Below are positions 1 to 64,000 of a stretch of DNA of 64,000 nucleotides, piece after piece. This DNA comes from Candidatus Latescibacterota bacterium (GTDB lineage: Bacteria > Latescibacterota > UBA2968 > UBA8231): the NCBI GenBank assembly GCA_965206595.1, contig OZ242214.1, positions 5,440,001 to 5,504,000 on the forward strand, written 5' to 3'. Under the pieces are notes generated by a model, which had not been told where the DNA came from, did not search any database, and saw only the letters and a program-made list of their open reading frames with translations. The first letter of the stretch is position 1. Each line of letters opens with the position of its first letter. A program made the position numbers and the translations under genes.

Positions 1-424
1 GCAGCAGCGGGAAGTCGAAGACCTCGAAGAACGAGGGATCGACGAGGAGGAATTCCTCGTCCCGGGAGCTGCCCGCGAAGGTCGTGCGCACCACGCGGTC
101 GTCCCTGTCGCTCCCTCTGCCCGCGCTGAGACGCACCGTGCGCTCCACGTGTGGGGAGAGGGCCTCCAGTTCGGGCGCGAAAGCAAATTCAATCGCGTCG
201 GCTATGCGCGGCACTCCCTCCTCCGGATTCATTGACTCGACATAAACGCGAGAGATCCGGTCCGCTTTGCTGTGGAAGCGATCGTACGACCACTCCTGAG
301 AGGCAAAGCGCCAGGCGAGCAAGCAGAAAGCCATGCCCAGGCCCAGCCCGGCGAGGTTGACGGCGGTATGCAGTCGATGGCGCATCAGGTTGCGCCAGGC
401 GACGATCAGATTGTTGCGCAGCAT
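1..424 (-). CDS. MacB/FtsX-type ABC transporter permease, N-terminal part (runs off the window)
   Basis: Not in the ORF track. Manual translation from ATG at 424 gives MLRNNLIVAWRNLMRHRLHTAVNLAGLGLGMAFCLLAWRFASQEWSYDRFHSKADRISRV...LVDPSFFEVFDFPLL, matching the N-termini of the paralogues at 3970-6402 and 6539-8992. Confidence 0.9.
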   Translation of the reverse strand, partial: MLRNNLIVAWRNLMRHRLHTAVNLAGLGLGMAFCLLAWRFASQEWSYDRFHSKADRISRVYVESMNPEEGVPRIADAIEFAFAPELEALSPHVERTVRLSAGRGSDRDDRVVRTTFAGSSRDEEFLLVDPSFFEVFDFPLL

Positions 425-445
425 CCGGGCCGGGCCTGAAGAAGG

Positions 446-1966
446 TTACTCGGAACGAAGGGCATTCGCCGGATTGGCTTGCGCTGCTCTGAGCGTGTGA
501 TACGAGGCGGTGAGCCAGGCGGTCGCAAGCGCCACAAGACCACCGGCAACTAACAGCCCCACTCCCGGTTCAATGCGATAGGCAAAATCCTGCAGCCAGT
601 GGTCGGCGGCGAAGAAGACGACAGGCCAGGCGATCAGGTTGGCCAGCAGGATCAAGCGCGTGAACTCCTTCGACAGCAGAACGACCACGGACAGGCTGGT
701 CGCACCCAACACCTTGCGGATGCCTATCTCCTTGGTGCGCTGCTGCACAGTGAAAGCCGTCAGACCGAAGAGGCCCAGGCAGGCGAGGAACACGGCGAGC
801 CCGGAGAAGACGGCGAAGATGCGGCCCATGCGTTCCTCCGAGTCATACAGGGCGTCGAGCCGCTCGTCGACAAAGTGATAGTCGAAAGGGAAGGGGTCGT
901 TGTGTGATCGCAGGGTTTGGCGGATGAATTCAATCCCCTCCCGTGGATCCCCCGGGGCCAGGCGCAGTACCGAATAGGTAAGGCTGCTGCGGTTCACTGC
1001 GTTTTCCGGCATGGCGATCAACAGCGGCTCGATCGGTTGGTGCAGGGAACCGAAGTGGAAGTCGGCGACGACGCCGACGACCGTCGCCGCATCGGTATCA
1101 CCATGGCTTCCCAGTTGGATACCGACTGCGGACTCCTGACCGAGCAGGCGCGCCATCGTTTCGTTGACCAGGAAAGCGTGCCGAGGATCGTCGGCGTGCT
1201 CTCTCGAGAACGAACGGCCTTCGAGCACCCGCATGCCCATGGCATCGACGAAGTCGTAGTCCACCCAGAGCATCGTGACTTGCAGCGTCTCCGATACCGG
1301 CCCCGTCGTTTGGACGTCGGACTTGTTTACCACGTAGCCGGGTTCCTGTGAACAGCGTCCAACGGCAGTGACGAGTGGGCTCGCAAGGAGGTCTTGGCGG
1401 ACAGGCTCGAACTGCCGCCGGATGGGGTCGGACCGGGTGGTGAAGACGAGAAGGTGCTCCTTGTCGAAACCGAGGGATTTGGAGCGCAGGAAGTCGAGCT
1501 GTTGGCCGATGACGAGGGTCGCCGCCAGCAAGCCGATGGAAACGGTGAACTGGGTCACTACCAGGATGCTTCGCAGTCCGATCGACCGGCCGGACCGATC
1601 GATCATCCGCTTGAGTGCCTGAACCGGCGTAAAAGCCGACAGCTGAAGGGCGGGATAGAAGCCGGCGCAGAGCCCGGTAACGAGCGCCATTCCAGCCATC
1701 GCCAAAAGAATCTGCGGGTTCTCCGGCAGGTGCAGCGCAAGCTTCATTCCGGTCAGCTCGTTGAACCACGGCGTCACCACCTTCATAAGGATCAGCGCAA
1801 CGCCCAGCGAAACGAAGCTCAGAAGGATCGCCTCCCCGAGGAACTGACGGGTAAGCTGGCCGCGGTGCGCTCCGATCGCTTTGCGCACGCCAACCTCCAG
1901 CGCGCGCCCCGAGGACTGTGCTGTCGCGAGATTGGTAAAATTGATGATCGCCAGAAGCAAAAGGAA
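446..1966 (-). pseudogene. ABC permease, 5'-truncated by IS3 (C-terminal ~505 aa remain)
   Basis: Starts abruptly at FLLLLAIINFTNLATAQSSGRALEVGVRKAIGA, a motif near residue 300 in the intact paralogues. Ends [13 protein letters not shown]...ANPANALRSE. The first ~24 aa of the tracked ORF are IS sequence. Confidence 0.85.
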
Positions 1967-2023
1967 TGGAGTTGCCCCCGTTTGGTGGACATCCCCGATA
2001 TTTTGACACAAGGAGGATGTCTC

Positions 2024-2338
2024 ATGCCACAGTCTCATCGGTCGTATCCGCCTGAGTTCCGCCAGCAGATAGTCGAGCTGGTGAGAGCCGGGCGGGCCCC
2101 CGAGGAGTTGAGCCGGGAGTTCGAGCCCTCGTCCCAGACGATCCGCAACTGGGTGCGCCAGGCGGATCGGGACGAGGGGCGACGAGCCGACGGAGTCACC
2201 AGCGCCGAGCGGGACGAGTTGCGGCGCCTGCGCCGAGAGAACAAGCGCCTGCGCACGGAGCGGGAGATTCTGTCAAAAGCCGCCACCTGGTTCGCTCGGG
2301 AGGCCGATTCGAGATCGTCGAGGTCTTCGGATTCGTGA
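2024..2338 (+). CDS. IS3-family transposase OrfA (HTH)
   Basis: MPQSHRSYPPEFRQQIVELVRAGR...TIRNWVRQ...ELRRLRRENKRLRTEREILSKAATWF; RBS AGGAGG; A-AAA-G slippery site at ~2275. Confidence 0.92.
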   Translation: MPQSHRSYPPEFRQQIVELVRAGRAPEELSREFEPSSQTIRNWVRQADRDEGRRADGVTSAERDELRRLRRENKRLRTEREILSKAATWFAREADSRSSRSSDS

Positions 2339-3190
2339 GCGCTCACCAGGATGAGTATCCCATCGCCACCATGTGCCGCGTCCTGGGCGTCTCCTCCAGC
2401 GGGTACTATGCGTGGCGCCACCGTCAGCCCTCGGCGCGCTCCGTGTCCGATGCCCCGCTGGCGGCCCTCATCGCTCAGATCCACAGGTGGTCGCGAGGCA
2501 CTTACGGGGTGCCGCGTATGGTCCGCGAGTTGAGCGATCGCGGCCACCCCGTCAACCCCAAGCGCGTGGCTCGCCTGATGCGCGAGGCCGGCTTGCAGGG
2601 CGTCAGCCGCCGCAAGTCGACGCGCACCACCCGTCGCGACGGGTGGTGCGCCGGCGGCGCCCGACCTGGTCGACCGCGACTTCGCCGCATCCGGTCCGGA
2701 CGCGTTGTGGGTGGCGGATATCACCTACGTGCCGACGTGGTCTGGATTCCTGTATCTGGCCGTGGTCCTGGACGCCTGGAGCCGGCGCGTGGTGGGGTGG
2801 GCCATGGCTGGTCATCTGCGCACGGAGCTGGTCGTGCAGGCCTTGGACATGGCCCTCGGGCAGCGTCGTCCCGAGGGGGTGATTCATCACTCGGACCAGG
2901 GGGGCCAGTATTCGTCGCTGGCCTTCGGGCGTCGTTGCCGGGAGGCCGGGGTGCGGCCGTCGAGGGGCTCGGTGGGCGACTGCTTCGACAACGCCCTGTG
3001 CGAGAGCTTCTTCGCCACCCTTGAGTGTGAGCTGCTCGACCGTCGCTGCTTCCCGACCCATGCGGTGGCCCGCCGCGAGATTTTCGACTACATCGAGTCT
3101 TGGTACAACCGCCATCGCCGTCACTCGGCCCTCAATTACGAATCGCCGATGAACTTCGAGCGCGCCCATGTCCAGCAGCAGGTTGTCTGA
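2335..3190 (+). pseudogene. IS3-family transposase OrfB (DDE/rve), internally frameshifted near 2640-2655
   Basis: The N-part (YPIATMCRVLGVSSSGYYAW...TYGVPRM) is in one frame. APDLVDRDF...WVADITY, IHHSDQGGQY and CFDNALCESFF are in another. Confidence 0.88.
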
Positions 3191-3408
3191 TGCGGGACCT
3201 GTGCGCCATGAAGCGGGCCCTCCCGGGCCCTCCCGGGGCCAGCCGGTGCTCTCCCGCCCACCCGGGCTCTCGCACCGGGCCTGGGCGCCCGACCGGTGCC
3301 CCGTGCTCCACCCGGGCCCCTGGGCTGGGGTACTCCCACTCTACAACGGCCCCATTCGGCCCTACCTGCCGAAAGCACTTAACCGTCCACCGTACGGGGG
3401 TAGCTCCA

Positions 3409-3959
3409 ATAACCTCGTCCCCCCGTTTGGAGTTGAGGTTGCCCGTGGGCTCGTCTGCGAGGATCAGCGCCGGCCGGCCGATCAGGGCGCGGGCGACGCC
3501 GACGCGCTGCTGCTCGCCGCCGGAGAGCTGGTGCGGGAACAGGTCCTTCTTGGCCACCATCCGGAAGCGGTCGAGCAGCTCGCTCACCCGCGCCCTGCGC
3601 TCGGACCTCTTCACCTGCTGGTAGAGCAGCGGCATCTCCAGGTTTTCGTACACCGTCTGCTCGTCGATCAGGTGATAGGCCTGAAAGACGAAGCCGATGT
3701 GCCGCCGGTGCACCTCGGTGCGCTCCTTCTCGCTCAGCCCGGCCACCTGTTTGCCGAGAAACCGGTACTCGCCGGCAGTCGGCTCGTCGAGCATGCCCAT
3801 GATGTGCAGCAGCGTCGACTTGCCGGCGCCGCTCGGCCCCATGATCGACAGGAATTCCCCCTTATCGACATCGAGGTTCACGTGGCGCAGCACGTAGGTC
3901 TTGAGGGAGCCGGACCGGTGGTACTTCTCGATGTCGCGCATCTCGATCACGGCGTTCAC
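3409..3959 (-). pseudogene. ABC transporter ATP-binding protein (LolD/MacB-like), 3'-truncated by IS3
   Basis: Walker [29 protein letters not shown]. Homology stops at ...RGDEVI at the IS end, and the VTH switch region is lost. Confidence 0.88.
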
Positions 3960-3969
3960 CTCGTCGCGG

Positions 3970-6402
3970 TTACTGCGTGTGCAGGGTCTCTACGGGGTTG
4001 GTCAGGGCAGCTCGCATCGCCTGGTGGCCCACCGTCAGCCCGGCGATGACGAAAGACAGAGCGCCCGACACCAGGAACAGGCCCACGCCGATTTCCACGC
4101 GATAGGCGAACTCCTGCAGCCAGTGGTCGGCCAACCCGTAAGCGATTGGCACACTGAGGAGGAAGGCGATGGCAACGGGTTTGGCGAAGTCGCCCATCAG
4201 CATGGCAGTGATGCCGCCTGGTGAGCCACCGAACACCTTGCGGATGCCGATTTCTTTGGTGCGCGCTTGAGCGGCGTGGGCTGCCAGTCCGAAGAGCCCT
4301 ACCGAGGCTACGGCGATGGCCGAAAAAAGAAGGAGGGTGAGTGTGCGTCCCACCTTCTGTTCGTCGGAGTGGAGTTTGGCGACGACCTCTTCCAGGGAAT
4401 GGCGCTGGATGGGGAGGTAGGGAGCGGCGGCGGACCACTTGTCGTCAATCACTTTGAGGGCTTCTTCGAGGTGACCGGATTGCACCCGCACGATAATGAC
4501 TCCCACCCTTTCATCGAGTTGTGCTATGACCAGGGGTTCAACCTTGTAGCGCGGACCCTGGAAGTGGAAATCCTCGATCACCCCCACGACGCGCCTCTCC
4601 AGGCCGTGGACATGGCCATCGGGGCCGGGAAGGAAGCCGCCGGGACGGAGGAAGCCGCCGGGGATCGTCTTTCCCAGGGGTTCTTCCAATTCCAGCCAGC
4701 GCACGGCGGTCTCATTTATCACGACCGCTCTGGCGTCGGCCGGTTCGTCGGTCAGGGGGCGTCCCTGGACCATTCGCAATCCCATGATTTCAACGAAGTC
4801 GCCATCTGCTTGATACTCGCTTGTCGATTTTTCCCCCTCCTCTCTGCTGTAGGTGATGTACCTCCATCCCGAACCCTGACCAGGGACTGCCACAGAGAGA
4901 CTCACCGCGGCGATACGGCTGTCTTGAAGCAACTCAGCTTTGAGAGTTCGAGCCTGGTCTGCGGTAAGGCCGCCGTTCCGGCCGTTGTAGACGATGACAA
5001 CCTGTTCCGGCTCCAACCCCAGGACGGAGTTTTCCCGAAGCATGTTCTGGATGAAACTGATCTGGTGCCATATCAGCAGGGTCATCGTCATCAACGCCGC
5101 AGTAACGGTGAACTGCGCCACTACCAGACCCCGGCGCAGGCGCGCCCCGCCGATGCGCCCCCCGCGCTCCAGGACCGCCGGCTGAAAGCGTGCCACGACC
5201 CATGCCGGGTAGGCGCCCGCGGCCAGTCCGACCGCTACCGCCAGAAGCGCAGCCCCGGCGCAGGTCGAAATTGTCCACCGGGGTGACCATTCAAAATCGA
5301 TTCCTCCAATCGCAGGCAGGAACGGAGTCACTATTTCTGCCATGGCAACGCCAAGCAACGTGGCTCCGACGCTCAGCAGTACCGACTCGCCCAGGAGTTG
5401 GCGAATAAGCTGGCCGCGATGGGCGCCGAGGGCCTTGCGCACGCCTATTTCGTGCATCCGTCCCTGCGCACGCGCCGTCGCCAGGTTCACGTAGTTGAAC
5501 CCGGCGATCGTCAGGAGCACCATTGCCAGGGTGGCGAACAGAGCGAGGTGCATGGGGTTGCCACTCGGGCCGATGCCGTTGGGAAATTCCGTGTCGAAGT
5601 AGATCGATTTCAAAGGTTGCAGCGCGTAGGAATCGGTAGCTTCGGGCAACCCCCTAGCTTCCTGAACGATATCTGAAATCCGCTCGGCTACCGTAGCGGC
5701 ATCTGCATTGGGATTCAGCTGCACGAAGGTCTCGTAGGCATGAGTCTTCCAGCCCAAATCCTCTTCCCTTTGCGTGTGCTGCACAGTGGCCAAGGAGAGT
5801 AGGGCCGAGAACTGCAGCAATGAGTTGGAGGGCAGTTGGCCGACGACGCCGGTAACCGTGCAATCGATGGCTTCGTTGTAGCGGACGACCTGGCCAATGG
5901 GATCGCTCTCTCCAAAGAGCCGACGGGCCAATGGTTCGGTCAGCACCATGGTGTAGGGGCGCGACAAAGCGGTCTTGGGGTCGCCACGCAGGAGAGACAA
6001 GCTGAACATTTCGAAAACACTGGATTCCGTCCGACGAATCCCGCTCACACGAATCCCATTCTTGTCTCCGGCTCTGAGAAGAGGCGGCGCCTCCCCGGCG
6101 ATGCGGACTGTTTCCTCGACTTCGGGCATTCGCTCCTTCAGGGTCGGCCCAAGAGGTAGCGGCAGAGTTGGCGAGCGCAATCCCAAATCAGCCGGCCAAT
6201 CGCGCGGGTCCTGTTTCTCGATGACGCGGAAAACCCTGTTCTTTTCCTCGTGGAAGTCGCCGACGGAGAGCTGGTAGGCGGCCAACTGGATGACCAGCAG
6301 GCAGAGGGCCAGGCCGACGGCCAGTCCGAAGAGGTTGATCGCCGCGTATCCGCGCTCTCGCCACAGGTGGCGCAATGCCGTGATCAGGTAGTTGCCCAGC
6401 AT
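3970..6402 (-). CDS. MacB/FtsX-type ABC permease (two periplasmic domains, 810 aa)
   Basis: [56 protein letters not shown]. Confidence 0.93.
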
Positions 6403-6538
6403 GAGGGCTCCTTTCGTCGCGGTCCCTTCATCCTGCGTCGGGGCTTGGGCTTTGCGCGGCGGTTCCCTTCCGGAAGGGGGCCCTGTCCAGGTTTCCGTTC
6501 CAGCACCTTCGAGAAATACCCGGCCACGAGCCTGACCA

Positions 6539-8992
6539 CTACTCGTATCTCAGCGCATCCGCCGGGTTGGTCCGCGCCGCCAGCCAGGTCTGTCCGCTGA
6601 CTGTGGCCAGGGCGACGGCGAGGACGCCGGCGCCGGCCAGCGCGAACCATTCCGGGCTTTGGTCGATGCGGTAGGCGTAGAAGGCGAGCCAGCGGTCGAG
6701 GACGAAAAAGGCGACGGGCCAGGCGATGGCGTTGGCGGCCACCACGAGCCACCCGAACTCGTGCGACATCAGCAGCAGGACGCTGCCGGTGGTAGCCCCG
6801 AGGACCTTGCGGATGCCGATTTCCCGGGTGCGCCGGGCCGCGGCGAGGGCGGCCAAGCCGACGAGCCCCATGCAGGAGATGACGAGGGCGATCGCGCTCA
6901 TCCACCCCATGACAAGACCGACGCGCCGCTCGGTTTCGTATTTCGCTGCGAAGGCGTCGTCGAGGAAGCGCACTTCCCGTAATTCGTGCTCCGGCAACAC
7001 CCGCTTCCACAACGTCCTCACCTCCTCGACCGCAGCAGGAATGTCGCGGTGGTCGAGGCGGAACAGGGTGGTGAGGAAACTGTCTTTTCCATGCCACCAT
7101 GGCACGGTCGTCGTCAGGAAGGCCGGCCCCACGGTATGGCGCATGTCCTCGTAGTGAAAATCTTCGACAATACCGATCACCTGCACATCGCCGAGCTCAC
7201 CATCTCCCAGCATTATTTTTTGGTCCAAAAAAAACGGGGGAACGGTCAGGGTGCGGCCGATCAGGTCTTCTGGTCCCAATAGGCGGGCGGCGGTCTCGTT
7301 GACCAGGATACCGCGAGGCTGACCAGGATCTTCGCTCGGCCCGAAACCTCGACCGGAGAGGATCTCGATTCCCATTACGCGCAGGAAGTCCGGACTTACA
7401 TGAAATGGTGTGGCATGGAACGTGTCGTTTCCGAGCTGAATTGCTTGGGGGCCTATTCCTTTGGCAACGAGTGCCGGCGAGACGCCCGCGACTCCCTCGA
7501 CCAGTCCCGGCCGGGAATCGATCTCGCTGGCGAGACGTTCGATCTGCAATGTGCTGGGAACTCCTTTGAAGTAAGCCGTCACTATCTGGTCGCCGTCGAA
7601 CCCAAGATCCTTGGTGCGCATGAAGTCGAGCTGCCGCTCCATGGTGATGGTCACGACGACGAGGAAGGTCGACAAACCGAACTGCAGGAGGATCAAACCG
7701 CGGCCAAGGTGTCCGCGGCCGAGTTGTGGGGCTTTTCTGGAAAGGGCCCGGACCGGGTGGAGCCGGGCGATGACCTGGGCCGGATACAGGCCCGAGAGAA
7801 CGCCGACCAACAAGGCCAGGGTCAGGGCGCCTATGCCGGTTTCGACCGACAACCACTCGAGATCGAGCTGTCGATGCACGACCTCGTTGAACGCCGGCAG
7901 CAGTAATTCGGCTAGGGCCATGCCCCCGGCGACGGCGATCAGGCTGACGACGATGGCCTCGGCGAGGAACTGAATGGAGAGCTGGGGGCGGGTGGCGCCG
8001 ATCGCCTTGCGGAGTCCGACCTCGAGGGTGCGCGTCATGGCGCGGCCCAGGGCGAGATTGACGAAGTTGATGGCGGCGATCAGCAGTACGACCGCGGCCA
8101 GCCCCACCAGCAGGTAGCAGTGCTCGATCTTGCCTTCCCCGATGCGGACGGGGTCCCATAATATCGGGGGTCCGAAATAAGCCCCCTGTAGGTCCATCAG
8201 CTCGAGTTCGGGCTTAGAAAATTGTGTGGAAGCAAGGGGCGCGAGCCGCGCTTCCATCTCGGCCGGGTCCACGCCTTCTTCGAGTTCGATAAAGAGCCCG
8301 GGTATTCCATGCAATCCCAGCTCTTCGGTCGTTACAATGGGCACCAGTACATCCAAGCGATGCAGTATGGTAGGCCCCGACAGGGGGGCCAGTACCCCCG
8401 AAATGGTGAGGTCCAGGTCGATAGGGGGAGGGGACGTTGGAAAGCCCCCGCGGACGACGTGCAGCCGGATGTGCTCCCCAAGCATGGCGTGGGCGGGAGC
8501 ATCGGGACCGAAGTACTTCTGCGCCGTCTCCTGGCCGAGGACGACACTACGGGGATCGTCGAGAGCGGTAGCCGAGTCACCGGCGGCCAGCGGGAGGGTG
8601 AAGAGGGTGAGGAAGGCCGGATCTACAGCGAGAAAGGACTCCTCGAAGGATATCTCGCCGTACGAAACCGTTCCCTCTCCCGTCTTCAGGTAGACCGATT
8701 CGCGAATACCAGCGACCGTAGTGCGCACCGCCTCGCGAAACTTAGGAGTTACCTGGGCGAGGCTGATTGCGAAGCGGCCAAAATCAGCCGCACGGTCCGG
8801 ATCTTCTAAATGGATGTAGAAGATCCGGTCCCCCTTTTCGTGCCATGAGTCGTAGGAGGTCTCGTGCCGCACGAACAGCAGACACAGCACCACCACCGCC
8901 AGGGCCGCGGACAGTCCCACCACATTTATCAGCGAGATCGTCCTGTTGCGTCCCAGCACGCGCAGGGCAATGATCAGGTTGCTCTTCCACAT
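6539..8992 (-). CDS. MacB/FtsX-type ABC permease (817 aa)
   Basis: INVVGLS, INFVNLALGRA..R.LEVGLRKAIGA, RTREIGIRKVLGA, NPADALRYE. Confidence 0.93.
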   Translation of the reverse strand: MWKSNLIIALRVLGRNRTISLINVVGLSAALAVVVLCLLFVRHETSYDSWHEKGDRIFYIHLEDPDRAADFGRFAISLAQVTPKFREAVRTTVAGIRESVYLKTGEGTVSYGEISFEESFLAVDPAFLTLFTLPLAAGDSATALDDPRSVVLGQETAQKYFGPDAPAHAMLGEHIRLHVVRGGFPTSPPPIDLDLTISGVLAPLSGPTILHRLDVLVPIVTTEELGLHGIPGLFIELEEGVDPAEMEARLAPLASTQFSKPELELMDLQGAYFGPPILWDPVRIGEGKIEHCYLLVGLAAVVLLIAAINFVNLALGRAMTRTLEVGLRKAIGATRPQLSIQFLAEAIVVSLIAVAGGMALAELLLPAFNEVVHRQLDLEWLSVETGIGALTLALLVGVLSGLYPAQVIARLHPVRALSRKAPQLGRGHLGRGLILLQFGLSTFLVVVTITMERQLDFMRTKDLGFDGDQIVTAYFKGVPSTLQIERLASEIDSRPGLVEGVAGVSPALVAKGIGPQAIQLGNDTFHATPFHVSPDFLRVMGIEILSGRGFGPSEDPGQPRGILVNETAARLLGPEDLIGRTLTVPPFFLDQKIMLGDGELGDVQVIGIVEDFHYEDMRHTVGPAFLTTTVPWWHGKDSFLTTLFRLDHRDIPAAVEEVRTLWKRVLPEHELREVRFLDDAFAAKYETERRVGLVMGWMSAIALVISCMGLVGLAALAAARRTREIGIRKVLGATTGSVLLLMSHEFGWLVVAANAIAWPVAFFVLDRWLAFYAYRIDQSPEWFALAGAGVLAVALATVSGQTWLAARTNPADALRYE

Positions 8993-9027
8993 GGTCTCGT
9001 TCCTTGCAGTTCTCCCGGTAGCCCCCT

Positions 9028-9753
9028 TCAGCGCTCCCTGGCGATGTTCTCGGTCACGACCCTGCCGTCGAACAGGTGGATGACCCGGTGGGCGAAGTCG
9101 GCGTAGGCCGGCGAGTGCGTCACCATCACCACCGTGGTGCCGCTCCGGTTCATCTCGGTCAGCATCTCCATGACCTCGTCCCCGTGGCGCGAGTCGAGGT
9201 TGCCCGTCGGCTCGTCGGCGAGCACCAGCTTCGGCTCGGAGACCAGGGCCCTCGCCACCGCCACGCGCTGCTGCTGGCCGCCGGACAACTGCTGCGGAAA
9301 GTGCTTGCCGCGGTGGGTGATCTGCATCTGGTCGAGGATGGACGTCACCCGTTCCCTGCGCTCCCGGCCCGGCAGGCCCATGTAGAGCAGGGGCAGCTCG
9401 ACGTTCTCGTGGACGGTCAGCTCGTTGATCAGGTTGTAGGACTGGAAGACGAAGCCGATCGTCCCCTTGCGCAGGTTCGCCCGCAGGCGCTCGGAGTAGG
9501 TGGATACTTCTTCCTCCAGCAGCCAGTATTCCCCCCCGGTCGGGTTGTCGAGCAGGCCGAGCAGGTTGAGCAGCGTCGACTTGCCGCAGCCGGACGGCCC
9601 CATGATGGCGGCGAACTCCCCGTCGGCGATCTCGAGGTTGACGTTGTCGAGGGCGGTCGTCTCCACCTCCTCGGTGGTGTAGACCTTGCGCAGCCCCACG
9701 GTGCGGATCAGCGCCGTATTGCCGTTTCCGGTGTGCGCCGCGTTCTCGGTCAT
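9028..9753 (-). CDS. ABC transporter ATP-binding protein (LolD/MacB-like)
   Basis: [40 protein letters not shown]. Confidence 0.95.
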
Positions 9754-9779
9754 CTTTCCTCTCCTTGTTCAGGGTGTGC

Positions 9780-11132
9780 TCACCGCAACACCAGCACGTC
9801 CATGTTTTGGCCGAAGCTCTCGTAGCTCGAGGTGATCACCTGCTCCCCCGGTTCGAGTCCCTCCAGCACCTCGTAGACTCGGGGGTTCTGGCGCCCGAGG
9901 GAGATGGGGTGCCTCGTCGCCTGATCGCCGGAGGCGTCGAGCACGTAGGCCCAGTGACCCCCGGTCGACTGGTAGAATCCGCCGCGCGCCACCTGCACTG
10001 CCTCCTCGAGGTTGCCCAGCTCCAGGCGGATGTGCAGGCTCTGGCCGCGCCGGATGCCCTCGGGCGCTTCCCCCTCGAAGACCAGATCCACCTCGAAACG
10101 GCCCTCCCTGACCTCCGGGTATACCTTGCGGATCACCAGGCCGTACGGCTCGCCGCCGCTGTCGAAGCTGCCCCGCTGACCCCGGCCGACGCGGCCGATG
10201 TAATGCTCGTCTATGGCGGCGCGCACCTTGAAGCCGCCGGTCATGTCGATCTGTCCCAGGCGCACCCCGGCCCCCTTGCTCTCTCCAACCTCCGCCTTGA
10301 GCGTGGTCAACTGCCCGGCCACCGGGGCTCGCACCGTCAGGTTGTCCAGCCGCCGCCGGACGATTTCGAGGTTGCGCCCGGTGCGCTCCACCGCCGAGAC
10401 CAGCTGCGCCACCTTGCTCGCCGCCAGCAACGAGTCCTGGGTCAGGGTCTCCCGGGTCAGGGCCATGCGGCGGGCGCTGTACTCGTACTCGTCGCGCAGC
10501 CGCTCGTACTCCTGGCGCGACATGATGGCGGCCAGGTCCTCCGCGGGCAGGTCTTGGTAGCGCTCGAAGTTGCGCTTGTCCACCGCGAGCCGGTACTCGA
10601 TCTCCATCAGCCCCTTCCGCGAGGCCAGCAGGTTCTGCTCCATGGTCAGCCGGCCGTTGAGCAGCGCCTCCCTGCTGCGCTCCAGCCCGGCCTCCTGCTG
10701 CAGGATGGTCAGCTCGAGGTCGGGATTGGCGAGGCGCAGCAGCGGGTCGCCCTCCGCCACCAGGGCCCCTTCTTCGGCGAACACCTGCACCACCTGGCCG
10801 CTCTCCAGGGCATCGAGGTACACGGTGTTCAGCGGCAGCACGGTACCGCGCACCGGGATGTACTCCAAGAACGGGGCGAGCTCGACCGCCGACAGGGTCA
10901 GCCTTTCGCGCTGGACGTTCAGCCTGCGCACCCCGAAATCGGCGAGCAGGGCGTATGCACACAGCCCTGCCAGCAGCAGAACAGCAGCGCCCAGGGCGAT
11001 GCGCCGCGGCGTGAAGCGCCGCTTCTCGATTCTGCGGTCCATGCCGAGGCCGCCGCCGGGACGGGTGATGCCGGGCTCGGATTCGAAGGGCTCGGCGCGC
11101 TCTTTGGGGAAGATCCGGATATTCGCAGGCAT
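9780..11132 (-). CDS. Efflux periplasmic adaptor subunit (MacA/HlyD-like); alternative start at 11042
   Basis: N-terminal TM after MDRRIEKRRF, lipoyl-like ESGQVVQVFAEEGALVAEGDPLLRL, long coiled coil, VRAPVAGQL, VLEGLEPGEQVI. Confidence 0.9.
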   Translation of the reverse strand: MPANIRIFPKERAEPFESEPGITRPGGGLGMDRRIEKRRFTPRRIALGAAVLLLAGLCAYALLADFGVRRLNVQRERLTLSAVELAPFLEYIPVRGTVLPLNTVYLDALESGQVVQVFAEEGALVAEGDPLLRLANPDLELTILQQEAGLERSREALLNGRLTMEQNLLASRKGLMEIEYRLAVDKRNFERYQDLPAEDLAAIMSRQEYERLRDEYEYSARRMALTRETLTQDSLLAASKVAQLVSAVERTGRNLEIVRRRLDNLTVRAPVAGQLTTLKAEVGESKGAGVRLGQIDMTGGFKVRAAIDEHYIGRVGRGQRGSFDSGGEPYGLVIRKVYPEVREGRFEVDLVFEGEAPEGIRRGQSLHIRLELGNLEEAVQVARGGFYQSTGGHWAYVLDASGDQATRHPISLGRQNPRVYEVLEGLEPGEQVITSSYESFGQNMDVLVLR

Positions 11133-11175
11133 GATATTTTCAGCTTTATCTTGACGCAGTCCTTAATGCCGCCAA

Positions 11176-11191
11176 AGCAAGATGCGTGCTA
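11176..11191 (-). promoter_or_regulatory. Putative sigma54 (-24/-12) promoter for the exporter operon
   Basis: Minus strand TAGCAC-GCATC-TTGCT versus consensus TGGCAC-N5-TTGCW (one mismatch, at the first G); a sigma54 activator gene is adjacent. Confidence 0.5.
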
Positions 11192-11258
11192 TGTCACCTA
11201 ACTCTTTGGAAAACAACGGGATGAAAAAAACAGCCCTGGTGACGGGCGGGCCGCGGCC

Positions 11259-11297
11259 GTCCGCTGGCGATACACCGGGTGTCCGCTGGCGTACACC
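11259..11297. promoter_or_regulatory. Tandem putative enhancer (UAS) sites
   Basis: Direct repeat GTCCGCTGGCG(A)TACACC at 11259-11276 and 11281-11297; the second forms GGTGT-N10-ACACC. Confidence 0.55.
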
Positions 11298-11326
11298 TGG
11301 AACCCTCAAACCGGGACCCCTCTTCC

Positions 11327-12692
<1,366 letters not shown>

Positions 12693-12703
<11 letters not shown>

Positions 12704-14059
12704 AGCCCGGGACCTGACGAACCTGCCGCGCCGCCTGATTCAGGGCTGCCGCTCCTTCCGCGCGCGGATCGTGCTCCGCGTCCTTCTTATCGGCGCAACC
12801 CTGTGGCTGCTGTTCCACACGACGGCGGGAGGATGGAGCTACCCGGCCGTAACCGTCGCCGCCGCCCTTCTCCTGCTCTACCAGATCTACGGCCTCGTCC
12901 ATTTCGTCGACCGCACCAACCGCGATCTGGCGCGCTTTCTAGCCGCCATCCGCTACGCCGACTTCTCTCAGACCTTCGTCTCCGGCGGTCTCGGCTCCTC
13001 CTTCGACGAGCTCAAGACGGCGTTCAACGAGGTGCTCGACGCCTTCCGTCTGGCGCGGGCGGAAAAGGAGGAACAGGCGCGCTACCTGCAGACCGTGGTG
13101 CAGCACATCGGCGTCGGCCTGCTCGTGTTCGACGGCGGCGGCAGGGTGTCGCTGATCAACAACGCCGCCAAACGCCTTCTGGGGGTTCCCCGGTTGGGGA
13201 ACATCGCCGACCTCGACCGCGTAAGTCCCGGCCTGGCCGCGGCCCTGAAAAACTCGGGCCCCGGGGCCGCGACCTGGTGCGCTTGGAGGAGATCCAGCTC
13301 GCCCTGCACGCCTCGGTGTTCCGCACGGGCGACCGCGAGCACACCCTGGTGGCGCTTCAGGACATCGGTCCCGACCTCGACGAAAAGGAGACGGAGGCCT
13401 GGCAGAACCTGATCCGCGTGCTGACCCACGAGATCATGAACTCCATCACCCCGATCGCCTCGCTGGCGGCCACCGCGGACGGCATGCTGAAGGAAGGGGA
13501 CCTCGACGGGGAGACCGCCGGGGACATCCGCACTGCGGTCGGCACCATCCAGCGCCGCAGCGAGGGCCTTTTGCAGTTCGTCGAGACCTACCGCGGGCTC
13601 ACCCGGGTGCCGGCGCCTTCGTTCGAGGTTGTCCCCGTGGCCGGCCTTTTCGCCCGGGTCGAGCAGCTGCTGCGGCCGCAGTTCGCCGAGTCAGGGGTAG
13701 AGTTGCACACACGGGTCGATCCCCCCGGCCTCGAGCTCACGGCGGATCCCGGCCAGGTCGAGCAGGTCCTGATCAACCTGCTGAGCAACGCTCGCGAAGC
13801 CACCGAGGGCGGCGCCGGGGCGCGCGTCGACCTGAGCGCTCACCTGGCGCGGGGGAAGGTCGTCGTCGAGGTCGCGGACAACGGGCCGGGTATCGTCGAG
13901 GAGGCGCTCGGCAAGCTCTTCATCCCCTTCTTCACGACCAGGCAGAACGGCTCGGGAATCGGACTGAGCCTGTGCCGCCAGATCATGAGGCTGCACCGCG
14001 GCTCCATCTCGGTGCGCTCGCAACCGGGGGTGCGGACGGTGTTCTCGCTGCGGTTCTGA
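12693..14059 (+). pseudogene. NtrY-like membrane sensor histidine kinase with one frameshift at ~13250 (mutation or sequencing error)
   Basis: Two TM segments and the PAS start lie in ORF 12693-13412. H-box LTHEIMNSITPI, N-box QVLINLLSNA, DNGPGI and GSGIGL lie in another frame. The switch is at the A5 run in CTGAAAAACTC. Confidence 0.85.
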
Positions 14060-14297
14060 GGTGATCAGATCAGACTCAGATCGGATCAGCGGTCAGGGAG
14101 GGGAGCAAGCAAAGACGGCGGTAGTGAGGGGCGATGGCCAAGCCGCCATTTTTGTGATGTGGATGTATGGTGGGTTGCCTCCAAAGCATGGCATCGTTTT
14201 GCAGCTGGACCCTTGCTCCGGGGGGTTCACAATTTACCAGGTTCGTTTGGTGCTGCCGGAGCTGTGCAAATGCAGCGCCCGGGTAGCTGAGGACAGG

Positions 14298-14585
14298 CTA
14301 CGACGCTGCTGCAGGCTCGAAGCTGATTCGCAGCCTGGTGCCGGTACTCTGCGCAATCTTTTCCAGTGTCCTGGTGGAGGGGTGAACGCGCCCGCTCTCG
14401 AGCCGCGCGACGACCGATTGCGTCGTCTCCATGCGCTCGGCGAGCTGAGCCTGGGTGAGCCCGGCACCGATGCGGGCCTCGATCATCGAGCGGGCCAGCT
14501 CGAATTCCGGTCCAAGCTCGTTATAGGTCGTCAGGTAGTCGGGGTCCCGACTCCATTTTTCGTGCAAGTCGATTACCTTGCTCAT
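14298..14585 (-). CDS. XRE/HigA-like HTH antitoxin
   Basis: EFELARSMIEARIGAGLTQAQLAERMETTQSVVARLESGRVHPSTRTLEKIA; overlaps the toxin stop codon. Confidence 0.88.
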   Translation of the reverse strand: MSKVIDLHEKWSRDPDYLTTYNELGPEFELARSMIEARIGAGLTQAQLAERMETTQSVVARLESGRVHPSTRTLEKIAQSTGTRLRISFEPAAAS

Positions 14586-14875
14586 TCCAGCACCTCCCTG
14601 GCGCGTTGCAACGCTATGTCAATCTCCCGGCGGGGCGTCCTGCGTGTCTTCTTGACAAAGACGCGCACCACCACGAGACGTTTGTCCCGGACGGTGACAT
14701 ACAGCGCACGCGATATACCATCCCTGCCGTTCATGCGCATTTCCCAGAGCGGGCCGGTCAAGTGCCTGATATGCGGTGCCCCAACGCGGTCCAATCCTAC
14801 CGCCGCGATTAACTCACTGATGCGCACGAACCGTGCGCGCATGTCGTTGGGCAGAGCGTCAAGCTCTTTGTCCAC
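14582..14875 (-). CDS. RelE/ParE-superfamily (HigB/Gp49-like) toxin, possibly N-terminally clipped
   Basis: PHIRHLTGPLWEMRMNGRDGISRALY...VRVFVKKTRRTPRREIDIA; toxin-before-antitoxin order. Confidence 0.82.
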   Translation of the reverse strand: MDKELDALPNDMRARFVRISELIAAVGLDRVGAPHIRHLTGPLWEMRMNGRDGISRALYVTVRDKRLVVVRVFVKKTRRTPRREIDIALQRAREVLE

Positions 14876-14992
14876 CCTCGCATTCAGGGTCTCGACGGAC
14901 TAGTTCCATGACCATCCCAATATAGCATATTTGATATACTCGCGGCAACGATGTGTTTCTGGAAATCGCCGGCGCGTCACCTTGATACCCGG

Positions 14993-15240
14993 TCAAAGCA
15001 GACGGTCATCCGGTTCCGGCGGTTGGCCTCCGGCCCGCCGAAGAATGCACCGTGCCGCCCCGAGATCGGCCTCGGCTCCGCGTGCGGCGAAGAATTCGGC
15101 GGTTCATGGCGGAGATTTTTCGGCGACTGCCGTCGTTACGAACTGGTTGATGCTCGTCCGTCTTCCTTGCTGATCTCGGCGGAGGCCGCCTTCAGAGAAG
15201 CGGGCAGCCGCAACGGGAAAGTGCTGGTTCGTTTCTTCAT
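14993..15240 (-). pseudogene. HicB-like/RHH antitoxin with two frameshifts
   Basis: Manual reading across frames: MKKRTSTFPLRLPASLKAASAEISKEDG / SINQFVTTAVAEKISAM / TAEFFAARGAEADLGAARCILRRAGGQPPEPDDRLL*. Confidence 0.7.
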
Positions 15241-15455
15241 TCCGATATCCTCCTCAATTCCTCCCGGGGCGAAAACACCGCGATCCCGAAGCGTGCGGGG
15301 CCATCGCCGAAATCCCGCCGGTTGAAGGTGACCAACGCATCGGCGTTGCCGTTGATGGCGGCCTCGAGCACCATCTCATCGGCAGGATCGCGAACCTGCG
15401 GACGCCACAGGAATCGTGTTTCAACGGGCTCCGCGACCAGGCAAAGCGCGGAGAT
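15237..15455 (-). pseudogene. PIN-domain (VapC-like) toxin, C-terminal fragment
   Basis: FLWRPQVRDPADEMVLEAAINGNADALVTFNRRDF; the N-terminal DTN strand is absent. Confidence 0.75.
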
Positions 15456-15580
15456 GACCATGCATGACATCATATACGATGTCTGCAATGATACAGAGGG
15501 TCACGGCCGGAGGTGCCGGCCGACTGGGTCGGGTATTCCTCGGTTTTTTGGAGTGAGACAGCAGCGAAGTCGAGACAGCG

Positions 15581-16393
15581 CTAAGGCTTCGGCCTGATCT
15601 TCCGATTCATCGCCCAGCGCGGGTAGTAGTCGTACACCTCGGCGTCCGGCAGCGGCGAGCCGAGCATCTGCGGCGGGATCCTGAAGGGCCCTTCCATCGT
15701 TACGGAGGTCGTGAAGGCATAGCGCAGGCCGACCGCCCGCAGGGTCCGCACCGAGGGCACGTTGAACGGCCCGACGGTGGCCATGGGAATGCCGCCGTTC
15801 CCGATGATCCAGTTGGCGGCGGCGGCGACGACGGCGCGGCCGAGGCCGCGGCCCTTGGCTTCGGGGATCACGTCCATGCCGATTTCCCACACCGGGTCGC
15901 CGCGGTCGGTTACCACGGCCAGCGCCGCGAGCCGGCCTTCCTCGGCGATGCCGAAGCCGACGACCGCTTCGGGCGCGCAGTGCCAGAAGAGGTCGTAGTC
16001 GAGGCCGCGCAGGTCGTCCGCGGTGAAGCGGCGGGGGCGCTCGTCGTCGCACGGTCCCACCGTTGATCCGTCGCCGAACAGGTACCACGTCGGGCCCCAG
16101 ATGCCGTAGCCGTGCGGCAGGGTTACCCGCGCGAGCTCGGCGCAGCCGAAGGGGGAGAAGATCATCTCCATCGGCAGGCGGCCGGCAAGTGAACGCAGTT
16201 CCTCCAACCAGTCGGCCCGGGCCGCCAGGGCGCAGCGTCCGTCCAGCTTGAGCGCCACCAGGGGGCCGCAGGCCGCCCCAGGTTCGATTTCCACCACCGG
16301 AACCGGGTCGTCGCCGAGGGCCGCCAGGGGCAACCCCAGGTGGTGTTCCGTCCAGGAGCGGAGCGGGTTGTTGAAAACGTCGGGCTGGTTCAC
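15581..16393 (-). CDS. GNAT-family N-acetyltransferase
   Basis: GTG start overlaps the upstream stop; WEIGMDVIPEAKGRGLGRAVV and NVPSVRTLRAVG acetyl-CoA motifs. Confidence 0.8.
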   Translation of the reverse strand: MNQPDVFNNPLRSWTEHHLGLPLAALGDDPVPVVEIEPGAACGPLVALKLDGRCALAARADWLEELRSLAGRLPMEMIFSPFGCAELARVTLPHGYGIWGPTWYLFGDGSTVGPCDDERPRRFTADDLRGLDYDLFWHCAPEAVVGFGIAEEGRLAALAVVTDRGDPVWEIGMDVIPEAKGRGLGRAVVAAAANWIIGNGGIPMATVGPFNVPSVRTLRAVGLRYAFTTSVTMEGPFRIPPQMLGSPLPDAEVYDYYPRWAMNRKIRPKP

Positions 16394-17769
16394 GGCAGCT
16401 TCTCCGCCAGCTCTTCGGCCGGGTAGGTGACGATTTCGGCAAGCGTCGGATGGTAGTGGGGGATGTTCATCAGGTCGCGGACGGTGCCGCGGAAGTACAT
16501 CACCGCGATCAGCTCGTGGATCAGCTCCCCGGCCTCGGGCCCGACGATGTGGCCGCCGAGCAGCTCGCCGCTGCGCGGATCGCAGATCAGCTTTACGTGA
16601 CCGTGGGTCGCCCCCATGGTCATCGACTTGCCGTGGTCCCCGAACGGGTAGGAGGCGACGAGATGGGGAATCCCTTCGGCGCGGCACTCCTTTTCCGCGC
16701 GGCCGACGCCGGCGACCGCCGGATCGGTGAAGACGACCTGGGTGCTCAGCCGCGAATCCATGCGCTTCGCCGGGCGCTCGCCGCACACGGCGTTGTGGCC
16801 GGCGGTCTCCCCCTGCTGAACGGCGATGTGGACGATTTCGTGTTCGCCGTTGACGTCTCCGACGGCGAAGATGTGCGGCTGACTGGTGCGCATCTCCTCG
16901 TCGACGGTTATGGCGCGGCCGGTTTCGACCCCTGCGGCCTCCAGCCCGAGGCCGTCGGTGTTGGGCCGCCGCCCCAGGGCCTGAAACACCAGCTGCGCCG
17001 CCGCGGTGCGCTCCTGCCCCTGGTGGGAGAAATGGGCGACAATGGCCTTTCCTTCCGAGCTGAAGCGGTGCAGCCGCGTGCCGGTGAACAGCTCCATTCC
17101 GTCCTCGCGGAAGGAGTCCTCCACCGGCCGCGCCAGGTCCTCGTCCCCCTTCGACAGGATGTGGCCGCTGCGCTGCAGGAGGGTGACCTGGGTGCCGATG
17201 CGCTGGAAGAACTGCGCCAGCTCGACGGCGACGGGGCCGCCCCCGAGAACGAGAAGCGATTGCGGCTGCTCGCGCAGCTCGAGCAGCTCGTCGCTTGTCA
17301 GGTAGCCGGCCTCGTCGAGCCCGGGGATCTCTGGCCGGGTCGCTACAGATCCGGTGGCGATGATGAAGCTGGCGGCCTTGAGGATGTGGTCCCCGGCCCG
17401 CAGCCGGTGGGGGTCCTCGAAAACGGCGCGTTCCTCGTAGAGGGTGAATCCAGGGCGGCCCAGCTGCTCGATGCGGTAGTCGGCGAAGGAGCGCACCAGG
17501 CGCTCCTTGCGGCCGATGATCGCCGCCAGGTCGGCGCCCGCCTCGACGGGCAGCAGCCCGAACTCCGGGGCCCGGCGCATCAGCGCCATGATATCGGAGG
17601 AGCGCAGGATGGTCTTGCTCGGCATGCAGCCGCGCAGGATGCACAGGCCCCCGAGGGGGCCGTGATCGACGATGGCGACGTCGGCGCCGGCGTCGCGCGC
17701 GGTGGCCGCGGCGGCGTATCCCGCGGAGCCGCCGCCGAGGACGACTACGTCGTGGGTTCGTTCAGACAT
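16390..17769 (-). CDS. Pyridine nucleotide-disulfide oxidoreductase (dihydrolipoamide dehydrogenase-like)
   Basis: VVLGGGSAG, GGLCILRGCMPSK, GGGPVAVE, IFAVGD, HYHPTLAE. Confidence 0.88.
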   Translation of the reverse strand: MSERTHDVVVLGGGSAGYAAAATARDAGADVAIVDHGPLGGLCILRGCMPSKTILRSSDIMALMRRAPEFGLLPVEAGADLAAIIGRKERLVRSFADYRIEQLGRPGFTLYEERAVFEDPHRLRAGDHILKAASFIIATGSVATRPEIPGLDEAGYLTSDELLELREQPQSLLVLGGGPVAVELAQFFQRIGTQVTLLQRSGHILSKGDEDLARPVEDSFREDGMELFTGTRLHRFSSEGKAIVAHFSHQGQERTAAAQLVFQALGRRPNTDGLGLEAAGVETGRAITVDEEMRTSQPHIFAVGDVNGEHEIVHIAVQQGETAGHNAVCGERPAKRMDSRLSTQVVFTDPAVAGVGRAEKECRAEGIPHLVASYPFGDHGKSMTMGATHGHVKLICDPRSGELLGGHIVGPEAGELIHELIAVMYFRGTVRDLMNIPHYHPTLAEIVTYPAEELAEKLP

Positions 17770-17894
17770 GTCTGCCGTGGTGAGGTGAAGGTTGAGTTGA
17801 AGTGGAAATGGTGAAGTTCGAAATGAGGTTATACTTGCCGGTGCACCATGAACGGCCCCGGAACGACCCGCCGCAATTCCCGAAACCAGACCGC

Positions 17895-19094
17895 ATGCCG
17901 CGCACTCCGTTCGCCCTTTGCCTGACGGCCGTTGCCCTGCTGCTCCTGGCTCAGGGCGCAACTGCCGAGAAGGGGTTCGCGCCGCCGACGCTGACGATGC
18001 GGGTGTACGACGAGCGCGTGCAGCGCGGCGTCGATCTCATCTACAATCTCCGCTTCGAGGAAGCGGACCGCTACTTCGACGACCTCGTCGCTTCCTACCC
18101 GGATAATCCTCTCGGCTACTTTTTCAGGGCGATGGTTGCCTGGTGGCGGGTGTTGATCGACCTCGACGACACTTCGCACGACGAGGCATTCTACCGGCGC
18201 ATCGAGGAGTGCATCGAGATCTGCGATGCGCGCCTGCGGGTCGACGCGGACGACTTCGACGCCATCCTCTTCAAGGGAGGGGCCATCGGCTTTCGCGGGC
18301 GCCTGCGCGGCGACCGCCGCCAGATGCTGCGCGCGGCCCGGGACGGGCTCCGCTGCCTGCCGTTGCTCGAGCGCAGCCGCAGCATGGAGCCGACCAACAA
18401 GGACATCCTTTTCGGACAGGGGATCTACAACTACTTCCGCGAGGTGATCCCGCAGAAGTACCCGATCGTGCGCGCCGTCACCTGGATGCTGGAGGACGGA
18501 GACCGCGAAACCGGGCTGCGCCAGCTGCGGGAAGTCGCCGCCGGGGGTCGCTACGCCAGGGCGGAGGCGAAGTACTTCCTGGCGCAGATCTACCGCCTCT
18601 TCGAGGAAGAGGAGGCCGAAGCCCTGCCCTATCTCGAGGAGCTGCGATCCCGCTACCCCGCCAACTCGATCTTCCACCGCTACACCGCCAGGACCTACGC
18701 GTCCCTCAACCGGTGGGAGCGCGCCCTCCCCCTGTACCGCGAGGTCGTCGAACGCAGCGAAGCGGGCGCGAGGGGGTACCACCGCCGCGCCCATATCGAG
18801 GCTCTCTACTACCAGGGCTATTTCGCCTTCATCCGCAACCGGCTCGCCGAAGTGGTGCCGCCGCTGGCGGCGGCCGACAGTCTCAGCCGCGGTCTGGGCG
18901 AGCGTCCGGATGACCAGGAAGTGGGCGGCTACGTGGCGCTGTCCAACCTCTTCCTCGGCATGGCCCTCGACGGTCTGGGGCGCCGCGAGGAAGCGATGGC
19001 GCGCTACGCCCGCGTCCGCGAGCTGCCCGGTCACGGGAACAGCCACGAGCTCGCCGCGGGCCACGAGGCGAAACCGTACCGCCTGCCGCAATAG
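17895..19094 (+). CDS. Secreted tetratricopeptide-repeat protein
   Basis: Signal peptide (FALCLTAVALLLLAQGATA) followed by helical TPR-like repeats. Confidence 0.75.
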   Translation: MPRTPFALCLTAVALLLLAQGATAEKGFAPPTLTMRVYDERVQRGVDLIYNLRFEEADRYFDDLVASYPDNPLGYFFRAMVAWWRVLIDLDDTSHDEAFYRRIEECIEICDARLRVDADDFDAILFKGGAIGFRGRLRGDRRQMLRAARDGLRCLPLLERSRSMEPTNKDILFGQGIYNYFREVIPQKYPIVRAVTWMLEDGDRETGLRQLREVAAGGRYARAEAKYFLAQIYRLFEEEEAEALPYLEELRSRYPANSIFHRYTARTYASLNRWERALPLYREVVERSEAGARGYHRRAHIEALYYQGYFAFIRNRLAEVVPPLAAADSLSRGLGERPDDQEVGGYVALSNLFLGMALDGLGRREEAMARYARVRELPGHGNSHELAAGHEAKPYRLPQ

Positions 19095-19124
19095 TCCGCA
19101 TTCCGCCGGGTTCCGGACCCAGGT

Positions 19125-19685
19125 TCAGGAAAGCTCCTCCCACTGTCTCAGGATCTCGAAAAGCACCACCGCGCAGGCGCTGGCGACGTTGAGCGAGTTC
19201 TTGAAGCCGAAGACCGGTATCTCGACGAGCTCGTCGCAGGCGCGCAGCACCTCCTCGCCGACGCCGAGGGCCTCGTTGCCGAGGACCAGGGCGACGGGAC
19301 GGGGGTACTTCACCGAGGTGTGGGTCCGGCTTCGGGACGTCGTCTCCAGGGCCCAGACCGGGGTTCCCGCCCGCTGCAGTTCCTCGACGGCCAGAAGCGC
19401 CGAGTCGCGGTGCGAGGTCTCGACGTAGCCGAGGGTGCCCAGCGCGGTTTTCTCCAGCCTCGGGTGCGGCGGATGGGCGGTATAGCCGCAGGTGATGACG
19501 CGCTCGATGCGGGCGGTGTCGGCGGTGCGGAAGATCGAGCCGACGTTGAAGGCGCTGCGCAGGTTGTCGAGGACGAGGGTGACGGGAAACTTCGGCAGCC
19601 GCCGGTACTCCTCCAGCGGCAGCTGCGAGTCGCGGCTGCGGACCTCGAACCGCGTTTCCTCCCAACCGTCTTCCCGGCGCCGCAA
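19125..19685 (-). CDS. SpoU/TrmH-family RNA methyltransferase
   Basis: LDNLRSAFNVGSIFRTAD, LVLGNEALGV, IPVFGFKNSLNVASA. Confidence 0.92.
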   Translation of the reverse strand: MRRREDGWEETRFEVRSRDSQLPLEEYRRLPKFPVTLVLDNLRSAFNVGSIFRTADTARIERVITCGYTAHPPHPRLEKTALGTLGYVETSHRDSALLAVEELQRAGTPVWALETTSRSRTHTSVKYPRPVALVLGNEALGVGEEVLRACDELVEIPVFGFKNSLNVASACAVVLFEILRQWEELS

Positions 19686-19694
19686 CCCGGCCTC

Positions 19695-20741
19695 TCAGGA
19701 AAGGGTGACCGCTTCTCCCCGGGCCGCGGACCGGGCCGCGGCTTCGAGGACGCGCACCACATCGTGGACGCTTTCGCAGGTGACCGCCGGTTCCTCCCGC
19801 CCGAGGATGGCCGCGGCGACGTTCTCGTAGTAGCTGCGCCAGCGGCCAGGGACCGGCTCGACCGCGGTCTGCCGGGTCTCGCCGCCGTCGTCGCGGAAGA
19901 GGCTGGCGCCGTCGCGCGGCGAGGGGCGGGCGGCGTCGATGTCGCCGGCCTTCATCGCCTCTTCCTGGGGATCGAAGCCGCGCTGGATCAGGGTGCCCTC
20001 GCTGCCGGTGAGGAACCAGCGCCGTTTCGGCACCCTGGCGACCGAGGAGGTGGTCACCTGCGCCAGAACCCCGTTGGCGAAGGTCAGCAGGCAGTGGGCG
20101 TGATCCTCGACGTCGTTGTCGTGGACACCGGAGCAGAACTGGGCGTACACCCGCACGACCGGGGCGCCGGCCAGCTGCAGGGCCTGGTCGACGAGGTGGG
20201 AGCCGAGGTCGATCCAGCGCCCGCCCCCGCGGGCAGCCTCGCTGCGCCAGGTGCGTGGTTTTCTCGGGTCGTTCCAGGAGGTTTCGAGGGAGATCGGCTC
20301 GCCGACCGCTCCCTCGGCGAGCGCTTTCTGTATGGTGAGGAAGTCCCGGTCCCAGCGCCGATTCTGGAAACAGGTCAGGAGCCGGCCGCTGTCCCTGGCC
20401 GCGGCGATCATGCTGTGCGACTCGCCGGCGTTGAGGGCCATCGGCTTGTCGGTGACGACGTGCTTGCCCGCGGCGAGGGCAGCGAGCGCCTGCGGGGCGT
20501 GCAGGTCGTTGGGTGTCGCCAGCACCACGAGGTCGACCCGCTCGTCGGCGAGGGCTTCCTCGAGACGGGCGAAACGGCGGGCTCCCATCTCTTCGATCTC
20601 GCGCCCTGCCTCGGGTCGGCTGCTGACGACCCCGTAGAGATGGAGCTCCGGGACGAGGCCGATCAGATAGCAGTGGAAAAGCCGCCCGGCGACTCCGAAG
20701 CCGACGACGACTGTGTTGATGGAGGAAGGGGATGGGGGCAT
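19695..20741 (-). CDS. Gfo/Idh/MocA-family oxidoreductase
   Basis: VVGFGVAG, ATPNDLH, HVVTDKPMA, FQNRRWD, GGRWIDLGSHLVDQ. Confidence 0.9.
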   Translation of the reverse strand: MPPSPSSINTVVVGFGVAGRLFHCYLIGLVPELHLYGVVSSRPEAGREIEEMGARRFARLEEALADERVDLVVLATPNDLHAPQALAALAAGKHVVTDKPMALNAGESHSMIAAARDSGRLLTCFQNRRWDRDFLTIQKALAEGAVGEPISLETSWNDPRKPRTWRSEAARGGGRWIDLGSHLVDQALQLAGAPVVRVYAQFCSGVHDNDVEDHAHCLLTFANGVLAQVTTSSVARVPKRRWFLTGSEGTLIQRGFDPQEEAMKAGDIDAARPSPRDGASLFRDDGGETRQTAVEPVPGRWRSYYENVAAAILGREEPAVTCESVHDVVRVLEAAARSAARGEAVTLS

Positions 20742-20958
20742 GGGGGCCGTGGTTTTATTGCATTGGCCGCGAAAAGCGGCAATGTTACGCGCCGTGATGG
20801 CAGCCGGCAAGCGGATGACGCCCTCCCTGGTCCGAAGCCGCCTGTCGCCTCGCGAAGTTCAACCGGGCTCGCTTGCGGGAACATCCGCGGAGGAAGGGGC
20901 ATCCTACTTTGAGCAGCGACCGGCCCCCCCGGCTCCCGCCGGGACCGCGCAGACCGCC

Positions 20959-22335
20959 TTGATTCATAATAAGAGAACCGTTCGCCTCAACGCGCTCATA
21001 ATCTGTTTCGCCGCTCTCCTCGAGACCGGCTGCGGCGCCGCCTATTCCGGCTTCATGAAGGCGCCCCTGAAGCGGCTGGAAGGGCGCGACTACGAGGGGG
21101 CCCTGGCCAATCTGGAAAAACCGGCCGGGGACACGGACATGCTCCTGTACCGGCTGGAGCGCGGGCTCATCCTTCACTACCAGGGGGAGTACGAAGCATC
21201 GGACCGGCAGTTCGAGAAGGCGGAGCGGCTGATCGACAAGCATTACACGCGCTCCGTGGTGCGGGAGGTGGGAGCCTTCCTTACCAACGACGCGATCCGC
21301 GCCTACAGCGGCGAGGAGTACGAGCGCGCCCTGATTCATTACTACCGCGCCCTCAACAGCCTGAATCTCGGAGACACGGAGAACGCTCTGATCGAATGCC
21401 GCAAGGTCAATCTCAGGCTGCAGGACTTCGCCGCCGAAGCGGAGTACGAGCTCACCTACAGGAACGACGCCTTCCTGCAGTACCTGACCGGTCTCCTGTA
21501 CGAGGCGGAAGGGGAGTGGAACGACGCCTACATCTCCTACCGGGACGCACTAAAGGGATACAGGGCGTACCGCGAGATGTTCGGGACAAGGATGCCCTCG
21601 GCCCTGCAGCGGGACATCACCGAGCTGGCCATGGCGCTGGGGTACGAAGAGGACGTCGAGGAGTACAGCGAGCGCTTTGACTTGCAGCCCGAGGATCTGC
21701 GGCAACCGCAGGGGGTCGAGATCATCGTTTTCGCGGAAAGCGGATTCATCGCCCGCAAGCACCAGCGCGAGATCTCGATGCCGATCCTCGAGGATGACGA
21801 CGGCCCTGTGTGGGAGGTTTCGAAAAGGGCCGTACATCGCTACCATCACCCCCGCCGCTACCGCAAGGTCGACTACTGGCTTCGCGTTGCCCTGCCGGAG
21901 TACGTGCCGATTCGCTCCCAGGTAGCCGGGGTCAGGCTGTCCGGGGCGGGAAGCATGGCGCAGGGGGTGCTGATGGAGGACCTGGACGCCATCGCGATCA
22001 AGAGCTTCGAGGAGAAGGAGAGGTCGGTGCTGCTGCGGACCGCCGCCCGCGCCCTTGCCAAATACCTGGCCGTCAAGAAGATAGAAGAGGAAAGCTCGGT
22101 TCTGGGGGCGATCTTCAACCTCTTCGGATCTTCGGTCGAAGCGGCCGACACCCGCGGCTGGCTGTCCCTGCCGAAAACCATATGGATGGTGCGCGTGTGG
22201 TTGCCGCCGGGAACCGCTGACCTCGATCTGGAGTTTCTCAATGCTGGGGGGCGAGTCGTCGACAGCCATCGCTTCGAGCGGATCGAGCTTCAAGGCAGCG
22301 GTCCGGTGGTGCTCAGCCACCGCAGCTTTCAGTGA
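20959..22335 (+). CDS. COG3014-like TPR lipoprotein (start uncertain)
   Basis: Lipobox-like LLETGC; LLYRLERG, AYSGEEYE...YYRALN, EAADTRGWLSLP; lies upstream of an LpoB-like gene. Confidence 0.75.
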   Translation: MIHNKRTVRLNALIICFAALLETGCGAAYSGFMKAPLKRLEGRDYEGALANLEKPAGDTDMLLYRLERGLILHYQGEYEASDRQFEKAERLIDKHYTRSVVREVGAFLTNDAIRAYSGEEYERALIHYYRALNSLNLGDTENALIECRKVNLRLQDFAAEAEYELTYRNDAFLQYLTGLLYEAEGEWNDAYISYRDALKGYRAYREMFGTRMPSALQRDITELAMALGYEEDVEEYSERFDLQPEDLRQPQGVEIIVFAESGFIARKHQREISMPILEDDDGPVWEVSKRAVHRYHHPRRYRKVDYWLRVALPEYVPIRSQVAGVRLSGAGSMAQGVLMEDLDAIAIKSFEEKERSVLLRTAARALAKYLAVKKIEEESSVLGAIFNLFGSSVEAADTRGWLSLPKTIWMVRVWLPPGTADLDLEFLNAGGRVVDSHRFERIELQGSGPVVLSHRSFQ

Positions 22336-22348
22336 GAAGGACGAGATC

Positions 22349-23194
22349 ATGAGAAGACGTTCCGCAGTTTTCGCGCTGGTTGCCGGAGCCGTCTCCGCGG
22401 CTTCATCCACCGAACCGGGGGCCGCTCTGCAGGGAGCCGCCGCCCGCGTTCTCGACGAAGGGGCGGTCTACAACATCATCGACTGGGACGGCGGATCCCT
22501 GCCGCCGATCTACGAGCGCTCCGACCAGCTGCCGATCACGCTCGAGGACGTGCGCAAACTGGTCGCCGGCAAGTTCAGCGACGCCGCCATCGTCAAGATG
22601 CTGCAGCAGCGGCGATGCGCCTGCGACGCCTCCGTCGATGCCCTGATCGAGCTCCGCGAAACAGGTGTGTCCGAGACTGTGCTGGAGGCCCTGTCGCTGC
22701 ACGCCCTGCCCCCGAACCGCTACGTCGATCTGACCATAGTCCTCGATTTCGAGGGGCTCGGCGGGGAAAAGGCGGTGTCGGCGCAGGCACGCCGGGGATA
22801 CCTCTACCTCATCGTTCCGGACGGCGGGCGGGAGCGTGTCTTTATCGGTAACTTGCAGGCGATTCTCGCCGGCAGCTGGCAGCGGGACGAGCTCGTCGAC
22901 CGCACCGATCTGCTGCTGCCGAAAAAGGTGCGCCGCGTGACCTTCACCGCGCGCGTGCCGCTCAAGAAGCACGAGACCAAGAAGGCGCTCGTGTTCGCCT
23001 CGACCAAGCCGGACATCTACACATCCACCGACATTCCGGCCGCGGATCGGAAACAGGCGATGGAATTCACCTTCGACTACCCGTCGAGCTCGCTGCAGCA
23101 GTCGTGCCGCTTGCAGGTGCTGTACCGGCAGGACGCCATGCTGTCGGACCGCTGGCACCTGCAGCGGTCGCACTTCGACTGCGAGTGGGACTGA
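22349..23194 (+). CDS. Secreted hypothetical protein
   Basis: RBS AAGGA, signal-like N-terminus, typical codon usage, mid-operon position. Confidence 0.75.
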   Translation: MRRRSAVFALVAGAVSAASSTEPGAALQGAAARVLDEGAVYNIIDWDGGSLPPIYERSDQLPITLEDVRKLVAGKFSDAAIVKMLQQRRCACDASVDALIELRETGVSETVLEALSLHALPPNRYVDLTIVLDFEGLGGEKAVSAQARRGYLYLIVPDGGRERVFIGNLQAILAGSWQRDELVDRTDLLLPKKVRRVTFTARVPLKKHETKKALVFASTKPDIYTSTDIPAADRKQAMEFTFDYPSSSLQQSCRLQVLYRQDAMLSDRWHLQRSHFDCEWD

Positions 23195-23214
23195 AAGACA
23201 AGAGGAGCTAACAG

Positions 23215-23820
23215 ATGAGTCGCTGGATGAAAACAGGCCTCGCCCTGGCGGGCCTTGCCGCAATGCTGTCGGCCTGCGCCGGGCCGCGCGCCTTCACCCG
23301 GGGAGAATACGGCGATCCCGAAGAGATCAGCATGCTCGACGACCGCTGGAACCAGAACGACATGCAGCTGGTCGCCAAGACCGTGATCAACTCGCTCGAG
23401 GTGTGGGAAAAGACCGCGGGAATGGAGGGCAAGCCGCTCATCATTCTGGAAAGGCCCAAGAACCGCACCAGCGAGCGTATCGACATAGGGGCGCTCTACG
23501 ATCACGTCAAAACAGCGCTGATCCAGAGCGGCCGCTTCGGGTTCCTCGACAAGGGGGCCCGGCACGAGATCGCCGAGGAGTACGAGTACCAGCAGTCGGG
23601 GTACGTCGACTCCGACGAGGCCAAAGGTCCGGGGAACCAGAAGGCCGCCGGGTTCCTGCTAGGGGGCGTGATCACCTCCAACGTGCAGCAGGTCGGGCCC
23701 AACAAGGCGGTCTACTACAAGGCGACCTTCGAGCTGACCGACATCGAGACCTCGGAGATCCTGTGGACGGATCACAAGGAAATCGTCAAGCACTTCAAGA
23801 AGAAGAGCATCGGACTGTGA
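23215..23820 (+). CDS. lpoB: Penicillin-binding protein activator LpoB-like lipoprotein
   Basis: Lipobox LSAC; NRTSERID, LIQSGRF, FELTDIETSEILW. Confidence 0.78.
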   Translation: MSRWMKTGLALAGLAAMLSACAGPRAFTRGEYGDPEEISMLDDRWNQNDMQLVAKTVINSLEVWEKTAGMEGKPLIILERPKNRTSERIDIGALYDHVKTALIQSGRFGFLDKGARHEIAEEYEYQQSGYVDSDEAKGPGNQKAAGFLLGGVITSNVQQVGPNKAVYYKATFELTDIETSEILWTDHKEIVKHFKKKSIGL

Positions 23821-23864
23821 GGGCGCCGCGACTCACGGCCTCCGTTGCCGGAAGGGGACCTACC

Positions 23865-24470
23865 ATGCAGAGGCATGTGCCATTCTCACAACGCGCCGTC
23901 CCGGCGCGCGTCCTGATCGGCCTGGCGCTGGCCTGCCTCCTGGGCGCCGGGGCTGCTTCGGCGGGGCCGGAACCGGGGCGCACCGACGGAGAAGAGGGGA
24001 GCGAATACGGCCGTGGGGGCTACCCGTACTACGGCCGCATGGGGCAGTTCTACGCCGAGGGATTCTTCGGTGCCGCCATGGTCGACATCGATCCGGAGGA
24101 CGAGGAGGCGGACGAGGTCTCCAGCACCGACCTGATGTCCGGTCTCTACCTCGGCTACAAGACCGAGGAGTGGCTGTCTTTCCAGGTCGGATACGGCCGC
24201 ATCGCCGGCGACTCGGCGACCGACCTGTTCAGCGCCGGGATGCGGAACTCCCTCGACCTGAGGCCGTTCAACTACTTCTTCTCCCTCGACGCCGAGCTCT
24301 ACTCCCCCTCCGGGGGGGACGTCAAGTTCGGCGTTGTGCCCGGGGCCGGGGCCGAGATGTTCATCGGCGACCGCGTGCAGGTGGGGCTGCGCTACCAGCG
24401 CGACTTCATCTTTGCCGACGACGACATCTCCATCAACCGCTTTTCCGCGCGGGTGCAGGTCAACTTCTGA
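23865..24470 (+). CDS. Small outer-membrane beta-barrel protein
   Basis: Signal peptide, alternating aromatic/polar strands, C-terminal ...RVQVNF. Confidence 0.7.
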   Translation: MQRHVPFSQRAVPARVLIGLALACLLGAGAASAGPEPGRTDGEEGSEYGRGGYPYYGRMGQFYAEGFFGAAMVDIDPEDEEADEVSSTDLMSGLYLGYKTEEWLSFQVGYGRIAGDSATDLFSAGMRNSLDLRPFNYFFSLDAELYSPSGGDVKFGVVPGAGAEMFIGDRVQVGLRYQRDFIFADDDISINRFSARVQVNF

Positions 24471-24491
24471 GCTGCCGGCAGGCTTCGAGAC

Positions 24492-24533
24492 AAAAAGGGG
24501 GGATCCGGAATACCGGATCCCCCCTTTCGTTTT
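24492..24533. terminator. Bidirectional intrinsic terminator
   Basis: AAAGGGGGGATCCGG-AATA-CCGGATCCCCCCTTT hairpin with A/T tails between convergent genes. Confidence 0.9.
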
Positions 24534-24551
24534 GCAGCGAGGCAGGCCGGC

Positions 24552-25208
24552 TCAGCCGGCGACCATGCCGGCGAAATAGCGGTGGACTGCCCTGTCCTGG
24601 GTGAGCTCGGGATGGAAGCTCGCGGCGAGCACGTTGCCGCTGCGGGCCATGACGACCTCGCCGCGGCAATGGGCAAGGGGCGCGACTTCTGCTCCCAGGC
24701 GCAGGATCCGCGGCGCGCGGATGAAGACCATCGGCAGGTCGTGGTCGCGGCCGTTGGCGGCGAAGGTGCCGGCCGCCTCGAAGCTCTCGCGCTGGCGGCC
24801 GTAGCTGTTGCGCTCGACGGTCACGTCGATGGCGGCGAGCGATTTCTGAGCGGGGTTGACGACCTCGGCGGCGAGCAGGATGAGTCCGGCGCAGGTGCCG
24901 AACACGGGGCGACCGGAGTCGATGAAGGCGCGCAGCGGCTCCCAGAAGCCCCATGCATCCATCAGCTTGATCAGGGTCGTGCTTTCCCCGCCGGGAAGGA
25001 TCAGGCCGTCGACGGCGTCGAGCTGCGATGGCTGCTTGACGATGGCGGAATCGGCGCCGACGTCGCCGAGGGCGCATGCGTGTGCGGCGAAATCCCCCTG
25101 CAGCCCGAGGACGCCGATCGGCCCCCGGCTGCGCAGATCAGGTGCTTTCCCCATCCGGGTCGCGGCCGGTTGCAGGCCGCGGCCACCGAGGTCCGGTTCG
25201 GCTACCAC
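24552..25208 (-). CDS. pdxT: PLP synthase glutaminase subunit (alternative start 25154)
   Basis: [49 protein letters not shown]. Confidence 0.96.
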
Positions 25209-26107
25209 CCGCGCGTCTGCAGCAGCTGCCCGTCTTCCAGCGAGCCGATCTCGATACCGGGCATGGCCTCGCCGAGCTCCTCCGAGACCCGCGCCAGCAC
25301 ATGCGGATCGAGGTAGTGCGTCGTCGCCTCGACGATCGCCTTGGCTCGCTTGGGCGGGTCGCTCGATTTGAAGACACCGGAGCCGACGAAGATGGACTCG
25401 GCGCCGAGCTGCATCATCAGCGACGCGTCCGCGGGGGTGGCGACGCCGCCTGCGGCGAAGTTGGGGACCGGCAGCTTGCCGTCCGCGGCGACCATACGGA
25501 CGAGCTCGTACGGCGCCCCGAGCTCCTTGGCCGCGGCCATCAGCTCCTCAGGCCCCAGGGTCGTCAGGCGGCGCATCTCGCCGACGACGGAGCGCATGTG
25601 GCGGACGGCCTCGACGATGTTGCCGGAGCCGGCCTCCCCCTTGGTGCGGATCATGGCCGCCCCCTCGCCGATGCGGCGCAGGGCTTCTCCGAGGTTGCGG
25701 GCTCCGCAGACGAAGGGGACCTCGAAGGCGAACTTGTCGACGTGGAAATACTCGTCGGCGGGGGTCAGGACCTCGCTTTCGTCGATGTAGTCGACGCCGA
25801 CCGACTGCAGCACCTGGGCTTCGGCGAAATGGCCGATGCGCACCTTGGCCATGACCGGAATCGTTACCGTCTCCATGATCTCGCGGATCTTGCGGATGCT
25901 CGCCATGCGCGCGACGCCTCCCTCCTTGCGGATATCGGCGGGGACGCGCTCCAGGGCCATCACCGATGTCGCGCCTGCGTCCTCGGCGATGCGGGCCTGG
26001 TCGGCGTTGGTGACATCCATGATGACGCCCCCCTTGAGCATTTCGGCGAGGCCCGTCTTGAGGCGGAGGGTTCCCGATGCCGGCTGTCCGTTGGTATTGC
26101 CTTCCAT
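25202..26107 (-). CDS. pdxS: PLP synthase lyase subunit
   Basis: [54 protein letters not shown]. Confidence 0.97.
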
Positions 26108-26211
26108 TGCTGAAATCCCCTTAAGTGACTGCGAGAGTGTAGTTCACGACTTCCTGGAAGAACGGGCGAAGAAGGTACTCCACACCCCTGAGAGGCGCAA
26201 AATCCCGGCCG

Positions 26212-27720
26212 CTACTGCAGCTGCGGGGGATCCTCCCGCCCCCCGGTGCCGGCGGGCTTTCCGGAAGAGCGGCCGCGGGCGGTGCGCCAAAGATTGCGGC
26301 ACAGCTCCCAGGCCAGCAGCCGCATCCCGATCAGCGTGGCCGCGAGCCAGGCCAGGGCCCCTGCGGCACAGACGGTCAGTGCGTCGCCGGTTGCGAAATT
26401 GCGCACCACCACCAGGACTGCCAGAACCAGGACCGTGACTCCTGCCGGCCGCGCCAGGGAACCGATGAAGTCGGCGAAGGTCAGACCGATCAGGCGGTTC
26501 GTCAGGTGCTGCGACAGGAGGAGGAAGAGGAAAGCGGTTCCGGCGATGGCCGCGGCCGCCCAGGCGACGCCGTGGGAGACGCACAGGAAGAGCACCGGAA
26601 GCAGGACCGCGAGACTGAAGAGCGACCAGTACAGCAGCCAGTTGGACCTTCCCTTGGCGAGGAATATCGAGCCGGCCGCGGAGCCTGCCGCTTTCAACAG
26701 GGCGGCGCCGGCTAGCAGTTGCAGCGGCAGGGCTGCGGGACCGAGATCGCGTCCGTCCACCCTCCTCAGCAGCTCGAGCGCCTCGGGAGCGAAGACGAAG
26801 GTCGTCAGCAGCGGCCAGAAGAAGAGGGCGATCGACTGCATCGCGCGCAGATAGGCGCGCCGCAGCAGCGCATCGTCTTCCTGGATGGCGGAGAAGGTGG
26901 GAAAGAAGACGCGCATGACGACGGCGGATATCCGTACCAGGGGCATCAGGGTGAGCCGATGGGCGAAGCGGTAGTACCCCAACGCGGTTTCCCCGAGAAG
27001 GGGGAAGATGACGAACCCCGCGAGGTTGTGGCCGGCGTAGTTGAGGCAGCGAGAGCCGGTCAGGTTGATCCCGAAGCGCAGCAGGTCGCGGAGGGCGGCC
27101 AGTCGGAAGCGGAGCCTCGGCGTCCAGGAGCTCGCGCGCCACAATCCCGCCAGCAGAGCCAGTTCGCGCACCACGGCGCTGATAACGGCGCTCATGACAC
27201 CGTACTGGCGCAGCAGGAGGATGGCGGCCGCGGTATAGATAAGGATGGAGAACGCCTCGGCCGCGGCCATCTGACGGAAGCGGAAGTCTTTTTGCAGCCG
27301 GCCGCGAAAGACGCCTGAGACCGCGGCGAACGGCACCAGCAGAACCAGGACCCGGGTGACGCGGGCGAACTGCCCGGGGTCCGCGGCGCCGCTCAGGAGC
27401 GCCAGTTGCGGGGCCGTGGCGGCGACTGCCGCGGTCAGGGCCGCACCGGCGGCGAGGGTGGTCCAGAAGGCGGAATCGAAATGCTCTTCGGAGGCGCCGC
27501 GGTGCTGCACCAGCGCCGACCCCAGGCCCAGGTCGGCGACGAGCGCGAGAACCATCACGACAATCAGGGCGTACTCGAAGCGCCCCATCTCCTCGGTCGG
27601 GATGAAGGCGTAGAACAGCACCCCGATGAACAGCTGCAGGGCGAAGGGGCTGGCCGTCCACAACACTCCGCGCAGGGCGCGCGTCGACAGGGGTCCCTCG
27701 CGGCCGGACTCTACAGGCAC
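26212..27720 (-). CDS. Wzx/PST-family polysaccharide flippase
   Basis: Many TM segments; DLGLGSALVQ, LLRFG, LGYYRFA, RVFFPTFS. Confidence 0.85.
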   Translation of the reverse strand: MPVESGREGPLSTRALRGVLWTASPFALQLFIGVLFYAFIPTEEMGRFEYALIVVMVLALVADLGLGSALVQHRGASEEHFDSAFWTTLAAGAALTAAVAATAPQLALLSGAADPGQFARVTRVLVLLVPFAAVSGVFRGRLQKDFRFRQMAAAEAFSILIYTAAAILLLRQYGVMSAVISAVVRELALLAGLWRASSWTPRLRFRLAALRDLLRFGINLTGSRCLNYAGHNLAGFVIFPLLGETALGYYRFAHRLTLMPLVRISAVVMRVFFPTFSAIQEDDALLRRAYLRAMQSIALFFWPLLTTFVFAPEALELLRRVDGRDLGPAALPLQLLAGAALLKAAGSAAGSIFLAKGRSNWLLYWSLFSLAVLLPVLFLCVSHGVAWAAAAIAGTAFLFLLLSQHLTNRLIGLTFADFIGSLARPAGVTVLVLAVLVVVRNFATGDALTVCAAGALAWLAATLIGMRLLAWELCRNLWRTARGRSSGKPAGTGGREDPPQLQ

Positions 27721-28541
27721 CCGCGGGCGAATTCGATATTGCGCAACGTGTTCGACTCCCTTGGGGTCAGCCTTTCGTCGACCAGGCCGAACGCGTCGTG
27801 CAGTTCGTCCGTGTGCGTCTCGACAACGACAAAGCCGTCGTATCCGTCTCCCCTCAAGGCCCGCAGCTGGGCACCCCAGTCGATGTCGGGTCCCTCCAGC
27901 AAACCCCATGTTCCGGTCGCAGAGACGTAGTTCTTGAGGTGCACGCAGCCGACCGTGACCCCGCTGGAGTCGCGCAATTCTTCGTATTCATCCGGGTAAG
28001 GACTGGCGGAACCGGCACGGGCGGCATTCCCCGGGTCCCAGCACATGCCGAGACGATCCTCACCGACTCGGCGGATGATTCCAGCCGCCAGGCGGCCGCT
28101 ACCGCCCCAACACCCCGCCTCGTTCTCCAGCAGCAGCCGGCAGCCGGCGCGCCCGGCCGCCTCGCACATCCCGGCGAGCCGATCGACGACTTCGTCCGGC
28201 ATATGCGTGTCTCCGGCAGGGCGGAAGGCAAAACAGGAAACCCGGTCGCTACCCCAGCGCCGCGCCCACTCGCAGGCGCGCGGGAGGGTTTCGGTCATGT
28301 CCTGGTCGACGGACGGGTCGTCCAACCGGCACTTGAACATGCCCGGCGAGACGCCGGACACCGCGAGGCCGGCATCTTCGAAACGGCGCTGGAAATCCTG
28401 AAGTTCGGCATCCCCCAGGCGAGGGAAACGAACCCCATCGATAGCGCGCACCTCGACATGGGAGACGCCCCACGCCGCAGCCAGCTCCACGGCGCGAGCC
28501 GAGGAAGGGGAGATCTCGTCGGTGAATACCGATAGTTTCAT
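27711..28541 (-). CDS. Sugar-phosphate isomerase/epimerase (xylose-isomerase-like TIM barrel)
   Basis: MKLSVFTDEIS, LLLENE, WDPGN, VHLKN, YDGFVVVETH. Confidence 0.85.
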   Translation of the reverse strand: MKLSVFTDEISPSSARAVELAAAWGVSHVEVRAIDGVRFPRLGDAELQDFQRRFEDAGLAVSGVSPGMFKCRLDDPSVDQDMTETLPRACEWARRWGSDRVSCFAFRPAGDTHMPDEVVDRLAGMCEAAGRAGCRLLLENEAGCWGGSGRLAAGIIRRVGEDRLGMCWDPGNAARAGSASPYPDEYEELRDSSGVTVGCVHLKNYVSATGTWGLLEGPDIDWGAQLRALRGDGYDGFVVVETHTDELHDAFGLVDERLTPRESNTLRNIEFARGCL

Positions 28542-28718
28542 GGGAAGTAGGGGCGCTTGTCGTCGGAACACGGAGATGACATGCTGAATGAGGCAGGTAT
28601 CTTAACCAGATACTTTTACAAGGTACAGAGCCCGTAGCAAAAGTCCATTGATCCGCGGACTGCTTTCACCACAGTCGACCGCGGAACAGTCCAACTTCCC
28701 CCAAACTGAAGAACCCTC

Positions 28719-29747
28719 ATGACAGAACTGATTGTCGCCGTCGCCGCCGCGGTGCTGATTTCGGCGATGTGCTCCCTGTTCGAGGCCGTGCTCTACTCGG
28801 TGCCTGTGGGGTACATCGAATCGCTGGCGAATGCCGATCGCAAGGCCGGGCGCATCCTGCGGCGCCTGCGTGGAAACGTCGACCGTCCGATCGCCGCCAT
28901 CCTGTCGCTCAACACCATCGCCAACACCGCCGGCGCCGCGGTCGCCGGCGCCGCGGCCCACAGTGTCTTCGGCGAGGCCTGGGTGGGCTATTTCTCGGCC
29001 GCATTCACTCTGGCCATCCTGATGTTCTCCGAGGTGATTCCCAAAACCGCCGGGGTGGTCTACAGCCGGCCCCTGGCCGCGGTGATCGCGGGTCCCCTTG
29101 CCCTTCTGGTGTGGCTCTTCCACCCCCTGATCTGGCTGTGCGGAATGGCGACCCGCATGGTGTCGCGAGGCCGCAAGCCGGAGCACGTGTCGGGAGAGGA
29201 GATCCTCGGCCTGGCGCGCATGGGGCAGCAGACCGGCGCCCTCGAGGCCGACCACGCCGCGGTGATCGCCAACATCCTCACCCTGCATGACAAGTCGGTG
29301 CGCGACATCATGACTCCGCGCACGGTGGTGTTCACGCTGCCTGCCTCCACCACCGTGGAGGAGGTGTGCGCGCGCGGGAGAACCCTGGACAACAGCCGCA
29401 TCCCCGTGTTCGACAAGAACGCCGACGACGTGGTGGGTATCGTGCTGGGCCGGGAGGTTCTCGCGGCAATGGTCGGAGGTTCGGGGGAAGTCCGGCTCGA
29501 GGAGATGATGCGGCCGGTCGACTTCGTCGCCGAATCGGTAACGCTCGACAGGCTGCTTCGCATTTTCATGGAACGGCGCCAGCACCTGCTGATGGTCCTC
29601 GAGGAGTTCGGCGGGCTCGCAGGACTGGTTACTCTCGAGGACGTGATCGAGGAGATCCTCGGACAGGAGATCGTCGACGAGTTCGACAAGGTGGCCGACC
29701 TGCGCGCGCTTGCCCGCAGCCGCCGCGAGCGCACCCTGGGCGGCTGA
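28719..29747 (+). CDS. CNNM/DUF21-CBS domain protein (CorC/HlyC family)
   Basis: SAMCSLFEA, ILSLNTIANT, SEVIPKT, VRDIMTPRT, SRIPVF, EFGGLAGLVTLEDVIEEILG. Confidence 0.9.
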   Translation: MTELIVAVAAAVLISAMCSLFEAVLYSVPVGYIESLANADRKAGRILRRLRGNVDRPIAAILSLNTIANTAGAAVAGAAAHSVFGEAWVGYFSAAFTLAILMFSEVIPKTAGVVYSRPLAAVIAGPLALLVWLFHPLIWLCGMATRMVSRGRKPEHVSGEEILGLARMGQQTGALEADHAAVIANILTLHDKSVRDIMTPRTVVFTLPASTTVEEVCARGRTLDNSRIPVFDKNADDVVGIVLGREVLAAMVGGSGEVRLEEMMRPVDFVAESVTLDRLLRIFMERRQHLLMVLEEFGGLAGLVTLEDVIEEILGQEIVDEFDKVADLRALARSRRERTLGG

Positions 29748-29751
29748 GGCA

Positions 29752-29793
29752 AGAAAAAAGCCCCCGGAGCATCGATCCGGAGGCTTTTGTTCT
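29752..29793. terminator. Bidirectional intrinsic terminator
   Basis: AGAAAAAAGCCCCCGGA...TCCGGAGGCTTTTGTTCT hairpin between the convergent CDS and tRNA. Confidence 0.75.
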
Positions 29794-29867
29794 GGTGCTC
29801 CCACGGAGAGTCGAACTCCGGTTACAGGGATGAAAACCCTGGGTCCTGACCGCTAGACGATGGGAGC
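29793..29867 (-). tRNA. tRNA-Glu (TTC)
   Basis: GCTCCCATCGTCTAGCGGTCAGGACCCAGGGTTTTCATCCCTGTAACCGGAGTTCGACTCTCCGTGGGAGCACCA: acceptor stem, anticodon arm CAGGG-TT TTC AT-CCCTG, TTCGA loop, encoded CCA. Confidence 0.97.
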
Positions 29868-29901
29868 AATAATCGCGGGTTTTCGATTTTCGCAGCGGCT
29901 G

Positions 29902-29930
29902 AATATAGAGGGGGGGGCCGGCAGTGGCAA
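29902..29930 (-). promoter_or_regulatory. Sigma70-type promoter of tRNA-Glu
   Basis: Minus strand TTGCCA-17 bp-TATATT, ~35 nt upstream of the tRNA. Confidence 0.65.
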
Positions 29931-30101
29931 CAAGCACGGAAAAGCGTGTAAGCACGGTCCTGATCTGCAGTTAGCCCGTGCCGTCCCCGACGGCCGGCGG
30001 CCGTTATCGGTGGCCGGAACCGGTATCGACCGGGGGCTCGGGTCGGCACGCCGCATCCATGGCTCCAGGCAGCCCTCCAGCTCCGATCTGCCGTCCCGAC
30101 G

Positions 30102-31529
30102 CTAGTCGAACAGCTCGACCTCCGGGTGCTGGAGGTGCCACTCGGTGGCGTCCTCGAAGGCGCGCGCCAGCCTTAGAATCCGGCCCTCTTCGTAGGGTTT
30201 GCCGATGAGCTGCAGACCCACCGGCAGTCCGCCGTGCGTCAGCCCGCACGGCAGCGACACCGCGCACAGCCCCAGCTGATTGACCGGGAGGGTATTGCGC
30301 AGGGCCATCAGGTTCACCGGGGTGTAGTTCTCGTCGGTGTCGGTCTCTTCAAGGGTGGGCGCGGCAATCGCCGTGGTCGGCGCCAGCAGGGCGTCGATAC
30401 CGTCGAGCCGCCGCAGGGCGGACCGCCGCAGCTCCTGGCGGCGCCGCTGCATGTGGAGGTAGTCGTACGCCGTCATGTCCCGTCCGGCGAGCATGCGGCC
30501 GGCAACGATCGGGTCGAAGGCTCCGGGATCGTCGTTCAGGTAGTCGCGGAAGTTGAGGTAGGTTTCGACCGAGGTCATGCGGCCCGGTTGCAGCTCGGCC
30601 AGCTCGTCGAGCTCCTCCATCGAAATCTCGTCGACGTCGACCCCCTGTTCGGCGAAGACCTGCACGCAGGCGCGCACCGCTGCTTCGACCTCGGGGTCGA
30701 CATCCTCCCAGAAGTACTCCCGCGGCAGGCAGACGCGCATGCCTCCCACGTCCCCTTCCAGTTCGTCGAAGACCGCGTCAACCGGTTGTTCCCAGGTGTC
30801 CGGGTCCGCGGGATCCGGCCCGGCCAGGACGCGGTACAGCAGTGCCGCGTCGCGCACGCAGCGGGTCATCGGCCCGACCGAATCGAGGGCGCTGTCGAGT
30901 GGGAGGGCTCCGGCGTTGCTGAGGCGGCCGAAGGTCGGCTTGAGCCCGACGATGCCGCTGAACGAGGCCGGGATGCGCACCGAGCCCCCGGTGTCGCTGC
31001 CGATAGCGGCCGGCGCCAGGTCGGCGGCAACGGCGACCCCGGAACCGCTGCTCGATCCGCCCGGAAGGCGGTGAACTTCGGCGTCCCACGGATTCCACGG
31101 GGTTCCGTAATGGTGGTTGACCCCGGTGCCGCCGAAGGCGAACTCGACCATGTGCGTCTTGCCCAGCAACACCGCCCCGGCCTCCCACAGCCTGCGGGCG
31201 CAGGTCGAGTCCCGGGCCGCCACTTTGTCCCGGAAAAGCAGCGACCCCCCTGTAGTCGGCAGTCCTGAAATATCGATCAGGTCCTTGATGGCGAGCGGGA
31301 TTCCGTGAAGGGGTCCGATGTAATGCCCGCCCCGGATCGCCGTCTCCGCGGCGCGCGCCGCGGCCAGGGCGCGGTCCGCGGTGACGCACAGGTAGGCGTT
31401 GAGCACCTCGTTGCGGGAGCCGATGCGGTCGAGGTAGTACTCGGCGATTTCGACCGGGGAGAGCTTGCCCTTCTCGACGGCAGGGGCCAGGCTGGTGATG
31501 GTCGGAAAAGGTTCGAAGGCCCGGGTCAC
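30102..31529 (-). CDS. Amidase-signature family hydrolase
   Basis: GPLHGIPLAIKD, PGGSSSGS, IGSDTGGSVRIPAS, GLPVGLQL. Confidence 0.92.
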   Translation of the reverse strand: MTRAFEPFPTITSLAPAVEKGKLSPVEIAEYYLDRIGSRNEVLNAYLCVTADRALAAARAAETAIRGGHYIGPLHGIPLAIKDLIDISGLPTTGGSLLFRDKVAARDSTCARRLWEAGAVLLGKTHMVEFAFGGTGVNHHYGTPWNPWDAEVHRLPGGSSSGSGVAVAADLAPAAIGSDTGGSVRIPASFSGIVGLKPTFGRLSNAGALPLDSALDSVGPMTRCVRDAALLYRVLAGPDPADPDTWEQPVDAVFDELEGDVGGMRVCLPREYFWEDVDPEVEAAVRACVQVFAEQGVDVDEISMEELDELAELQPGRMTSVETYLNFRDYLNDDPGAFDPIVAGRMLAGRDMTAYDYLHMQRRRQELRRSALRRLDGIDALLAPTTAIAAPTLEETDTDENYTPVNLMALRNTLPVNQLGLCAVSLPCGLTHGGLPVGLQLIGKPYEEGRILRLARAFEDATEWHLQHPEVELFD

Positions 31530-32386
31530 GTGGAAGTCCCGACGGGAAGGGGGTTCTCGAACGGCGCCAGCGAACGCAGGTAGGCGGCGCTGCGCTGCGC
31601 GGCTTCCGCGGGCCCGCGCAGTCCGGCGAAGGCCTGGTGGATGGTGACAAAGCCGTCGTAGCCGATCCCCTGCAGGGCGGCGAAAATCCCGGGAAAGTCC
31701 ATGCCGCCCGGCTCCCATACCGGGAGGTGGTCGAAGTGGACGGGGCCCCGGCACCAGGTGTCGAGCACCCCCTCCCCATGGGGGTTCTCGACGTGGTTCT
31801 GCAGGTAGACGTTGAAGATGTGGGGGGCGAACCGCTCTATGGTCTCGCGCCCGTAGTCCTGGCCGCAGGCATCGAGGTTCACCGGCTCGTAGATGATGCC
31901 GAAGTTGGGCCGACAGACCTGCCGCACCACCTCGAGCGCGCGTTCGACCTCCTCGAACAGGCTGCAGGTGTGGCACTGGTGGGCGAGGCGCATGCCGCGC
32001 TCCGCGGCCTCGTCGCAGGCGTTGCGGGCAGGCGCGATGTCCGCCTCCGTTTTCATGCAGATGCGCAGCAGGTCCGCGCCCAGCCTCTCGGCGAGGTCGA
32101 GGTAGGGGGTGATGTTGCGCAGCGCCAGCGGCCCCTCGGCGTCGCTGTTCTGCGGAATCGGGAAATCGCCGGTGAGCATCGACACGGCGAGGCCGTGCCC
32201 GTTCAGCATGGCGCGGGCGGCGCGCACCTCATCCGCCCCGGAGTGGATCCCCAGCTGCGAGGCGCGCATGCAGAGGGTGTGGTACCCGTGGGCGAGGGCG
32301 AGGTCCGCCAGCCCCTCCAGCGTCATGTCGGCCCTGGTCTTGTCGCCGAAGCTCTCGGCGACGCGCACGGACAGGCTCAGCTTCAC
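31526..32386 (-). CDS. Sugar-phosphate isomerase/epimerase-like TIM barrel
   Basis: GTG start, KLSLSVRVAE; NFGIIYEPVN, IFNVYLQN, GYDGFVTIHQ. Confidence 0.78.
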   Translation of the reverse strand: MKLSLSVRVAESFGDKTRADMTLEGLADLALAHGYHTLCMRASQLGIHSGADEVRAARAMLNGHGLAVSMLTGDFPIPQNSDAEGPLALRNITPYLDLAERLGADLLRICMKTEADIAPARNACDEAAERGMRLAHQCHTCSLFEEVERALEVVRQVCRPNFGIIYEPVNLDACGQDYGRETIERFAPHIFNVYLQNHVENPHGEGVLDTWCRGPVHFDHLPVWEPGGMDFPGIFAALQGIGYDGFVTIHQAFAGLRGPAEAAQRSAAYLRSLAPFENPLPVGTST

Positions 32387-32411
32387 GTTGCAGGCTCCCT
32401 GTGAGAAAGGA

Positions 32412-33410
32412 TTACAGCGCTCCCTGGTGGCCGCGCAGGATCGCCTCGCACAGGCGCATCGTGTGCACGGCGTCCTCCAGCGTCGACCAGGGTTCCCTGT
32501 CGGCGAGGATGCAGTCGGCGAAGTGGGTGGTTTCGTTGAAGCCGGGTCCGACCACCGCCTCGACCTCCTCCATGGGCCCGCCCGTGAGCTGCCCATTCCC
32601 GGAGCGGGCCTCGTACAGCTCGATGCGGGGACCCCGCGTCATGTCGAGGTAGGCGGAAAAATCCTCGGCGTGGACCTCCGCGCGCTGAATGCGCAAGCCG
32701 ACGCCGTAATGGCTCATCATCACCCCGATGGCCCCGGTGTCGAAGTGGACGACGGCGTTGTGGCGGTCGCAGCCGTCGCGGGGGCCGTGGTTGGTCGAGG
32801 CGTGCACGGCGGTCGGAACCGCGGCGCTCTCCGGGGTGGCGCCGGCGAGCCAGCGGATCAGGTCGACGTGATGGATGGCGTCGCAGACCAGGGCCCGCGG
32901 GGTGGTCGCAGCCATGTCGCCGTAGCCGAGCCGGGTCACCGGCTTGTTGTAGGTTCCGGAGCAGTGAACGGCCCCGCCCCGTTCTTGAACCAGACGGCGC
33001 ACGGCGAGCACCTCGGGGAAATAGCGGCGGTTGAAGGAGACGATCGCCTTGCCGCTGGAGGCCCGCGCCGCCGTGGCCATGGCCTCGGTTTCGGCGCTGC
33101 TCATGCCCGGGGATTTCTCCACGGAGACATGGAGGCCGCGTTCGAGGCAGTCGCTGACGATCGGCAGCAGGTGGCCCGGCATGGTGACGGCGTAGACGAC
33201 GTCGAGGTCGCACTCGTCGAGCATCCGCCGGTAGTCTGAAAAGGACGCTTCGGGACCGTGCTCTTCGTTGGCCCGGCGCAGCCGCTCGGGGTCGATCTCG
33301 GCGATCGCCTTCAGGTGCAGCCGCGGTTCGCCGCCGATCATGCGGAAGTGACTCTGGGCGTGGCCGCCGCAGCCGATCACCGCGGCATTCAAAAGAGAGG
33401 GGGATGGCAT
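32412..33410 (-). CDS. Gfo/Idh/MocA-family oxidoreductase
   Basis: AVIGCGGHA, HVSVEKSPG, FNRRY, DAIHHVD. Confidence 0.88.
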   Translation of the reverse strand: MPSPSLLNAAVIGCGGHAQSHFRMIGGEPRLHLKAIAEIDPERLRRANEEHGPEASFSDYRRMLDECDLDVVYAVTMPGHLLPIVSDCLERGLHVSVEKSPGMSSAETEAMATAARASSGKAIVSFNRRYFPEVLAVRRLVQERGGAVHCSGTYNKPVTRLGYGDMAATTPRALVCDAIHHVDLIRWLAGATPESAAVPTAVHASTNHGPRDGCDRHNAVVHFDTGAIGVMMSHYGVGLRIQRAEVHAEDFSAYLDMTRGPRIELYEARSGNGQLTGGPMEEVEAVVGPGFNETTHFADCILADREPWSTLEDAVHTMRLCEAILRGHQGAL

Positions 33411-33683
33411 GTTTTTCTTCTCGCTAAAAAGGGTCTTGAAAGGGTCTTGGAAGCCCGCTGTTCCCGGGCGTCCGGCAGGGCTTGGCTTCGGGAGTCGGCC
33501 GTGGCAGGGGGCCATGCCCGGCCAGAAGGCGCGGTTGGTGGTGGTCGATGAATGAACAGCATCTGGACGACGGCATATCTTAACGTATCCGGAAGGCCGG
33601 ACTCAAGAACGAAGCGGGTGCCCGGAAGGACTGCGATGCGCCCTCGACTGTTTTCAGGCTCTCGAAAGCGGAAAGGAAACACG

Positions 33684-34478
33684 GTGCTGAAAGCCGGGAT
33701 ATTTCTCGATATGGACAACCTGAGCCGCTGCGGCGGCTACGCCCTCCAGTTTCGCCAGGTCAAGGCCCTGGTGGAGGGTCAGGGGGGGCTGGTTCTGCGG
33801 GCGAACGCCTACATGGCGATCAACAGCGAGCGCGAAAGCGCGGACCTGGAGTACCAGCAGAAAAGAGAGGATTACCGCACCTGGATGCGGCGGGAAGGGT
33901 ATCACCTGGTGCTCAAGGAGATGAAGCAGTACCGCGATCCGGAGGGCCAGGTCATCGTCAAAGCGAACGCCGATCTCGAGCTGGCCATAGACGCCCTGCT
34001 GCAATCGGCCAACCTCGACTACGTGCTTCTGGGCAGCGGCGACGGCGACTTCGTGCGCCTGGTGCGGGCCTTGCAAAACAGGGGCAAACGGGTCGATCTG
34101 CTGTCGTTCATGAACACCAGCAAGGAGCTGCGCCAGGAAGTGGACAACCATTTCTCGGGCTACCTGGTGCCCGGCATCCTGCCCGATGAACGCGGCGCGG
34201 CCGGGCGCATCAGGGGGATCCTGCACGCGGTCAACGAGGAGAAGGGGTACGGCTTCCTTACGGTTCGGATCGGCATGGAGCTCGACAGCGTGCGCGAGGA
34301 CATCTTCCTGCACATCTCCGACCTGCAGACCGTGAAGGGCGGCGCCGTGACCAACGCCCTGTTCGCCCAGTTCAAGACGCGGGGTACCATCATCGAGTTC
34401 GAGCTGACCGAAGAGGACGGCAGGGCCAAGGCGGTCAAGGCGGTGGAGTTTCTGCCCGAGCTGTGGGGGACGAACTGA
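33684..34478 (+). CDS. NYN/LabA (PIN-fold) protein with C-terminal cold-shock OB domain
   Basis: GIFLDMDN, KANADLELAID, LGSGDGDFVRLV..LQNRGKRV; C-terminal KGYGFL...DIFLHIS (RNP1/RNP2-like). Confidence 0.88.
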   Translation: MLKAGIFLDMDNLSRCGGYALQFRQVKALVEGQGGLVLRANAYMAINSERESADLEYQQKREDYRTWMRREGYHLVLKEMKQYRDPEGQVIVKANADLELAIDALLQSANLDYVLLGSGDGDFVRLVRALQNRGKRVDLLSFMNTSKELRQEVDNHFSGYLVPGILPDERGAAGRIRGILHAVNEEKGYGFLTVRIGMELDSVREDIFLHISDLQTVKGGAVTNALFAQFKTRGTIIEFELTEEDGRAKAVKAVEFLPELWGTN

Positions 34479-34499
34479 GATACGGGACTGGGAAGACCC

Positions 34500-34900
34500 A
34501 TATGCTGCTACGGGAACGAAAGGGCGGTCACTGGGAAGGATTTTTAGCGCCATCGTACGACCACGCTTCATCATTGGGGCGTGAGCTTCAGGATACGCGG
34601 CGCCATAAGCTGATGAAAGAAAACCGGATCGGGGACTATGCCGAAAAAGGACGCGGCGCGATTTACTGGTCGGAGGAAGATCCGCACGGTCCCAGTCCCT
34701 TGGAGTTGGTACGACGGGCTGCTCGCAGCTATCCGAATCTATTCCTTCCCGCCCTGGGAAAAGTTGCAAAATTGGGGAAGGGATCCCTGGACGACCTGGT
34801 AAACCGCGTGCCCAGTGGCTGGATGTCTGCATCAGCCAAGGATTTTGCGGTTTCTTTGATGCACTACAAATTTGAGCAGTTACAGGAGTTAATTCCATGA
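34500..34900 (+). pseudogene. HipA-like kinase, C-terminal fragment
   Basis: FLAPSYDHASSLGREL motif plus C-terminal helices; the ATP-binding lobe and DRH motif are missing. Confidence 0.65.
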
Positions 34901-35469
34901 GCGAGAGGACCTTGTTTTTGGCTTGGCAGGACAACCAGTTGAGCAGGGCATGGTTTCCGGTGGGGCGGCTGGATGCCGACGTTGAACGTCCTCTGTATCG
35001 CTTCCGCTACATCGGTGGCGCGGAGAAAGCGCAACAGCAGGTAGGGTTTCCTCTGCTGATCGAGTTTCCCGAATTGAAAGAGGACTATCAATCTTCGGAG
35101 CTGTTTCCCCTGTTCCGGAATCGGGTTATGAATCGGGCGAGGCCGGACTTGGACAAATATTTGCGCAGTCTTGATCTGACCTCGGAAGCTGACCCTATTG
35201 AGATCTTGTCGGCAAACGGAGGCCGTCGGGTGACGGACGCTTACGAAGTCTTCCCGAAACTCGACAAGCAGGCAGATGGAAGCTTCACTTGCCGGTTTTT
35301 TCTGCACGGCTGGCGACATACCAACAAAGCCGCCAAGGATCGAATCAGCTCCCTGAAGCCAGGAGAAGAACTGTACGTCACCCTGGAGCTGACCAATCCG
35401 GCGACCGTCATGGCCTGGAACCTGCACGAACCAATGAGCAATGCTGATTTCCAGCCTTTGGTCCCTTGA
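34897..35469 (+). pseudogene. HipS-like/HIRAN-domain protein, probably truncated near 35410
   Basis: LFLAWQD..RAWFPVGRL, ELFPLFRNRVM...RPD, GGRRVTD.YEVFP, FFLHGWRH, LKPGEEL...ELTNP, after which the sequence is unrelated. Confidence 0.65.
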
Positions 35470-35718
35470 TGGGAGCTGCGCGGCTGGTTTGTCCTCGCCG
35501 GAAGCAGGTGTTCTCCGGTAGACAGTAGATACAGACCTGTCGTCAGTCCGGGGAACGTGCACTCTCTCCTTGCGATCCGCCGCCTTAGCAGGCTGGTCTC
35601 TGTTGCAAAGCCCTCCGAGCATGGCGTCCGGGTCGAGTTGACGGTCCTGTCGTCCATCGCACCTTGCTGATCCCGTTTTTGATCAGTTCCTGCCCCAATC
35701 GGCCTCCCCGCACCCGGC

Positions 35719-35796
35719 TATTCAACAAATCGGTTGACAACCATTTCGTCGAACCCGATGTTATTCAACAAATCGGTTGACAACTATTCTGTTGAA
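35719..35796. repeat. Two imperfect 35-bp direct repeats (43-bp period), each with two CAAC-N6-GTTG palindromes; probable operator array
   Basis: TATTCAACAAATCGGTTGACAACCATTTCGTCGAA (35719-35753) and TATTCAACAAATCGGTTGACAACTATTCTGTTGAA (35762-35796). Confidence 0.85.
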
Positions 35797-35809
35797 TGAG
35801 TGAAAAGCC

Positions 35810-37060
35810 ATGAGATCATCGACCGGCCGCTGGGTAAGGGGCGGGGATTTTTTCGACCGCGAGTCCGAGTTGCAGGTACTGGAGACGCGGATTCGGGACG
35901 GCAACCACATGCTCCTGACGGGACAGCGGCGCATGGGCAAGACCAGTATTGCCCGGGAGCTGGGGCGCCGGCTCGAGGCAGAAGGTTGGGTCTTCCTTTT
36001 CGCTGATGTCGAGGGAGCGACCTGCGCGGAGGACGCGATCGCGGATATCGCACGGGCCGTGCATCCGGTTCGCCCGATCATGTCGCGGGTTGCGCGTGCT
36101 GGTACCGCGATGAAACGCTTGTTCGGCAGTGTCGAGGAAATCGGCGCCCACGAGTTTCGGGTGAAGTTCCGTGCCGATCTGAATGCCGGAAACTGGCGAC
36201 ACCAAGGGGAGCAATTGCTCCGTGCATGCGCCGGGCAGGACAAGCCGGTGCTCCTCGTCATCGACGAGCTGCCGATATTCCTCAAGCGTGTGCTTCGCGG
36301 TGAAGATGGCGTCCACCGGGTCGACGAGTTCCTGAGCTGGTTGCGCGGTGTTCTTCAGGCTCTCGGAGGCGGCTCCCCGGTCCTCATCGTTTCCGGCAGC
36401 ATCGGGCTCGCACCTCTCGTAAAGCGGCTGGGCATACCCGACCGCATCAATCATCTCGAACCATTCCGTTTGGGGCCGTGGGACCGGGATACCAGTGTCG
36501 AGTGTTTCCAACGTCTTGCGGAGAGCTGCGGACTGCGGGTCGAGGACGGCGTGGCAAACGCGGTGTACGAGGCGCTGGGCGTCGGCATTCCCCACCTTGT
36601 GCAGTCCTTCTTCGCACGGTTGCGGGACCACGCCACCATGGAGGGGCGGGACCGAGTGATGGTGGAGGATGTGGAGGAGGTCTATCGCACGGAGCTTCTC
36701 GGCCCTTCGGGCCAGAACGATCTCGTCCACTACGAGACGCGGCTCAAGGAGGCCCTGGAAGATGAGAGCCACACCATCGCCATGGAGATCCTCGCCGAGG
36801 CAGCTACCCAGGCGGTATTCACATCAAGCGCTCGGCGTAGCCTCGAAAAGCTCTACTCCCCGGTGGTCGACGATGCGCCCGGCCGTATTGCGGACACCCT
36901 CGAGATCCTGATGCACGACGGTTATCTCGAAGCCGGCGAGGATGGCCATCGCTTCCCGTCCCGCTTGCTCAAGGACTGGTGGTCGGCTCGCTTCCGCGAC
37001 CACCACAGACCCCTCGAAGGCCGCCGTTCCGGAGGCGAATCGCCGGGGGAAGTGCAATGA
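35810..37060 (+). CDS. P-loop ATPase (AAA/STAND-like, archaeal-ATPase type)
   Basis: FFDRESEL, Walker A GQRRMGKTS, Walker B LLVIDELP, VSGS, GIPHLVQ, C-terminal wHTH-like LEILMHDGYL. Confidence 0.88.
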   Translation: MRSSTGRWVRGGDFFDRESELQVLETRIRDGNHMLLTGQRRMGKTSIARELGRRLEAEGWVFLFADVEGATCAEDAIADIARAVHPVRPIMSRVARAGTAMKRLFGSVEEIGAHEFRVKFRADLNAGNWRHQGEQLLRACAGQDKPVLLVIDELPIFLKRVLRGEDGVHRVDEFLSWLRGVLQALGGGSPVLIVSGSIGLAPLVKRLGIPDRINHLEPFRLGPWDRDTSVECFQRLAESCGLRVEDGVANAVYEALGVGIPHLVQSFFARLRDHATMEGRDRVMVEDVEEVYRTELLGPSGQNDLVHYETRLKEALEDESHTIAMEILAEAATQAVFTSSARRSLEKLYSPVVDDAPGRIADTLEILMHDGYLEAGEDGHRFPSRLLKDWWSARFRDHHRPLEGRRSGGESPGEVQ

Positions 37061-40000
37061 CCATAGGCGATCGGCGGATTCGCAAGTTCAATCCGGGGAC
37101 GTTCCAGTCCGACGAGGAGGTGATCGAGCAGTTCGTGGTCAGGGAACGCGAACTCGATATCGTGCTGGAGGTTCTCCGTGGGAACACCGATTCACCATCG
37201 TGCCAGCACGTTCTGGTCGTCGCCCCTCGCGGGCGGGGAAAGACCATGCTGCTGGCTCGGGTTGCGGCGCAGGTGAATACCGACGACCACCTCTCCGAGA
37301 GTCTTTTGCCGGTCCGGTTCATGGAGGAGAGCCACGAGATATTCAATCTCGCCGATTTCTGGCTCGACACCTTGCTCTACCTTGCGCGTGAGAGCGCCAG
37401 GCACGATTCCGGGCTCGCTGAGGAGTTGCGGCAAACGCACGACGACCTGGCCAATCGCTGGCACGAGGAGTCACTCGCGGATCGCGCCCATGCGGCTGTC
37501 CTGGAAGCGGCGGACCGGCTGGGCAAGAAACTCCTCCTCATGGTCGAGAACCTGCAGGCGCTGTGCGGAAACGTGGACAAAGATTTCGGTTGGAAGCTGC
37601 GCGCGGTGCTGCAATCGGAACCCCAGATCATGCTGGTCGCCACCGCCACGAGCCGTTTCGAAGGTCTGGACGACGCGGAGCAGCCGTTCTTCGAACTGTT
37701 CCGCATCGTCGCTCTGGAACCGCTGGCCACGGAAGAGTGCCGTCGTCTGTGGCAGGTCGTCAGCGGGGATGAGGTTAGCAAGCGGGAGATCAGGCCGCTC
37801 GAGATCCTGACCGGCGGCAGCCCCCGCCTCCTGGTCATCGTCGCCGCGTTCGCGCAGCACCGCTCCTTGCGCCAGTTGATGGAAGAGTTGGTGGAGTTGA
37901 TTGACGAGCACACCGAATACTTCCGCGGTCACCTCGAGGTACTGGCCAAGGGGGAACGCCGCGTGTATATCGCGGTGATCGACCTGTGGCGACCGTCGCG
38001 CACGGGCGAGATCGCGGCGCGGGCGCGAATGGACGTCCGAACCGTATCGACCCTGCTCGGGCGGCTCGTCATACGGGGTGCGGTCATCGTTGAGGGGAGC
38101 GGCAAGAAGCGGATGTACGCCGCTGCGGAGCGCCTCTACAGCATCTACTACAAGCTGCGGCGCGAGCGGGACGAGGCGGCCATAGTTGCAAACCTGATCC
38201 ATTTCCTAGTGGCGTTCTACGAGATAGGCGAATTGTACCAGATGTCCGAAAAGCTGATTACGGAAGCGGAGGAGTCGAAGGTCATTCGCGAGGGAATCGA
38301 GCGAGCGGTAGCAGAAACCCCTCAAATTGCGAATGCTTTCTCGAAGGAGGCGTTGTCAAGTATCGGTCACGATATCGCCCCGGTCGGGGAGATTAGCGGA
38401 AAAGTAAGAAGACTGCTGACAGAGATTGTAGATGCGTTAGAGGCTGATGCATTCGAAAAAGCAGTTGAGTTAGTTGATCGAGCAATCATTTGGAGAAAAA
38501 CAAGTGTTGTAGAACTCTCGGAGCCAGGTATAGCTGCCCTTCTTGTTGTGAAAGGGATTGCCCAACAGTCTCGCGGAAACTTTGAAGCGGCGATTGCTAC
38601 TTACGAGAAAATTGTCGAGCACTACGGCGCTAAGGAAGATCCACAGATCCAAGGTTCTATTGCGGTTGCGCTGGTCAACAAAGGATGTGTGTTAGGCAAG
38701 CTTGGGGAATTAGATGGTTCGATTTCGACTTTTGAGGAAGTGGTCGCGCGTTTTAGCACCAATTGCCAACCAGACCTCCAATCGAGGGTGGTCGGGGCGC
38801 AGTTAAAAAAAGGAAATACACTAGAAAAATTAACCAAATTTCCTGAGGCAATCGCTACCTACGACGAGGTAATCGAAAGATTCGGTGACAGTAAGGCACC
38901 ACACCTTCAGATTCCCATCGCCAGGGCCTTATCTGCGAAAATAGATTTGAAAAGACAACTCGGTGAATATGCGGCGGCAATCGATGCTTGCGAGGAGCTT
39001 GTCGCACGCCATGGTACCGATAGCGCATCAGACCTCCAGGTTCTCGTTGCCTACGCGTTGTCTAGAAAGGGAGAAATGCTGAGAAAACGCGACGAATTGG
39101 ATAAGGCAATTGCGACCTACGACGAGGTAGTCGAACGTTTTGGGATCAGCGGTGCACCAGAGCTGCAGCTTCCGGTTGCTTCAGCGCTGGATATAAAGGG
39201 AGACATTCAAAGGCTGCAAAAAAATTTCCTTGGCGCGATGACGTCCTACAACAAAGTAGTCGTTCTTTATGGGGACAGCGATGCACCGGAACTCCAGATT
39301 TCTATCGCCGGGGCCCTGTCCAAAAAGGGAGATACACTCAGGCAAGAAGGTGACTTTGCGGACGCAATTTCGGTTTACGAGGAAGTGGTCGCCCGGTATG
39401 GGGACAGCGAAGTGCCAGAACTTCAAGTGAATGTCGCTTGGGCCTTGGTGTACAAAGGAGATGCGCAGAGACTACAAGGCGATCCCATTCTTGCGATAAC
39501 GACTAATGACGAGCTAGTCGCACGCTTCGGCGCTAGCGATCTATCGGATCTTCAGCTGCTTATAGCCTGGGCCTTGTTCAACAAAGGTGATACACGGATA
39601 CAGCTCGGGGATTTTCCAGGAGCAATTGCGGCTTGTGACGAGATAATCGATCGTTTCGGGTCTAGTGACGTACCAACGCTTCAGTATCCAATCAGGTTGG
39701 CGTTGTCCCTGAAAAGTATGCGGCAAATCAAGATTGGCCGTGCCCGAGAAGCTCTAAATACCTGTGGGGAGCTTGAACTAAGACTCCGCGCCTTGAGCGA
39801 GAACGAGAAGAACGAGTTCACATGGAGAACGGCGTGTGTGGGGGCGCTGGCGTTGATGGTCCAGAAAAACCCTCGGGCCGCTATGGAAACGTTCCGCTCT
39901 GCTTATTCTGTCTTCGTACCTAGCGACAAAACGATGATGCACGAGATGCTAAGGATTGTGCCTGACCTGATCGCAAGCGGTGCCTCGGCGCATGACCTTG

Positions 40001-40176
40001 TCGAGATCCTGTCGGGCGACGGGAACAAATCCGGCGCATTGGTTCCCCTGGTCGTCGCCCTCCGCCAGCATGTGGGCGAAGCGGTTCCCGCGCCTGCGGA
40101 AGTGCTGGAGGTCGCCGCGGATATCCGCAAGCGCATCGAGGCAACAGCGGCTAAAGCTGTTTCCGTGGCACACTGA
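37057..40176 (+). CDS. STAND-like ATPase-wHTH-TPR protein (~1039 aa)
   Basis: ATGA overlap with the upstream ATPase; FVVREREL, APRGRGKT, Walker B variant LMVEN, TGGSPRL, HTH TGEIAARARMDVRTVSTLLGRLV, about ten 43-aa repeats. Confidence 0.88.
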   Translation: MTIGDRRIRKFNPGTFQSDEEVIEQFVVRERELDIVLEVLRGNTDSPSCQHVLVVAPRGRGKTMLLARVAAQVNTDDHLSESLLPVRFMEESHEIFNLADFWLDTLLYLARESARHDSGLAEELRQTHDDLANRWHEESLADRAHAAVLEAADRLGKKLLLMVENLQALCGNVDKDFGWKLRAVLQSEPQIMLVATATSRFEGLDDAEQPFFELFRIVALEPLATEECRRLWQVVSGDEVSKREIRPLEILTGGSPRLLVIVAAFAQHRSLRQLMEELVELIDEHTEYFRGHLEVLAKGERRVYIAVIDLWRPSRTGEIAARARMDVRTVSTLLGRLVIRGAVIVEGSGKKRMYAAAERLYSIYYKLRRERDEAAIVANLIHFLVAFYEIGELYQMSEKLITEAEESKVIREGIERAVAETPQIANAFSKEALSSIGHDIAPVGEISGKVRRLLTEIVDALEADAFEKAVELVDRAIIWRKTSVVELSEPGIAALLVVKGIAQQSRGNFEAAIATYEKIVEHYGAKEDPQIQGSIAVALVNKGCVLGKLGELDGSISTFEEVVARFSTNCQPDLQSRVVGAQLKKGNTLEKLTKFPEAIATYDEVIERFGDSKAPHLQIPIARALSAKIDLKRQLGEYAAAIDACEELVARHGTDSASDLQVLVAYALSRKGEMLRKRDELDKAIATYDEVVERFGISGAPELQLPVASALDIKGDIQRLQKNFLGAMTSYNKVVVLYGDSDAPELQISIAGALSKKGDTLRQEGDFADAISVYEEVVARYGDSEVPELQVNVAWALVYKGDAQRLQGDPILAITTNDELVARFGASDLSDLQLLIAWALFNKGDTRIQLGDFPGAIAACDEIIDRFGSSDVPTLQYPIRLALSLKSMRQIKIGRAREALNTCGELELRLRALSENEKNEFTWRTACVGALALMVQKNPRAAMETFRSAYSVFVPSDKTMMHEMLRIVPDLIASGASAHDLVEILSGDGNKSGALVPLVVALRQHVGEAVPAPAEVLEVAADIRKRIEATAAKAVSVAH

Positions 40177-40268
40177 TCTGCGATTTCACAGGGGTCCTGA
40201 CTGGCCCTGTCTCATCGCCTGGTTCGACCTGGTGTCCTCCCGGGGGCCGAGCACTGCTTTCGTGAAAC

Positions 40269-42083
40269 TCAATCCAGGCGCCTGAAGCCTCCGTACCCGA
40301 ACCGGTCCTCCTCCCCCTCGACGCCCCCCTCGGGGAAGTACTCGTCCCAGCGGGAGGTAACCCGCCGCGTGACCTCCTCGTCGGCCGTCAGCTCGTCCGG
40401 GAAACCCGGCTTCAGCCGGCAATCGAAAACCACGGGAGCGGTGAAGCAGGGGTGGTGCCGGTGCAGGCGGACCTGGGCTGCGCAGATGTCGGCGGCCGGC
40501 TCGAAGCGGGTGAACGCCGTCCACAGAAAGCGGACGTTGCTGGCGGCGATCCCGGAGTCGTCGGCGAGGAAGATCAGCGGCCATTCCGAAACCGCGGGAT
40601 CGGCTGCCAGCCTTTGCCCGTAGTCCGGGTCGGCGGCATACCCGGGGCCGGCGACCACCAGGCATCCGGCGCAGTAAGGCCGGGCTTCCGCGGCCCCGGC
40701 AGGCAGCGGTCCGGTGAACTCGGCGGGGAGGGTGCGATGCGGCTCCCCGACGCCGAGCAGGATCCCCTTGCTGCCTTCGTTCACGGCCGGGCCGGAGTAG
40801 TCGAGGGTGTCCATGGCGAGGTTGGCGATGACGAACAGATCGGTCTCGAAGCGCGTCCGCGCCAGCACGTGCTCCAGCACCTGGCGGAAGTCCCGCAGCT
40901 CGACCCCGGCGCCGTCGAGCACGACCAGGAACTTGGTCAGCGCCAGCTGCCCGCCGTCCTCGCCGAAAATGCGGAAGGCGAACTTCATGGCCTCGCGGGG
41001 ATAGCGCTCTTCCACGCAGATGCTCGACAGGCAGTGGTACCCGGTCTCGCCGTAGCTCCAGATCCCCTTGATCGCCGGCATGACCAGGCTGGTCAGCGGC
41101 TCCATCAGTTTCTGGATGTAGTTGCCGAGGTAGAGGTCCTCCTGCGGCGGCTTGCCGACCACGGTGGCCGGGAAGACGGCGTCGCGCCGGTGGTAGACGT
41201 CCCTGACCTCGAGGACGGGGTAGTCGTGGCGCAGCGAGTAGTACCCGTAATGGTCGCCGAACGGCCCCTCGGGCAGGCGCCTGTGCGGCGGCACGCTGCC
41301 GGTGATGGCGAACTCCGCCTGGGCGAGCAGGGGCAGCGGACCGCCGGGGTCGCGCACCCGCTGGAGCTTGCTGCCCTGCAGCAGGGAGGCGAGCACCAGC
41401 TCCGGCATCCCCTCGGGCAGCGGCGCGATGGCGGCAAGGATCAGGGCCGGAGGCCCGCCGACGAAGATCGCCAGCGGCAGAGCCTCGCGGCGCTGCTCGG
41501 CGACGTGGTAGTGGAATCCGCCCCCCTTCTGGATCTGCCAGTGCACGCCGAGGGTGTGCGGATCGTGACGCTGGATGCGGTATATGCCGAGGTTGTGCTG
41601 GCCGCTGTCCGGGTGCTCGGTGTAGACGAGCGGCAGGGTGATGAAGTGGCCGCCGTCCTCCGGCCAGGTCTTGATAAGCGGCAGGCGCCGCAGGTCGGGG
41701 GAGGACTGCCGGCACTCGAGAACCGGGCCGCGGCGGACGGTGCGCAGCCCCAGCCGCATCCCTTCCCGCGCCAGCCCACGGTAGCCCCAGAGCTTGCGCG
41801 GCGCCAGCGAGGAGAGCTGGTGCGCCACCTCGACCAGCTCTTTAAGGAAGCGCTCCGGCCGCGGTCCGAACGCCAGGTCGACCCGGCGGGAGGTGCCGAA
41901 AAGGTTGGTGGCCGCGGGGAAGTCCGCCCCTTCGACGCGTTCGAACAGCAGCGCCGGTCCGCCCGCGGCGATGACGCGTCGGTGGATTTCGGCCAGCTCG
42001 AGATCGGAGTCGACCGGGGCTTTGACCCGCGCCAGTTCCCCTTCTTTTTCGAGCAGCTGGAGGAAGGATCGGAGGTTGTTCAC
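40269..42083 (-). CDS. ubiD: UbiD-family (prenyl-FMN) decarboxylase, long form
   Basis: GGPALLFERV, NLFGT, WPEDGG.FITLP, NLGIYR, EGPFGDHYGYY, VGKPPQED, DTLDYS. Confidence 0.9.
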   Translation of the reverse strand: MNNLRSFLQLLEKEGELARVKAPVDSDLELAEIHRRVIAAGGPALLFERVEGADFPAATNLFGTSRRVDLAFGPRPERFLKELVEVAHQLSSLAPRKLWGYRGLAREGMRLGLRTVRRGPVLECRQSSPDLRRLPLIKTWPEDGGHFITLPLVYTEHPDSGQHNLGIYRIQRHDPHTLGVHWQIQKGGGFHYHVAEQRREALPLAIFVGGPPALILAAIAPLPEGMPELVLASLLQGSKLQRVRDPGGPLPLLAQAEFAITGSVPPHRRLPEGPFGDHYGYYSLRHDYPVLEVRDVYHRRDAVFPATVVGKPPQEDLYLGNYIQKLMEPLTSLVMPAIKGIWSYGETGYHCLSSICVEERYPREAMKFAFRIFGEDGGQLALTKFLVVLDGAGVELRDFRQVLEHVLARTRFETDLFVIANLAMDTLDYSGPAVNEGSKGILLGVGEPHRTLPAEFTGPLPAGAAEARPYCAGCLVVAGPGYAADPDYGQRLAADPAVSEWPLIFLADDSGIAASNVRFLWTAFTRFEPAADICAAQVRLHRHHPCFTAPVVFDCRLKPGFPDELTADEEVTRRVTSRWDEYFPEGGVEGEEDRFGYGGFRRLD

Positions 42084-42613
42084 GAGCGGCGTCCCATCGC
42101 TGCAACAGTAGGCAAATCCTCCCTGGCGGCAACGGCTGGCGGGCGCTTCGGGAGGGATTTGCCCGGAACCAGGGCGGATAGAATTCAGTATCGCTGAATG
42201 ACTATCGCAGTCTTTTCGTTGCCCCCGGGGAGAATCCGGGAACGGGCCCGCATACCTGGAGCTGCCACCGAGGGGACATGGAGGGGTGGCATCGTGTGAT
42301 TTACATCTTTCTCCCCGCACTCGACACGATGAATGAAGAAAAGTGCAAGCTGCAAGCCTGGCCGCAGAAAAACATGCGAGAAGGGTTTCTGGATGGCAGT
42401 GGGAATACCGTGGTCGAACAGGGTGGGAACCGGTGCGGAAAAACCCGCTTTGCGGCCTTGATGAGTCACTGCCGGTATCCTACCATCGATAGTTCCCGAT
42501 CGTCCTGAGCGGGGCCTTCGACTCCCTCACTTCCGCACACCATTGAACTCCGGCAGCATGTCTCCCTTCCGCACCGCTGCGTTCATCCGGCCCGCCTCGC
42601 GGCTCCTGCAGGA

Positions 42614-43852
42614 ATGTCCCTCAAGCTGATCCGGCAGGCCCTGAACCGGGGCCGGCCGGCGGGGCGCATGTGGCGGTCCTGCGACCTCGAGCACCGCTAC
42701 GACGTCGTCATCATCGGCGGCGGCGCCCACGGTCTGGCCTGTGCCTACTACCTGGCCAAGGAGCACGGGATCACCGACGTCGCGGTGCTGGAGAAGGGCT
42801 ACATCGGCTCCGGCGGCAGCGGCCGCAACACCGCCATCATCCGCTCGAACTACCTGACCTCGGAAGGGGTGCGCTTCTACGACCGGAGTGTGAAGCTGTA
42901 CGAGAAGCTGTCGGTGGAGCTCGATTTCAACGTCATGTTCTCGCAGCGCGGCCACCTGACCCTCGCCCACAACGACGGCTCGGTGCGGACGATGCGGCGG
43001 CGGGCCGAGGTCAACCGCCTCGAGGGGGTCGACTCCCGTCTCGTCTGGCCGGACGAGCTCGCCAGGCTCTGCCCCCAGCTCGATCTCAGCGACCATCCGC
43101 GCTTCCCGATACTCGCCGCCCTCTACCATCCGCCGGGCGGCATCATACGCCACGACGCCGTGGTCTGGGGGTTCGCCCACCAGGCCGACAGGCGCGGCGT
43201 GCACATTCACCAGCAGACCGAGGTGACCGGCATCGAGGTGCGCGGGGGAGCGGTCGCCGGGGTGCACACCAACCGCGGTTTCGTCGAGGCGGAAACGGTG
43301 CTCAACGCCACCGCGGGCTGGGGCTCCAACATCGCCCGCATGGTCGGGCTCGAGCTGCCGATGGAGACCTTCCCCCTGCAGGCCTGCGTGACCGAGCCGC
43401 TGAAACCGTTTCTCGACGTCGTCGTCGTCTCCGGGAGCCTGCACGTGTACGTCAGCCAGTCCGACCGCGGCGAGCTGGTGATGGGGGCCAGCATCGACCC
43501 GTTCACCTCCTACTCCCTCGACTCCTCCCTCGATTTCCTCGAGGGGATCGCCGGCCATGTGCTGGAGCTGTTCCCGTTCCTCGGCGACGTCAAGATTCTG
43601 CGCCAGTGGGCGGGGCTGTGCGAGATGCCGCCCGACTTCAGCCCCCTGATGGGGATCACCCCGGTCGGCGGCTTTCTCCTCGACGTCGGCTGGGGGAGCT
43701 ACGGCTTCAAGGCCTCCCCGATCTGCGGCAGGACCATGGCAGAGCTGATCGCGACGAAGCGCACCCCGGAGCTGATCGCGGCGTTCCGGCTGTCCCGCTT
43801 CGCCGAGTTCGACCAGGTCAGCGAGAAAGGGGCGGCCGCGGTAGGCCATTGA
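42614..43852 (+). CDS. Sarcosine-oxidase-beta-like FAD subunit (probable N-methylglutamate dehydrogenase MgdA)
   Basis: DVVIIGGGAHGLACAYYLAKEHGI, GGSGRNTAIIRSNY, FSQRGHL, LQACVTEPLKP, GWGSYGFK. Confidence 0.9.
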   Translation: MSLKLIRQALNRGRPAGRMWRSCDLEHRYDVVIIGGGAHGLACAYYLAKEHGITDVAVLEKGYIGSGGSGRNTAIIRSNYLTSEGVRFYDRSVKLYEKLSVELDFNVMFSQRGHLTLAHNDGSVRTMRRRAEVNRLEGVDSRLVWPDELARLCPQLDLSDHPRFPILAALYHPPGGIIRHDAVVWGFAHQADRRGVHIHQQTEVTGIEVRGGAVAGVHTNRGFVEAETVLNATAGWGSNIARMVGLELPMETFPLQACVTEPLKPFLDVVVVSGSLHVYVSQSDRGELVMGASIDPFTSYSLDSSLDFLEGIAGHVLELFPFLGDVKILRQWAGLCEMPPDFSPLMGITPVGGFLLDVGWGSYGFKASPICGRTMAELIATKRTPELIAAFRLSRFAEFDQVSEKGAAAVGH

Positions 43853-43856
43853 CGCG

Positions 43857-44132
43857 ATGCTGCTGATCCCCTGTCCCAACTGCGGCGAGCGCAACGCCAG
43901 CGAGTTCCGCTACGGCGGCGAGAGCCGCCAGCGCCCGTCCCGGCCCGAGGAGATCCCCGAGGATGAGTGGATCCGCTATCTCTATCTGCGCGCCAACCCC
44001 CTGGGTCCGCAGACCGAGTGGTGGCTGCACGCGTCCGGGTGCGGCCTGTGGTTCCTCCTCGAGCGCGACCGCCAGAGCAACGAGGTGATCCGTGCCTGGG
44101 AATGGCAGCCTTCGGAGGGTGAGGATGGCTGA
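43857..44132 (+). CDS. Sarcosine-oxidase delta-like subunit
   Basis: MLLIPCPNCGER..SEF.YGGE, YLYLRANPLG, EWWLH..GC..WF. Confidence 0.92.
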   Translation: MLLIPCPNCGERNASEFRYGGESRQRPSRPEEIPEDEWIRYLYLRANPLGPQTEWWLHASGCGLWFLLERDRQSNEVIRAWEWQPSEGEDG

Positions 44133-47127
44133 TCCCCTGCCCACCGGCGGCTGGCCCCTGCGGCAGCCGGAGGCCCGTTCCGGCGAGGTGATTGACCGTT
44201 CCGGGCTGGTCGAGTTCACCTTCGACGGGGTGAACTACCGCGCCCATCCCGGCGACACCATCGGCTCGGCGCTGGCCGCCGCGGGGGTGAAGACGCTCAG
44301 CCGCTCGTTCAAGTACCACCGCCCACGCGGCCTGCTCTGCTGCGCCGGCCACTGCCCGAACTGCCTGGTGCAGATCGCCGGCGAGCCCAACGTGCGCGCC
44401 TGCCGGCGGCCGGTCGAGGCGGGAATGGAGGTGCGCTCCCAGAACGCCTGGCCCTCGCTCGACCGCGACCTCATGTCACTCGCCGCGTTCGCGGCGCCCC
44501 TCATGCCGGCCGGGTTCTACTACAAGACCTTCATCAGGCCGGCGTGGATGTGGCCGCTCTACGAGCGGGTGCTGCGCAACGCCGCCGGGCTCGGTACGGC
44601 GGACACGGAGGCGGAGCCCGGAGAGAGCGACAAGCAGTACCTGCACACCGACGTCGCGGTAGTCGGCGCCGGTCCCGCGGGAATCGCCGCGGCGGCGGCC
44701 GCCGCCGCGGAGGGGGCGCGGGTGTTGCTGTTCGACGAGAACCCCGAAGCGGGCGGGCACCTGCGCTACCGCCGCGGGGGAGTGCCCGGCGACGGTGCGG
44801 TGCGGACCGCGCTTTTGGAGCTCGAGCGCGCCGAAAATGCCGCCCTCCACCTCGACACCGCGGTCGTCGGCTGGTACCAGGACAACTGGCTGGCGGCCTT
44901 CCGGGGAAACCGCCTGCTGAAGATCCGCGCCCGCGCCATCGTCGTCGCCGCCGGCGCGGTGGAATCTCCGCCGGTTTTCGCCAACAACGACCTCCCCGGC
45001 ATCCTGCTCGCCGCCGGCGCACAGCGGCTGCTGCATCTGCACGGGGTGCTTCCCGGCAGGCGGACCGTCGTCGAGGCGGGGGACGACGAGGGCTGGCGGC
45101 TGGCCGCGGAGCTGCGCGCGGCCGGCGTCGAGATCGCCGCCCTCGTCGACGAGAGGGAGGCCGTGGCCAACGAGTTCGAGTCGGCCCTGCGGGCCGCGGG
45201 GGTCGCCGTTCACCTCGGCAGCCGGATCACCGGGGCGCGCGGCCGCGGATCGGTGCAGGCCGCCCTGGTTGGGCCGGCCGCGGCCGCGGCAGCCGGAGCC
45301 GGGGCGGTTGAAGCAGCCGCCGGGCCAGCCGAAGCAGCCGATCCGGTCGCTTCCGGAGCTGCCCAAGGGGCCGCCACCGGGGACGGCCCGACGATCGCAG
45401 TGGCCTGCGATTCCATCCTTCTCAGGGGCCGCGCCGCCCCTGCCAACGAACTGCTGTTCATGGCCGGTGCCCGCGGCCGTTTCGACGACGAGGCGGGGGA
45501 ATTTCGCCTCGGAGAGCTGTCCGCCGGCCTCTTCAACGCCGGCCGCTGCCGCGGGGTCGAGGGCGCCGAAGCCCAGGTCGCGGACGGGGCCGCCGCGGGA
45601 CGGGCGGCCGCGGCATATGCCCGCACTCCTGAAGGCGCCGGTTCGCCGCCCTGGCAGGGGTCGGCAACGCCGCCCCCGACAGCTCCCGCAAAGACTCCGG
45701 CCCCGCTGCCTCCCTGCGCCGGCAAGCGCTTCGTCTGCCTGTGCGAGGACGTCACCGACGAAGACGTCGCCACCGCTATCGCCGAAGGCTACGACAGCGT
45801 CGAGTTGCTGAAGCGCTACACCACCGTGTCGATGGGCCCCTGCCAGGGGAAGATGTGCGCCCTCAACAGTCTCGAGCAGGCCGGGCGGGAGCTCGGCCGT
45901 GCCGTCGCCGATCTAGGCAGGACGACCTCGCGGCCGCCGGTGGTCCCGGTGTCCCTCGGCGCTCTCGCCGGGCAGCGGATGGAGCCGGTGCAGGTGTCGC
46001 CGCTGCACGAGTGGCATCTCGACAACGGCGCCCGAATGATGGTGGCCGGGCTGTGGCTGCGTCCCGAGCAGTACGGAGACCCGGTGGAGGAGGTGCGCGC
46101 CGTGCGGGAGCGCGCCGGACTCATCGACGTCAGTCCGCTCGGCAAGCTGCAGCTCTCCGGCCCCGGGGTGCCCGGGCTTCTCGACCGGCTCTACGTCAAC
46201 CAGTGGCGGGACCTGCGCCGTGGCCGGGTGCGCTACGGCATCATGTGCAACGACGAGGGGGTCGTCATCGACGACGGGGTCTGCGCCCGCCTCTCCGAGG
46301 AGGAGTGGTACATGAGCACGACCTCGGCCGGGGCGGGAAACGTGCTGGAGTGGATCGAGTGGTGGCGCCAGTCCGGGTGGGGAGAAGGGGTGCAGGTCGC
46401 CGACTTGACCGAAACCAACGCCGCCTTCAATCTTGCCGGTCCGCGCTCGCGGGAGCTGCTTTCCCGGCTCACCGAACGCGACCTCCGCAACGACAGATTT
46501 CCCTACATGCGGGGGCGCCGCGCCGAGGTAGCCGGGGTGCCCTGCCTGCTGTTGCGCATCGGCTTCACCGGGGAGCTGTCGTACGAGATTCACTGTCCTG
46601 CGGGGTTTGCGCGCTACCTGTGGGAACGGCTCCTGGAACAAGGGAAAGAGCTCGGCATCCGGCCCTTCGGCGTCGAGGCCCAGCGCGTCCTGCGTCTCGA
46701 AAAGGGGCACCTCATCGTCGGCCAGGATACCGATGCCCTGTCGGACCCGATCGCCGCGGACGCCGGCTGGGCGGTCAAGCTGGAGAAGCCGGATTTCCTC
46801 GGAAAGCGGGCCTTGGCGCGGGTCGCCGCGGAGGGACCGCGGCAACGGCTCACCGGCTTCGTGATGAAGGAGCGCAACCCCGTGCCGGAAGAAGGGATGC
46901 AGATCGTCGAGAGCAACGGCCGCGGCCGTCCGGAGATCATCGGCTGGGTGACCTCCTGCCGCGTCAGCCCCACCCTCGGGGATACCATCGGCCTCTGCTG
47001 GCTGCCGGCGGCGCTTGCCGCCCGCGAGGGGGAGACGTTCAGCATCGACTGCGGCGGCAGGCTGGCGGAAGCCCGCGTCCACCACGGCTCGTTCTACGAC
47101 CCGGCCGGCGAGCGGCTGAGGAGCTGA
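44125..47127 (+). CDS. Sarcosine-oxidase alpha-like subunit
   Basis: SRSFKYHRPRG, C-rich CCAGHCPNC, FYYKTF, CLCEDVT, KRYTT..MGPCQGK, GcvT-like C-terminus (RIGFTGELSYE, LRLEKG). Confidence 0.92.
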   Translation: MADPLPTGGWPLRQPEARSGEVIDRSGLVEFTFDGVNYRAHPGDTIGSALAAAGVKTLSRSFKYHRPRGLLCCAGHCPNCLVQIAGEPNVRACRRPVEAGMEVRSQNAWPSLDRDLMSLAAFAAPLMPAGFYYKTFIRPAWMWPLYERVLRNAAGLGTADTEAEPGESDKQYLHTDVAVVGAGPAGIAAAAAAAAEGARVLLFDENPEAGGHLRYRRGGVPGDGAVRTALLELERAENAALHLDTAVVGWYQDNWLAAFRGNRLLKIRARAIVVAAGAVESPPVFANNDLPGILLAAGAQRLLHLHGVLPGRRTVVEAGDDEGWRLAAELRAAGVEIAALVDEREAVANEFESALRAAGVAVHLGSRITGARGRGSVQAALVGPAAAAAAGAGAVEAAAGPAEAADPVASGAAQGAATGDGPTIAVACDSILLRGRAAPANELLFMAGARGRFDDEAGEFRLGELSAGLFNAGRCRGVEGAEAQVADGAAAGRAAAAYARTPEGAGSPPWQGSATPPPTAPAKTPAPLPPCAGKRFVCLCEDVTDEDVATAIAEGYDSVELLKRYTTVSMGPCQGKMCALNSLEQAGRELGRAVADLGRTTSRPPVVPVSLGALAGQRMEPVQVSPLHEWHLDNGARMMVAGLWLRPEQYGDPVEEVRAVRERAGLIDVSPLGKLQLSGPGVPGLLDRLYVNQWRDLRRGRVRYGIMCNDEGVVIDDGVCARLSEEEWYMSTTSAGAGNVLEWIEWWRQSGWGEGVQVADLTETNAAFNLAGPRSRELLSRLTERDLRNDRFPYMRGRRAEVAGVPCLLLRIGFTGELSYEIHCPAGFARYLWERLLEQGKELGIRPFGVEAQRVLRLEKGHLIVGQDTDALSDPIAADAGWAVKLEKPDFLGKRALARVAAEGPRQRLTGFVMKERNPVPEEGMQIVESNGRGRPEIIGWVTSCRVSPTLGDTIGLCWLPAALAAREGETFSIDCGGRLAEARVHHGSFYDPAGERLRS

Positions 47128-47129
47128 TC

Positions 47130-47819
47130 ATGGCCGCAACCGCCCTTTTACCCCTGCATTCCCGCCTGCAGTCGCTCGACGCGGAATTCGCCGAGCGCGA
47201 CGGCTGGCAGGTGGCCGAGCGCTTCCCGGAAGCGGCGCCGGATACCGCCGCCCTGGGGGTGGCGATCGCCGACGAGTCGGCCAACGGCAAGCTCCAGGTT
47301 CAGGGTGAGGACGCCGAAGGATTGGTTCGCAGCGCCTTTGAGACCCCGGCGCCTGCGGTGGGGAAGAGCGCATCCATCGAGGCCTTGGGGCCGGGCCGCG
47401 TCTGCCGCCTGCGCCGCGACCTGTTCTTCATCGGCAGCGCCCCCGCGGCGGCCGCGACGGCGCTGGATCGCCTGCGGGAACTGCGTGTCGCGGAAAAAGC
47501 AGGGGCGGCGCTGACCGATCTCACCCACGGCCGCAGCGAGCTGCGCCTGGTGGGACCGGCCGCCCCGGAGCTGTTGTCCAAGGTCTGCGGGCTCGACTTC
47601 GACCCGGGGCGCTTCCTCGACGGCGACGCCCGCCAGGGCAGTGTCGCCAAAACGAGGCAGCTGATCGTTCGCGGCGACATCGGCGGCCTGCCCTCGTACT
47701 CCCTGATCGGAGGGAGGTCCCTCGGCCCCTACCTCTGGGACACGCTGATGCAGGCGGGGGCGGAGTTCGCGCTAGCACCCCTCGGCCTGCGGGACTTGCA
47801 GGCGCTGAGCCCGCTTTGA
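47130..47819 (+). CDS. Sarcosine-oxidase gamma-like subunit
   Basis: ATG 2 nt after the alpha stop; LTDLTHG..ELRLVGPAA.ELLSKVCGLDF, RSLGPYLWDTL. Confidence 0.85.
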   Translation: MAATALLPLHSRLQSLDAEFAERDGWQVAERFPEAAPDTAALGVAIADESANGKLQVQGEDAEGLVRSAFETPAPAVGKSASIEALGPGRVCRLRRDLFFIGSAPAAAATALDRLRELRVAEKAGAALTDLTHGRSELRLVGPAAPELLSKVCGLDFDPGRFLDGDARQGSVAKTRQLIVRGDIGGLPSYSLIGGRSLGPYLWDTLMQAGAEFALAPLGLRDLQALSPL

Positions 47820-47936
47820 CCGGCGAGGTCCTGGATGCGGGAGCAAGGGGGGGGGCCGCGGCGCAAATGGACTTTGTCGCGGGAACCTGGAGACGCACAA
47901 GTTTAAATCATCAAAAAACAAACATGGGAGATCGTC

Positions 47937-49271
47937 ATGACCGTTGATGAAGTGCGCGCACTGACAGCCGACAGGGGGATCGAGTTCTTCCTCTGTTCCT
48001 TCGTCGAGATGGGCGGAGCCCCCAAGGCGAAGCTCGTGCCGGTTTCCAACCTTGACGAGATGGCCTCGGAAGGGGCGGGGTTCGCCGGCTTCGCGGTCGG
48101 CAACATGAACCAGGGCCCGCACAGCCCGGAGATGGCCAACATCCCCGACTTCGACTCGCTGACCGTGCTGCCCTGGCGCCGGGAGATGGCCTGGGTCGCC
48201 GGCAACATCCAGGTCGAAGGGGAGCCGTACGACTACTGCCCGCGCACGATTCTGCAGCGCCAGCTCGAGCGCGCCCGCGAGCGCGGGCTGCTGTTCAACG
48301 TCGGCGTCGAGGCGGAGTTCCTGCTGCTGGCGCGGGACGAGGACGGCACCTGCCGCCCGTACGATCCCCTCGACGTGCTCGACAAGCCCTGCTACGACCT
48401 GATGACCCTGAACCGCAACTTCGACTTCATGACCACCCTGATCCGCCACCTGCAGGAGCTGGGCTGGGGGCCGTACGCGAACGACCACGAGGACGCCAAC
48501 TGCCAGTTCGAGATCAACTGGGAGTACGCGACGGCGATGGAAACCGCCGACCGCCACATCTTCTACCGCTGGATGGTCAAGGTGCTCGCCGAGGAGCAGG
48601 GCTTGCTGGCGACCTTCATGCCCAAGCCCTTCTCCCACCTGACCGGCTCGGGCGCCCATTACCACATGAGTCTCTGGGACCTCGACAACAGCACCAACCT
48701 GTTCGAGGACCTGAACGACCGGGCCGGCCTGTCGCAGATGGCCTACCACTTCATGGGCGGCATCCTCGCCCATGCCCGCGCCCTGGCCGCGGTCGGCGCT
48801 CCCCTGGTCAACAGCTACAAGCGGCTGGTGCGCAACCACCCGCGCTCGGGCGCCTCCTGGGCCCCGGTCTACGTCACCTACGGCGGCTCCAACCGCACCC
48901 AGATGATCCGCATACCCGGACCGGGGCGCATCGAGAACCGCTTCGTCGACGGCGCCGCCAACCCCTACCTCGCCTGCGCCGCGATGCTGGCGGCCGGGCT
49001 CGACGGCATCGACAACGGAACCGACCCGGGGGAGCGCAACGAGGACAACCTCTACGAGGTTCCTGAGGCGGAGCTGCGGGAACGGGGCATCGATTTCCTG
49101 CCCGCGACCTTGAGCGAGGCCTGCGACTGCCTCGAGCAGGACGACGTCGTCAGGCAGGCGCTCGGCACGGACTACGCCGACTACTACATCGAGTGCAAGC
49201 GGGAGGAGTGGCGGGAGTACCACGACTTCGTCAGCCAGTGGGAACGCGACCGCTACCTGCCGGTGCACTGA
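47937..49271 (+). CDS. gmaS: Glutamine-synthetase-like (GlnT type), probable gamma-glutamylmethylamide synthetase
   Basis: [61 protein letters not shown]; adjacent to the sox-like operon. Confidence 0.78.
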
Positions 49272-49323
49272 AGCGGCCGGCGGCGTTTCCGCGGCTTTTC
49301 GGCCGCGGCGAGGGAGGACCACC

Positions 49324-52008
<2,685 letters not shown>

Positions 52009-52079
52009 CCCCCGGCATCGGCCTTCGCCGTAACCGGCCCCGAGGGGTCACCCGCTTCCATGTCGGGAAGGAGCAACCC

Positions 52080-53147
52080 ATGCAGCGGGAAAGACTCGAA
52101 GAAGCAGAGTCGCTCTATCGTGGCCTGTTCGAGGAATCGCACGACGCCCTTCTCATCACCGAGCGGGACGGGACCATCGTCGCCGCCAACGCCGCGGCCG
52201 CTGCCCTGTTCGGCTATGAGGGCGCCGAGCTGACCGGCTTCGACATCCGCAGGCTCTACCTGAATCCCGACGACCGCGCGCGCTTCCAGGAAGCGATCGA
52301 GGGCGCCGGGTTCGTGCGCGACTTCGAGGTCGCCTTCCGCGCCCGCGACGGCCGCCGCCTCGACTGCCTGTTGACGACTGCGGTCCGGCGAGGCGCGGAC
52401 GGCACCGTAACCGGCTACCAGGGCATCATCCACGACGTCACCGAACGCCGGCGCATGGAGAAGCGGCTGCGCGATTACCAACGCAGGCTGCGCTCGCTCA
52501 CGCTCGAGCTCTCCATGAACGCGGAACGGGAGCGGGCGCGCATCGCCGCAGGCCTCCACGACGGCGTCCTGCAGCAGGTGGTGGCGGCGCAATTCAAGCT
52601 CAAGGCACTGCAGCGCAGCGGGGACCGCGAGGAAGGCCTGATCGCCGACCTGCGGGACCTGCTCGATCAGATGGCTCACGACCTCCGCTCCATGACCTTC
52701 GACCTCAGTCCCCCGGTGCTCCGCAGGCTCGGCCTGGTACCCGGCCTGCAGTGGCTCGGCGAACAGATCGAGGACCTGCACGGGCTGGCGGTGGACCTGG
52801 CGGCCGAAGGGGACTGCGCGGTTCCCGACCCCGACATGCGTGCGCTTGCGTTCCGGTGCATCCGCGAGCTGCTCCGCAATGTGGCGAGGCACGCCGATAC
52901 GGACCGGGCGCGCGTCTTCCTGCGTGGCGACGAGACGCATCTGCAGGTGGCGGTAGAGGATGAGGGGGAGGGCTTCGACAGCGGACACGATTTCGCCGCA
53001 GGCAGCCACTTCGGCCTGTTCAGCATAAGGGAACGGGTGACCCTTGTCGGCGGCTGTTTCAAAATCGAGGCGGCGCCGGGGAAAGGGACGCGCTGTCTGC
53101 TGGCGATCCCGTTCTCCCCGTCCAGACAGGAGGACGGTGCTCAATGA
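52080..53147 (+). CDS. Cytoplasmic PAS-domain histidine kinase (HisKA_3 type)
   Basis: RBS AGGAG; PAS (YRGLFEES...GIIHDVTERR), ERARIAAGLHD, ELLRNVARHA, DEGEGF, FGLFSIRER; no TM segment. Confidence 0.92.
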   Translation: MQRERLEEAESLYRGLFEESHDALLITERDGTIVAANAAAAALFGYEGAELTGFDIRRLYLNPDDRARFQEAIEGAGFVRDFEVAFRARDGRRLDCLLTTAVRRGADGTVTGYQGIIHDVTERRRMEKRLRDYQRRLRSLTLELSMNAERERARIAAGLHDGVLQQVVAAQFKLKALQRSGDREEGLIADLRDLLDQMAHDLRSMTFDLSPPVLRRLGLVPGLQWLGEQIEDLHGLAVDLAAEGDCAVPDPDMRALAFRCIRELLRNVARHADTDRARVFLRGDETHLQVAVEDEGEGFDSGHDFAAGSHFGLFSIRERVTLVGGCFKIEAAPGKGTRCLLAIPFSPSRQEDGAQ

Positions 53148-53791
53148 CTGCGAAAGTTCTGTTGGTCGACGATCACAAGATCGTGCGCGAAGGGCTGCGT
53201 GCGCTGCTTGAAGGAGAAAGCGACCTCGAGGTGGTGGGGGAGGCCGGGGACGGCCTGGAGGCCATCGGCTTGGTCTCCGACCTCCGGCCCGACATCGTGG
53301 TCATGGACATCAGCATGCCCGGTCTGGACGGCGTCGAGGCGACGCGCCGGATACGGGCCGGGGAGCCGGACGTGAAGGTGGTGGCCCTGTCGGTCCACGG
53401 GGAGAAGCAGTTCGTGACCGGCATGTTGCGGGCGGGGGCCTCGGGTTACCTGCTGAAAACGGAGGCCGCCTACAACCTGGTGCAGGCCATCCGGACGGTA
53501 CGGGCAGGCGGCCGGTACGTAAGCCCGGAATTGATCGACCCCGGCGTTGAGGATTTCGTGCAGCAGCCCATCGACGAGGGGGAGCAGCCCGTACTGACTC
53601 CGCGCGAGCGAGAAGTGCTGCGACTCATCGCCGAAGGGAAGAAGAACCGTCAAATAGCCGGTGAACTGTATGTGAGCGAGAAAACCGTCGACAACCATCG
53701 CCAGCACATCATGCAGAAACTCAACCTGCACAACACGGCCGACCTCACCCGGTACGCCATCAGGGAGGGGATTTCGTTTCTCGATTCGTGA
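53144..53791 (+). CDS. NarL/LuxR-family response regulator
   Basis: VLLVDDH, VMDISMP, GYLLK, LTPREREVL...IAGELYVSEKTVDNHR. Confidence 0.95.
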   Translation: MTAKVLLVDDHKIVREGLRALLEGESDLEVVGEAGDGLEAIGLVSDLRPDIVVMDISMPGLDGVEATRRIRAGEPDVKVVALSVHGEKQFVTGMLRAGASGYLLKTEAAYNLVQAIRTVRAGGRYVSPELIDPGVEDFVQQPIDEGEQPVLTPREREVLRLIAEGKKNRQIAGELYVSEKTVDNHRQHIMQKLNLHNTADLTRYAIREGISFLDS

Positions 53792-53847
53792 GTTCCCGCC
53801 CAGCGAAGTTTTTTCCGGAAGCAAAAAAGACTCTGGAACCCGGAAAA

Positions 53848-53865
53848 ATGAGGAGTTTACCCCAT
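53848..53865. promoter_or_regulatory. Putative NarL/LuxR-type operator
   Basis: Imperfect palindrome ATGAGG-AGTTTA-CCCCAT ~50 nt upstream of the thioredoxin-like gene. Confidence 0.4.
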
Positions 53866-53917
53866 AGGACACCCCTGGATCCCTGGCTACCTTGGGTGGC
53901 GAAAGGATACTTGGGAT

Positions 53918-54490
53918 TTGAAATCCTTCGCACTCACACCAGTACTCAGAATGGTCGCGGCCATTGCGGTAGGAACGACCGCAGGCTACGGGATGTTGCA
54001 CCTGCATAAAGCTCCCCCGGTCAAGAAACCACCGCTCCAGGAAATAATGTTCCAAGAACAGGACGACGGGCTCAGTCACTTGGTGGGAAAGGATCTCGCC
54101 CCTTACTGGGGGGAGACACGCACCGCTGACCCAAGCTTTCAGGGGATACGTGACGGCGTTCTGCTGTTCGTCGACCCGGCGTGTGATGCATGCGATCCGG
54201 TGTACCCGGTGGCTCTTCAGGTTCAGGAGGAGTTGCCGGTCTTTCTCGCCGTCGATCATCCGCCGTCGGCGGATCTGGACAATTACCTCGCTTATTTTGG
54301 CGCCGGCGACCTGCCGGTACTGCACGAGACCCTGGAACTGCGTCGGGGGCTTCCTGTCGACTACTGGCCGACTGCCGTTCTGGTCCGAGACGGGCGAGTG
54401 GCAGCAGCTGGCAACGGCAGAGTCACGGTCAGCCATATACTCACCGAGGCGCTGCAGGATTCGGGCCGATCCCATGAACCCCTTAAATAA
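53918..54490 (+). CDS. Membrane-anchored thioredoxin-fold protein (CxxC)
   Basis: TTG start after AAGGA; N-terminal hydrophobic anchor; LLFVDPACDACDPVY and cis-Pro motif DYWPTAVLVRDG. Confidence 0.75.
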   Translation: MKSFALTPVLRMVAAIAVGTTAGYGMLHLHKAPPVKKPPLQEIMFQEQDDGLSHLVGKDLAPYWGETRTADPSFQGIRDGVLLFVDPACDACDPVYPVALQVQEELPVFLAVDHPPSADLDNYLAYFGAGDLPVLHETLELRRGLPVDYWPTAVLVRDGRVAAAGNGRVTVSHILTEALQDSGRSHEPLK

Positions 54491-54502
54491 GGAAAAGTCG
54501 TC

Positions 54503-54826
54503 ATGATCCGCATCCTAATGAGCATTCGTCCATCCGAGTTGGTTGTCGCCCTACTCGTCGCAGTTGGGGTGGTCGTCTTCGGCTCCGTGGAAGAGGCGCG
54601 GGCGGATTTCAGTTCGACTTGCGCCGAACTGGACTATTACGAATCAAAGTGGATATGCGATTGGGAATATCCGAGGCACTGCAAGAAAAAAAGCATCGGA
54701 ATCTGTACGTATAAAGTGTGGAGGCAAATAAAGGTTGAAAAGCATCCAATAGGTGGTTGCTATGTAGCGGATACACGCTGTTCGTGGACTTCATGCTTTG
54801 AAGTATTTTGTGGTAAACGTTGGTAA
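54503..54826 (+). CDS. Secreted cysteine-rich miniprotein (8 Cys in ~73-aa mature part)
   Basis: RBS AAGGA 12 nt after the upstream stop; Sec signal ending ARA; mature DFSSTC...WIC...RHC...GIC...GGC...TRC...TSC...VFCGKRW; AT-rich. Confidence 0.75.
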   Translation: MIRILMSIRPSELVVALLVAVGVVVFGSVEEARADFSSTCAELDYYESKWICDWEYPRHCKKKSIGICTYKVWRQIKVEKHPIGGCYVADTRCSWTSCFEVFCGKRW

Positions 54827-54900
54827 CCCTACTTAGTAACCGTTCAATTCTCCTGCAAATGTAAAAGAAGGAATTACCAAGCAGGTTATAGGGTTCGTCG

Positions 54901-55310
54901 ATGTCTTTAGGGATTGGTTGTGAGGTGCTCCGATTGGTTAATCGTTTTCGACCTACGGGCACCTGCAGTCAGGTCTGCTGGGCTCACCAGCGGCGCACCC
55001 TTGAGAACTTTGTGGTGCGAGACGGAGAGGCCGAGCGCGTTTGTCACCATCTGTCGGACTTTAGCGAGCAGGCTGTTTTCTTGGTGGCATTAAGTCCCCA
55101 TAGCGGAACCTCCGTCCCGGGCTGACTTCCAGAACTATATCGATATTTTTCGAGCTATCGAAAAGGAGTGGAGCCAACCAACAACGAGACCCGAACGAGC
55201 GCTTCCCCATGGAGTGTTGTGGCGCGCCCAGCTTCGGTACCCACAGTGCCCAAGAAAGCCGCTTCTTAGCGGCCTCTGCTCACGGTGAGTATACTCTGCG
55301 CCAGCAACAA
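54901..55310 (+). mobile_element. Degenerate IS66-family transposase relic
   Basis: Fragments across frames: QVCWAH.RR (54970), GVEPTNN (55165), ERAL.HGVLWR, SFGTHS, LLTV..TLRQQ. Confidence 0.65.
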
Positions 55311-55359
55311 CGGCTCTATTGTGAGTCTGGAGAATGCCGTGCAGAGAGCTAAAATAGCA

Positions 55360-57624
55360 GTGAACCGAATCGTCCCCCTTTTTTTGATTTTTGCACTTTC
55401 ACGGGTGCTACAGGCTGTTGAATTTCCAGGTAAGGTTTTTCTGGGGCCTCAGCTGAAGCTTGTTTTAAACAGTTCCCCTCAGACTTTCAGAGTACCGGGG
55501 GCGAAAGCCGTCGAACAGTTGCCAATCTACGTTGTGTTGCAGGCCGATCCTGTCCGGCTCCAAGCCGCCGTCGTTGCATGCGGGGGTAGCCTCGGCACGG
55601 TTATCGACGACATCGCCACCGCCTTCCTTCCCCCGGGGGACTTGGTTCGGCTCGCGCGGGAGGCGGGAGTTTCCCGTATAGAGTTGGTTGGGCAAGCCAC
55701 ACCCCACCTAGAGCGCTTCAAAACCCATGCTTATCTCAGCGACCCTCGAAAACAACAGTCCGGCGGCAGGTCCTTCCTTGGAGAGGAGGTCCTTCCCGAA
55801 CTGCCGGACGCAACGGCCTTGCACTATGAGATCCCACCCCTCGACCATGCCTACACTGGAAAGGGGGTGGTGATCGGTTTCTTCGACAGCGGGATCAACT
55901 TCCATCATCTTGATTTTCGTGACCCCGGTGATCCAAGCAAAAGTCGGATTCTGTCCATCTGGGACCCGCAGGATTCCCGGGGACCTTCTCCACCCGGACG
56001 CAGGGGTACCGAGTGGACAAGGGAGCAGATCGAAGCAACCCTGAATGGAGATTCAAACTCTCCTTCGGGAGATCAAAACGGTCACGGAACCGCGGTAGCC
56101 GGGACTGCCACTGGTAATGGGACAGGAACAGGAAGTTATGCCGGAGTGGCGCCCGAGGCGGATATCGTTATGGTGATCAGTCGCGGATTATCATACTTAG
56201 AAGCTGCAGACTACATCTATCAGAAAGCGGCGGAAATCGGCAAACCCGCGGTGGTCAATTTCAGTAAATTGGGAAGTGTCATTCCTGGCTCCCTCGAGGA
56301 GAAAGGATTGGAGAAGCTTGTTCGGGCCGCCCCGGGTCGTGCCTTTGTCGCAAGTGCCGGGAATGGAGGAAACTACATTGGACACTGGGGTGGATTTTCC
56401 CTGCAACAGGAACCCCTATGGACATACTACAAAGTTTTCGCCGACTCATCTGTTTTGGATGAGCCTGAGAATGGTTTCATTTGGCTCGAGGGCATCGTGC
56501 TTGGAACTTCGAATGGAAGCGGGTTTCTTGCCCTAGCCCTGGAAGAGGAACCGGAAGGACAAGACATTCAAGGAACCCAGATTACAAGGAGCGCTTGGAT
56601 CAACCTGTCGGAGCTTGCCGCAGATTCCTTTGTCAATGCCAGCAGCGATACTATGAAATCTGAGAGCGGAGATATTTTGGGTATAGTTAACTTGGCGGCT
56701 TCTCAATTGGAAAGCCGGAGCATCAGTTTTTCAATCCATGCATTTCAGTTTCCCAAAATTCGGAACAATGCTCCTGTTGTGTGGCGATTTATGGCTAAAG
56801 GGCAGGGCATCATCCACGTTTGGACCCATTTTGGGGAGCCCGTCACCAGGAGTGATCTAAGCTCCGAAACCGGATATCGCCCGTTGGACAATCGTTACAT
56901 GGTCCCTTCCCCGGCTGCCTCCGGGGAGGTAATCGCGGCAGGAGCCTACGCCAATATTCAGCCCCCAGTTCTCCCCCGCGTGGATCAGGGTGATTTGCTG
57001 CCACTCTCGAGCAGGGGGCCGACCATTCACGAACGGATCAAACCCGATCTCGTAGCCCCCGGAGTCTTATATACCAGTTCCCATGTCGGGATCGATAAGC
57101 GCGTCGGTGTTTACGGCACCAGCTTTTCTGCCCCGGTGGTCGCCGGTGCCGTTGCCCTCTACTTCGAGCGCTTTCCGCAGGCCACCAACCGGGACGTCTG
57201 GCGCGCCCTCACCGAATCAGCCGCTTCCGACGAGTTCACTGGGGTGACCCCCAACTTCGACTGGGGGTACGGCAAGCTCGATGTCGCCGCGCTTCTGCAG
57301 GAACCGCCCACCGTGGTTGCCGCCGAGACGGGGGAGGTTCGCCCCGCTGGCTTTGCCCTTGAGCAGAACTACCCCAACCCGTTCAACGGGCGCACCTCGA
57401 TCAGCTACCAGCTTCCAGGCCCTGGTGCGGTCGAGTTGATCCTCTATGGCCTGCTGGGCCAGCCGGTGCGGCGCCTGGTGTCCGAGTACCAGGGCGCCGG
57501 GTTTCACCGTGTCGCGTGGGACGGAACCGATGACGGGGGGCATCCGGTCGCCAGCGGGGTATATCTGTACCGGCTGAAGGCGGGTGACCAACTGCTTTCG
57601 CGCCGTCTCGTTCTCGTTCGCTGA
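55360..57624 (+). CDS. S8 (Csp-like) subtilase 1 with prodomain and C-terminal FlgD-Ig/T9SS-A-like domain
   Basis: Signal VNRIVPLFLIFALSRVLQA, prodomain, GKGVVIGFFDSG, GHGTAVAG, SAGN, GTSFSAP, LEQNYPNPFN...VASGVYLYRL. Confidence 0.88.
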   Translation: MNRIVPLFLIFALSRVLQAVEFPGKVFLGPQLKLVLNSSPQTFRVPGAKAVEQLPIYVVLQADPVRLQAAVVACGGSLGTVIDDIATAFLPPGDLVRLAREAGVSRIELVGQATPHLERFKTHAYLSDPRKQQSGGRSFLGEEVLPELPDATALHYEIPPLDHAYTGKGVVIGFFDSGINFHHLDFRDPGDPSKSRILSIWDPQDSRGPSPPGRRGTEWTREQIEATLNGDSNSPSGDQNGHGTAVAGTATGNGTGTGSYAGVAPEADIVMVISRGLSYLEAADYIYQKAAEIGKPAVVNFSKLGSVIPGSLEEKGLEKLVRAAPGRAFVASAGNGGNYIGHWGGFSLQQEPLWTYYKVFADSSVLDEPENGFIWLEGIVLGTSNGSGFLALALEEEPEGQDIQGTQITRSAWINLSELAADSFVNASSDTMKSESGDILGIVNLAASQLESRSISFSIHAFQFPKIRNNAPVVWRFMAKGQGIIHVWTHFGEPVTRSDLSSETGYRPLDNRYMVPSPAASGEVIAAGAYANIQPPVLPRVDQGDLLPLSSRGPTIHERIKPDLVAPGVLYTSSHVGIDKRVGVYGTSFSAPVVAGAVALYFERFPQATNRDVWRALTESAASDEFTGVTPNFDWGYGKLDVAALLQEPPTVVAAETGEVRPAGFALEQNYPNPFNGRTSISYQLPGPGAVELILYGLLGQPVRRLVSEYQGAGFHRVAWDGTDDGGHPVASGVYLYRLKAGDQLLSRRLVLVR

Positions 57625-57659
57625 ACCTGCCGACATTGGATTTTCGCGGGGGAGTCAAG

Positions 57660-59630
57660 ATGAAGCTCACCATTCTGAGTTTCCTTTCCCTGCTCACGCA
57701 GGTGCCCCTCACAGCGGCCGAAGTCCCCGCAACTTCTGGAACCTCACCTCCCCTGAACAGGTTGTCTTTCCGTTCCCTGGGTGGTGCGGTAGAAGGAGAA
57801 CCCTCCGGCACTCTCCTCGAATCCCTGTCCGGGGTGACGGCCACCGGCAAGGGGGTGATCGTCGGCATCATTGACTCCGGGATCGACTGGCGCCACCCCG
57901 ATTTTCGCGATCCGGCAGACAGCCTGCACAGCCGCATCCTCAGCATCTGGGACACGAAACTTTACCTGTCGATGGAAGAAGGTCCGCCTCCGCCGGGGTT
58001 CGATTACGGCCGGGAGTGGACGCGGAAGGAAATCGAGGCCGCGCTGCGCGGCGAGAGACGCGGTCCGCCGCGCGATCCGGTTCTCGATCACGGGACCTAT
58101 GTCGCCGGCATCGCCGCCGGCAACGGCAACGCCGATCCCCGATACCGGGGCATGGCACCCGATGCCGAAATCGTCGTGGTCACTGTTGGTGCGGAATTGA
58201 CTCTGCCGGACGCTCTCAGTTACATCTTTGGAGTTGCGGAGCGCGAAGGCCTGCCGTCAGTGGTGAATTATAGCGGGGGATTGGCTTGGGGCTACCGGGA
58301 AGGAAACCTGGAAGAGTTCTTGCGCGAGCAACCGGGCAGGGCCCTCGTAGCCTCAGCGGGAAATGTGGGCAACCAGCGGCATGTCCGCTTTGAATTGGAG
58401 GAGGAGACCTCCTTTTACACGATTTTTCAGACCCTTGAGTGGGTCCCTCCGTTCTGGAGGTCGGTGGAAGTACGCGCAAGTGATTTCCGCTGGCTTGTCG
58501 CCTACCACCAGGGTCCGGGCGAGGCTTGGGTAGGAACAGGACCTTCGGCTGAAGAGATGGTCTGGCGTTCCTCCAATCAGCTTGCCGATCTGGGGGGAGA
58601 ACCGGAAAGGCATCCATTCCTCGTTGAGGAACCCGAATACGAGATTGACAGTCCCGTAAATGCCGACGGAGATACCTTGGGGCGCGTCGCTTGGTCGGGC
58701 CATCGCGTCGGGGAAAACAAGTGGCTGGAGATCATGGTCGAGAACTGGGTGCCGGAAGTGTCGGATTGGCGGCTTGTGGCGAAGGGGAGCGGAGTGCTCC
58801 ATGTCTGGATGCTGGCAGATGCTCCGCAGCAGGTTACGAATTCCCGGTCGAACCATGACCCGTATTTCCACCCCCACGACAACCTCTACACCCTCTCCTA
58901 TCCCTCTACGTCGCCGGAAGTGATTTCGGTCGGCGCCTTCGCCAACCGGGTGCCGGATGCTTACGAGAACCTGCAGGCAGGCGACCTGATGCCGTTCTCT
59001 TCAAGGGGACCTTCCCTGGACGGCCTGCTGAAGCCTGACCTGGTTGCTCCCAGTGTTCTGACCGCGGCGCGCAGCGGCGACTCGACGAGATACCGCGACG
59101 GCTTCGGTCCGCGAGGGGGGGGGACCAGCGCCGCGTCCCCGGTCGTTGCAGGGGCAGTGGCCCTGTATTTCGAGCGGTTTCCCCGGGCCACCAACCGCGA
59201 GGTCTGGCGGGCTCTCACCGAATCGGCGGTTTCCGACGAGTTTACCGGGGAGACCCCCAATTTCGACTGGGGGTACGGCAAGCTCGACGTCGCCGCCTTT
59301 CTGCAGGAACCGCCCACGGTGGTCGCTGCCGAGGCCAGGGAGGTTCGCCCCGCCGGCCTTTCGCTCGAGCAGAACTACCCCAACCCGTTCAACGGGCGCA
59401 CCTCGATTAGCTACGGATTACCGAAGCCCGGAGCGGTGGAGCTGACCCTCTACGATCTGCTGGGCCAACCGGTGCGACGGCTGGTGTCGGAGTACCAGGG
59501 CGCCGGGTCTTACCGTATCGCCTGGGACGGAGCGGATGATGAGGGGAACCAAGTCGCCAGCGGCGTGTATCTGTACCGGCTGAAAGCGGGGCACCAGCAG
59601 CGGGCCCGGCGGCTCGTTCTCGCTCGTTAA
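57660..59630 (+). CDS. S8 (Csp-like) subtilase 2, no evident prodomain, with C-terminal sorting-like domain
   Basis: MKLTILSFLSLL signal; GIIDSG, DHGTYVAG, SAGN, GTSAASP; NYPNPFN tail. Confidence 0.9.
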   Translation: MKLTILSFLSLLTQVPLTAAEVPATSGTSPPLNRLSFRSLGGAVEGEPSGTLLESLSGVTATGKGVIVGIIDSGIDWRHPDFRDPADSLHSRILSIWDTKLYLSMEEGPPPPGFDYGREWTRKEIEAALRGERRGPPRDPVLDHGTYVAGIAAGNGNADPRYRGMAPDAEIVVVTVGAELTLPDALSYIFGVAEREGLPSVVNYSGGLAWGYREGNLEEFLREQPGRALVASAGNVGNQRHVRFELEEETSFYTIFQTLEWVPPFWRSVEVRASDFRWLVAYHQGPGEAWVGTGPSAEEMVWRSSNQLADLGGEPERHPFLVEEPEYEIDSPVNADGDTLGRVAWSGHRVGENKWLEIMVENWVPEVSDWRLVAKGSGVLHVWMLADAPQQVTNSRSNHDPYFHPHDNLYTLSYPSTSPEVISVGAFANRVPDAYENLQAGDLMPFSSRGPSLDGLLKPDLVAPSVLTAARSGDSTRYRDGFGPRGGGTSAASPVVAGAVALYFERFPRATNREVWRALTESAVSDEFTGETPNFDWGYGKLDVAAFLQEPPTVVAAEAREVRPAGLSLEQNYPNPFNGRTSISYGLPKPGAVELTLYDLLGQPVRRLVSEYQGAGSYRIAWDGADDEGNQVASGVYLYRLKAGHQQRARRLVLAR

Positions 59631-59678
59631 TCTTCGCGAATCTGTTGCGGCTTCTGGGGGTTGCATGGGAAGGTCAGA

Positions 59679-61565
59679 ATGAAGCTCATCACCTTGAGCT
59701 TTCTTTCCCTGTCCCTGCACGGTTACCTCGCCGCTTTTGTAATCCCCGCATCCACCATTTCCGGTTCCTCCCTGAAAGACTGGTCCCTGCAATCTCTATC
59801 AGGCTCCGATGAGGGTGAGCTCTCCGGCAGCCTGCTAGAATCCCTTTCCGGGGTGACGGCCACCGGCAAGGGGGTGATCGTCGGCATCATCGACACTGGA
59901 ATCGACTGGCGTCACCCCGACTTCCGCGACCCCGCCGACAGCCTGCGCAGCCGTATTCTCAGCATCTGGGACAGGGAGAGTTCCCTGGAGGAGGAGAGCC
60001 CGCCCCCGGAGGGATTTGACTACGGCCGGGTGTGGACGCGTGATGAAATCGAAGCGGCGCTACGCGACGAGGCAGTCGGACCGCCGCGAGATCCCCACCG
60101 TCATGGGACCTTTGTCTCCGGCATCGCCGTGGGGAACGGCAACGCCGACCCGCGCTACCGGGGGATGGCGCCCGAGGCGGAGATCGTCGTCGTCACTCTC
60201 CCTGTATTGGAGGGCGTCCGCTACATCTTCGATATGGCAGGGAGAAAGGGCCGCCCGGCGGTGGTGAACTACAGCGGCGGAACTTTCCTTTCGCATAGTG
60301 AGCGGAAAGAGTTGGAGGGTCTTTTGCGGGAAAAACCGGGCCGGGCGCTGGTCGCCTCTGCAGGAAACGGGGGACAGGGTCTTCGCCACGCCCGTTTCGA
60401 CCTGACCGAGGACGTTTCCTTTACGATTTACCGGACGAGCCCAAGGGAGGAGGAGCCAGGGAGTGAGTTGATGGTCCAAGCGTATCATCAGGGTCCGGGG
60501 GAAGCCTGGATCGGGGCAGGGTTGTCCGAGGATGTAATGGTCTGGCGCTCCCTTGAGGAGATAGCGGAAAGCGAATTCGAAGATGTAACTGACAGCCTGG
60601 GGACCGCGAAGGTCGTCTGGGAGGGCAGCTTTGACGAGAAGGATTTCACGCTGTTAATCCACGTCGAGGACTCCAATCCAGAGTTGTCGGAATGGCGGGT
60701 GGCGGCGAAAGGGAGGGGGGTATTCCACACTTGGCTCTGGTCCGGCGGACCGGGAGACGAACCTGTGCAGGAACCGCTGGACGACCCGCAATACCGCCCC
60801 CGCGACAACTACTACACCCTCTTGTCCCCTTCCACGTCTCCGGAGGTCATCGCGGTCGGAGCCATCGCCAACCGGGATCTGGAGTTTCTTGCCGATACCG
60901 AAAAAGACCTGTTCGAGGACCTGAAGACCGGCGATCTGCTGCCGTTCTCATCTCGAGGCCCTGCCTTGGATGGCCTGCTCAAGCCCGACCTTGTGGCTCC
61001 GGGGGTGCTGACCTCGGCCTGGAGCGGCGATTCCACGAACTACCGGACCGCGGCGGGCACAAGCGTTTCGGCACCGGTCGTGGCCGGCGCCGTGGCCCTC
61101 TACTTCGAGCGCTTTCCTCAGGCCACCAACCGCGAGGTCTGGCGCGCCCTGACGGAATCTGCCGCTTCCGACGAGTTTACCGGGGAGACCCCCAACCTCG
61201 ACTGGGGGTACGGCAAGCTCGACGTCGCCGCCTTTCTGCAGGAGTCGCCCACCCTGGTTGCCGCCGAGCCCGGGGAAGCTCTTCCCTCAGGCTTCTCCCT
61301 GGCGCAGAACTACCCGAACCCGTTCAACGGGCGCACGACGATCACCTACGAACTGCCGAAGCCTGAGGGGGTGGAGCTGACTCTCTACGATCTGCTGGGC
61401 CAACCGGTGCGGCGCCTGGTGTCCGAATACCAGGGCGCCGGGTCTTACCGTATCGCCTGGGACGGGGCCGATGACGAGGGGAACCAGGTCGCCAGCGGAG
61501 TGTATCTATACCGGCTGAAAGCAGGGAGCCGGCAGCGGGCGCGGAGGCTTGTGTTGGTCCGCTGA
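59679..61565 (+). CDS. S8 (Csp-like) subtilase 3, no evident prodomain, with C-terminal sorting-like domain
   Basis: MKLITLSFLSL signal; GIIDTG, RHGTFVSG, SAGN, GTSVSAP; NYPNPFN tail. Confidence 0.9.
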   Translation: MKLITLSFLSLSLHGYLAAFVIPASTISGSSLKDWSLQSLSGSDEGELSGSLLESLSGVTATGKGVIVGIIDTGIDWRHPDFRDPADSLRSRILSIWDRESSLEEESPPPEGFDYGRVWTRDEIEAALRDEAVGPPRDPHRHGTFVSGIAVGNGNADPRYRGMAPEAEIVVVTLPVLEGVRYIFDMAGRKGRPAVVNYSGGTFLSHSERKELEGLLREKPGRALVASAGNGGQGLRHARFDLTEDVSFTIYRTSPREEEPGSELMVQAYHQGPGEAWIGAGLSEDVMVWRSLEEIAESEFEDVTDSLGTAKVVWEGSFDEKDFTLLIHVEDSNPELSEWRVAAKGRGVFHTWLWSGGPGDEPVQEPLDDPQYRPRDNYYTLLSPSTSPEVIAVGAIANRDLEFLADTEKDLFEDLKTGDLLPFSSRGPALDGLLKPDLVAPGVLTSAWSGDSTNYRTAAGTSVSAPVVAGAVALYFERFPQATNREVWRALTESAASDEFTGETPNLDWGYGKLDVAAFLQESPTLVAAEPGEALPSGFSLAQNYPNPFNGRTTITYELPKPEGVELTLYDLLGQPVRRLVSEYQGAGSYRIAWDGADDEGNQVASGVYLYRLKAGSRQRARRLVLVR

Positions 61566-61607
61566 CCCTGAATCACTTTCCCGATCGAAGGAGCCTGGAC
61601 ATCCGGG

Positions 61608-62147
61608 CTACTTCACCAGCCGGGCGATCTCCCTGAACCCGGGGTTGCCGGCCTCGCGCAGCAGCTCGAACAGGGCCGTTTCCACCGACGTTACCCCGGC
61701 GCCGGCGGCCCTCATCTTTTCCATGCCCACCCGCTTGTTGGCCAGGGTTCGGGACGACACCGCATCCTCGACGACCTCGACCTCGAAGCCGCGCTCGCGC
61801 AGGTCGCGGGCGGTCTGGTAGACGCAGATGTGGGTTTCTATTCCGGCGAGCAGGACCTGCTTCCTGCCGCTTTCCTCCAGCCGGCGCAGGAACTCCGGCT
61901 GCCCGCAGGCGCTGAAGCAGGTCTTGGCCAGCGGCTCCCGGCCCTCGAGCAGCTCGGCGACCTCGGGAATGGTCGGCCCCAGGCCCACGGGGTACTGCTC
62001 CAGCCAGAGGACAGGAAGATCAAGGGCCGTTGCCCCCTGCACGAGGATGCGCAGGTTGCGGTAGAGCTTCTCCTTCTCGTGCATGAGGCGGGCGAGCTTG
62101 CCCTGGACGTCGATGATCGCCAGCGCCGTATCGGAAGCTTCAAGCAT
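61608..62147 (-). CDS. Isochorismatase-family (YcaC-like) cysteine hydrolase
   Basis: AIIDVQ, EQYP.GLGPT, KTCFS, AGIETHICVYQT, DAVSSR. Confidence 0.92.
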   Translation of the reverse strand: MLEASDTALAIIDVQGKLARLMHEKEKLYRNLRILVQGATALDLPVLWLEQYPVGLGPTIPEVAELLEGREPLAKTCFSACGQPEFLRRLEESGRKQVLLAGIETHICVYQTARDLRERGFEVEVVEDAVSSRTLANKRVGMEKMRAAGAGVTSVETALFELLREAGNPGFREIARLVK

Positions 62148-62360
62148 CGCGAGCTCCTTCTACTGCCGGTTCTTTGCTGCATGCGGTCCCATTCATAAGA
62201 GTTGATCCATTCGGGGCACGGCGGGACTGATGCGCGGTCTTCCCGCCTGTTCGGCTCTTCCTCGGGCTCTCTATCCGATTCGCCTTACCCGTTCGCCTTC
62301 TGATGCCAGCGCCGATTCTGCCCGCCTGCCTCAAGGCGTCTCTGCCTTGAGAAGGCATCC

Positions 62361-63503
62361 TCAGATGTACCCGGTCGAGCCGTCGGGGCGCACCGGGCAG
62401 GTCCGCTGCCAGTGGATGTACTGGTCGCCGGAGACCGCCTCCTCGTCGACCTCGACTCCGAGTCCCGGGCGGTCCCTCAGTTCCAGATAGCCGTCCTTCG
62501 CCAGGTAGGGCTCGTCGACCCAGTCGTTCCACTCCGAACCCCGGGGATCTATGTACTCGAGGATCATGAAGTTGGCCGAGGCCGCGGCGAAGTGGACGTT
62601 GACCGCGGTTGCCAGCGGCCCCATCGGGTTGTGCGGCGCGACGCTGACGTAGTGCGCCTCGGCGATGGCGGCGATCTTGCGCATTTCGAGGAGCCCGCCG
62701 CAGATGCAGACGTCCGGCTGGATGATGTCGGCCCCCTGGGCGGCGAGCAGGTCGAGGAACTCGAAGCGCCCGTAGAGCGATTCTCCGGTGGCCAGCGGCA
62801 CCCGCATCTGGGCGCGCAGGCGCGCCCACTGGGGTATGTGCTCGGGCCGCAGCGGCTCCTCGTAGAAGAACGGGTCGTACGGGGCCAGGGCGTCGGCGAG
62901 CTGCAGGGCGCGGATCGGCTCGAAGATCTTGGCGTGTGGATCGAAGGCGAACTCGAAGCCGTCCGGGGTGTTGAGGCGCAGCTCCTCGAAGAACTTCGCC
63001 GCCTCGGAGCAGACGCGGCCCCAGCGGTCGGCGTCCGGGTCCAGGCGGTAGGGGCTGAGCTTGAAGGCGGTGAAGCCCCCCTCCTCGTGATGCCGCAGCG
63101 CCTGCTCGGCGGCCTCCTTGCCGCTGGCGCCGCCGATGCCGTGGTAGACCCGCACGCGGTCGCGCACGGCGCCGCCGAGAAGCATGTATACCGGCAGGCC
63201 CGCGGCCTTGCCGCTGATGTCCCACAGGGCGTGGTCGAGAGCGGAGATCGCCGGGTAGCCGACGCCTCCCGGGGGAAAGCGGAACTGCTGGTGCAGCTTC
63301 ATCATGATGTACTCGACGCGCCGCGGGTCCTCTCCCTCGATCATCTCGAACAGGTAGTCGGCCACCGGCTCGACGGAGAGGTCGGGGCCGGTCGAATACG
63401 CCTCCCCCCAGCCGTGCAGGCCCTCGTCGGTCTCGACCTTGAGCAGGGCCCGCGGACGGTTGCCGAAGCGGGCGATGAACGTCCTGATGGCAGTGATCTT
63501 CAC
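62361..63503 (-). CDS. Mandelate racemase/galactonate dehydratase-like enolase-family enzyme
   Basis: ETDEGLHGWGE, ALWDISGK...PVY.LLGG, FKL, FDPH, YEEP, ATGE, IIQPD, APHN. Confidence 0.9.
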   Translation of the reverse strand: MKITAIRTFIARFGNRPRALLKVETDEGLHGWGEAYSTGPDLSVEPVADYLFEMIEGEDPRRVEYIMMKLHQQFRFPPGGVGYPAISALDHALWDISGKAAGLPVYMLLGGAVRDRVRVYHGIGGASGKEAAEQALRHHEEGGFTAFKLSPYRLDPDADRWGRVCSEAAKFFEELRLNTPDGFEFAFDPHAKIFEPIRALQLADALAPYDPFFYEEPLRPEHIPQWARLRAQMRVPLATGESLYGRFEFLDLLAAQGADIIQPDVCICGGLLEMRKIAAIAEAHYVSVAPHNPMGPLATAVNVHFAAASANFMILEYIDPRGSEWNDWVDEPYLAKDGYLELRDRPGLGVEVDEEAVSGDQYIHWQRTCPVRPDGSTGYI

Positions 63504-63516
63504 CTTCGTGGCTCCT

Positions 63517-64000
63517 TCAGAAAAACACCGGGTAGGGTCCGCCCCCGGCTTCGCGCCGGATCAGCAGCGCCAGCTCGAGGAGGTGGTAGTCCCCCCACAT
63601 CGAGGACTCGCCGCAGGGGATGAGCCGGCCCGGAGGGACGTGGTCCCAGCCGTTGGGCCGGTGGTAGATCGAGTGCAGCAGCAGCCCCTGGTGGGACGGG
63701 TCCGCAGACAGGTACGGTTCCGACAGCAGGGCGGCGGCTATGGTGAAGGCGGCGCCGCGGTAGCGGCCCCAGCGCTCCTGGTCTCCCCGGGACAGGCAGT
63801 AGTTCCCCAGGCGCAGGTACCCCTGCGCGCAGATCGCCGCCGCGGAGCTGTCGAGCGGCTCGACGTCGTTGTGGGGATCCGACGGCTGTTCGGCGATGTC
63901 GCCGAATTCCGCCACTCCCGGGGCGCCGGTATCCCAGAAGGGAACGCCGTCGGCGAAGCTGTTGCGGACGTGGAACTCCGCGGTCGCCAGGGCTGCCCGC
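63517..64000 (-). CDS. Glycoside hydrolase family 88-like protein, C-terminal part
   Basis: DGVPFWDTGAPG, PLDSSAAAI, GLLLHSIYH, SMWGDYHLLE; 5' end lies outside the window. Confidence 0.75.
   Translation of the reverse strand, partial: RAALATAEFHVRNSFADGVPFWDTGAPGVAEFGDIAEQPSDPHNDVEPLDSSAAAICAQGYLRLGNYCLSRGDQERWGRYRGAAFTIAAALLSEPYLSADPSHQGLLLHSIYHRPNGWDHVPPGRLIPCGESSMWGDYHLLELALLIRREAGGGPYPVFF

Follow-up and report, generated by a model that had tools for sequence, protein, structure and literature searches.

A two-gene, effector-less NTPase module with an exchangeable TPR array in Candidatus Latescibacterota: a candidate mobile conflict system

The window, a 64,000-nucleotide stretch of a Candidatus Latescibacterota genome (GCA_965206595.1 OZ242214.1:5440001-5504000), contains two overlapping genes for P-loop NTPases, A and B (Table 1), which on balance we read as a horizontally mobile, autoregulated, effector-less ORC/STAND-like sensor-plus-partner conflict module, probably directed against phages or mobile elements. 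Its anatomy, obligate pairing, co-evolution, sensor swapping, cis-element, gain and loss and defence-island context are observed in this genome and in related loci. New are the obligate pairing, the large effector-less family and its patchy cross-phylum spread, the defence context, the co-evolution of the cores combined with replacement of the TPR part, and a duplicated palindrome that travels with the pair.

A first-pass annotation of the DNA had described two translationally coupled P-loop genes, the first with canonical Walker motifs and neither sensor nor effector. Both ORFs were recovered, the stop codon of A and the start codon of B sharing the tetranucleotide ATGA; the likely start of B is the ATG preceded by a GGGGGA stretch. 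A consists of an AAA+/PF01637-like core, a lid with a GIPH motif and a C-terminal winged helix, and residues G43, K44, T45, D152 and E153 are unchanged in 18 of 18 aligned homologs. Pfam recognises AAA_16 (9e-09) and AAA_22 (1e-06) and no further domain. Just four longer forms of A were found, and the gene is split or partial, as assembled, in 8 of 38 related loci.

Table 1. Features of the A/B locus, in coordinates of the window
Feature	Position	Strand	Remarks
Putative operator/promoter element, copy 1	35721-35753	+	33 bp; two overlapping CAAC-N6-GTTG dyads; 1 mismatch
TTGACA, -35-like hexamer inside copy 1	35734-35739	+	
Putative operator element, copy 2	35764-35796	+	palindromic, matches both strands; 43 bp after copy 1
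Gene A	35810-37060	+	416 aa; sensor-less P-loop NTPase; ORF confirmed
Gene A, Walker A GQRRMGKT	35921-35944	+	residues 38-45
Gene A, Walker B LLVIDE	36251-36268	+	residues 148-153
Gene B	37057-40176	+	1039 aa; ORF open from 36979/37057; likely start 37057
Gene B, constant part	37057-38166	+	NTPase core and MarR/TrmB-like winged helix; 94% identical to nearest relative (L001)
Gene B, Walker A APRGRGKT	37222-37245	+	residues 56-63
Gene B, Walker B LLLMVEN	37531-37551	+	residues 159-165
Gene B, variable cassette	38307-39833	+	linker and TPR array; about nine to ten 43-aa units, residues ~487-900
Gene B, C-terminal cap	39844-40176	+	~110 aa (...PLVVALRQHVGEAVPAPAEVLEVAADI...); conserved; aligns in every listed homolog, distant ones included

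The features previously read from B, namely a variant Walker A, VEN in place of DE, a winged helix and about ten 43-residue repeats, were all found again. Across homologs the first Walker A residue is A, G or S, N165 is unchanged in 21 of 21 aligned sequences, and Walker B reads EN or DN in all true homologs among 48 aligned rows, one of which (L037:15618-17081) has TPR similarity only and is unaligned at this position. Because the P-loop is intact but Walker B always ends in Asn, B is likely an ATP-binding switch with poor hydrolysis. The lid carries TGGSPR (TGGxPR being invariant) and the core pattern is RGxGKT, hhhh(D/E)N. The winged helix (residues ~298-370) matches TrmB in Pfam at 0.0079 and is modelled by AF2 as helices and strands, while paralogous B-type proteins match MarR_2 (3.7e-08), HTH_27 (1.2e-06) and TrmB (8.4e-07). 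Many Pfam TPR families match B at 1e-16 to 1e-27, self-similarity is maximal at lags of 43 and 86 residues, and seven units are regular by motif, with some 9-10 fitting residues 487-900; a tandem repeat at the DNA level was sought in gene B and not found. The GC content of the TPR cassette is 0.46-0.54, against 0.63 for the remainder of the gene. The C-terminal cap persists in natural B variants that have no TPR array (L004-L006), which may be decayed, or the array may be dispensable.

The earlier statement that no nuclease, TIR, SIR2 or protease domain is visible was borne out: none of these families was found in A or B, nor was an effector found in the family. Of the 150 best among 3439 B-family clusters, 149 have an NTPase that begins no more than 25 residues into the protein, and, judged by this layout, the family has no N-terminal effector. 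Nor does the pair belong to a named system, as had been surmised, in so far as no model of PADLOC 2.0.0, NCBIfam 20.0, PHROGs or Pfam names it and literature searches found no description of it. PADLOC 2.0.0 gave no Avs match for A or B; its best matches were mad8 for A (2.6e-05, P-loop half only) and Csa3 (0.014) and PDC-S01 (0.041) for B. The A and B proteins of L043, L044, L045 and L031, eight paralogous or more distantly homologous sequences in all, matched no PADLOC NTPase model at 1e-05; the single match, PrimPol, fell on the TPRs of L031 B and showed no scoring stretch.

STAND NTPases combine a P-loop core with a helical lid bearing a GxP-type motif and a winged helix (Leipe et al. 2004). 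This order is present in both A and B, and the motifs of A can be written in STAND terms as RRxGKTS, hhhhDE, a G..P..Q lid and a winged helix at the C-terminus. Relative to the tripartite effector-NTPase-sensor plan, B is NTPase plus sensor and A is NTPase alone. The curated clade models (NB-ARC, NACHT, nSTAND1-6) are not reached: nSTAND matches remain under cut-off for A (nSTAND6 15.1 bits against 27.7, nSTAND3 14.1 against 27.2, nSTAND1 13.8 against 27.1) and for B (nSTAND_NTPase5 15.9 against 34). Thus, of the earlier label 'STAND-like', the domain order stands, but the NTPases of both proteins are closest to archaeal PF01637 ATPases and Orc1/Cdc6, and the term applies loosely. Fold matches of B include Apaf-1, CED-4 and NRC4, which rank close after these, and 6mfv; all four are absent among the listed matches of A.

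The best sequence-profile matches of A are the PF01637 structures 2qen of Pyrococcus abyssi (2.1e-09) and 2fna of Sulfolobus solfataricus (6.7e-05), and this family gives the best or near-best fold match for A and B (target-normalised TM 0.61-0.65 for B). A DFFDRE-type N-terminal motif and the core/lid/winged-helix order are common to the pair, and the precomputed Pfam column lists PF01637 for many A homologs. Since 2qen and 2fna rank first in profile and fold searches, yet PF01637 scores only 23.0 bits for A and 22.5 bits for B against a cut-off of 33.2, A and B are near relatives of the family rather than scored members. Its solved members are single proteins of unassigned role and, unlike A and B, have no TPR partner.

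Orc1/Cdc6 and ORC proteins likewise join an AAA+ core to a C-terminal DNA-binding winged helix; 2v1u, 2qby, 1fnn and 5uj7 are among the top fold matches at only 12-16% identity, and the best sequence match of B is ORC4 (4e-04). Within ORC hetero-assemblies, catalytic residues are kept in some subunits and lost in others. Archaeal origins have repeated dyads just ahead of the initiator gene, and repeated dyads are likewise found upstream of A. Unlike these proteins, B has a TPR sensor, and the pair has no replication context here. Orc1/Cdc6 initiators are encoded at replication origins, essential and mostly low in copy number, and membership of that group is not supported, the pair being accessory (43 of 168 genomes), present in four copies in this genome and missing at the same site in a same-genus genome.

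Among defence proteins, Avs/AVAST and related STAND clades share with B the P-loop NTPase, helical lid, winged helix and long TPR-like C-terminal sensor, and share with the pair a sensor swapped among close relatives and a defence-island setting. Some sensors tolerate a degenerate ATPase site, KpAvs8 being the example given in an Extended Data legend (PMC13581612). Unlike Avs, the present system spreads its NTPases over two genes, of which one is sensor-less, and has no N-terminal effector but a palindromic operator-like element of its own; its NTPases resemble PF01637 and Orc1/Cdc6 more closely than the NACHT/NB-ARC type. In plant sensor/helper NLR pairs, which like A and B consist of two NOD-type proteins, one protein bears the recognition function and a degenerate nucleotide site, while the other is conserved, canonical and recognition-less. 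One plant partner may serve several sensors, comparable to the A-B-B' arrays (one A, two B genes) in 8 of the 38 loci. However, plant helpers possess an executioner domain (CC or TIR) that A does not have, and plant pairs are arranged head-to-head, whereas A and B are co-directional and overlapping.

A B-like gene lies directly 3' of the A-like gene in all 38 related loci, paired NCBI accessions are adjacent on one contig, and this genome holds four A genes, each followed by a B gene. Identity to the window pair falls in parallel for A and for residues 1-400 of B in 36 of 36 rows, from 95/94 to 30/29%, while that of the TPR part stays at 24-47%. The pair is obligate and co-evolving. In the nearest relative, L001, A is 95% and the NTPase core of B 94% identical to the window genes, against 34% for the TPR array; the cassette has no nucleotide match there, though the loci are 93-95% identical elsewhere. 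Among nine other close pairs compared, the cassette is unaligned or changed in repeat number in six (L017/L021, L018/L019, L012/L013, L031/L032, L031/L034 and L007/L011). These alignments support cassette-wise replacement of the TPR array, which seems to behave like a fast-changing sensor. Of the sensor/helper arrangement proposed in the first-pass annotation, the obligate co-evolving pair and the sensor-like TPR part are thus backed; a helper role of A, activated by B, is hypothetical.

The element upstream of A (0 matches expected over 100 shuffles) is duplicated, copy 2 sitting between a putative -10 and the start codon. In its consensus, TTGACA is followed after 17 nt by TATATT, the layout of a sigma-70 promoter that carries operators, and all 19 of the upstream regions aligned, which come from several phyla, keep GTTGAC unchanged. 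In the 7.05-Mb genome, the full element occurs solely as the two copies before gene A, and the paralog pairs have variant repeats upstream. Second B genes, which lack a separate A gene, carry duplicated GTCAAC-N6-GTTGAC dyads of their own in 8 of 8 cases. Enrichment of the short dyad was not seen genome-wide (4 sites, control 3), and a search of this genome for a regulon or an operator shared with other genes found none. Toxin-antitoxin-like autoregulated modules are small two-gene operons that repress themselves through a palindromic operator covering their promoter; the pair, with conserved operator-like dyads over its promoter, may or may not be one of them.

The B family is very large. The pair is patchy, occurring in 43 of 168 genomes of the phylum, in 10 of 49 genera and in 11 of 31 genomes of one genus, with 66-75% identity across phyla. 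In a same-genus genome the pair is missing from the equivalent position, an empty site where one copy of the control element is left, and a solo copy is also found in L002. The window pair is located at a gain/loss hotspot, where the inserted segment comprises the pair, remnants of another small module and nothing else. The upstream NYN plus cold-shock gene (33552-34478, +), which the first-pass annotation does not name, was assigned by the empty-site comparison to the backbone and not to the module. Broken copies occur as well, with an IS within A of L030 and as fragments. By these comparisons, the pair appears to be mobile between bacteria together with its own control element.

The enrichment near defence genes that the first-pass annotation had named as a check is supported. 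Ten of the 38 loci, some of which are syntenic kin, have known or candidate anti-phage genes, restriction-modification included, next to the pair. These genes comprise type I and IIG restriction-modification, DruA, AriAB, AbiL, AbiEii, DrmMI-like genes and the candidates PDC-M03, M38, S01, S32 and S03, all within ~5 kb apart from the PDC-S01 of L019 (4 to 5.2 kb upstream). A background rate of 0.0153 is given by Lee et al. 2026 (PMC13581612); the observed fraction lies far above it and supports an association with defence genes, the comparison with the 1.5% not being strict because the neighbours counted here are single-gene HMM matches and not whole-system calls. Toxin-antitoxin genes alone are near the pair in six further loci. 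The other three pairs of this genome all adjoin such restriction-modification or anti-phage genes: pair 2 is flanked by RmrA-like and TmtA-like genes, pair 3 adjoins HsdM and a HEC-01A-like ATPase, and pair 4 adjoins GmrSD_C. Fifteen of 38 loci (L007, L010, L013, L015, L017, L020, L021, L027, L028, L032, L033, L034, L035, L037 and L038) have no defence, toxin-antitoxin or mobile-element gene nearby, some of them merely from the single scanning of shared families. Only two gene families recur in more than 8 of the 38 loci, and apart from A and B no gene is conserved there.

In the conflict-module model, for which we infer the identity of the DNA-binding protein, the repression, the contact between A and B, the trigger and the entire output step, A and B would be paralogous ORC/Cdc6-STAND-like NTPases. 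B would be the receptor, its exchangeable TPR array binding the trigger and its MarR/TrmB-like winged helix occupying the CAAC-N6-GTTG dyads over the promoter of the pair, so that the operon is repressed at rest. A would be the invariant, sensor-less partner, with an unaltered Walker A and the DE of Walker B retained, co-evolving one-to-one with the B core and in some genomes serving two B genes. Upon triggering, B (with A) would change its nucleotide state, oligomerise and leave the operator, and the output would proceed via the A/B ATPase-winged-helix assembly on DNA or a host factor, not via a fused enzyme. Of the outputs listed in the first-pass annotation, DNA binding is indirectly backed by the palindrome, which is conserved and moves along with the pair, whereas NTP depletion would be hypothetical; the killing or blocking step is conjecture, since neither a regulon nor an effector was found. 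The identity of A (66-96%) is unusually high for an immune gene and speaks against an immune reading. Also weighing against it are the missing match to any validated defence model, the fifteen loci with blank surroundings, the absence of the pair from the phage collection and its near-absence from the plasmid collection, the B variants lacking TPRs and the split or partial A genes.

Strong conservation of A and of the B core would suit a non-immune switch, in which B (with A) is a transcription factor akin to MalT/AfsR and under the control of ATP and a ligand, its TPRs sense a cellular or environmental protein or peptide, and its direct output is limited to transcribing its own operon and perhaps acting at weak, unrecognised sites. 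We judge this unlikely. MalT, AfsR/SARP-NB-ARC-TPR and GutR also couple a nucleotide switch and a TPR-like sensor to DNA binding, 6mfv is a STAND-TPR protein of the regulator type, one paralog's repeats exceed the TPR_MalT cut-off, and the travelling palindrome overlapping the promoter, the MarR/TrmB-like winged helix of B and the missing effector domain all fit. However, these regulators have a separate LuxR, OmpR or HTH domain and are located by the neighbouring operon that they control, whereas neither A nor B matched GerE/LuxR, Trans_reg_C or BTAD in Pfam, the winged helix of the NTPase module is the sole candidate DNA reader, and only the pair's own promoter was found as a candidate target. 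As only A and B are conserved at these loci, there is no obvious regulated operon; the element's restriction to gene A and the unenriched short dyad also disfavour such a regulator. Swapping of sensor cassettes among nearly identical strains, several divergent pairs per genome, patchiness and defence islands would be unusual for housekeeping regulators.

The varied defence genes beside an effector-less pair, together with the TmtA-like gene (4e-70) on the same strand ~10 nt after B' in L043, raise the alternative that the pair is a sensor half whose effector lies elsewhere or depends on the genome, the signal passing for instance to whatever defence gene is next door, such as the Tiamat-like gene immediately after paralog pair 2. 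This appears improbable: neighbours vary by locus and are blank in the fifteen loci listed above, the two genes and their promoter move together as one unit, and other genes were found to share no operator with the pair. A replication or maintenance module of a mobile element, with A as Orc1/Cdc6-like initiator, iteron- or ORB-like repeats and B as accessory regulator, is highly improbable, even though Orc1/Cdc6, RuvB and TnsC rank with the best fold matches, repeated dyads lie immediately 5' of the initiator-like gene, solo element copies exist, and cross-phylum transfer and frequent gain and loss would fit. Integrase, transposase, relaxase and partition genes are not consistently linked, no integron integrase scores over cut-off, and the insertion holds no more than the pair and small-module remnants. 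The phage collection searched gave no match to the pair and the plasmid collection one distant match only; moreover, the element is laid out as a promoter with operators, and replication offers no role for a hypervariable TPR array.

Within the conflict-module reading, a stronger version, which we regard as rather unlikely, is an unnamed, widespread class of immune receptors without an enzymatic effector. Here, hydrolysis-impaired B would recruit catalytically intact A, and the ORC-like complex would act as the weapon in its own right, by being loaded onto DNA and blocking replication or transcription of the invader or the cell, while the same winged helix would shut the operon at rest through a private operator. 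If this were true, prokaryotes would possess an equivalent of the sensor/helper NLR pairs.

Gene A encodes a sensor-less P-loop NTPase of 416 aa and gene B its partner NTPase, with a winged helix, a TPR array and a C-terminal cap. A is a real open reading frame, and the conserved start of B, preceded by a purine-rich stretch, overlaps the A stop as ATGA, in agreement with the two translationally coupled P-loop genes of the first-pass annotation. The Walker motifs of A are canonical, as proposed there (GQRRMGKT and LLVIDE), and G43, K44, T45, D152 and E153 are invariant in 18/18 aligned homologs. Both unusual motifs read in B hold up as well: the P-loop APRGRGKT, which is intact, since distant homologs read GQRGMGKT, and the Walker B VEN, which terminates in an asparagine (N165) that is invariant in 21/21 aligned sequences. 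Walker B reads EN or DN in all true homologs (48 rows, one of them similar in the TPR part only). Only AAA_16 and AAA_22 exceed the Pfam cut-offs in A. B matches AAA_16 and many TPR families, and its proposed winged helix is recovered weakly by Pfam (TrmB, DUF7342) and as MarR- and ArsR-type domains by profile search. The self-similarity of B peaks at lags of 43 and 86 residues, and about nine to ten TPR units of 43 aa fit into residues 487-900, close to the roughly ten originally counted. The C-terminal cap (~110 aa) is kept in all aligned homologs, including those of 27-33% identity. Nuclease, TIR, SIR2 and protease families, none of which had been visible at first pass, were likewise not found in A or B with Pfam, PADLOC, NCBIfam and PHROGs.

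The profile of A matches the solved archaeal Walker-type ATPases 2qen (2.1e-09) and 2fna (6.7e-05), while that of B(1-480) matches ORC4 weakly (4e-04), in addition to the winged helices. AlphaFold2 models (pLDDT 78 for A, 83 for B 1-480) were compared with the PDB. The A model retrieves 2qen and 2fna, followed by RuvB, Orc1/Cdc6 and TnsC; the B model retrieves 2fna, Orc1 (2v1u, 2qby) and 2qen with TM values, normalised to the target, of 0.61-0.65, and further Apaf-1, the STAND-TPR protein 6mfv, CED-4 and NRC4. The two cores align over the P-loop domain with an hhalign probability of 96% and are distant paralogs. On these profile and fold matches and the paralogy of the cores, A and B are therefore placed as core-lid-winged-helix modules at the border of the Orc1/Cdc6 and STAND lineages, B adding a linker, the TPR array and the C-terminal cap. 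The STAND label of the first-pass annotation does not extend to the curated clades, to which the pair does not belong: all nSTAND scores, like those of ATPase_2, are below the Pfam cut-offs. Membership of PF01637 fails by score and that of Orc1/Cdc6 by biology. Prediction of a complex of A and B(1-480) from purpose-made alignments scored 0.00 and 0.00, which gives no verdict either way.

Pairing is obligate. When one genome per species was searched, the A-like gene proved to be directly followed by a B-like gene in 38/38 loci; no family besides A and B is present in more than eight of these loci, so that no third gene is conserved. A is 55-95% identical in loci from Latescibacterota, Acidobacteriota (Vicinamibacterales, Bryobacterales), Binatia, Alpha- and Gammaproteobacteria, and 28-33% identical in Thiorhodococcus, Rhabdochromatium, Chromatiaceae, Planctomycetota, Myxococcota and one further Acidobacteria genome. 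It is a single full-length frame in 30/38 loci and split or partial in eight (L012, L017, L023, L026, L028, L030, L033, L035). In L030, an insertion sequence separates residues 1-215 from 338-416 of A, and both B genes remain open. Eight Latescibacterota loci (L003, L007-L011, L030, L035) carry A followed by two B genes, B and B'. Small toxin-antitoxin modules lie between B and B' in such arrays (Fic in L008, MazEF in L009). The arrays are bordered by a histidine-kinase/propeller gene, which is conserved, and a GH113-like gene. In the window's own genome (7.05 Mb) A genes occur four times (100, 41, 34 and 29% identity), every one with a B gene after it.

The family is large. With 8000 candidates scored per search, 1795 relatives of A and 2303 of B were found at E <= 0.001. 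The B core profile, run against 1.84 billion representatives, gave 6123 matches at E <= 0.001; at E <= 1e-30 there were 3439, which are clusters at 50% identity and span Latescibacterota, Acidobacteriota, Binatia, Proteobacteria, Planctomycetota and Myxococcota. In 149 of the best 150 of these clusters the core begins within the first 25 residues, so an N-terminal effector is lacking across the family. The search for Rosetta-stone fusions returned only four longer A relatives. One, P0260, is an N-truncated A read through into B, a single-member cluster and as such weak evidence. In a further protein, P0263 (834 aa, NCBI), an AAA_15/AAA_21/ABC-type ATPase is fused to an A-like PF01637-type module, which covers 94% of A at 23% identity; this protein may link the A family to OLD/Abi-type ATPases. 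Members are named 'ATP-binding protein' or 'tetratricopeptide repeat protein' at NCBI, and look-alikes in the atlas form generic 'ATP-binding protein' clusters only. The 24 sequencing runs listed include no RNA run.

The sensor is exchanged on a constant core. In a comparison with L001, the closest relative, DNA identity is 93-95% over the flanks, A and the first 1250 bases of B, whereas the TPR array has no nucleotide match at all and differs in length (1527 vs 1017 bp). Protein identity to L001 is highest in A (95%) and B(1-400) (94%), lower in the C-terminal cap (77%) and lowest in the TPR part (34%). In 36 loci, the identity of A closely follows that of the B core, a sign of co-evolution, and that of the TPR part remains at 24-47%. 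Of nine other close locus pairs, six have a TPR part that is unaligned or differs in repeat number, with periods of 129 or 105 nt, and three are aligned end to end or weakly diverged. L004-L006 encode a short B (522-585 aa) in which core and cap are kept and the TPR array is absent. Four metagenome runs, taken from four studies, show a summed contig depth that is ~1.4-90 times as high over A and the B core as over the TPR part, depending on the bin, and many contigs diverge at ~38180; as these depths are sums over organisms, the excess may stem from other genomes in the same samples that have the constant part alone.

Coordinates of the features in the window and in related loci
Feature	Position	Remark
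NYN ribonuclease-like + cold-shock fusion	33552-34478	308 aa; strand of the pair, just upstream
HipA-like kinase C-terminus remnant	34463-34900
Truncated HIRAN-domain protein	34897-35469	190 aa vs 245-248 aa in L004, L006
Segment absent from near-identical L001 and same-genus empty site	34487-35416
33-bp element, copy 1	35721-35753	directly upstream of A
33-bp element, copy 2	35764-35796	directly upstream of A
Gene A	35810-37060
Gene B	ATG 37057	frame opens at 36979
TPR array of B	38307-39833	GC much lower, 0.46-0.54
ORFs just before the subtilases	51957-53144, 53141-54475	minus strand; no Pfam family in either
Three tandem paralogous subtilases	55285-61565	Peptidase_S8 + FlgD_ig, two with Por_Secre_tail sorting domain; GC lower, 0.56-0.63
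Solo element, empty site (L048)	G104:C3:4675000-4690000, ~12426-12548	reverse strand, between NYN and UbiD genes
Solo element, L002	L002:2487-2515	7.4 kb upstream of pair; similar flanking bases
Insertion sequence within A	L030:10379-11437	DDE_5/DDE_Tnp_1 transposase
Paralog pair 2 (L043)	G000:C1:5662000-5677000	same genome as window

The pair carries a private palindromic element, of which two copies precede A and none would be expected by chance. Two overlapping CAAC-N6-GTTG dyads make up each 33-bp copy, and GTTGAC is invariant among 19 aligned upstream regions that come from several phyla. The upstream consensus (TTGACA, 17 nt, TATATT, the second copy, an AAGGAG-type ribosome site) describes a putative promoter in which the palindromes would cover the -35 region and the transcript start. 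The -10 hexamer of the window, GATGTT, is weaker than the family's TATATT, and a sigma-70 scan of 35400-40400 returned no promoter-like site by the scanning rule used. The strict pattern occurs in 14/30 close loci, always at most 115 nt upstream of A, and elsewhere in these loci only once, as the solo copy of L002. In the whole genome, the full 33-bp pattern (up to three mismatches) is confined to the pair's own promoter, and the 18-bp dyad is not enriched (four sites vs three for the reversed control). The three other pairs of the genome and distant pairs have repeat variants of their own upstream of A, e.g., GTTGCCAAC, TTGCCAAAA and TTGTTGTACAGC. B' genes, which have no A of their own, are preceded by a duplicated GTCAAC-N6-GTTGAC dyad in 8/8 cases, together with TTGACA and TATTAT. 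An integron cassette/attC reading of the palindrome was rejected: the best integrase pieces reach 119.9 and 104 bits vs a cut-off of 265, both copies lie upstream, and Rfam has no match. The travelling element and the winged-helix matches of paralogous B proteins (MarR_2 3.7e-08, HTH_27 1.2e-06, TrmB 8.4e-07) suggest, as the simplest reading, that the B-type protein binds DNA sequence-specifically and regulates its own operon.

The site is a hotspot of gain and loss. A matches (E <= 1e-20) occur in 43/168 genomes of the phylum, in 12/52 of high quality, in 10/49 genera and in 11/31 genomes within one genus; fragments are present in four genomes. A same-genus genome without the orthologous pair is collinear on both sides of the site, and its NYN+cold-shock and UbiD-family genes are separated by 123 bp, vs 5787 bp in the window's genome. 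The insert comprises the A/B pair and remnants of a HipA-like/HIRAN module, whose full-length HIRAN relative in L004 matches the PADLOC candidate PDC-M03B (3.9e-61). The empty site retains exactly one copy of the element. The solo copies look like deletion scars and could also have a role in recombination. The NYN+cold-shock gene was considered as a hidden effector and rejected: it accompanies the pair only in L004 and in syntenic kin, and it belongs to the backbone since it stays at the site in the genome without the pair.

Defence islands are frequent neighbours. For this analysis, one protein per family was chosen, with a minimum length of 90 aa and a distance to the pair of up to 5 kb; 238 of the 244 were annotated (six L001 counterparts of annotated window genes were left out), and PADLOC was run on 40. 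In 10/38 loci the pair has defence genes as neighbours: type I methylase/specificity (L002), AriAB (2e-63), AbiL/PDC-M38 and PDC-M03B (L004), a type IIG enzyme (E = 0), PsyrA and PDC-S32 (L005), HipA_C/HIRAN (L006), type IIG (L018), DruA (8e-111) and PDC-S01 (L019), PDC-S03 (L023), AbiEii (L024), DrmMI-like (L026), and reverse transcriptase and DruA-like genes (L029). Toxin-antitoxin genes alone are found in six more loci (L003, L008, L009, L011, L022, L036) and mobile-element genes alone in five (L014, L016, L025, L030, L031); an EVE-domain gene occurs in L012, and the NYN gene alone in L001. None of the three classes is present near the pair in the other 15/38. Within the window's genome, pair 2 lies between RmrA-like (2.5e-38) and TmtA-like (4e-70) genes, with an MkoC-like helicase (5e-65) carrying a DUF559 nuclease domain nearby; pair 3 adjoins HsdM (2.5e-213) and an HEC-01A-like ATPase, and pair 4 a GmrSD_C protein. 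The surroundings of pair 2 are a dense defence island, in which the RmrA-like HTH-peptidase is upstream and the TmtA (Tiamat)-like gene follows B' by ~10 nt on the same strand, before two small ORFs. Lee et al. (2026, PMC13581612) put at 0.0153 the chance of finding a random gene no more than 5 kb from a DefenseFinder system. For the defence-island enrichment that the first-pass annotation proposed to check, the excess over 0.0153 is suggestive and not a formal test, since single-gene calls are a different measure and some loci are kin.

On balance, we lean towards a conflict sensor. B would be a nucleotide-gated receptor whose TPR array binds the trigger, whose Asn-type Walker B provides a slow switch and whose winged helix keeps the operon shut. 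A, sensor-less and with a canonical DE, would act as its obligate partner, contributing hydrolysis or assembly, and one A may serve two B proteins. Activation would cause oligomerisation, with output via the ATPase-winged-helix assembly itself. This sensor logic resembles that of Avs/NLR-type receptors, but the pair is spread over two genes, lacks an effector and is not recognised by any Avs model.

The private element and the winged helix would also suit a non-immune ATP-gated regulator, which is rather unlikely; the pair is not of the MalT type, because a dedicated DNA-binding domain is absent, and defence genes recur beside it. That it senses for an unlinked or variable effector would accommodate the missing effector domain and is quite improbable, with no third family conserved across the loci. 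A replication or maintenance module of a mobile element, to which the turnover at the site might be ascribed, is very improbable; the phage collection shows no carriage of the pair, and the plasmid collection a single match of 25% identity. No library searched names the family, in line with the first-pass annotation, which had recognised no named system. The literature, including the 2026 STAND survey in its available text, yielded no description of an effector-less pair of such kind, and six accessions had no match in the supplementary text of PMC13581612 (589 STAND clades), which is possibly incomplete.

Judged by its sequences, this is a large family without a name in the libraries searched, with an unusual two-NTPase, effector-less and probably self-regulated design. 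If it is an immune module, a large family has been missed by current defence finders, and NOD-type receptor signalling would operate without a fused effector, so that bacteria would offer a model of how sensor and helper NLRs divide their labour. If it is a regulator, it would represent a new ATP-gated transcription factor architecture, with DNA read by the winged helix of the NTPase module. Thanks to the private operator and the cassette-like sensor, the trigger and the roles of the Asn-type Walker B and the sensor-less partner are directly testable.

Follow-up and report, generated by a model that had tools for sequence, protein, structure and literature searches.

An orphan thioredoxin-fold oxidoreductase and a hypervariable eight-cysteine miniprotein encoded beside three predicted T9SS subtilases in a Latescibacterota genome

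The best-supported outcome of this analysis is a two-gene module that pairs an orphan oxidoreductase of predicted TlpA/ResA-type thioredoxin fold with a miniprotein bearing eight cysteines, encoded upstream of three predicted T9SS cargo-type proteases in Candidatus Latescibacterota bacterium (contig OZ242214.1, GCA_965206595.1). The window is the 64,000-nt stretch at 5,440,001-5,504,000 of the forward strand, and the locus occupies positions 52080-61565 of it. The ORF list and Pfam/NCBIfam profiles place seven predicted genes there, all on the plus strand, between acnA upstream (49324-52008) and a convergent isochorismatase-family hydrolase downstream (61608-62147, minus strand), both assigned with Pfam, which bears out the layout given in a prior sequence-only reading. 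That reading also described the genes as inserted. A syntenic Latescibacterota MAG, L001, the sole relative fetched for locus comparison, holds the same block at the same site, so the whole unit was not recently inserted; what stands is that the stretch from the oxidoreductase gene to the third subtilase is atypical in composition. The anomaly is confined to that stretch, and the kinase and regulator genes before it have near-host GC3 (0.85 and 0.82). L001 carries the orthologous locus (acnA 97% identical), and its synteny is therefore not independent evidence. Judged from sequence, the locus appears to be an island of atypical composition that evolves fast and occupies a fixed place on the chromosome, acnA/isochorismatase, in one Latescibacterota lineage.

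The oxidoreductase and its miniprotein

The oxidoreductase gene (53918-54490, plus strand) encodes a protein with a hydrophobic N-terminus and two cysteines in all, C89 and C92, arranged as C89-D-A-C92. Both are invariant among 10 aligned sequences, and a cis-Pro candidate, P151, is nearly so. The AF2 model has a pLDDT of 68.8, with residues 50-183 mostly at 66-90, and Foldseek matched it in the PDB to ResA, DsbE, TlpA, CcmG, and SdbA (E from 4e-5, prob 1.0). The predicted fold is shared with the TlpA/ResA/CcmG/DsbE group (PDB 1st9, 3gl3, 1jfu, 1kng, 5um7), and as in that group the CxxC of the model lies between the first strand and the next helix and the N-terminus is hydrophobic; in our reading of the model, the cis-Pro would also precede the central strand, as in TlpA/ResA. 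Unlike those proteins, this one has no sequence-profile membership: Pfam gave no match, NCBIfam only MauD (E=0.025, 14.1 bits against a cutoff of 188.6), and a PDB profile search one match at E=0.017. Just 9 proteins of its family were found among 5.8 billion searched, DP(A/S)C(D/S/G)ACD is an uncommon active-site context for the group, and the gene lies in no cytochrome-maturation context. The protein had been described as anchored; the CxxC is present, but the candidate anchor is only moderately hydrophobic (KD15 1.99), with a topology assumed from the fold family.

The miniprotein gene (54503-54826, plus strand, 107 aa) starts 12 nt further on, a gap that measures 11-12 nt in L001. Its 34-aa leader (54503-54604) is of Sec type, with an n-region, a strongly hydrophobic 15-residue h-region (KD15 3.09), and an ending of ARA followed by D; the remaining 73 residues (54605-54826) hold eight cysteines, so the earlier description of a Sec-exported, Cys-rich miniprotein is upheld. 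Leader and core have very different histories. The leader is 79-91% identical in five relatives, four of them full-length, and against L001 its dN of 0.068 set beside a dS of 0.57 indicates constraint at the protein level. The cores of the same relatives are just 29-53% identical, and the core has the lowest GC of the locus (GC3 0.43) and is 36% identical to that of L001, compared with 97% for acnA. Three core length subtypes are shuffled among leaders, yet an even cysteine number is maintained despite this hypervariability (eight in 8 of 12 members, six in 3, the last being truncated). Most cores are acidic, with K+R/D+E of, for example, 8/15, 5/10, and 9/13. Searches of Pfam, NCBIfam, and PADLOC returned no match, PDB sequences none at E<=10, and Foldseek of the miniprotein model against the PDB none at E<=1e-3 (best E 0.92), with no potempin or other inhibitor fold matched. 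The miniprotein thus carries no assignment from these databases and would represent a new family.

The proposal that the miniprotein has the thioredoxin-like gene as its dedicated partner gains support from the predicted fold, the short gap, shared contigs, and the distribution of cysteines at the locus. Three of the five miniprotein matches share a contig with a thioredoxin-like match, contigs being equated on equal nucleotide size, and one of these contigs is 1,534 nt long, with room for little else. The miniprotein is also the sole Cys-rich exported product of the locus: the second and third subtilases have no cysteines, and the first has two, both N-terminal. After Sec export, the miniprotein probably has its disulfides formed or isomerised by the adjoining oxidoreductase, the catalysis and its direction being read from fold and position. 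Dedicated thiol-disulfide oxidoreductases of this kind reportedly include BdbA/B, which folds sublancin, and MauD, which serves MauA.

Further parallels come from pediocin, which has a dedicated oxidoreductase, PedC (PMC4919988), and from EntV, which needs both DsbA and GelE cleavage (PMC6606811). As in both systems, a thioredoxin-fold CxxC protein is encoded here beside a small exported Cys-containing product (PMC4919988, PMC6606811), and the dependence of EntV on a secreted protease has a counterpart in the subtilases adjoining the pair (PMC6606811). The PedC, EntV, BdbA/B, and MauD systems serve Gram-positive bacteriocins or an amine dehydrogenase and come with transporters, immunity, or mau genes, whereas this pair belongs to a diderm host and has none of those genes. 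Its oxidoreductase, in contrast to those of the dedicated systems, fails every sequence model, MauD included, and its product differs from pediocin/EntV-type products in having eight cysteines and a cassette-like core.

The subtilase array and an exchanged cassette

The three proteases, here S8_1 (55285-57624), S8_2 (57636-59630), and S8_3 (59661-61565), all on the plus strand, are Csp-like subtilases with a T9SS type-A C-terminal domain (CTD). Pfam Peptidase_S8 matches all three (E 1e-37 to 4e-39; S8_1 4e-38), the Asp, His, Asn, and Ser motifs were found in each, and D80/H152/N243/S498 is invariant across 31 aligned relatives. In their tails TIGR04183, the NCBIfam model of the T9SS type-A sorting domain, scores 33.9, 39.0, and 43.4 bits, respectively, above its cutoff of 23 bits. 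These matches confirm the earlier description of catalytically intact S8 proteases with sorting-like tails. The best sequence matches are Csp germination subtilases (PDB 9t7m, 9pr8, 6mw4, 4i0w; NCBIfam CspBA), with E of 1e-35 to 3e-39, the last being S8_1 against PDB Csp proteases, and the three subtilases and clostridial Csp proteases have a central insertion between His and Ser in common. The CspBA scores of 128-141 bits are far below the equivalog cutoff of 1250, however, and unlike the clostridial germination proteases these subtilases carry signal peptides and T9SS CTDs in a non-sporulating FCB-group host.

The ~190-aa N-terminal extension of S8_1 consists of a signal and a region, residues 45-190, that resembles CspB prodomain clusters in the ESM Atlas (score 0.96; 21 of 30 matches) and has no match in Pfam. 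S8_2 and S8_3 have just ~40 residues between signal peptide and catalytic Asp and, unlike Csp proteases, no prodomain, so the suggestion that these two lack prodomains holds up as a lead. None of 24 close family clusters exceeds 51% identity to S8_1, but against its paralogs identity rises from 30-50% upstream to 85-88% in alignment columns 661-780; among the paralogous subtilases, identity over the final ~120 aligned residues is 73-88%. S8_1 is a chimera, with a unique N-terminal and catalytic part joined to a homogenised end of ~170 residues.

Comparison with L001 points to how this chimera and the miniprotein core may be connected. Collinear blastn similarity runs up to 54608, at the leader/core junction, and picks up again at 57114, within the 3′ end of the first subtilase, delimiting an exchanged low-GC block (54605-57111) that covers the miniprotein core, the spacer, and the first 609 codons of S8_1. 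Identity bins fall from 85% to 45% at 54600, dS runs from 0.10 in acnA through saturation in the core to 0.20, and GC3 is 0.43/0.56/0.56 inside the block compared with 0.74 in the leader, 0.79 in the S8_1 3′ end, and 0.89-0.93 in the flanks. S8_2 and S8_3 are 80.8% and 81.6% identical to the L001 proteases S8_a and S8_b, whereas the first downstream protease and the miniprotein core both differ between genomes (49% for S8_1 against S8_a, and 36%). On a contig of 2,376,817 nt, again equated on equal size, the S8_3 ortholog P0037 is 93.5% identical and the miniprotein merely 45%. With one block anchored in the leader and in the subtilase 3′ end, the donor would have had the same gene order. Breakpoints and composition are observed directly, and the miniprotein core and first subtilase may have been exchanged as a functional unit, presumably by recombination.

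Within this block, the 458-nt spacer (54827-55284) contains a 74-aa ORF (54901-55125) that had been called an IS66 relic. The identification comes down to 25 residues matched in NCBIfam at E=0.023, with 13.8 bits where the cutoff is 180; Pfam gave no match, nor, at E<=0.01, did tblastn of 72,556 plasmid records, and the relic is not sustained. L001 instead has two secreted ORFs, xA and xB, at this position, with no homology to the spacer in sequence comparison. The corollary that an IS relic could make the linkage accidental is itself weakly founded, and cassette replacement better describes the break in miniprotein/protease linkage. A PIN gene lies within the L001 array.

Co-occurrence elsewhere, judged from contigs of equal nucleotide size with one contig (the longest) listed per cluster, is partial. 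All four large contigs with a thioredoxin-like match also carry the subtilase family, but of the 10 contigs >100 kb with close subtilase relatives only five have the thioredoxin-like gene, so prodomain-less subtilases do not generally depend on the pair. As all known members of the miniprotein/thioredoxin-like family come from a single narrow lineage, a conserved neighbourhood is weak evidence. The putative link between the proteases and the pair therefore draws on one non-independent syntenic genome, equal-size contig matches, and the cassette boundaries.

Possible functions of the miniprotein

A potempin-like role is proposed tentatively, by analogy. Potempins are inhibitors of 98-132 residues whose genes directly precede those of T9SS KLIKK peptidases, and one of them, PotC, is described as a standard-mechanism subtilase inhibitor (PMC9890683); KLIKK proteases have a near-identical CTD in common (PMC4404884), and C10 proteases of Bacteroides are transcribed together with small inhibitors that are periplasmic or lipoproteins (PMC3462683). 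The Tannerella forsythia KLIKK/potempin system and this locus are both from the FCB superphylum, and each comprises a set of T9SS-cargo peptidases that includes a subtilase and has near-identical CTDs, with a small ORF of ~100-130 residues upstream of and co-directional with a peptidase (PMC9890683, PMC4404884). Potempins are thought to protect the producer's envelope (PMC9890683), and the miniprotein may do likewise. It would cross the inner membrane via Sec (the signal peptide is seen, its cleavage presumed), have four disulfides formed or isomerised in the periplasm by the neighbouring oxidoreductase, and be retained there because it has no lipobox and no T9SS CTD. It would then resist proteolysis and, by binding tightly, inhibit the next downstream subtilase, as a potempin-like guard acting while the folded enzyme transits the periplasm toward T9SS. 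Core and first subtilase would be swapped together as a cassette by recombination anchored in the conserved leader and in subtilase 3′ ends kept alike by gene conversion. If true, a thioredoxin-paired miniprotein would keep three secreted subtilases in check. Inhibition of the adjacent subtilase is possible at low confidence, and the explanation as a whole is similarly doubtful. The single block holding both core and S8_1 catalytic part, together with the potempin precedent, lends it indirect support. Several observations count against it: the 458-nt spacer, occupied by two extra genes in L001; one miniprotein for three proteases; the prodomain-like region of the nearest protease; a miniprotein that evolves far faster than S8_2 and S8_3 (~81% identical between genomes); the missing inhibitor-fold match; and the miniprotein P0002, on a 90,656-nt contig, for which neither a thioredoxin-like nor a subtilase match of that contig size was found. 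Potempins, moreover, are outer-membrane lipoproteins of OB or 8-stranded beta-barrel fold, one per peptidase and immediately upstream (PMC9890683), whereas here a single non-lipoprotein eight-Cys miniprotein stands apart from the first subtilase and has a dedicated thioredoxin-fold partner, which the potempin system does not have.

The hypervariable core suits a different role, in which the miniprotein is a Sec-dependent, disulfide-stabilised bacteriocin- or toxin-like peptide, the thioredoxin-like protein its dedicated folding catalyst, and the subtilases enzymes that may trim or activate it, as with EntV, DsbA, and GelE. A conserved leader and hypervariable core on a fixed Cys framework are reported for animal effector peptides such as mussel MgCRP-I and conotoxins, and diversifying selection from target cells would fit the saturated synonymous divergence, the low GC3, and the shuffled length subtypes. 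Dedicated oxidoreductases for bacteriocins (PMC4919988, PMC6606811) and SdbA among the fold matches point the same way. Such an effector is possible at low confidence, slightly below that of the inhibitor. Against it, the miniprotein has no T9SS CTD or lipobox as an outer-membrane export signal, Pfam and NCBIfam reveal no transporter or recognisable immunity gene within the locus, most cores are acidic rather than cationic, and PADLOC has no match. The conserved leader beside S8 proteases also recalls a RiPP-like precursor, with the leader as recognition element for a maturation enzyme and the proteases as LanP/PatA-like leader peptidases. This is highly improbable: with its hydrophobic stretch and AxA site, the leader is a canonical Sec signal rather than the cytoplasmic leader of a RiPP; Pfam/NCBIfam gave no radical-SAM, LanM/LanB, cyclodehydratase, or comparable enzyme in the locus; and the signal peptides and T9SS CTDs of the proteases place their activity outside the cytoplasm.

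Alternatively, the locus may be a recombination hotspot in which two or three independent units are no more than neighbours. One would be the pair, with a different periplasmic role such as decoying or inhibiting foreign enzymes or serving the envelope or redox state; another would be a set of T9SS exoproteases, arranged in tandem and used for nutrition; and the last would be an unrelated two-component system. This has a limited chance of being correct. Close subtilase relatives extend beyond the pair (25 clusters on 19 contig sizes, compared with 9 on 8 for the thioredoxin-like gene), half of the large subtilase contigs are unmatched, and KSB1, Bacteroidota, and Kapabacteria commonly have S8-CTD relatives, at 27-36% identity. 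The two-component genes have near-host composition and divergence, the genes between miniprotein and proteases differ between the two genomes, and a PIN gene is typical hotspot clutter. Set against these are the subtilases on every large thioredoxin-like contig, the donor gene order implied by the exchanged block, and the co-directional genes with gaps of 11-30 nt within the array.

The two-component genes and the following intergenic region

The earlier identification of a PAS kinase and a NarL regulator is confirmed by Pfam domains. The sensor histidine kinase (52080-53147, plus strand; PAS 3.5e-18, HisKA_3 7.5e-8, HATPase_c 7.9e-10) is predicted to be cytoplasmic, no hydrophobic segment having been found (maximum KD15 1.53), and is 88.5% identical to its L001 ortholog. 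The NarL/LuxR-type response regulator (53144-53791, plus strand; Response_reg 4e-30, GerE 3e-23) overlaps it by 4 nt and is 83.3% identical to its ortholog. By adjacency, the two may control transcription of the locus. The analysis does not bear out a single regulated system made up of all seven genes, with L001 synteny non-independent, the thioredoxin-like gene present on half of the large subtilase contigs, and regulation read from gene order.

The AT-rich palindrome reported after the regulator, in the 5′ part of the intergenic region (53792-53917), does not survive as a structure: its fold z is -0.12, with 81 of 200 shuffles folding equally well or better, no terminator was called there, and it is not kept in L001. 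Identity to L001 over the region is 75% and then 94% in successive 100-nt bins, and the conserved 3′ ~100 nt include AAGGA ~10 nt before the TTG start of the oxidoreductase gene.

Gene organization and regulation

The locus lies in a high-GC genome (window GC ~69%) and comprises seven co-directional genes, all of which had been described in a sequence-only reading as lying between acnA and a convergent hydrolase and all of which are borne out. The left flank is acnA (49324-52008) and the right flank is a convergent isochorismatase-family gene (61608-62147, minus strand). On the plus strand, a kinase with PAS-HisKA_3-HATPase_c domains in Pfam and without a hydrophobic segment (52080-53147) overlaps by 4 nt a regulator with Response_reg and GerE domains in Pfam (53144-53791), and this combination of HisKA_3 and HATPase_c in the kinase with Response_reg and GerE in the regulator is the make-up of a NarL-class two-component system. 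Neither protein reached an NCBIfam equivalog cutoff, with MctS/MctR as the best matches, and the pair may control the rest of the locus, for which the argument is adjacency. A 190-aa CxxC oxidoreductase (53918-54490) begins 126 nt after the regulator, a 107-aa exported miniprotein with eight cysteines (54503-54826) begins 12 nt after the oxidoreductase, and three subtilases follow, S8_1 (55285-57624) after 458 nt, S8_2 (57636-59630) after 11 nt, and S8_3 (59661-61565) after 30 nt, all on the plus strand.

Two intergenic elements reported earlier were not upheld. The palindrome placed after the regulator folds like shuffled sequence (z -0.12) and lacks conservation in L001, a related locus in another Candidatus Latescibacterota MAG, while the proposed IS66 relic amounts to 25 residues matching NCBIfam NF033517 with a score of only 13.8 bits (cutoff 180; E=0.023), with no Pfam match and no plasmid tblastn match. 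Scans for regulatory signals gave three promoter-like sites with 2.0 expected and five terminator-like sites with 10.0 expected, none in the intergenic gaps of interest except a promoter-like site within the annotated 5′ end of S8_1. The only Rfam match at E≤0.1 in 51900-62300 was a eukaryotic IRES at 21.6 bits, below the threshold of 40 and attributed to chance. Long ORFs of 444 aa (53141-54475, minus strand) and 1,222 aa (49479-53147, plus strand) are high-GC artefacts overlapping or antisense to real genes, and the latter frame merely continues into the kinase gene.

An orphan thioredoxin-fold protein and its neighbor

The oxidoreductase was modeled with AlphaFold2 from a 10-sequence alignment (pLDDT 68.8, with residues 50-183 mostly at 66-90), and a Foldseek search of the PDB with this model gave 36 matches at E≤1e-3, starting from E=4e-5. 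The top matches were ResA, DsbE, TlpA, CcmG, DipZ-C, and SdbA, with probability 1.0 and TM-scores to the target of 0.55-0.67. Among the 10 sequences, C89 and C92 are invariant and P151 is nearly so, and the CxxC motif falls between a strand (80-84) and a helix (95-103) of the model; the protein thus displays the conserved CxxC and cis-Pro loop of a TlpA/ResA-type thioredoxin fold. Comparison with curated models, including Redoxin, AhpC-TSA, and Thioredoxin_8, returned no Pfam family at E≤10 other than a spurious 11-bit match, and a PDB profile search returned one match at E=0.017. PADLOC likewise gave the oxidoreductase no match above background. Because sequence models do not match and the Foldseek matches are of the TlpA/ResA type, the oxidoreductase is predicted to form an orphan branch within the TlpA/ResA-type group of extracytoplasmic thioredoxin folds. 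Relatives of the oxidoreductase number only nine in a database of 5.8 billion clusters, each at least 49% identical. The N-terminus is only moderately hydrophobic (KD15 maximum 1.99, residues 4-18) and residues 1-45 were modeled at low confidence, so the periplasmic topology is predicted from the fold family. Identity as MauD was rejected (TIGR02661, 14.1 bits against an equivalog cutoff of 188.6, E=0.025), and no mau genes occur among the 48 window ORFs scanned.

The gap separating the oxidoreductase and miniprotein genes is nearly constant, at 12 nt in the window and 11 nt in L001. Three of five miniprotein matches lie on contigs equal in length to those of an oxidoreductase match (7,053,161, 2,376,817, and 1,534 nt), equal length being taken to indicate one contig; the smallest has room for little beyond the pair. 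The miniprotein is also the sole Cys-rich exported product of the locus, since S8_2 and S8_3 have no cysteines and S8_1 has two, both in its N-terminal extension. The two proteins are therefore likely to be related as enzyme and substrate. Within the literature library searched, no paper dealt with such a module, and all matches concerned other systems. The parts have familiar counterparts, namely a thioredoxin that serves one exported, disulfide-rich product, a short ORF preceding T9SS protease genes, and two-component regulation of the NarL type.

A conserved leader on a variable cysteine-rich core

A word-indexed search with the miniprotein found four relatives besides itself, and searching 1.84 billion representatives with a profile returned nine matches at E≤1e-3. 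Twelve sequences were aligned, leaving out P0004, a copy like that of L001 but truncated to 78 aa, and P0022, a 1,289-aa protein with no aligned stretch (E=4.8e-4). Eight of the twelve have eight cysteines, three have six (one apparently frameshifted), and one is truncated, such that every intact full-length member has an even number. The core, consisting of the 73 residues after the leader, retains the motifs C-x2-L-D-x-Y-E-T-S-x-W-F-C, (Q/E)-I-K-(I/V)-x-K-x-P, and S-R-C-P-x-W, with at least three subtypes distinguished by loop length. In the miniprotein relative P0021, the Cys framework is lost midway, suggesting a pseudogene or assembly error.

The 34-residue leader has an n-region, a 15-residue h-region, and an ARA|D site. 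In five relatives, four full-length and one truncated, it is 79-91% identical to that of the window, whereas their cores are only 29-53% identical to the window's. Between the window and L001 the leader has dN of 0.068 and dS of 0.57, and it is therefore the protein sequence that is conserved, an uncommon situation in signal peptides. No resemblance to the miniprotein was found in Pfam, NCBIfam, PADLOC, or the ESM Atlas, the last giving no usable match, and a PDB sequence profile search with its alignment gave no match at E≤10. A medium-confidence model (pLDDT 69.4) likewise had no Foldseek PDB match at E≤1e-3, the best being cystatin and laterosporulin at E=0.92. On sequence comparison, the miniprotein and oxidoreductase represent two new protein families without a Pfam or NCBIfam model.

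Subtilases with T9SS tails

All three S8 proteases are catalytically intact, as first read, with Asp, His, Asn, and Ser motifs in each and PF00082 scores of 130-135 bits, and an alignment of 31 sequences shows no variation at D80, H152, N243, or S498. Left out of this alignment were the close family members P0026, P0029, P0035, P0036, P0039, P0041-P0043, P0045, P0046, and the apparently frameshifted P0040, which lies on a 12,606-nt contig and is Pro/Arg/Ser-rich past about residue 470 before the CTD resumes, suggesting a pseudogene or assembly error. The tails, initially described as sorting-like, are T9SS type-A domains (TIGR04183, cutoff 23 bits; scores of 33.9, 39.0, and 43.4 bits); in Pfam, Por_Secre_tail scores fell below the cutoff (22.3 and 24.0 against 27) and FlgD_ig scores were above it. 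No T9SS machinery is encoded among the 38 other window ORFs scanned.

The closest relatives of known structure for all three are the clostridial Csp germination proteases (E from 1e-35 to 3e-39). Scores against NCBIfam CspBA/CspC are far under the cutoff (128-141 bits against 1250), and these subtilases are therefore Csp-like rather than Csp; Pfam did not detect the CspB prodomain PF18425 in any of them. S8_1 has ~190 extra N-terminal residues that fall beside CspB-prodomain clusters in the ESM Atlas (score 0.96; 21 of 30 matches), and this possible CspB-prodomain-like extension is treated only as a lead because Pfam is silent there. In S8_2 and S8_3, ~40 residues separate the signal peptide from the catalytic Asp. 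A defense-system reading of the locus was rejected because the PADLOC match for the proteases reflects generic subtilase/IetS similarity only.

The start of S8_1 is uncertain: a sigma-70-like promoter match lies within 55328-55360, and with translation from the in-frame GTG at 55360 the signal peptide (M-NRIVPLFLIFALSRVLQA|VEF) would be cleaner than with the GTG at 55285. The last ~500 nt of the three genes (57112-57624, 59117-59630, and 61052-61565) are 83% identical in DNA, and the catalytic parts are far more diverged. The pattern looks like gene conversion that homogenizes the T9SS domain and the rest of the C-terminal region, and the KLIKK proteases are reported to show the same.

A mosaic locus

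L001, the one related locus recovered, has the same flanks and gene order, with two extra paralogous secreted ORFs between the miniprotein and the proteases, a PIN gene within the array, and a different set of three proteases. Divergence from L001 is low at the edges, where acnA has 97.4% amino acid identity (dS 0.10) and the isochorismatase 91.6% (dS 0.20). From acnA it increases through the kinase (88.5%, dS 0.16), the regulator (83.3%, dS 0.29), and the oxidoreductase (73.3%, dS 0.50) to the miniprotein (48.6%), in which dS is 0.57 for the leader and saturated for the core. Beyond this, S8_1 has no ortholog in L001 (49% identity at best), S8_2 corresponds to the L001 subtilase S8_a (80.8%, dS 0.54), and S8_3 to S8_b (81.6%, dS 0.33). 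Across 49324-62147, dS thus climbs smoothly to the miniprotein core and comes back down at the isochorismatase, and dN/dS is 0.15-0.36 throughout; the central alleles therefore predate the genomes or were imported. Such a gradient is what hitch-hiking should produce where a site experiences balancing or diversifying selection, or where import recurs.

The block collinear with L001 in blastn stops at 54608, at the leader/core junction, and homology returns at 57114. GC3 drops from 0.89-0.93 in the flanking genes to 0.74 in the leader, 0.43 in the miniprotein core, and 0.56 in both the spacer and the first 609 codons of S8_1, and reaches 0.79 in its last 170 codons. These last 170 codons are 85-88% identical to the paralogs, compared with 30-50% upstream, and S8_1 is thus a chimera. 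The interval 54605-57111 appears to have been exchanged as a single block, with the leader and the subtilase 3′ ends, apparently kept alike by gene conversion, as its anchors, and such an exchange implies a donor with the same miniprotein-then-subtilase order. A second mosaic appears on the 2,376,817-nt contig, on which equal-size matches include an S8_3 ortholog at 93.5% identity, an oxidoreductase at 75%, and a miniprotein at 45%. Leader-anchored cassette exchange is unusual, and the locus offers a clean example of exchange anchored in a signal-peptide coding region.

The two secreted ORFs of L001 (L001:11089-11790 and L001:11838-12653; 233 and about 271 aa) sit where the window has its 458-nt spacer. 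They have similar signal peptides and a shared end (...LEYHRI.PATAVTRTTWG.LKAT.AP), but match no Pfam family, Imm40 coming closest (E=0.094), and have neither a PADLOC match nor a counterpart in the window. The PIN-domain gene (L001:17040-17462; Pfam PIN, 3.5e-7) lies between the second and third subtilase genes and is absent from the window.

Inhibitor, effector, or neighbors

The working model for the miniprotein, held tentatively, is that of a cognate inhibitor of the subtilase next downstream. Proteins bound for the T9SS fold in the periplasm prior to export. The miniprotein would be exported by Sec, folded oxidatively by the neighboring oxidoreductase, and retained in the periplasm, as proposed because it has neither a CTD nor a lipobox, where it would inhibit the next-downstream subtilase while that enzyme crosses toward the T9SS. 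Inhibition of this kind would account for core and first protease moving as a unit, for the cores differing between genomes whose first proteases also differ, for the need for a disulfide-stabilized product, and for the lack of an export signal in the miniprotein. The closest precedent is the potempin/KLIKK-peptidase system, in which genes for inhibitors of 98-132 residues directly precede those of T9SS peptidases and PotC inhibits a subtilase by the standard mechanism (PMC9890683), and the T9SS (KLIKK) peptidases have near-identical CTDs (PMC4404884). The co-transcribed small periplasmic inhibitors of Bacteroides C10 proteases provide a second precedent (PMC3462683). The miniprotein gene is upstream of and co-directional with the proteases, yet a 458-nt spacer intervenes in the window and two genes do so in L001. 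Potempins have a lipoprotein signal, whereas the miniprotein has an ARA|D site with its first Cys six residues later, and their OB or eight-stranded beta-barrel fold has no parallel in the medium-confidence model, with 0 Foldseek PDB matches at E≤1e-3; for these two reasons the miniprotein is not a potempin. When S8_2 (residues 30-578, 31-row alignment) and the miniprotein core (35-107) were modeled as a complex, without controls, ipSAE was 0.01 and 0.00, where the mark is 0.32, values that speak neither for nor against binding.

Mere neighborhood of the pair and the proteases is about as probable as inhibition. The proposal of one regulated module is favored by the co-directional, tightly spaced genes, by the presence of the subtilase family on each of the four large contigs that hold the oxidoreductase, and by the gene order implied for the donor of the exchanged block. 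Against it, 5 of 10 contigs >100 kb that hold close subtilase relatives (≥53% identity, 25 clusters) have no oxidoreductase match, counting only the longest contig per cluster. L001 is an orthologous locus, and its synteny is therefore not independent evidence, and S8-CTD proteins of lower similarity occur commonly as cargo in the FCB group. A bacteriocin-like effector stands as the other rival to inhibition: a conserved leader on a hypervariable core fits it, and EntV, which requires both DsbA and GelE (PMC6606811), is an analogue, but an export route, an immunity gene, and cationic character are missing. A RiPP precursor is very improbable, as no leader-recognizing modifying enzyme occurs in the locus and the leader is a hydrophobic Sec-type signal. 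It is improbable, though conceivable, that these are bacterial conotoxin-style effector genes in which the near-invariant leader, beyond its Sec function, serves both as a handle for capture of the nascent chain by a dedicated membrane oxidoreductase that introduces the disulfides and as a swap anchor for a hypervariable core with its cognate T9SS subtilase, forming an independently evolved potempin-like inhibitor/protease system that diversifies by recombination.

If the miniprotein is a cognate inhibitor, the potempin paradigm, in which every T9SS protease has a small inhibitor as its guard, would no longer be confined to a single oral pathogen but would include environmental FCB bacteria that are uncultured, and it would gain a dedicated oxidative-folding step. 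If it is an effector, it would represent a new disulfide-rich scaffold family with a diversification mechanism built in. On either reading, the pair would provide a compact, stable scaffold with naturally variable loops.

Other features of the window

A 161-aa integrase-core (rve) fragment at 2705-3190, probably an IS remnant, lies inside a cluster (446-11132) of three MacB/FtsX-type permeases, two ABC ATPases, and an HlyD-like adaptor. At 34463-35469, two ORFs (145 and 190 aa) adjoin an NYN-domain gene (33552-34478); their GC3 is low, at 0.58-0.66, they match no Pfam family, and they may form a second small atypical patch.
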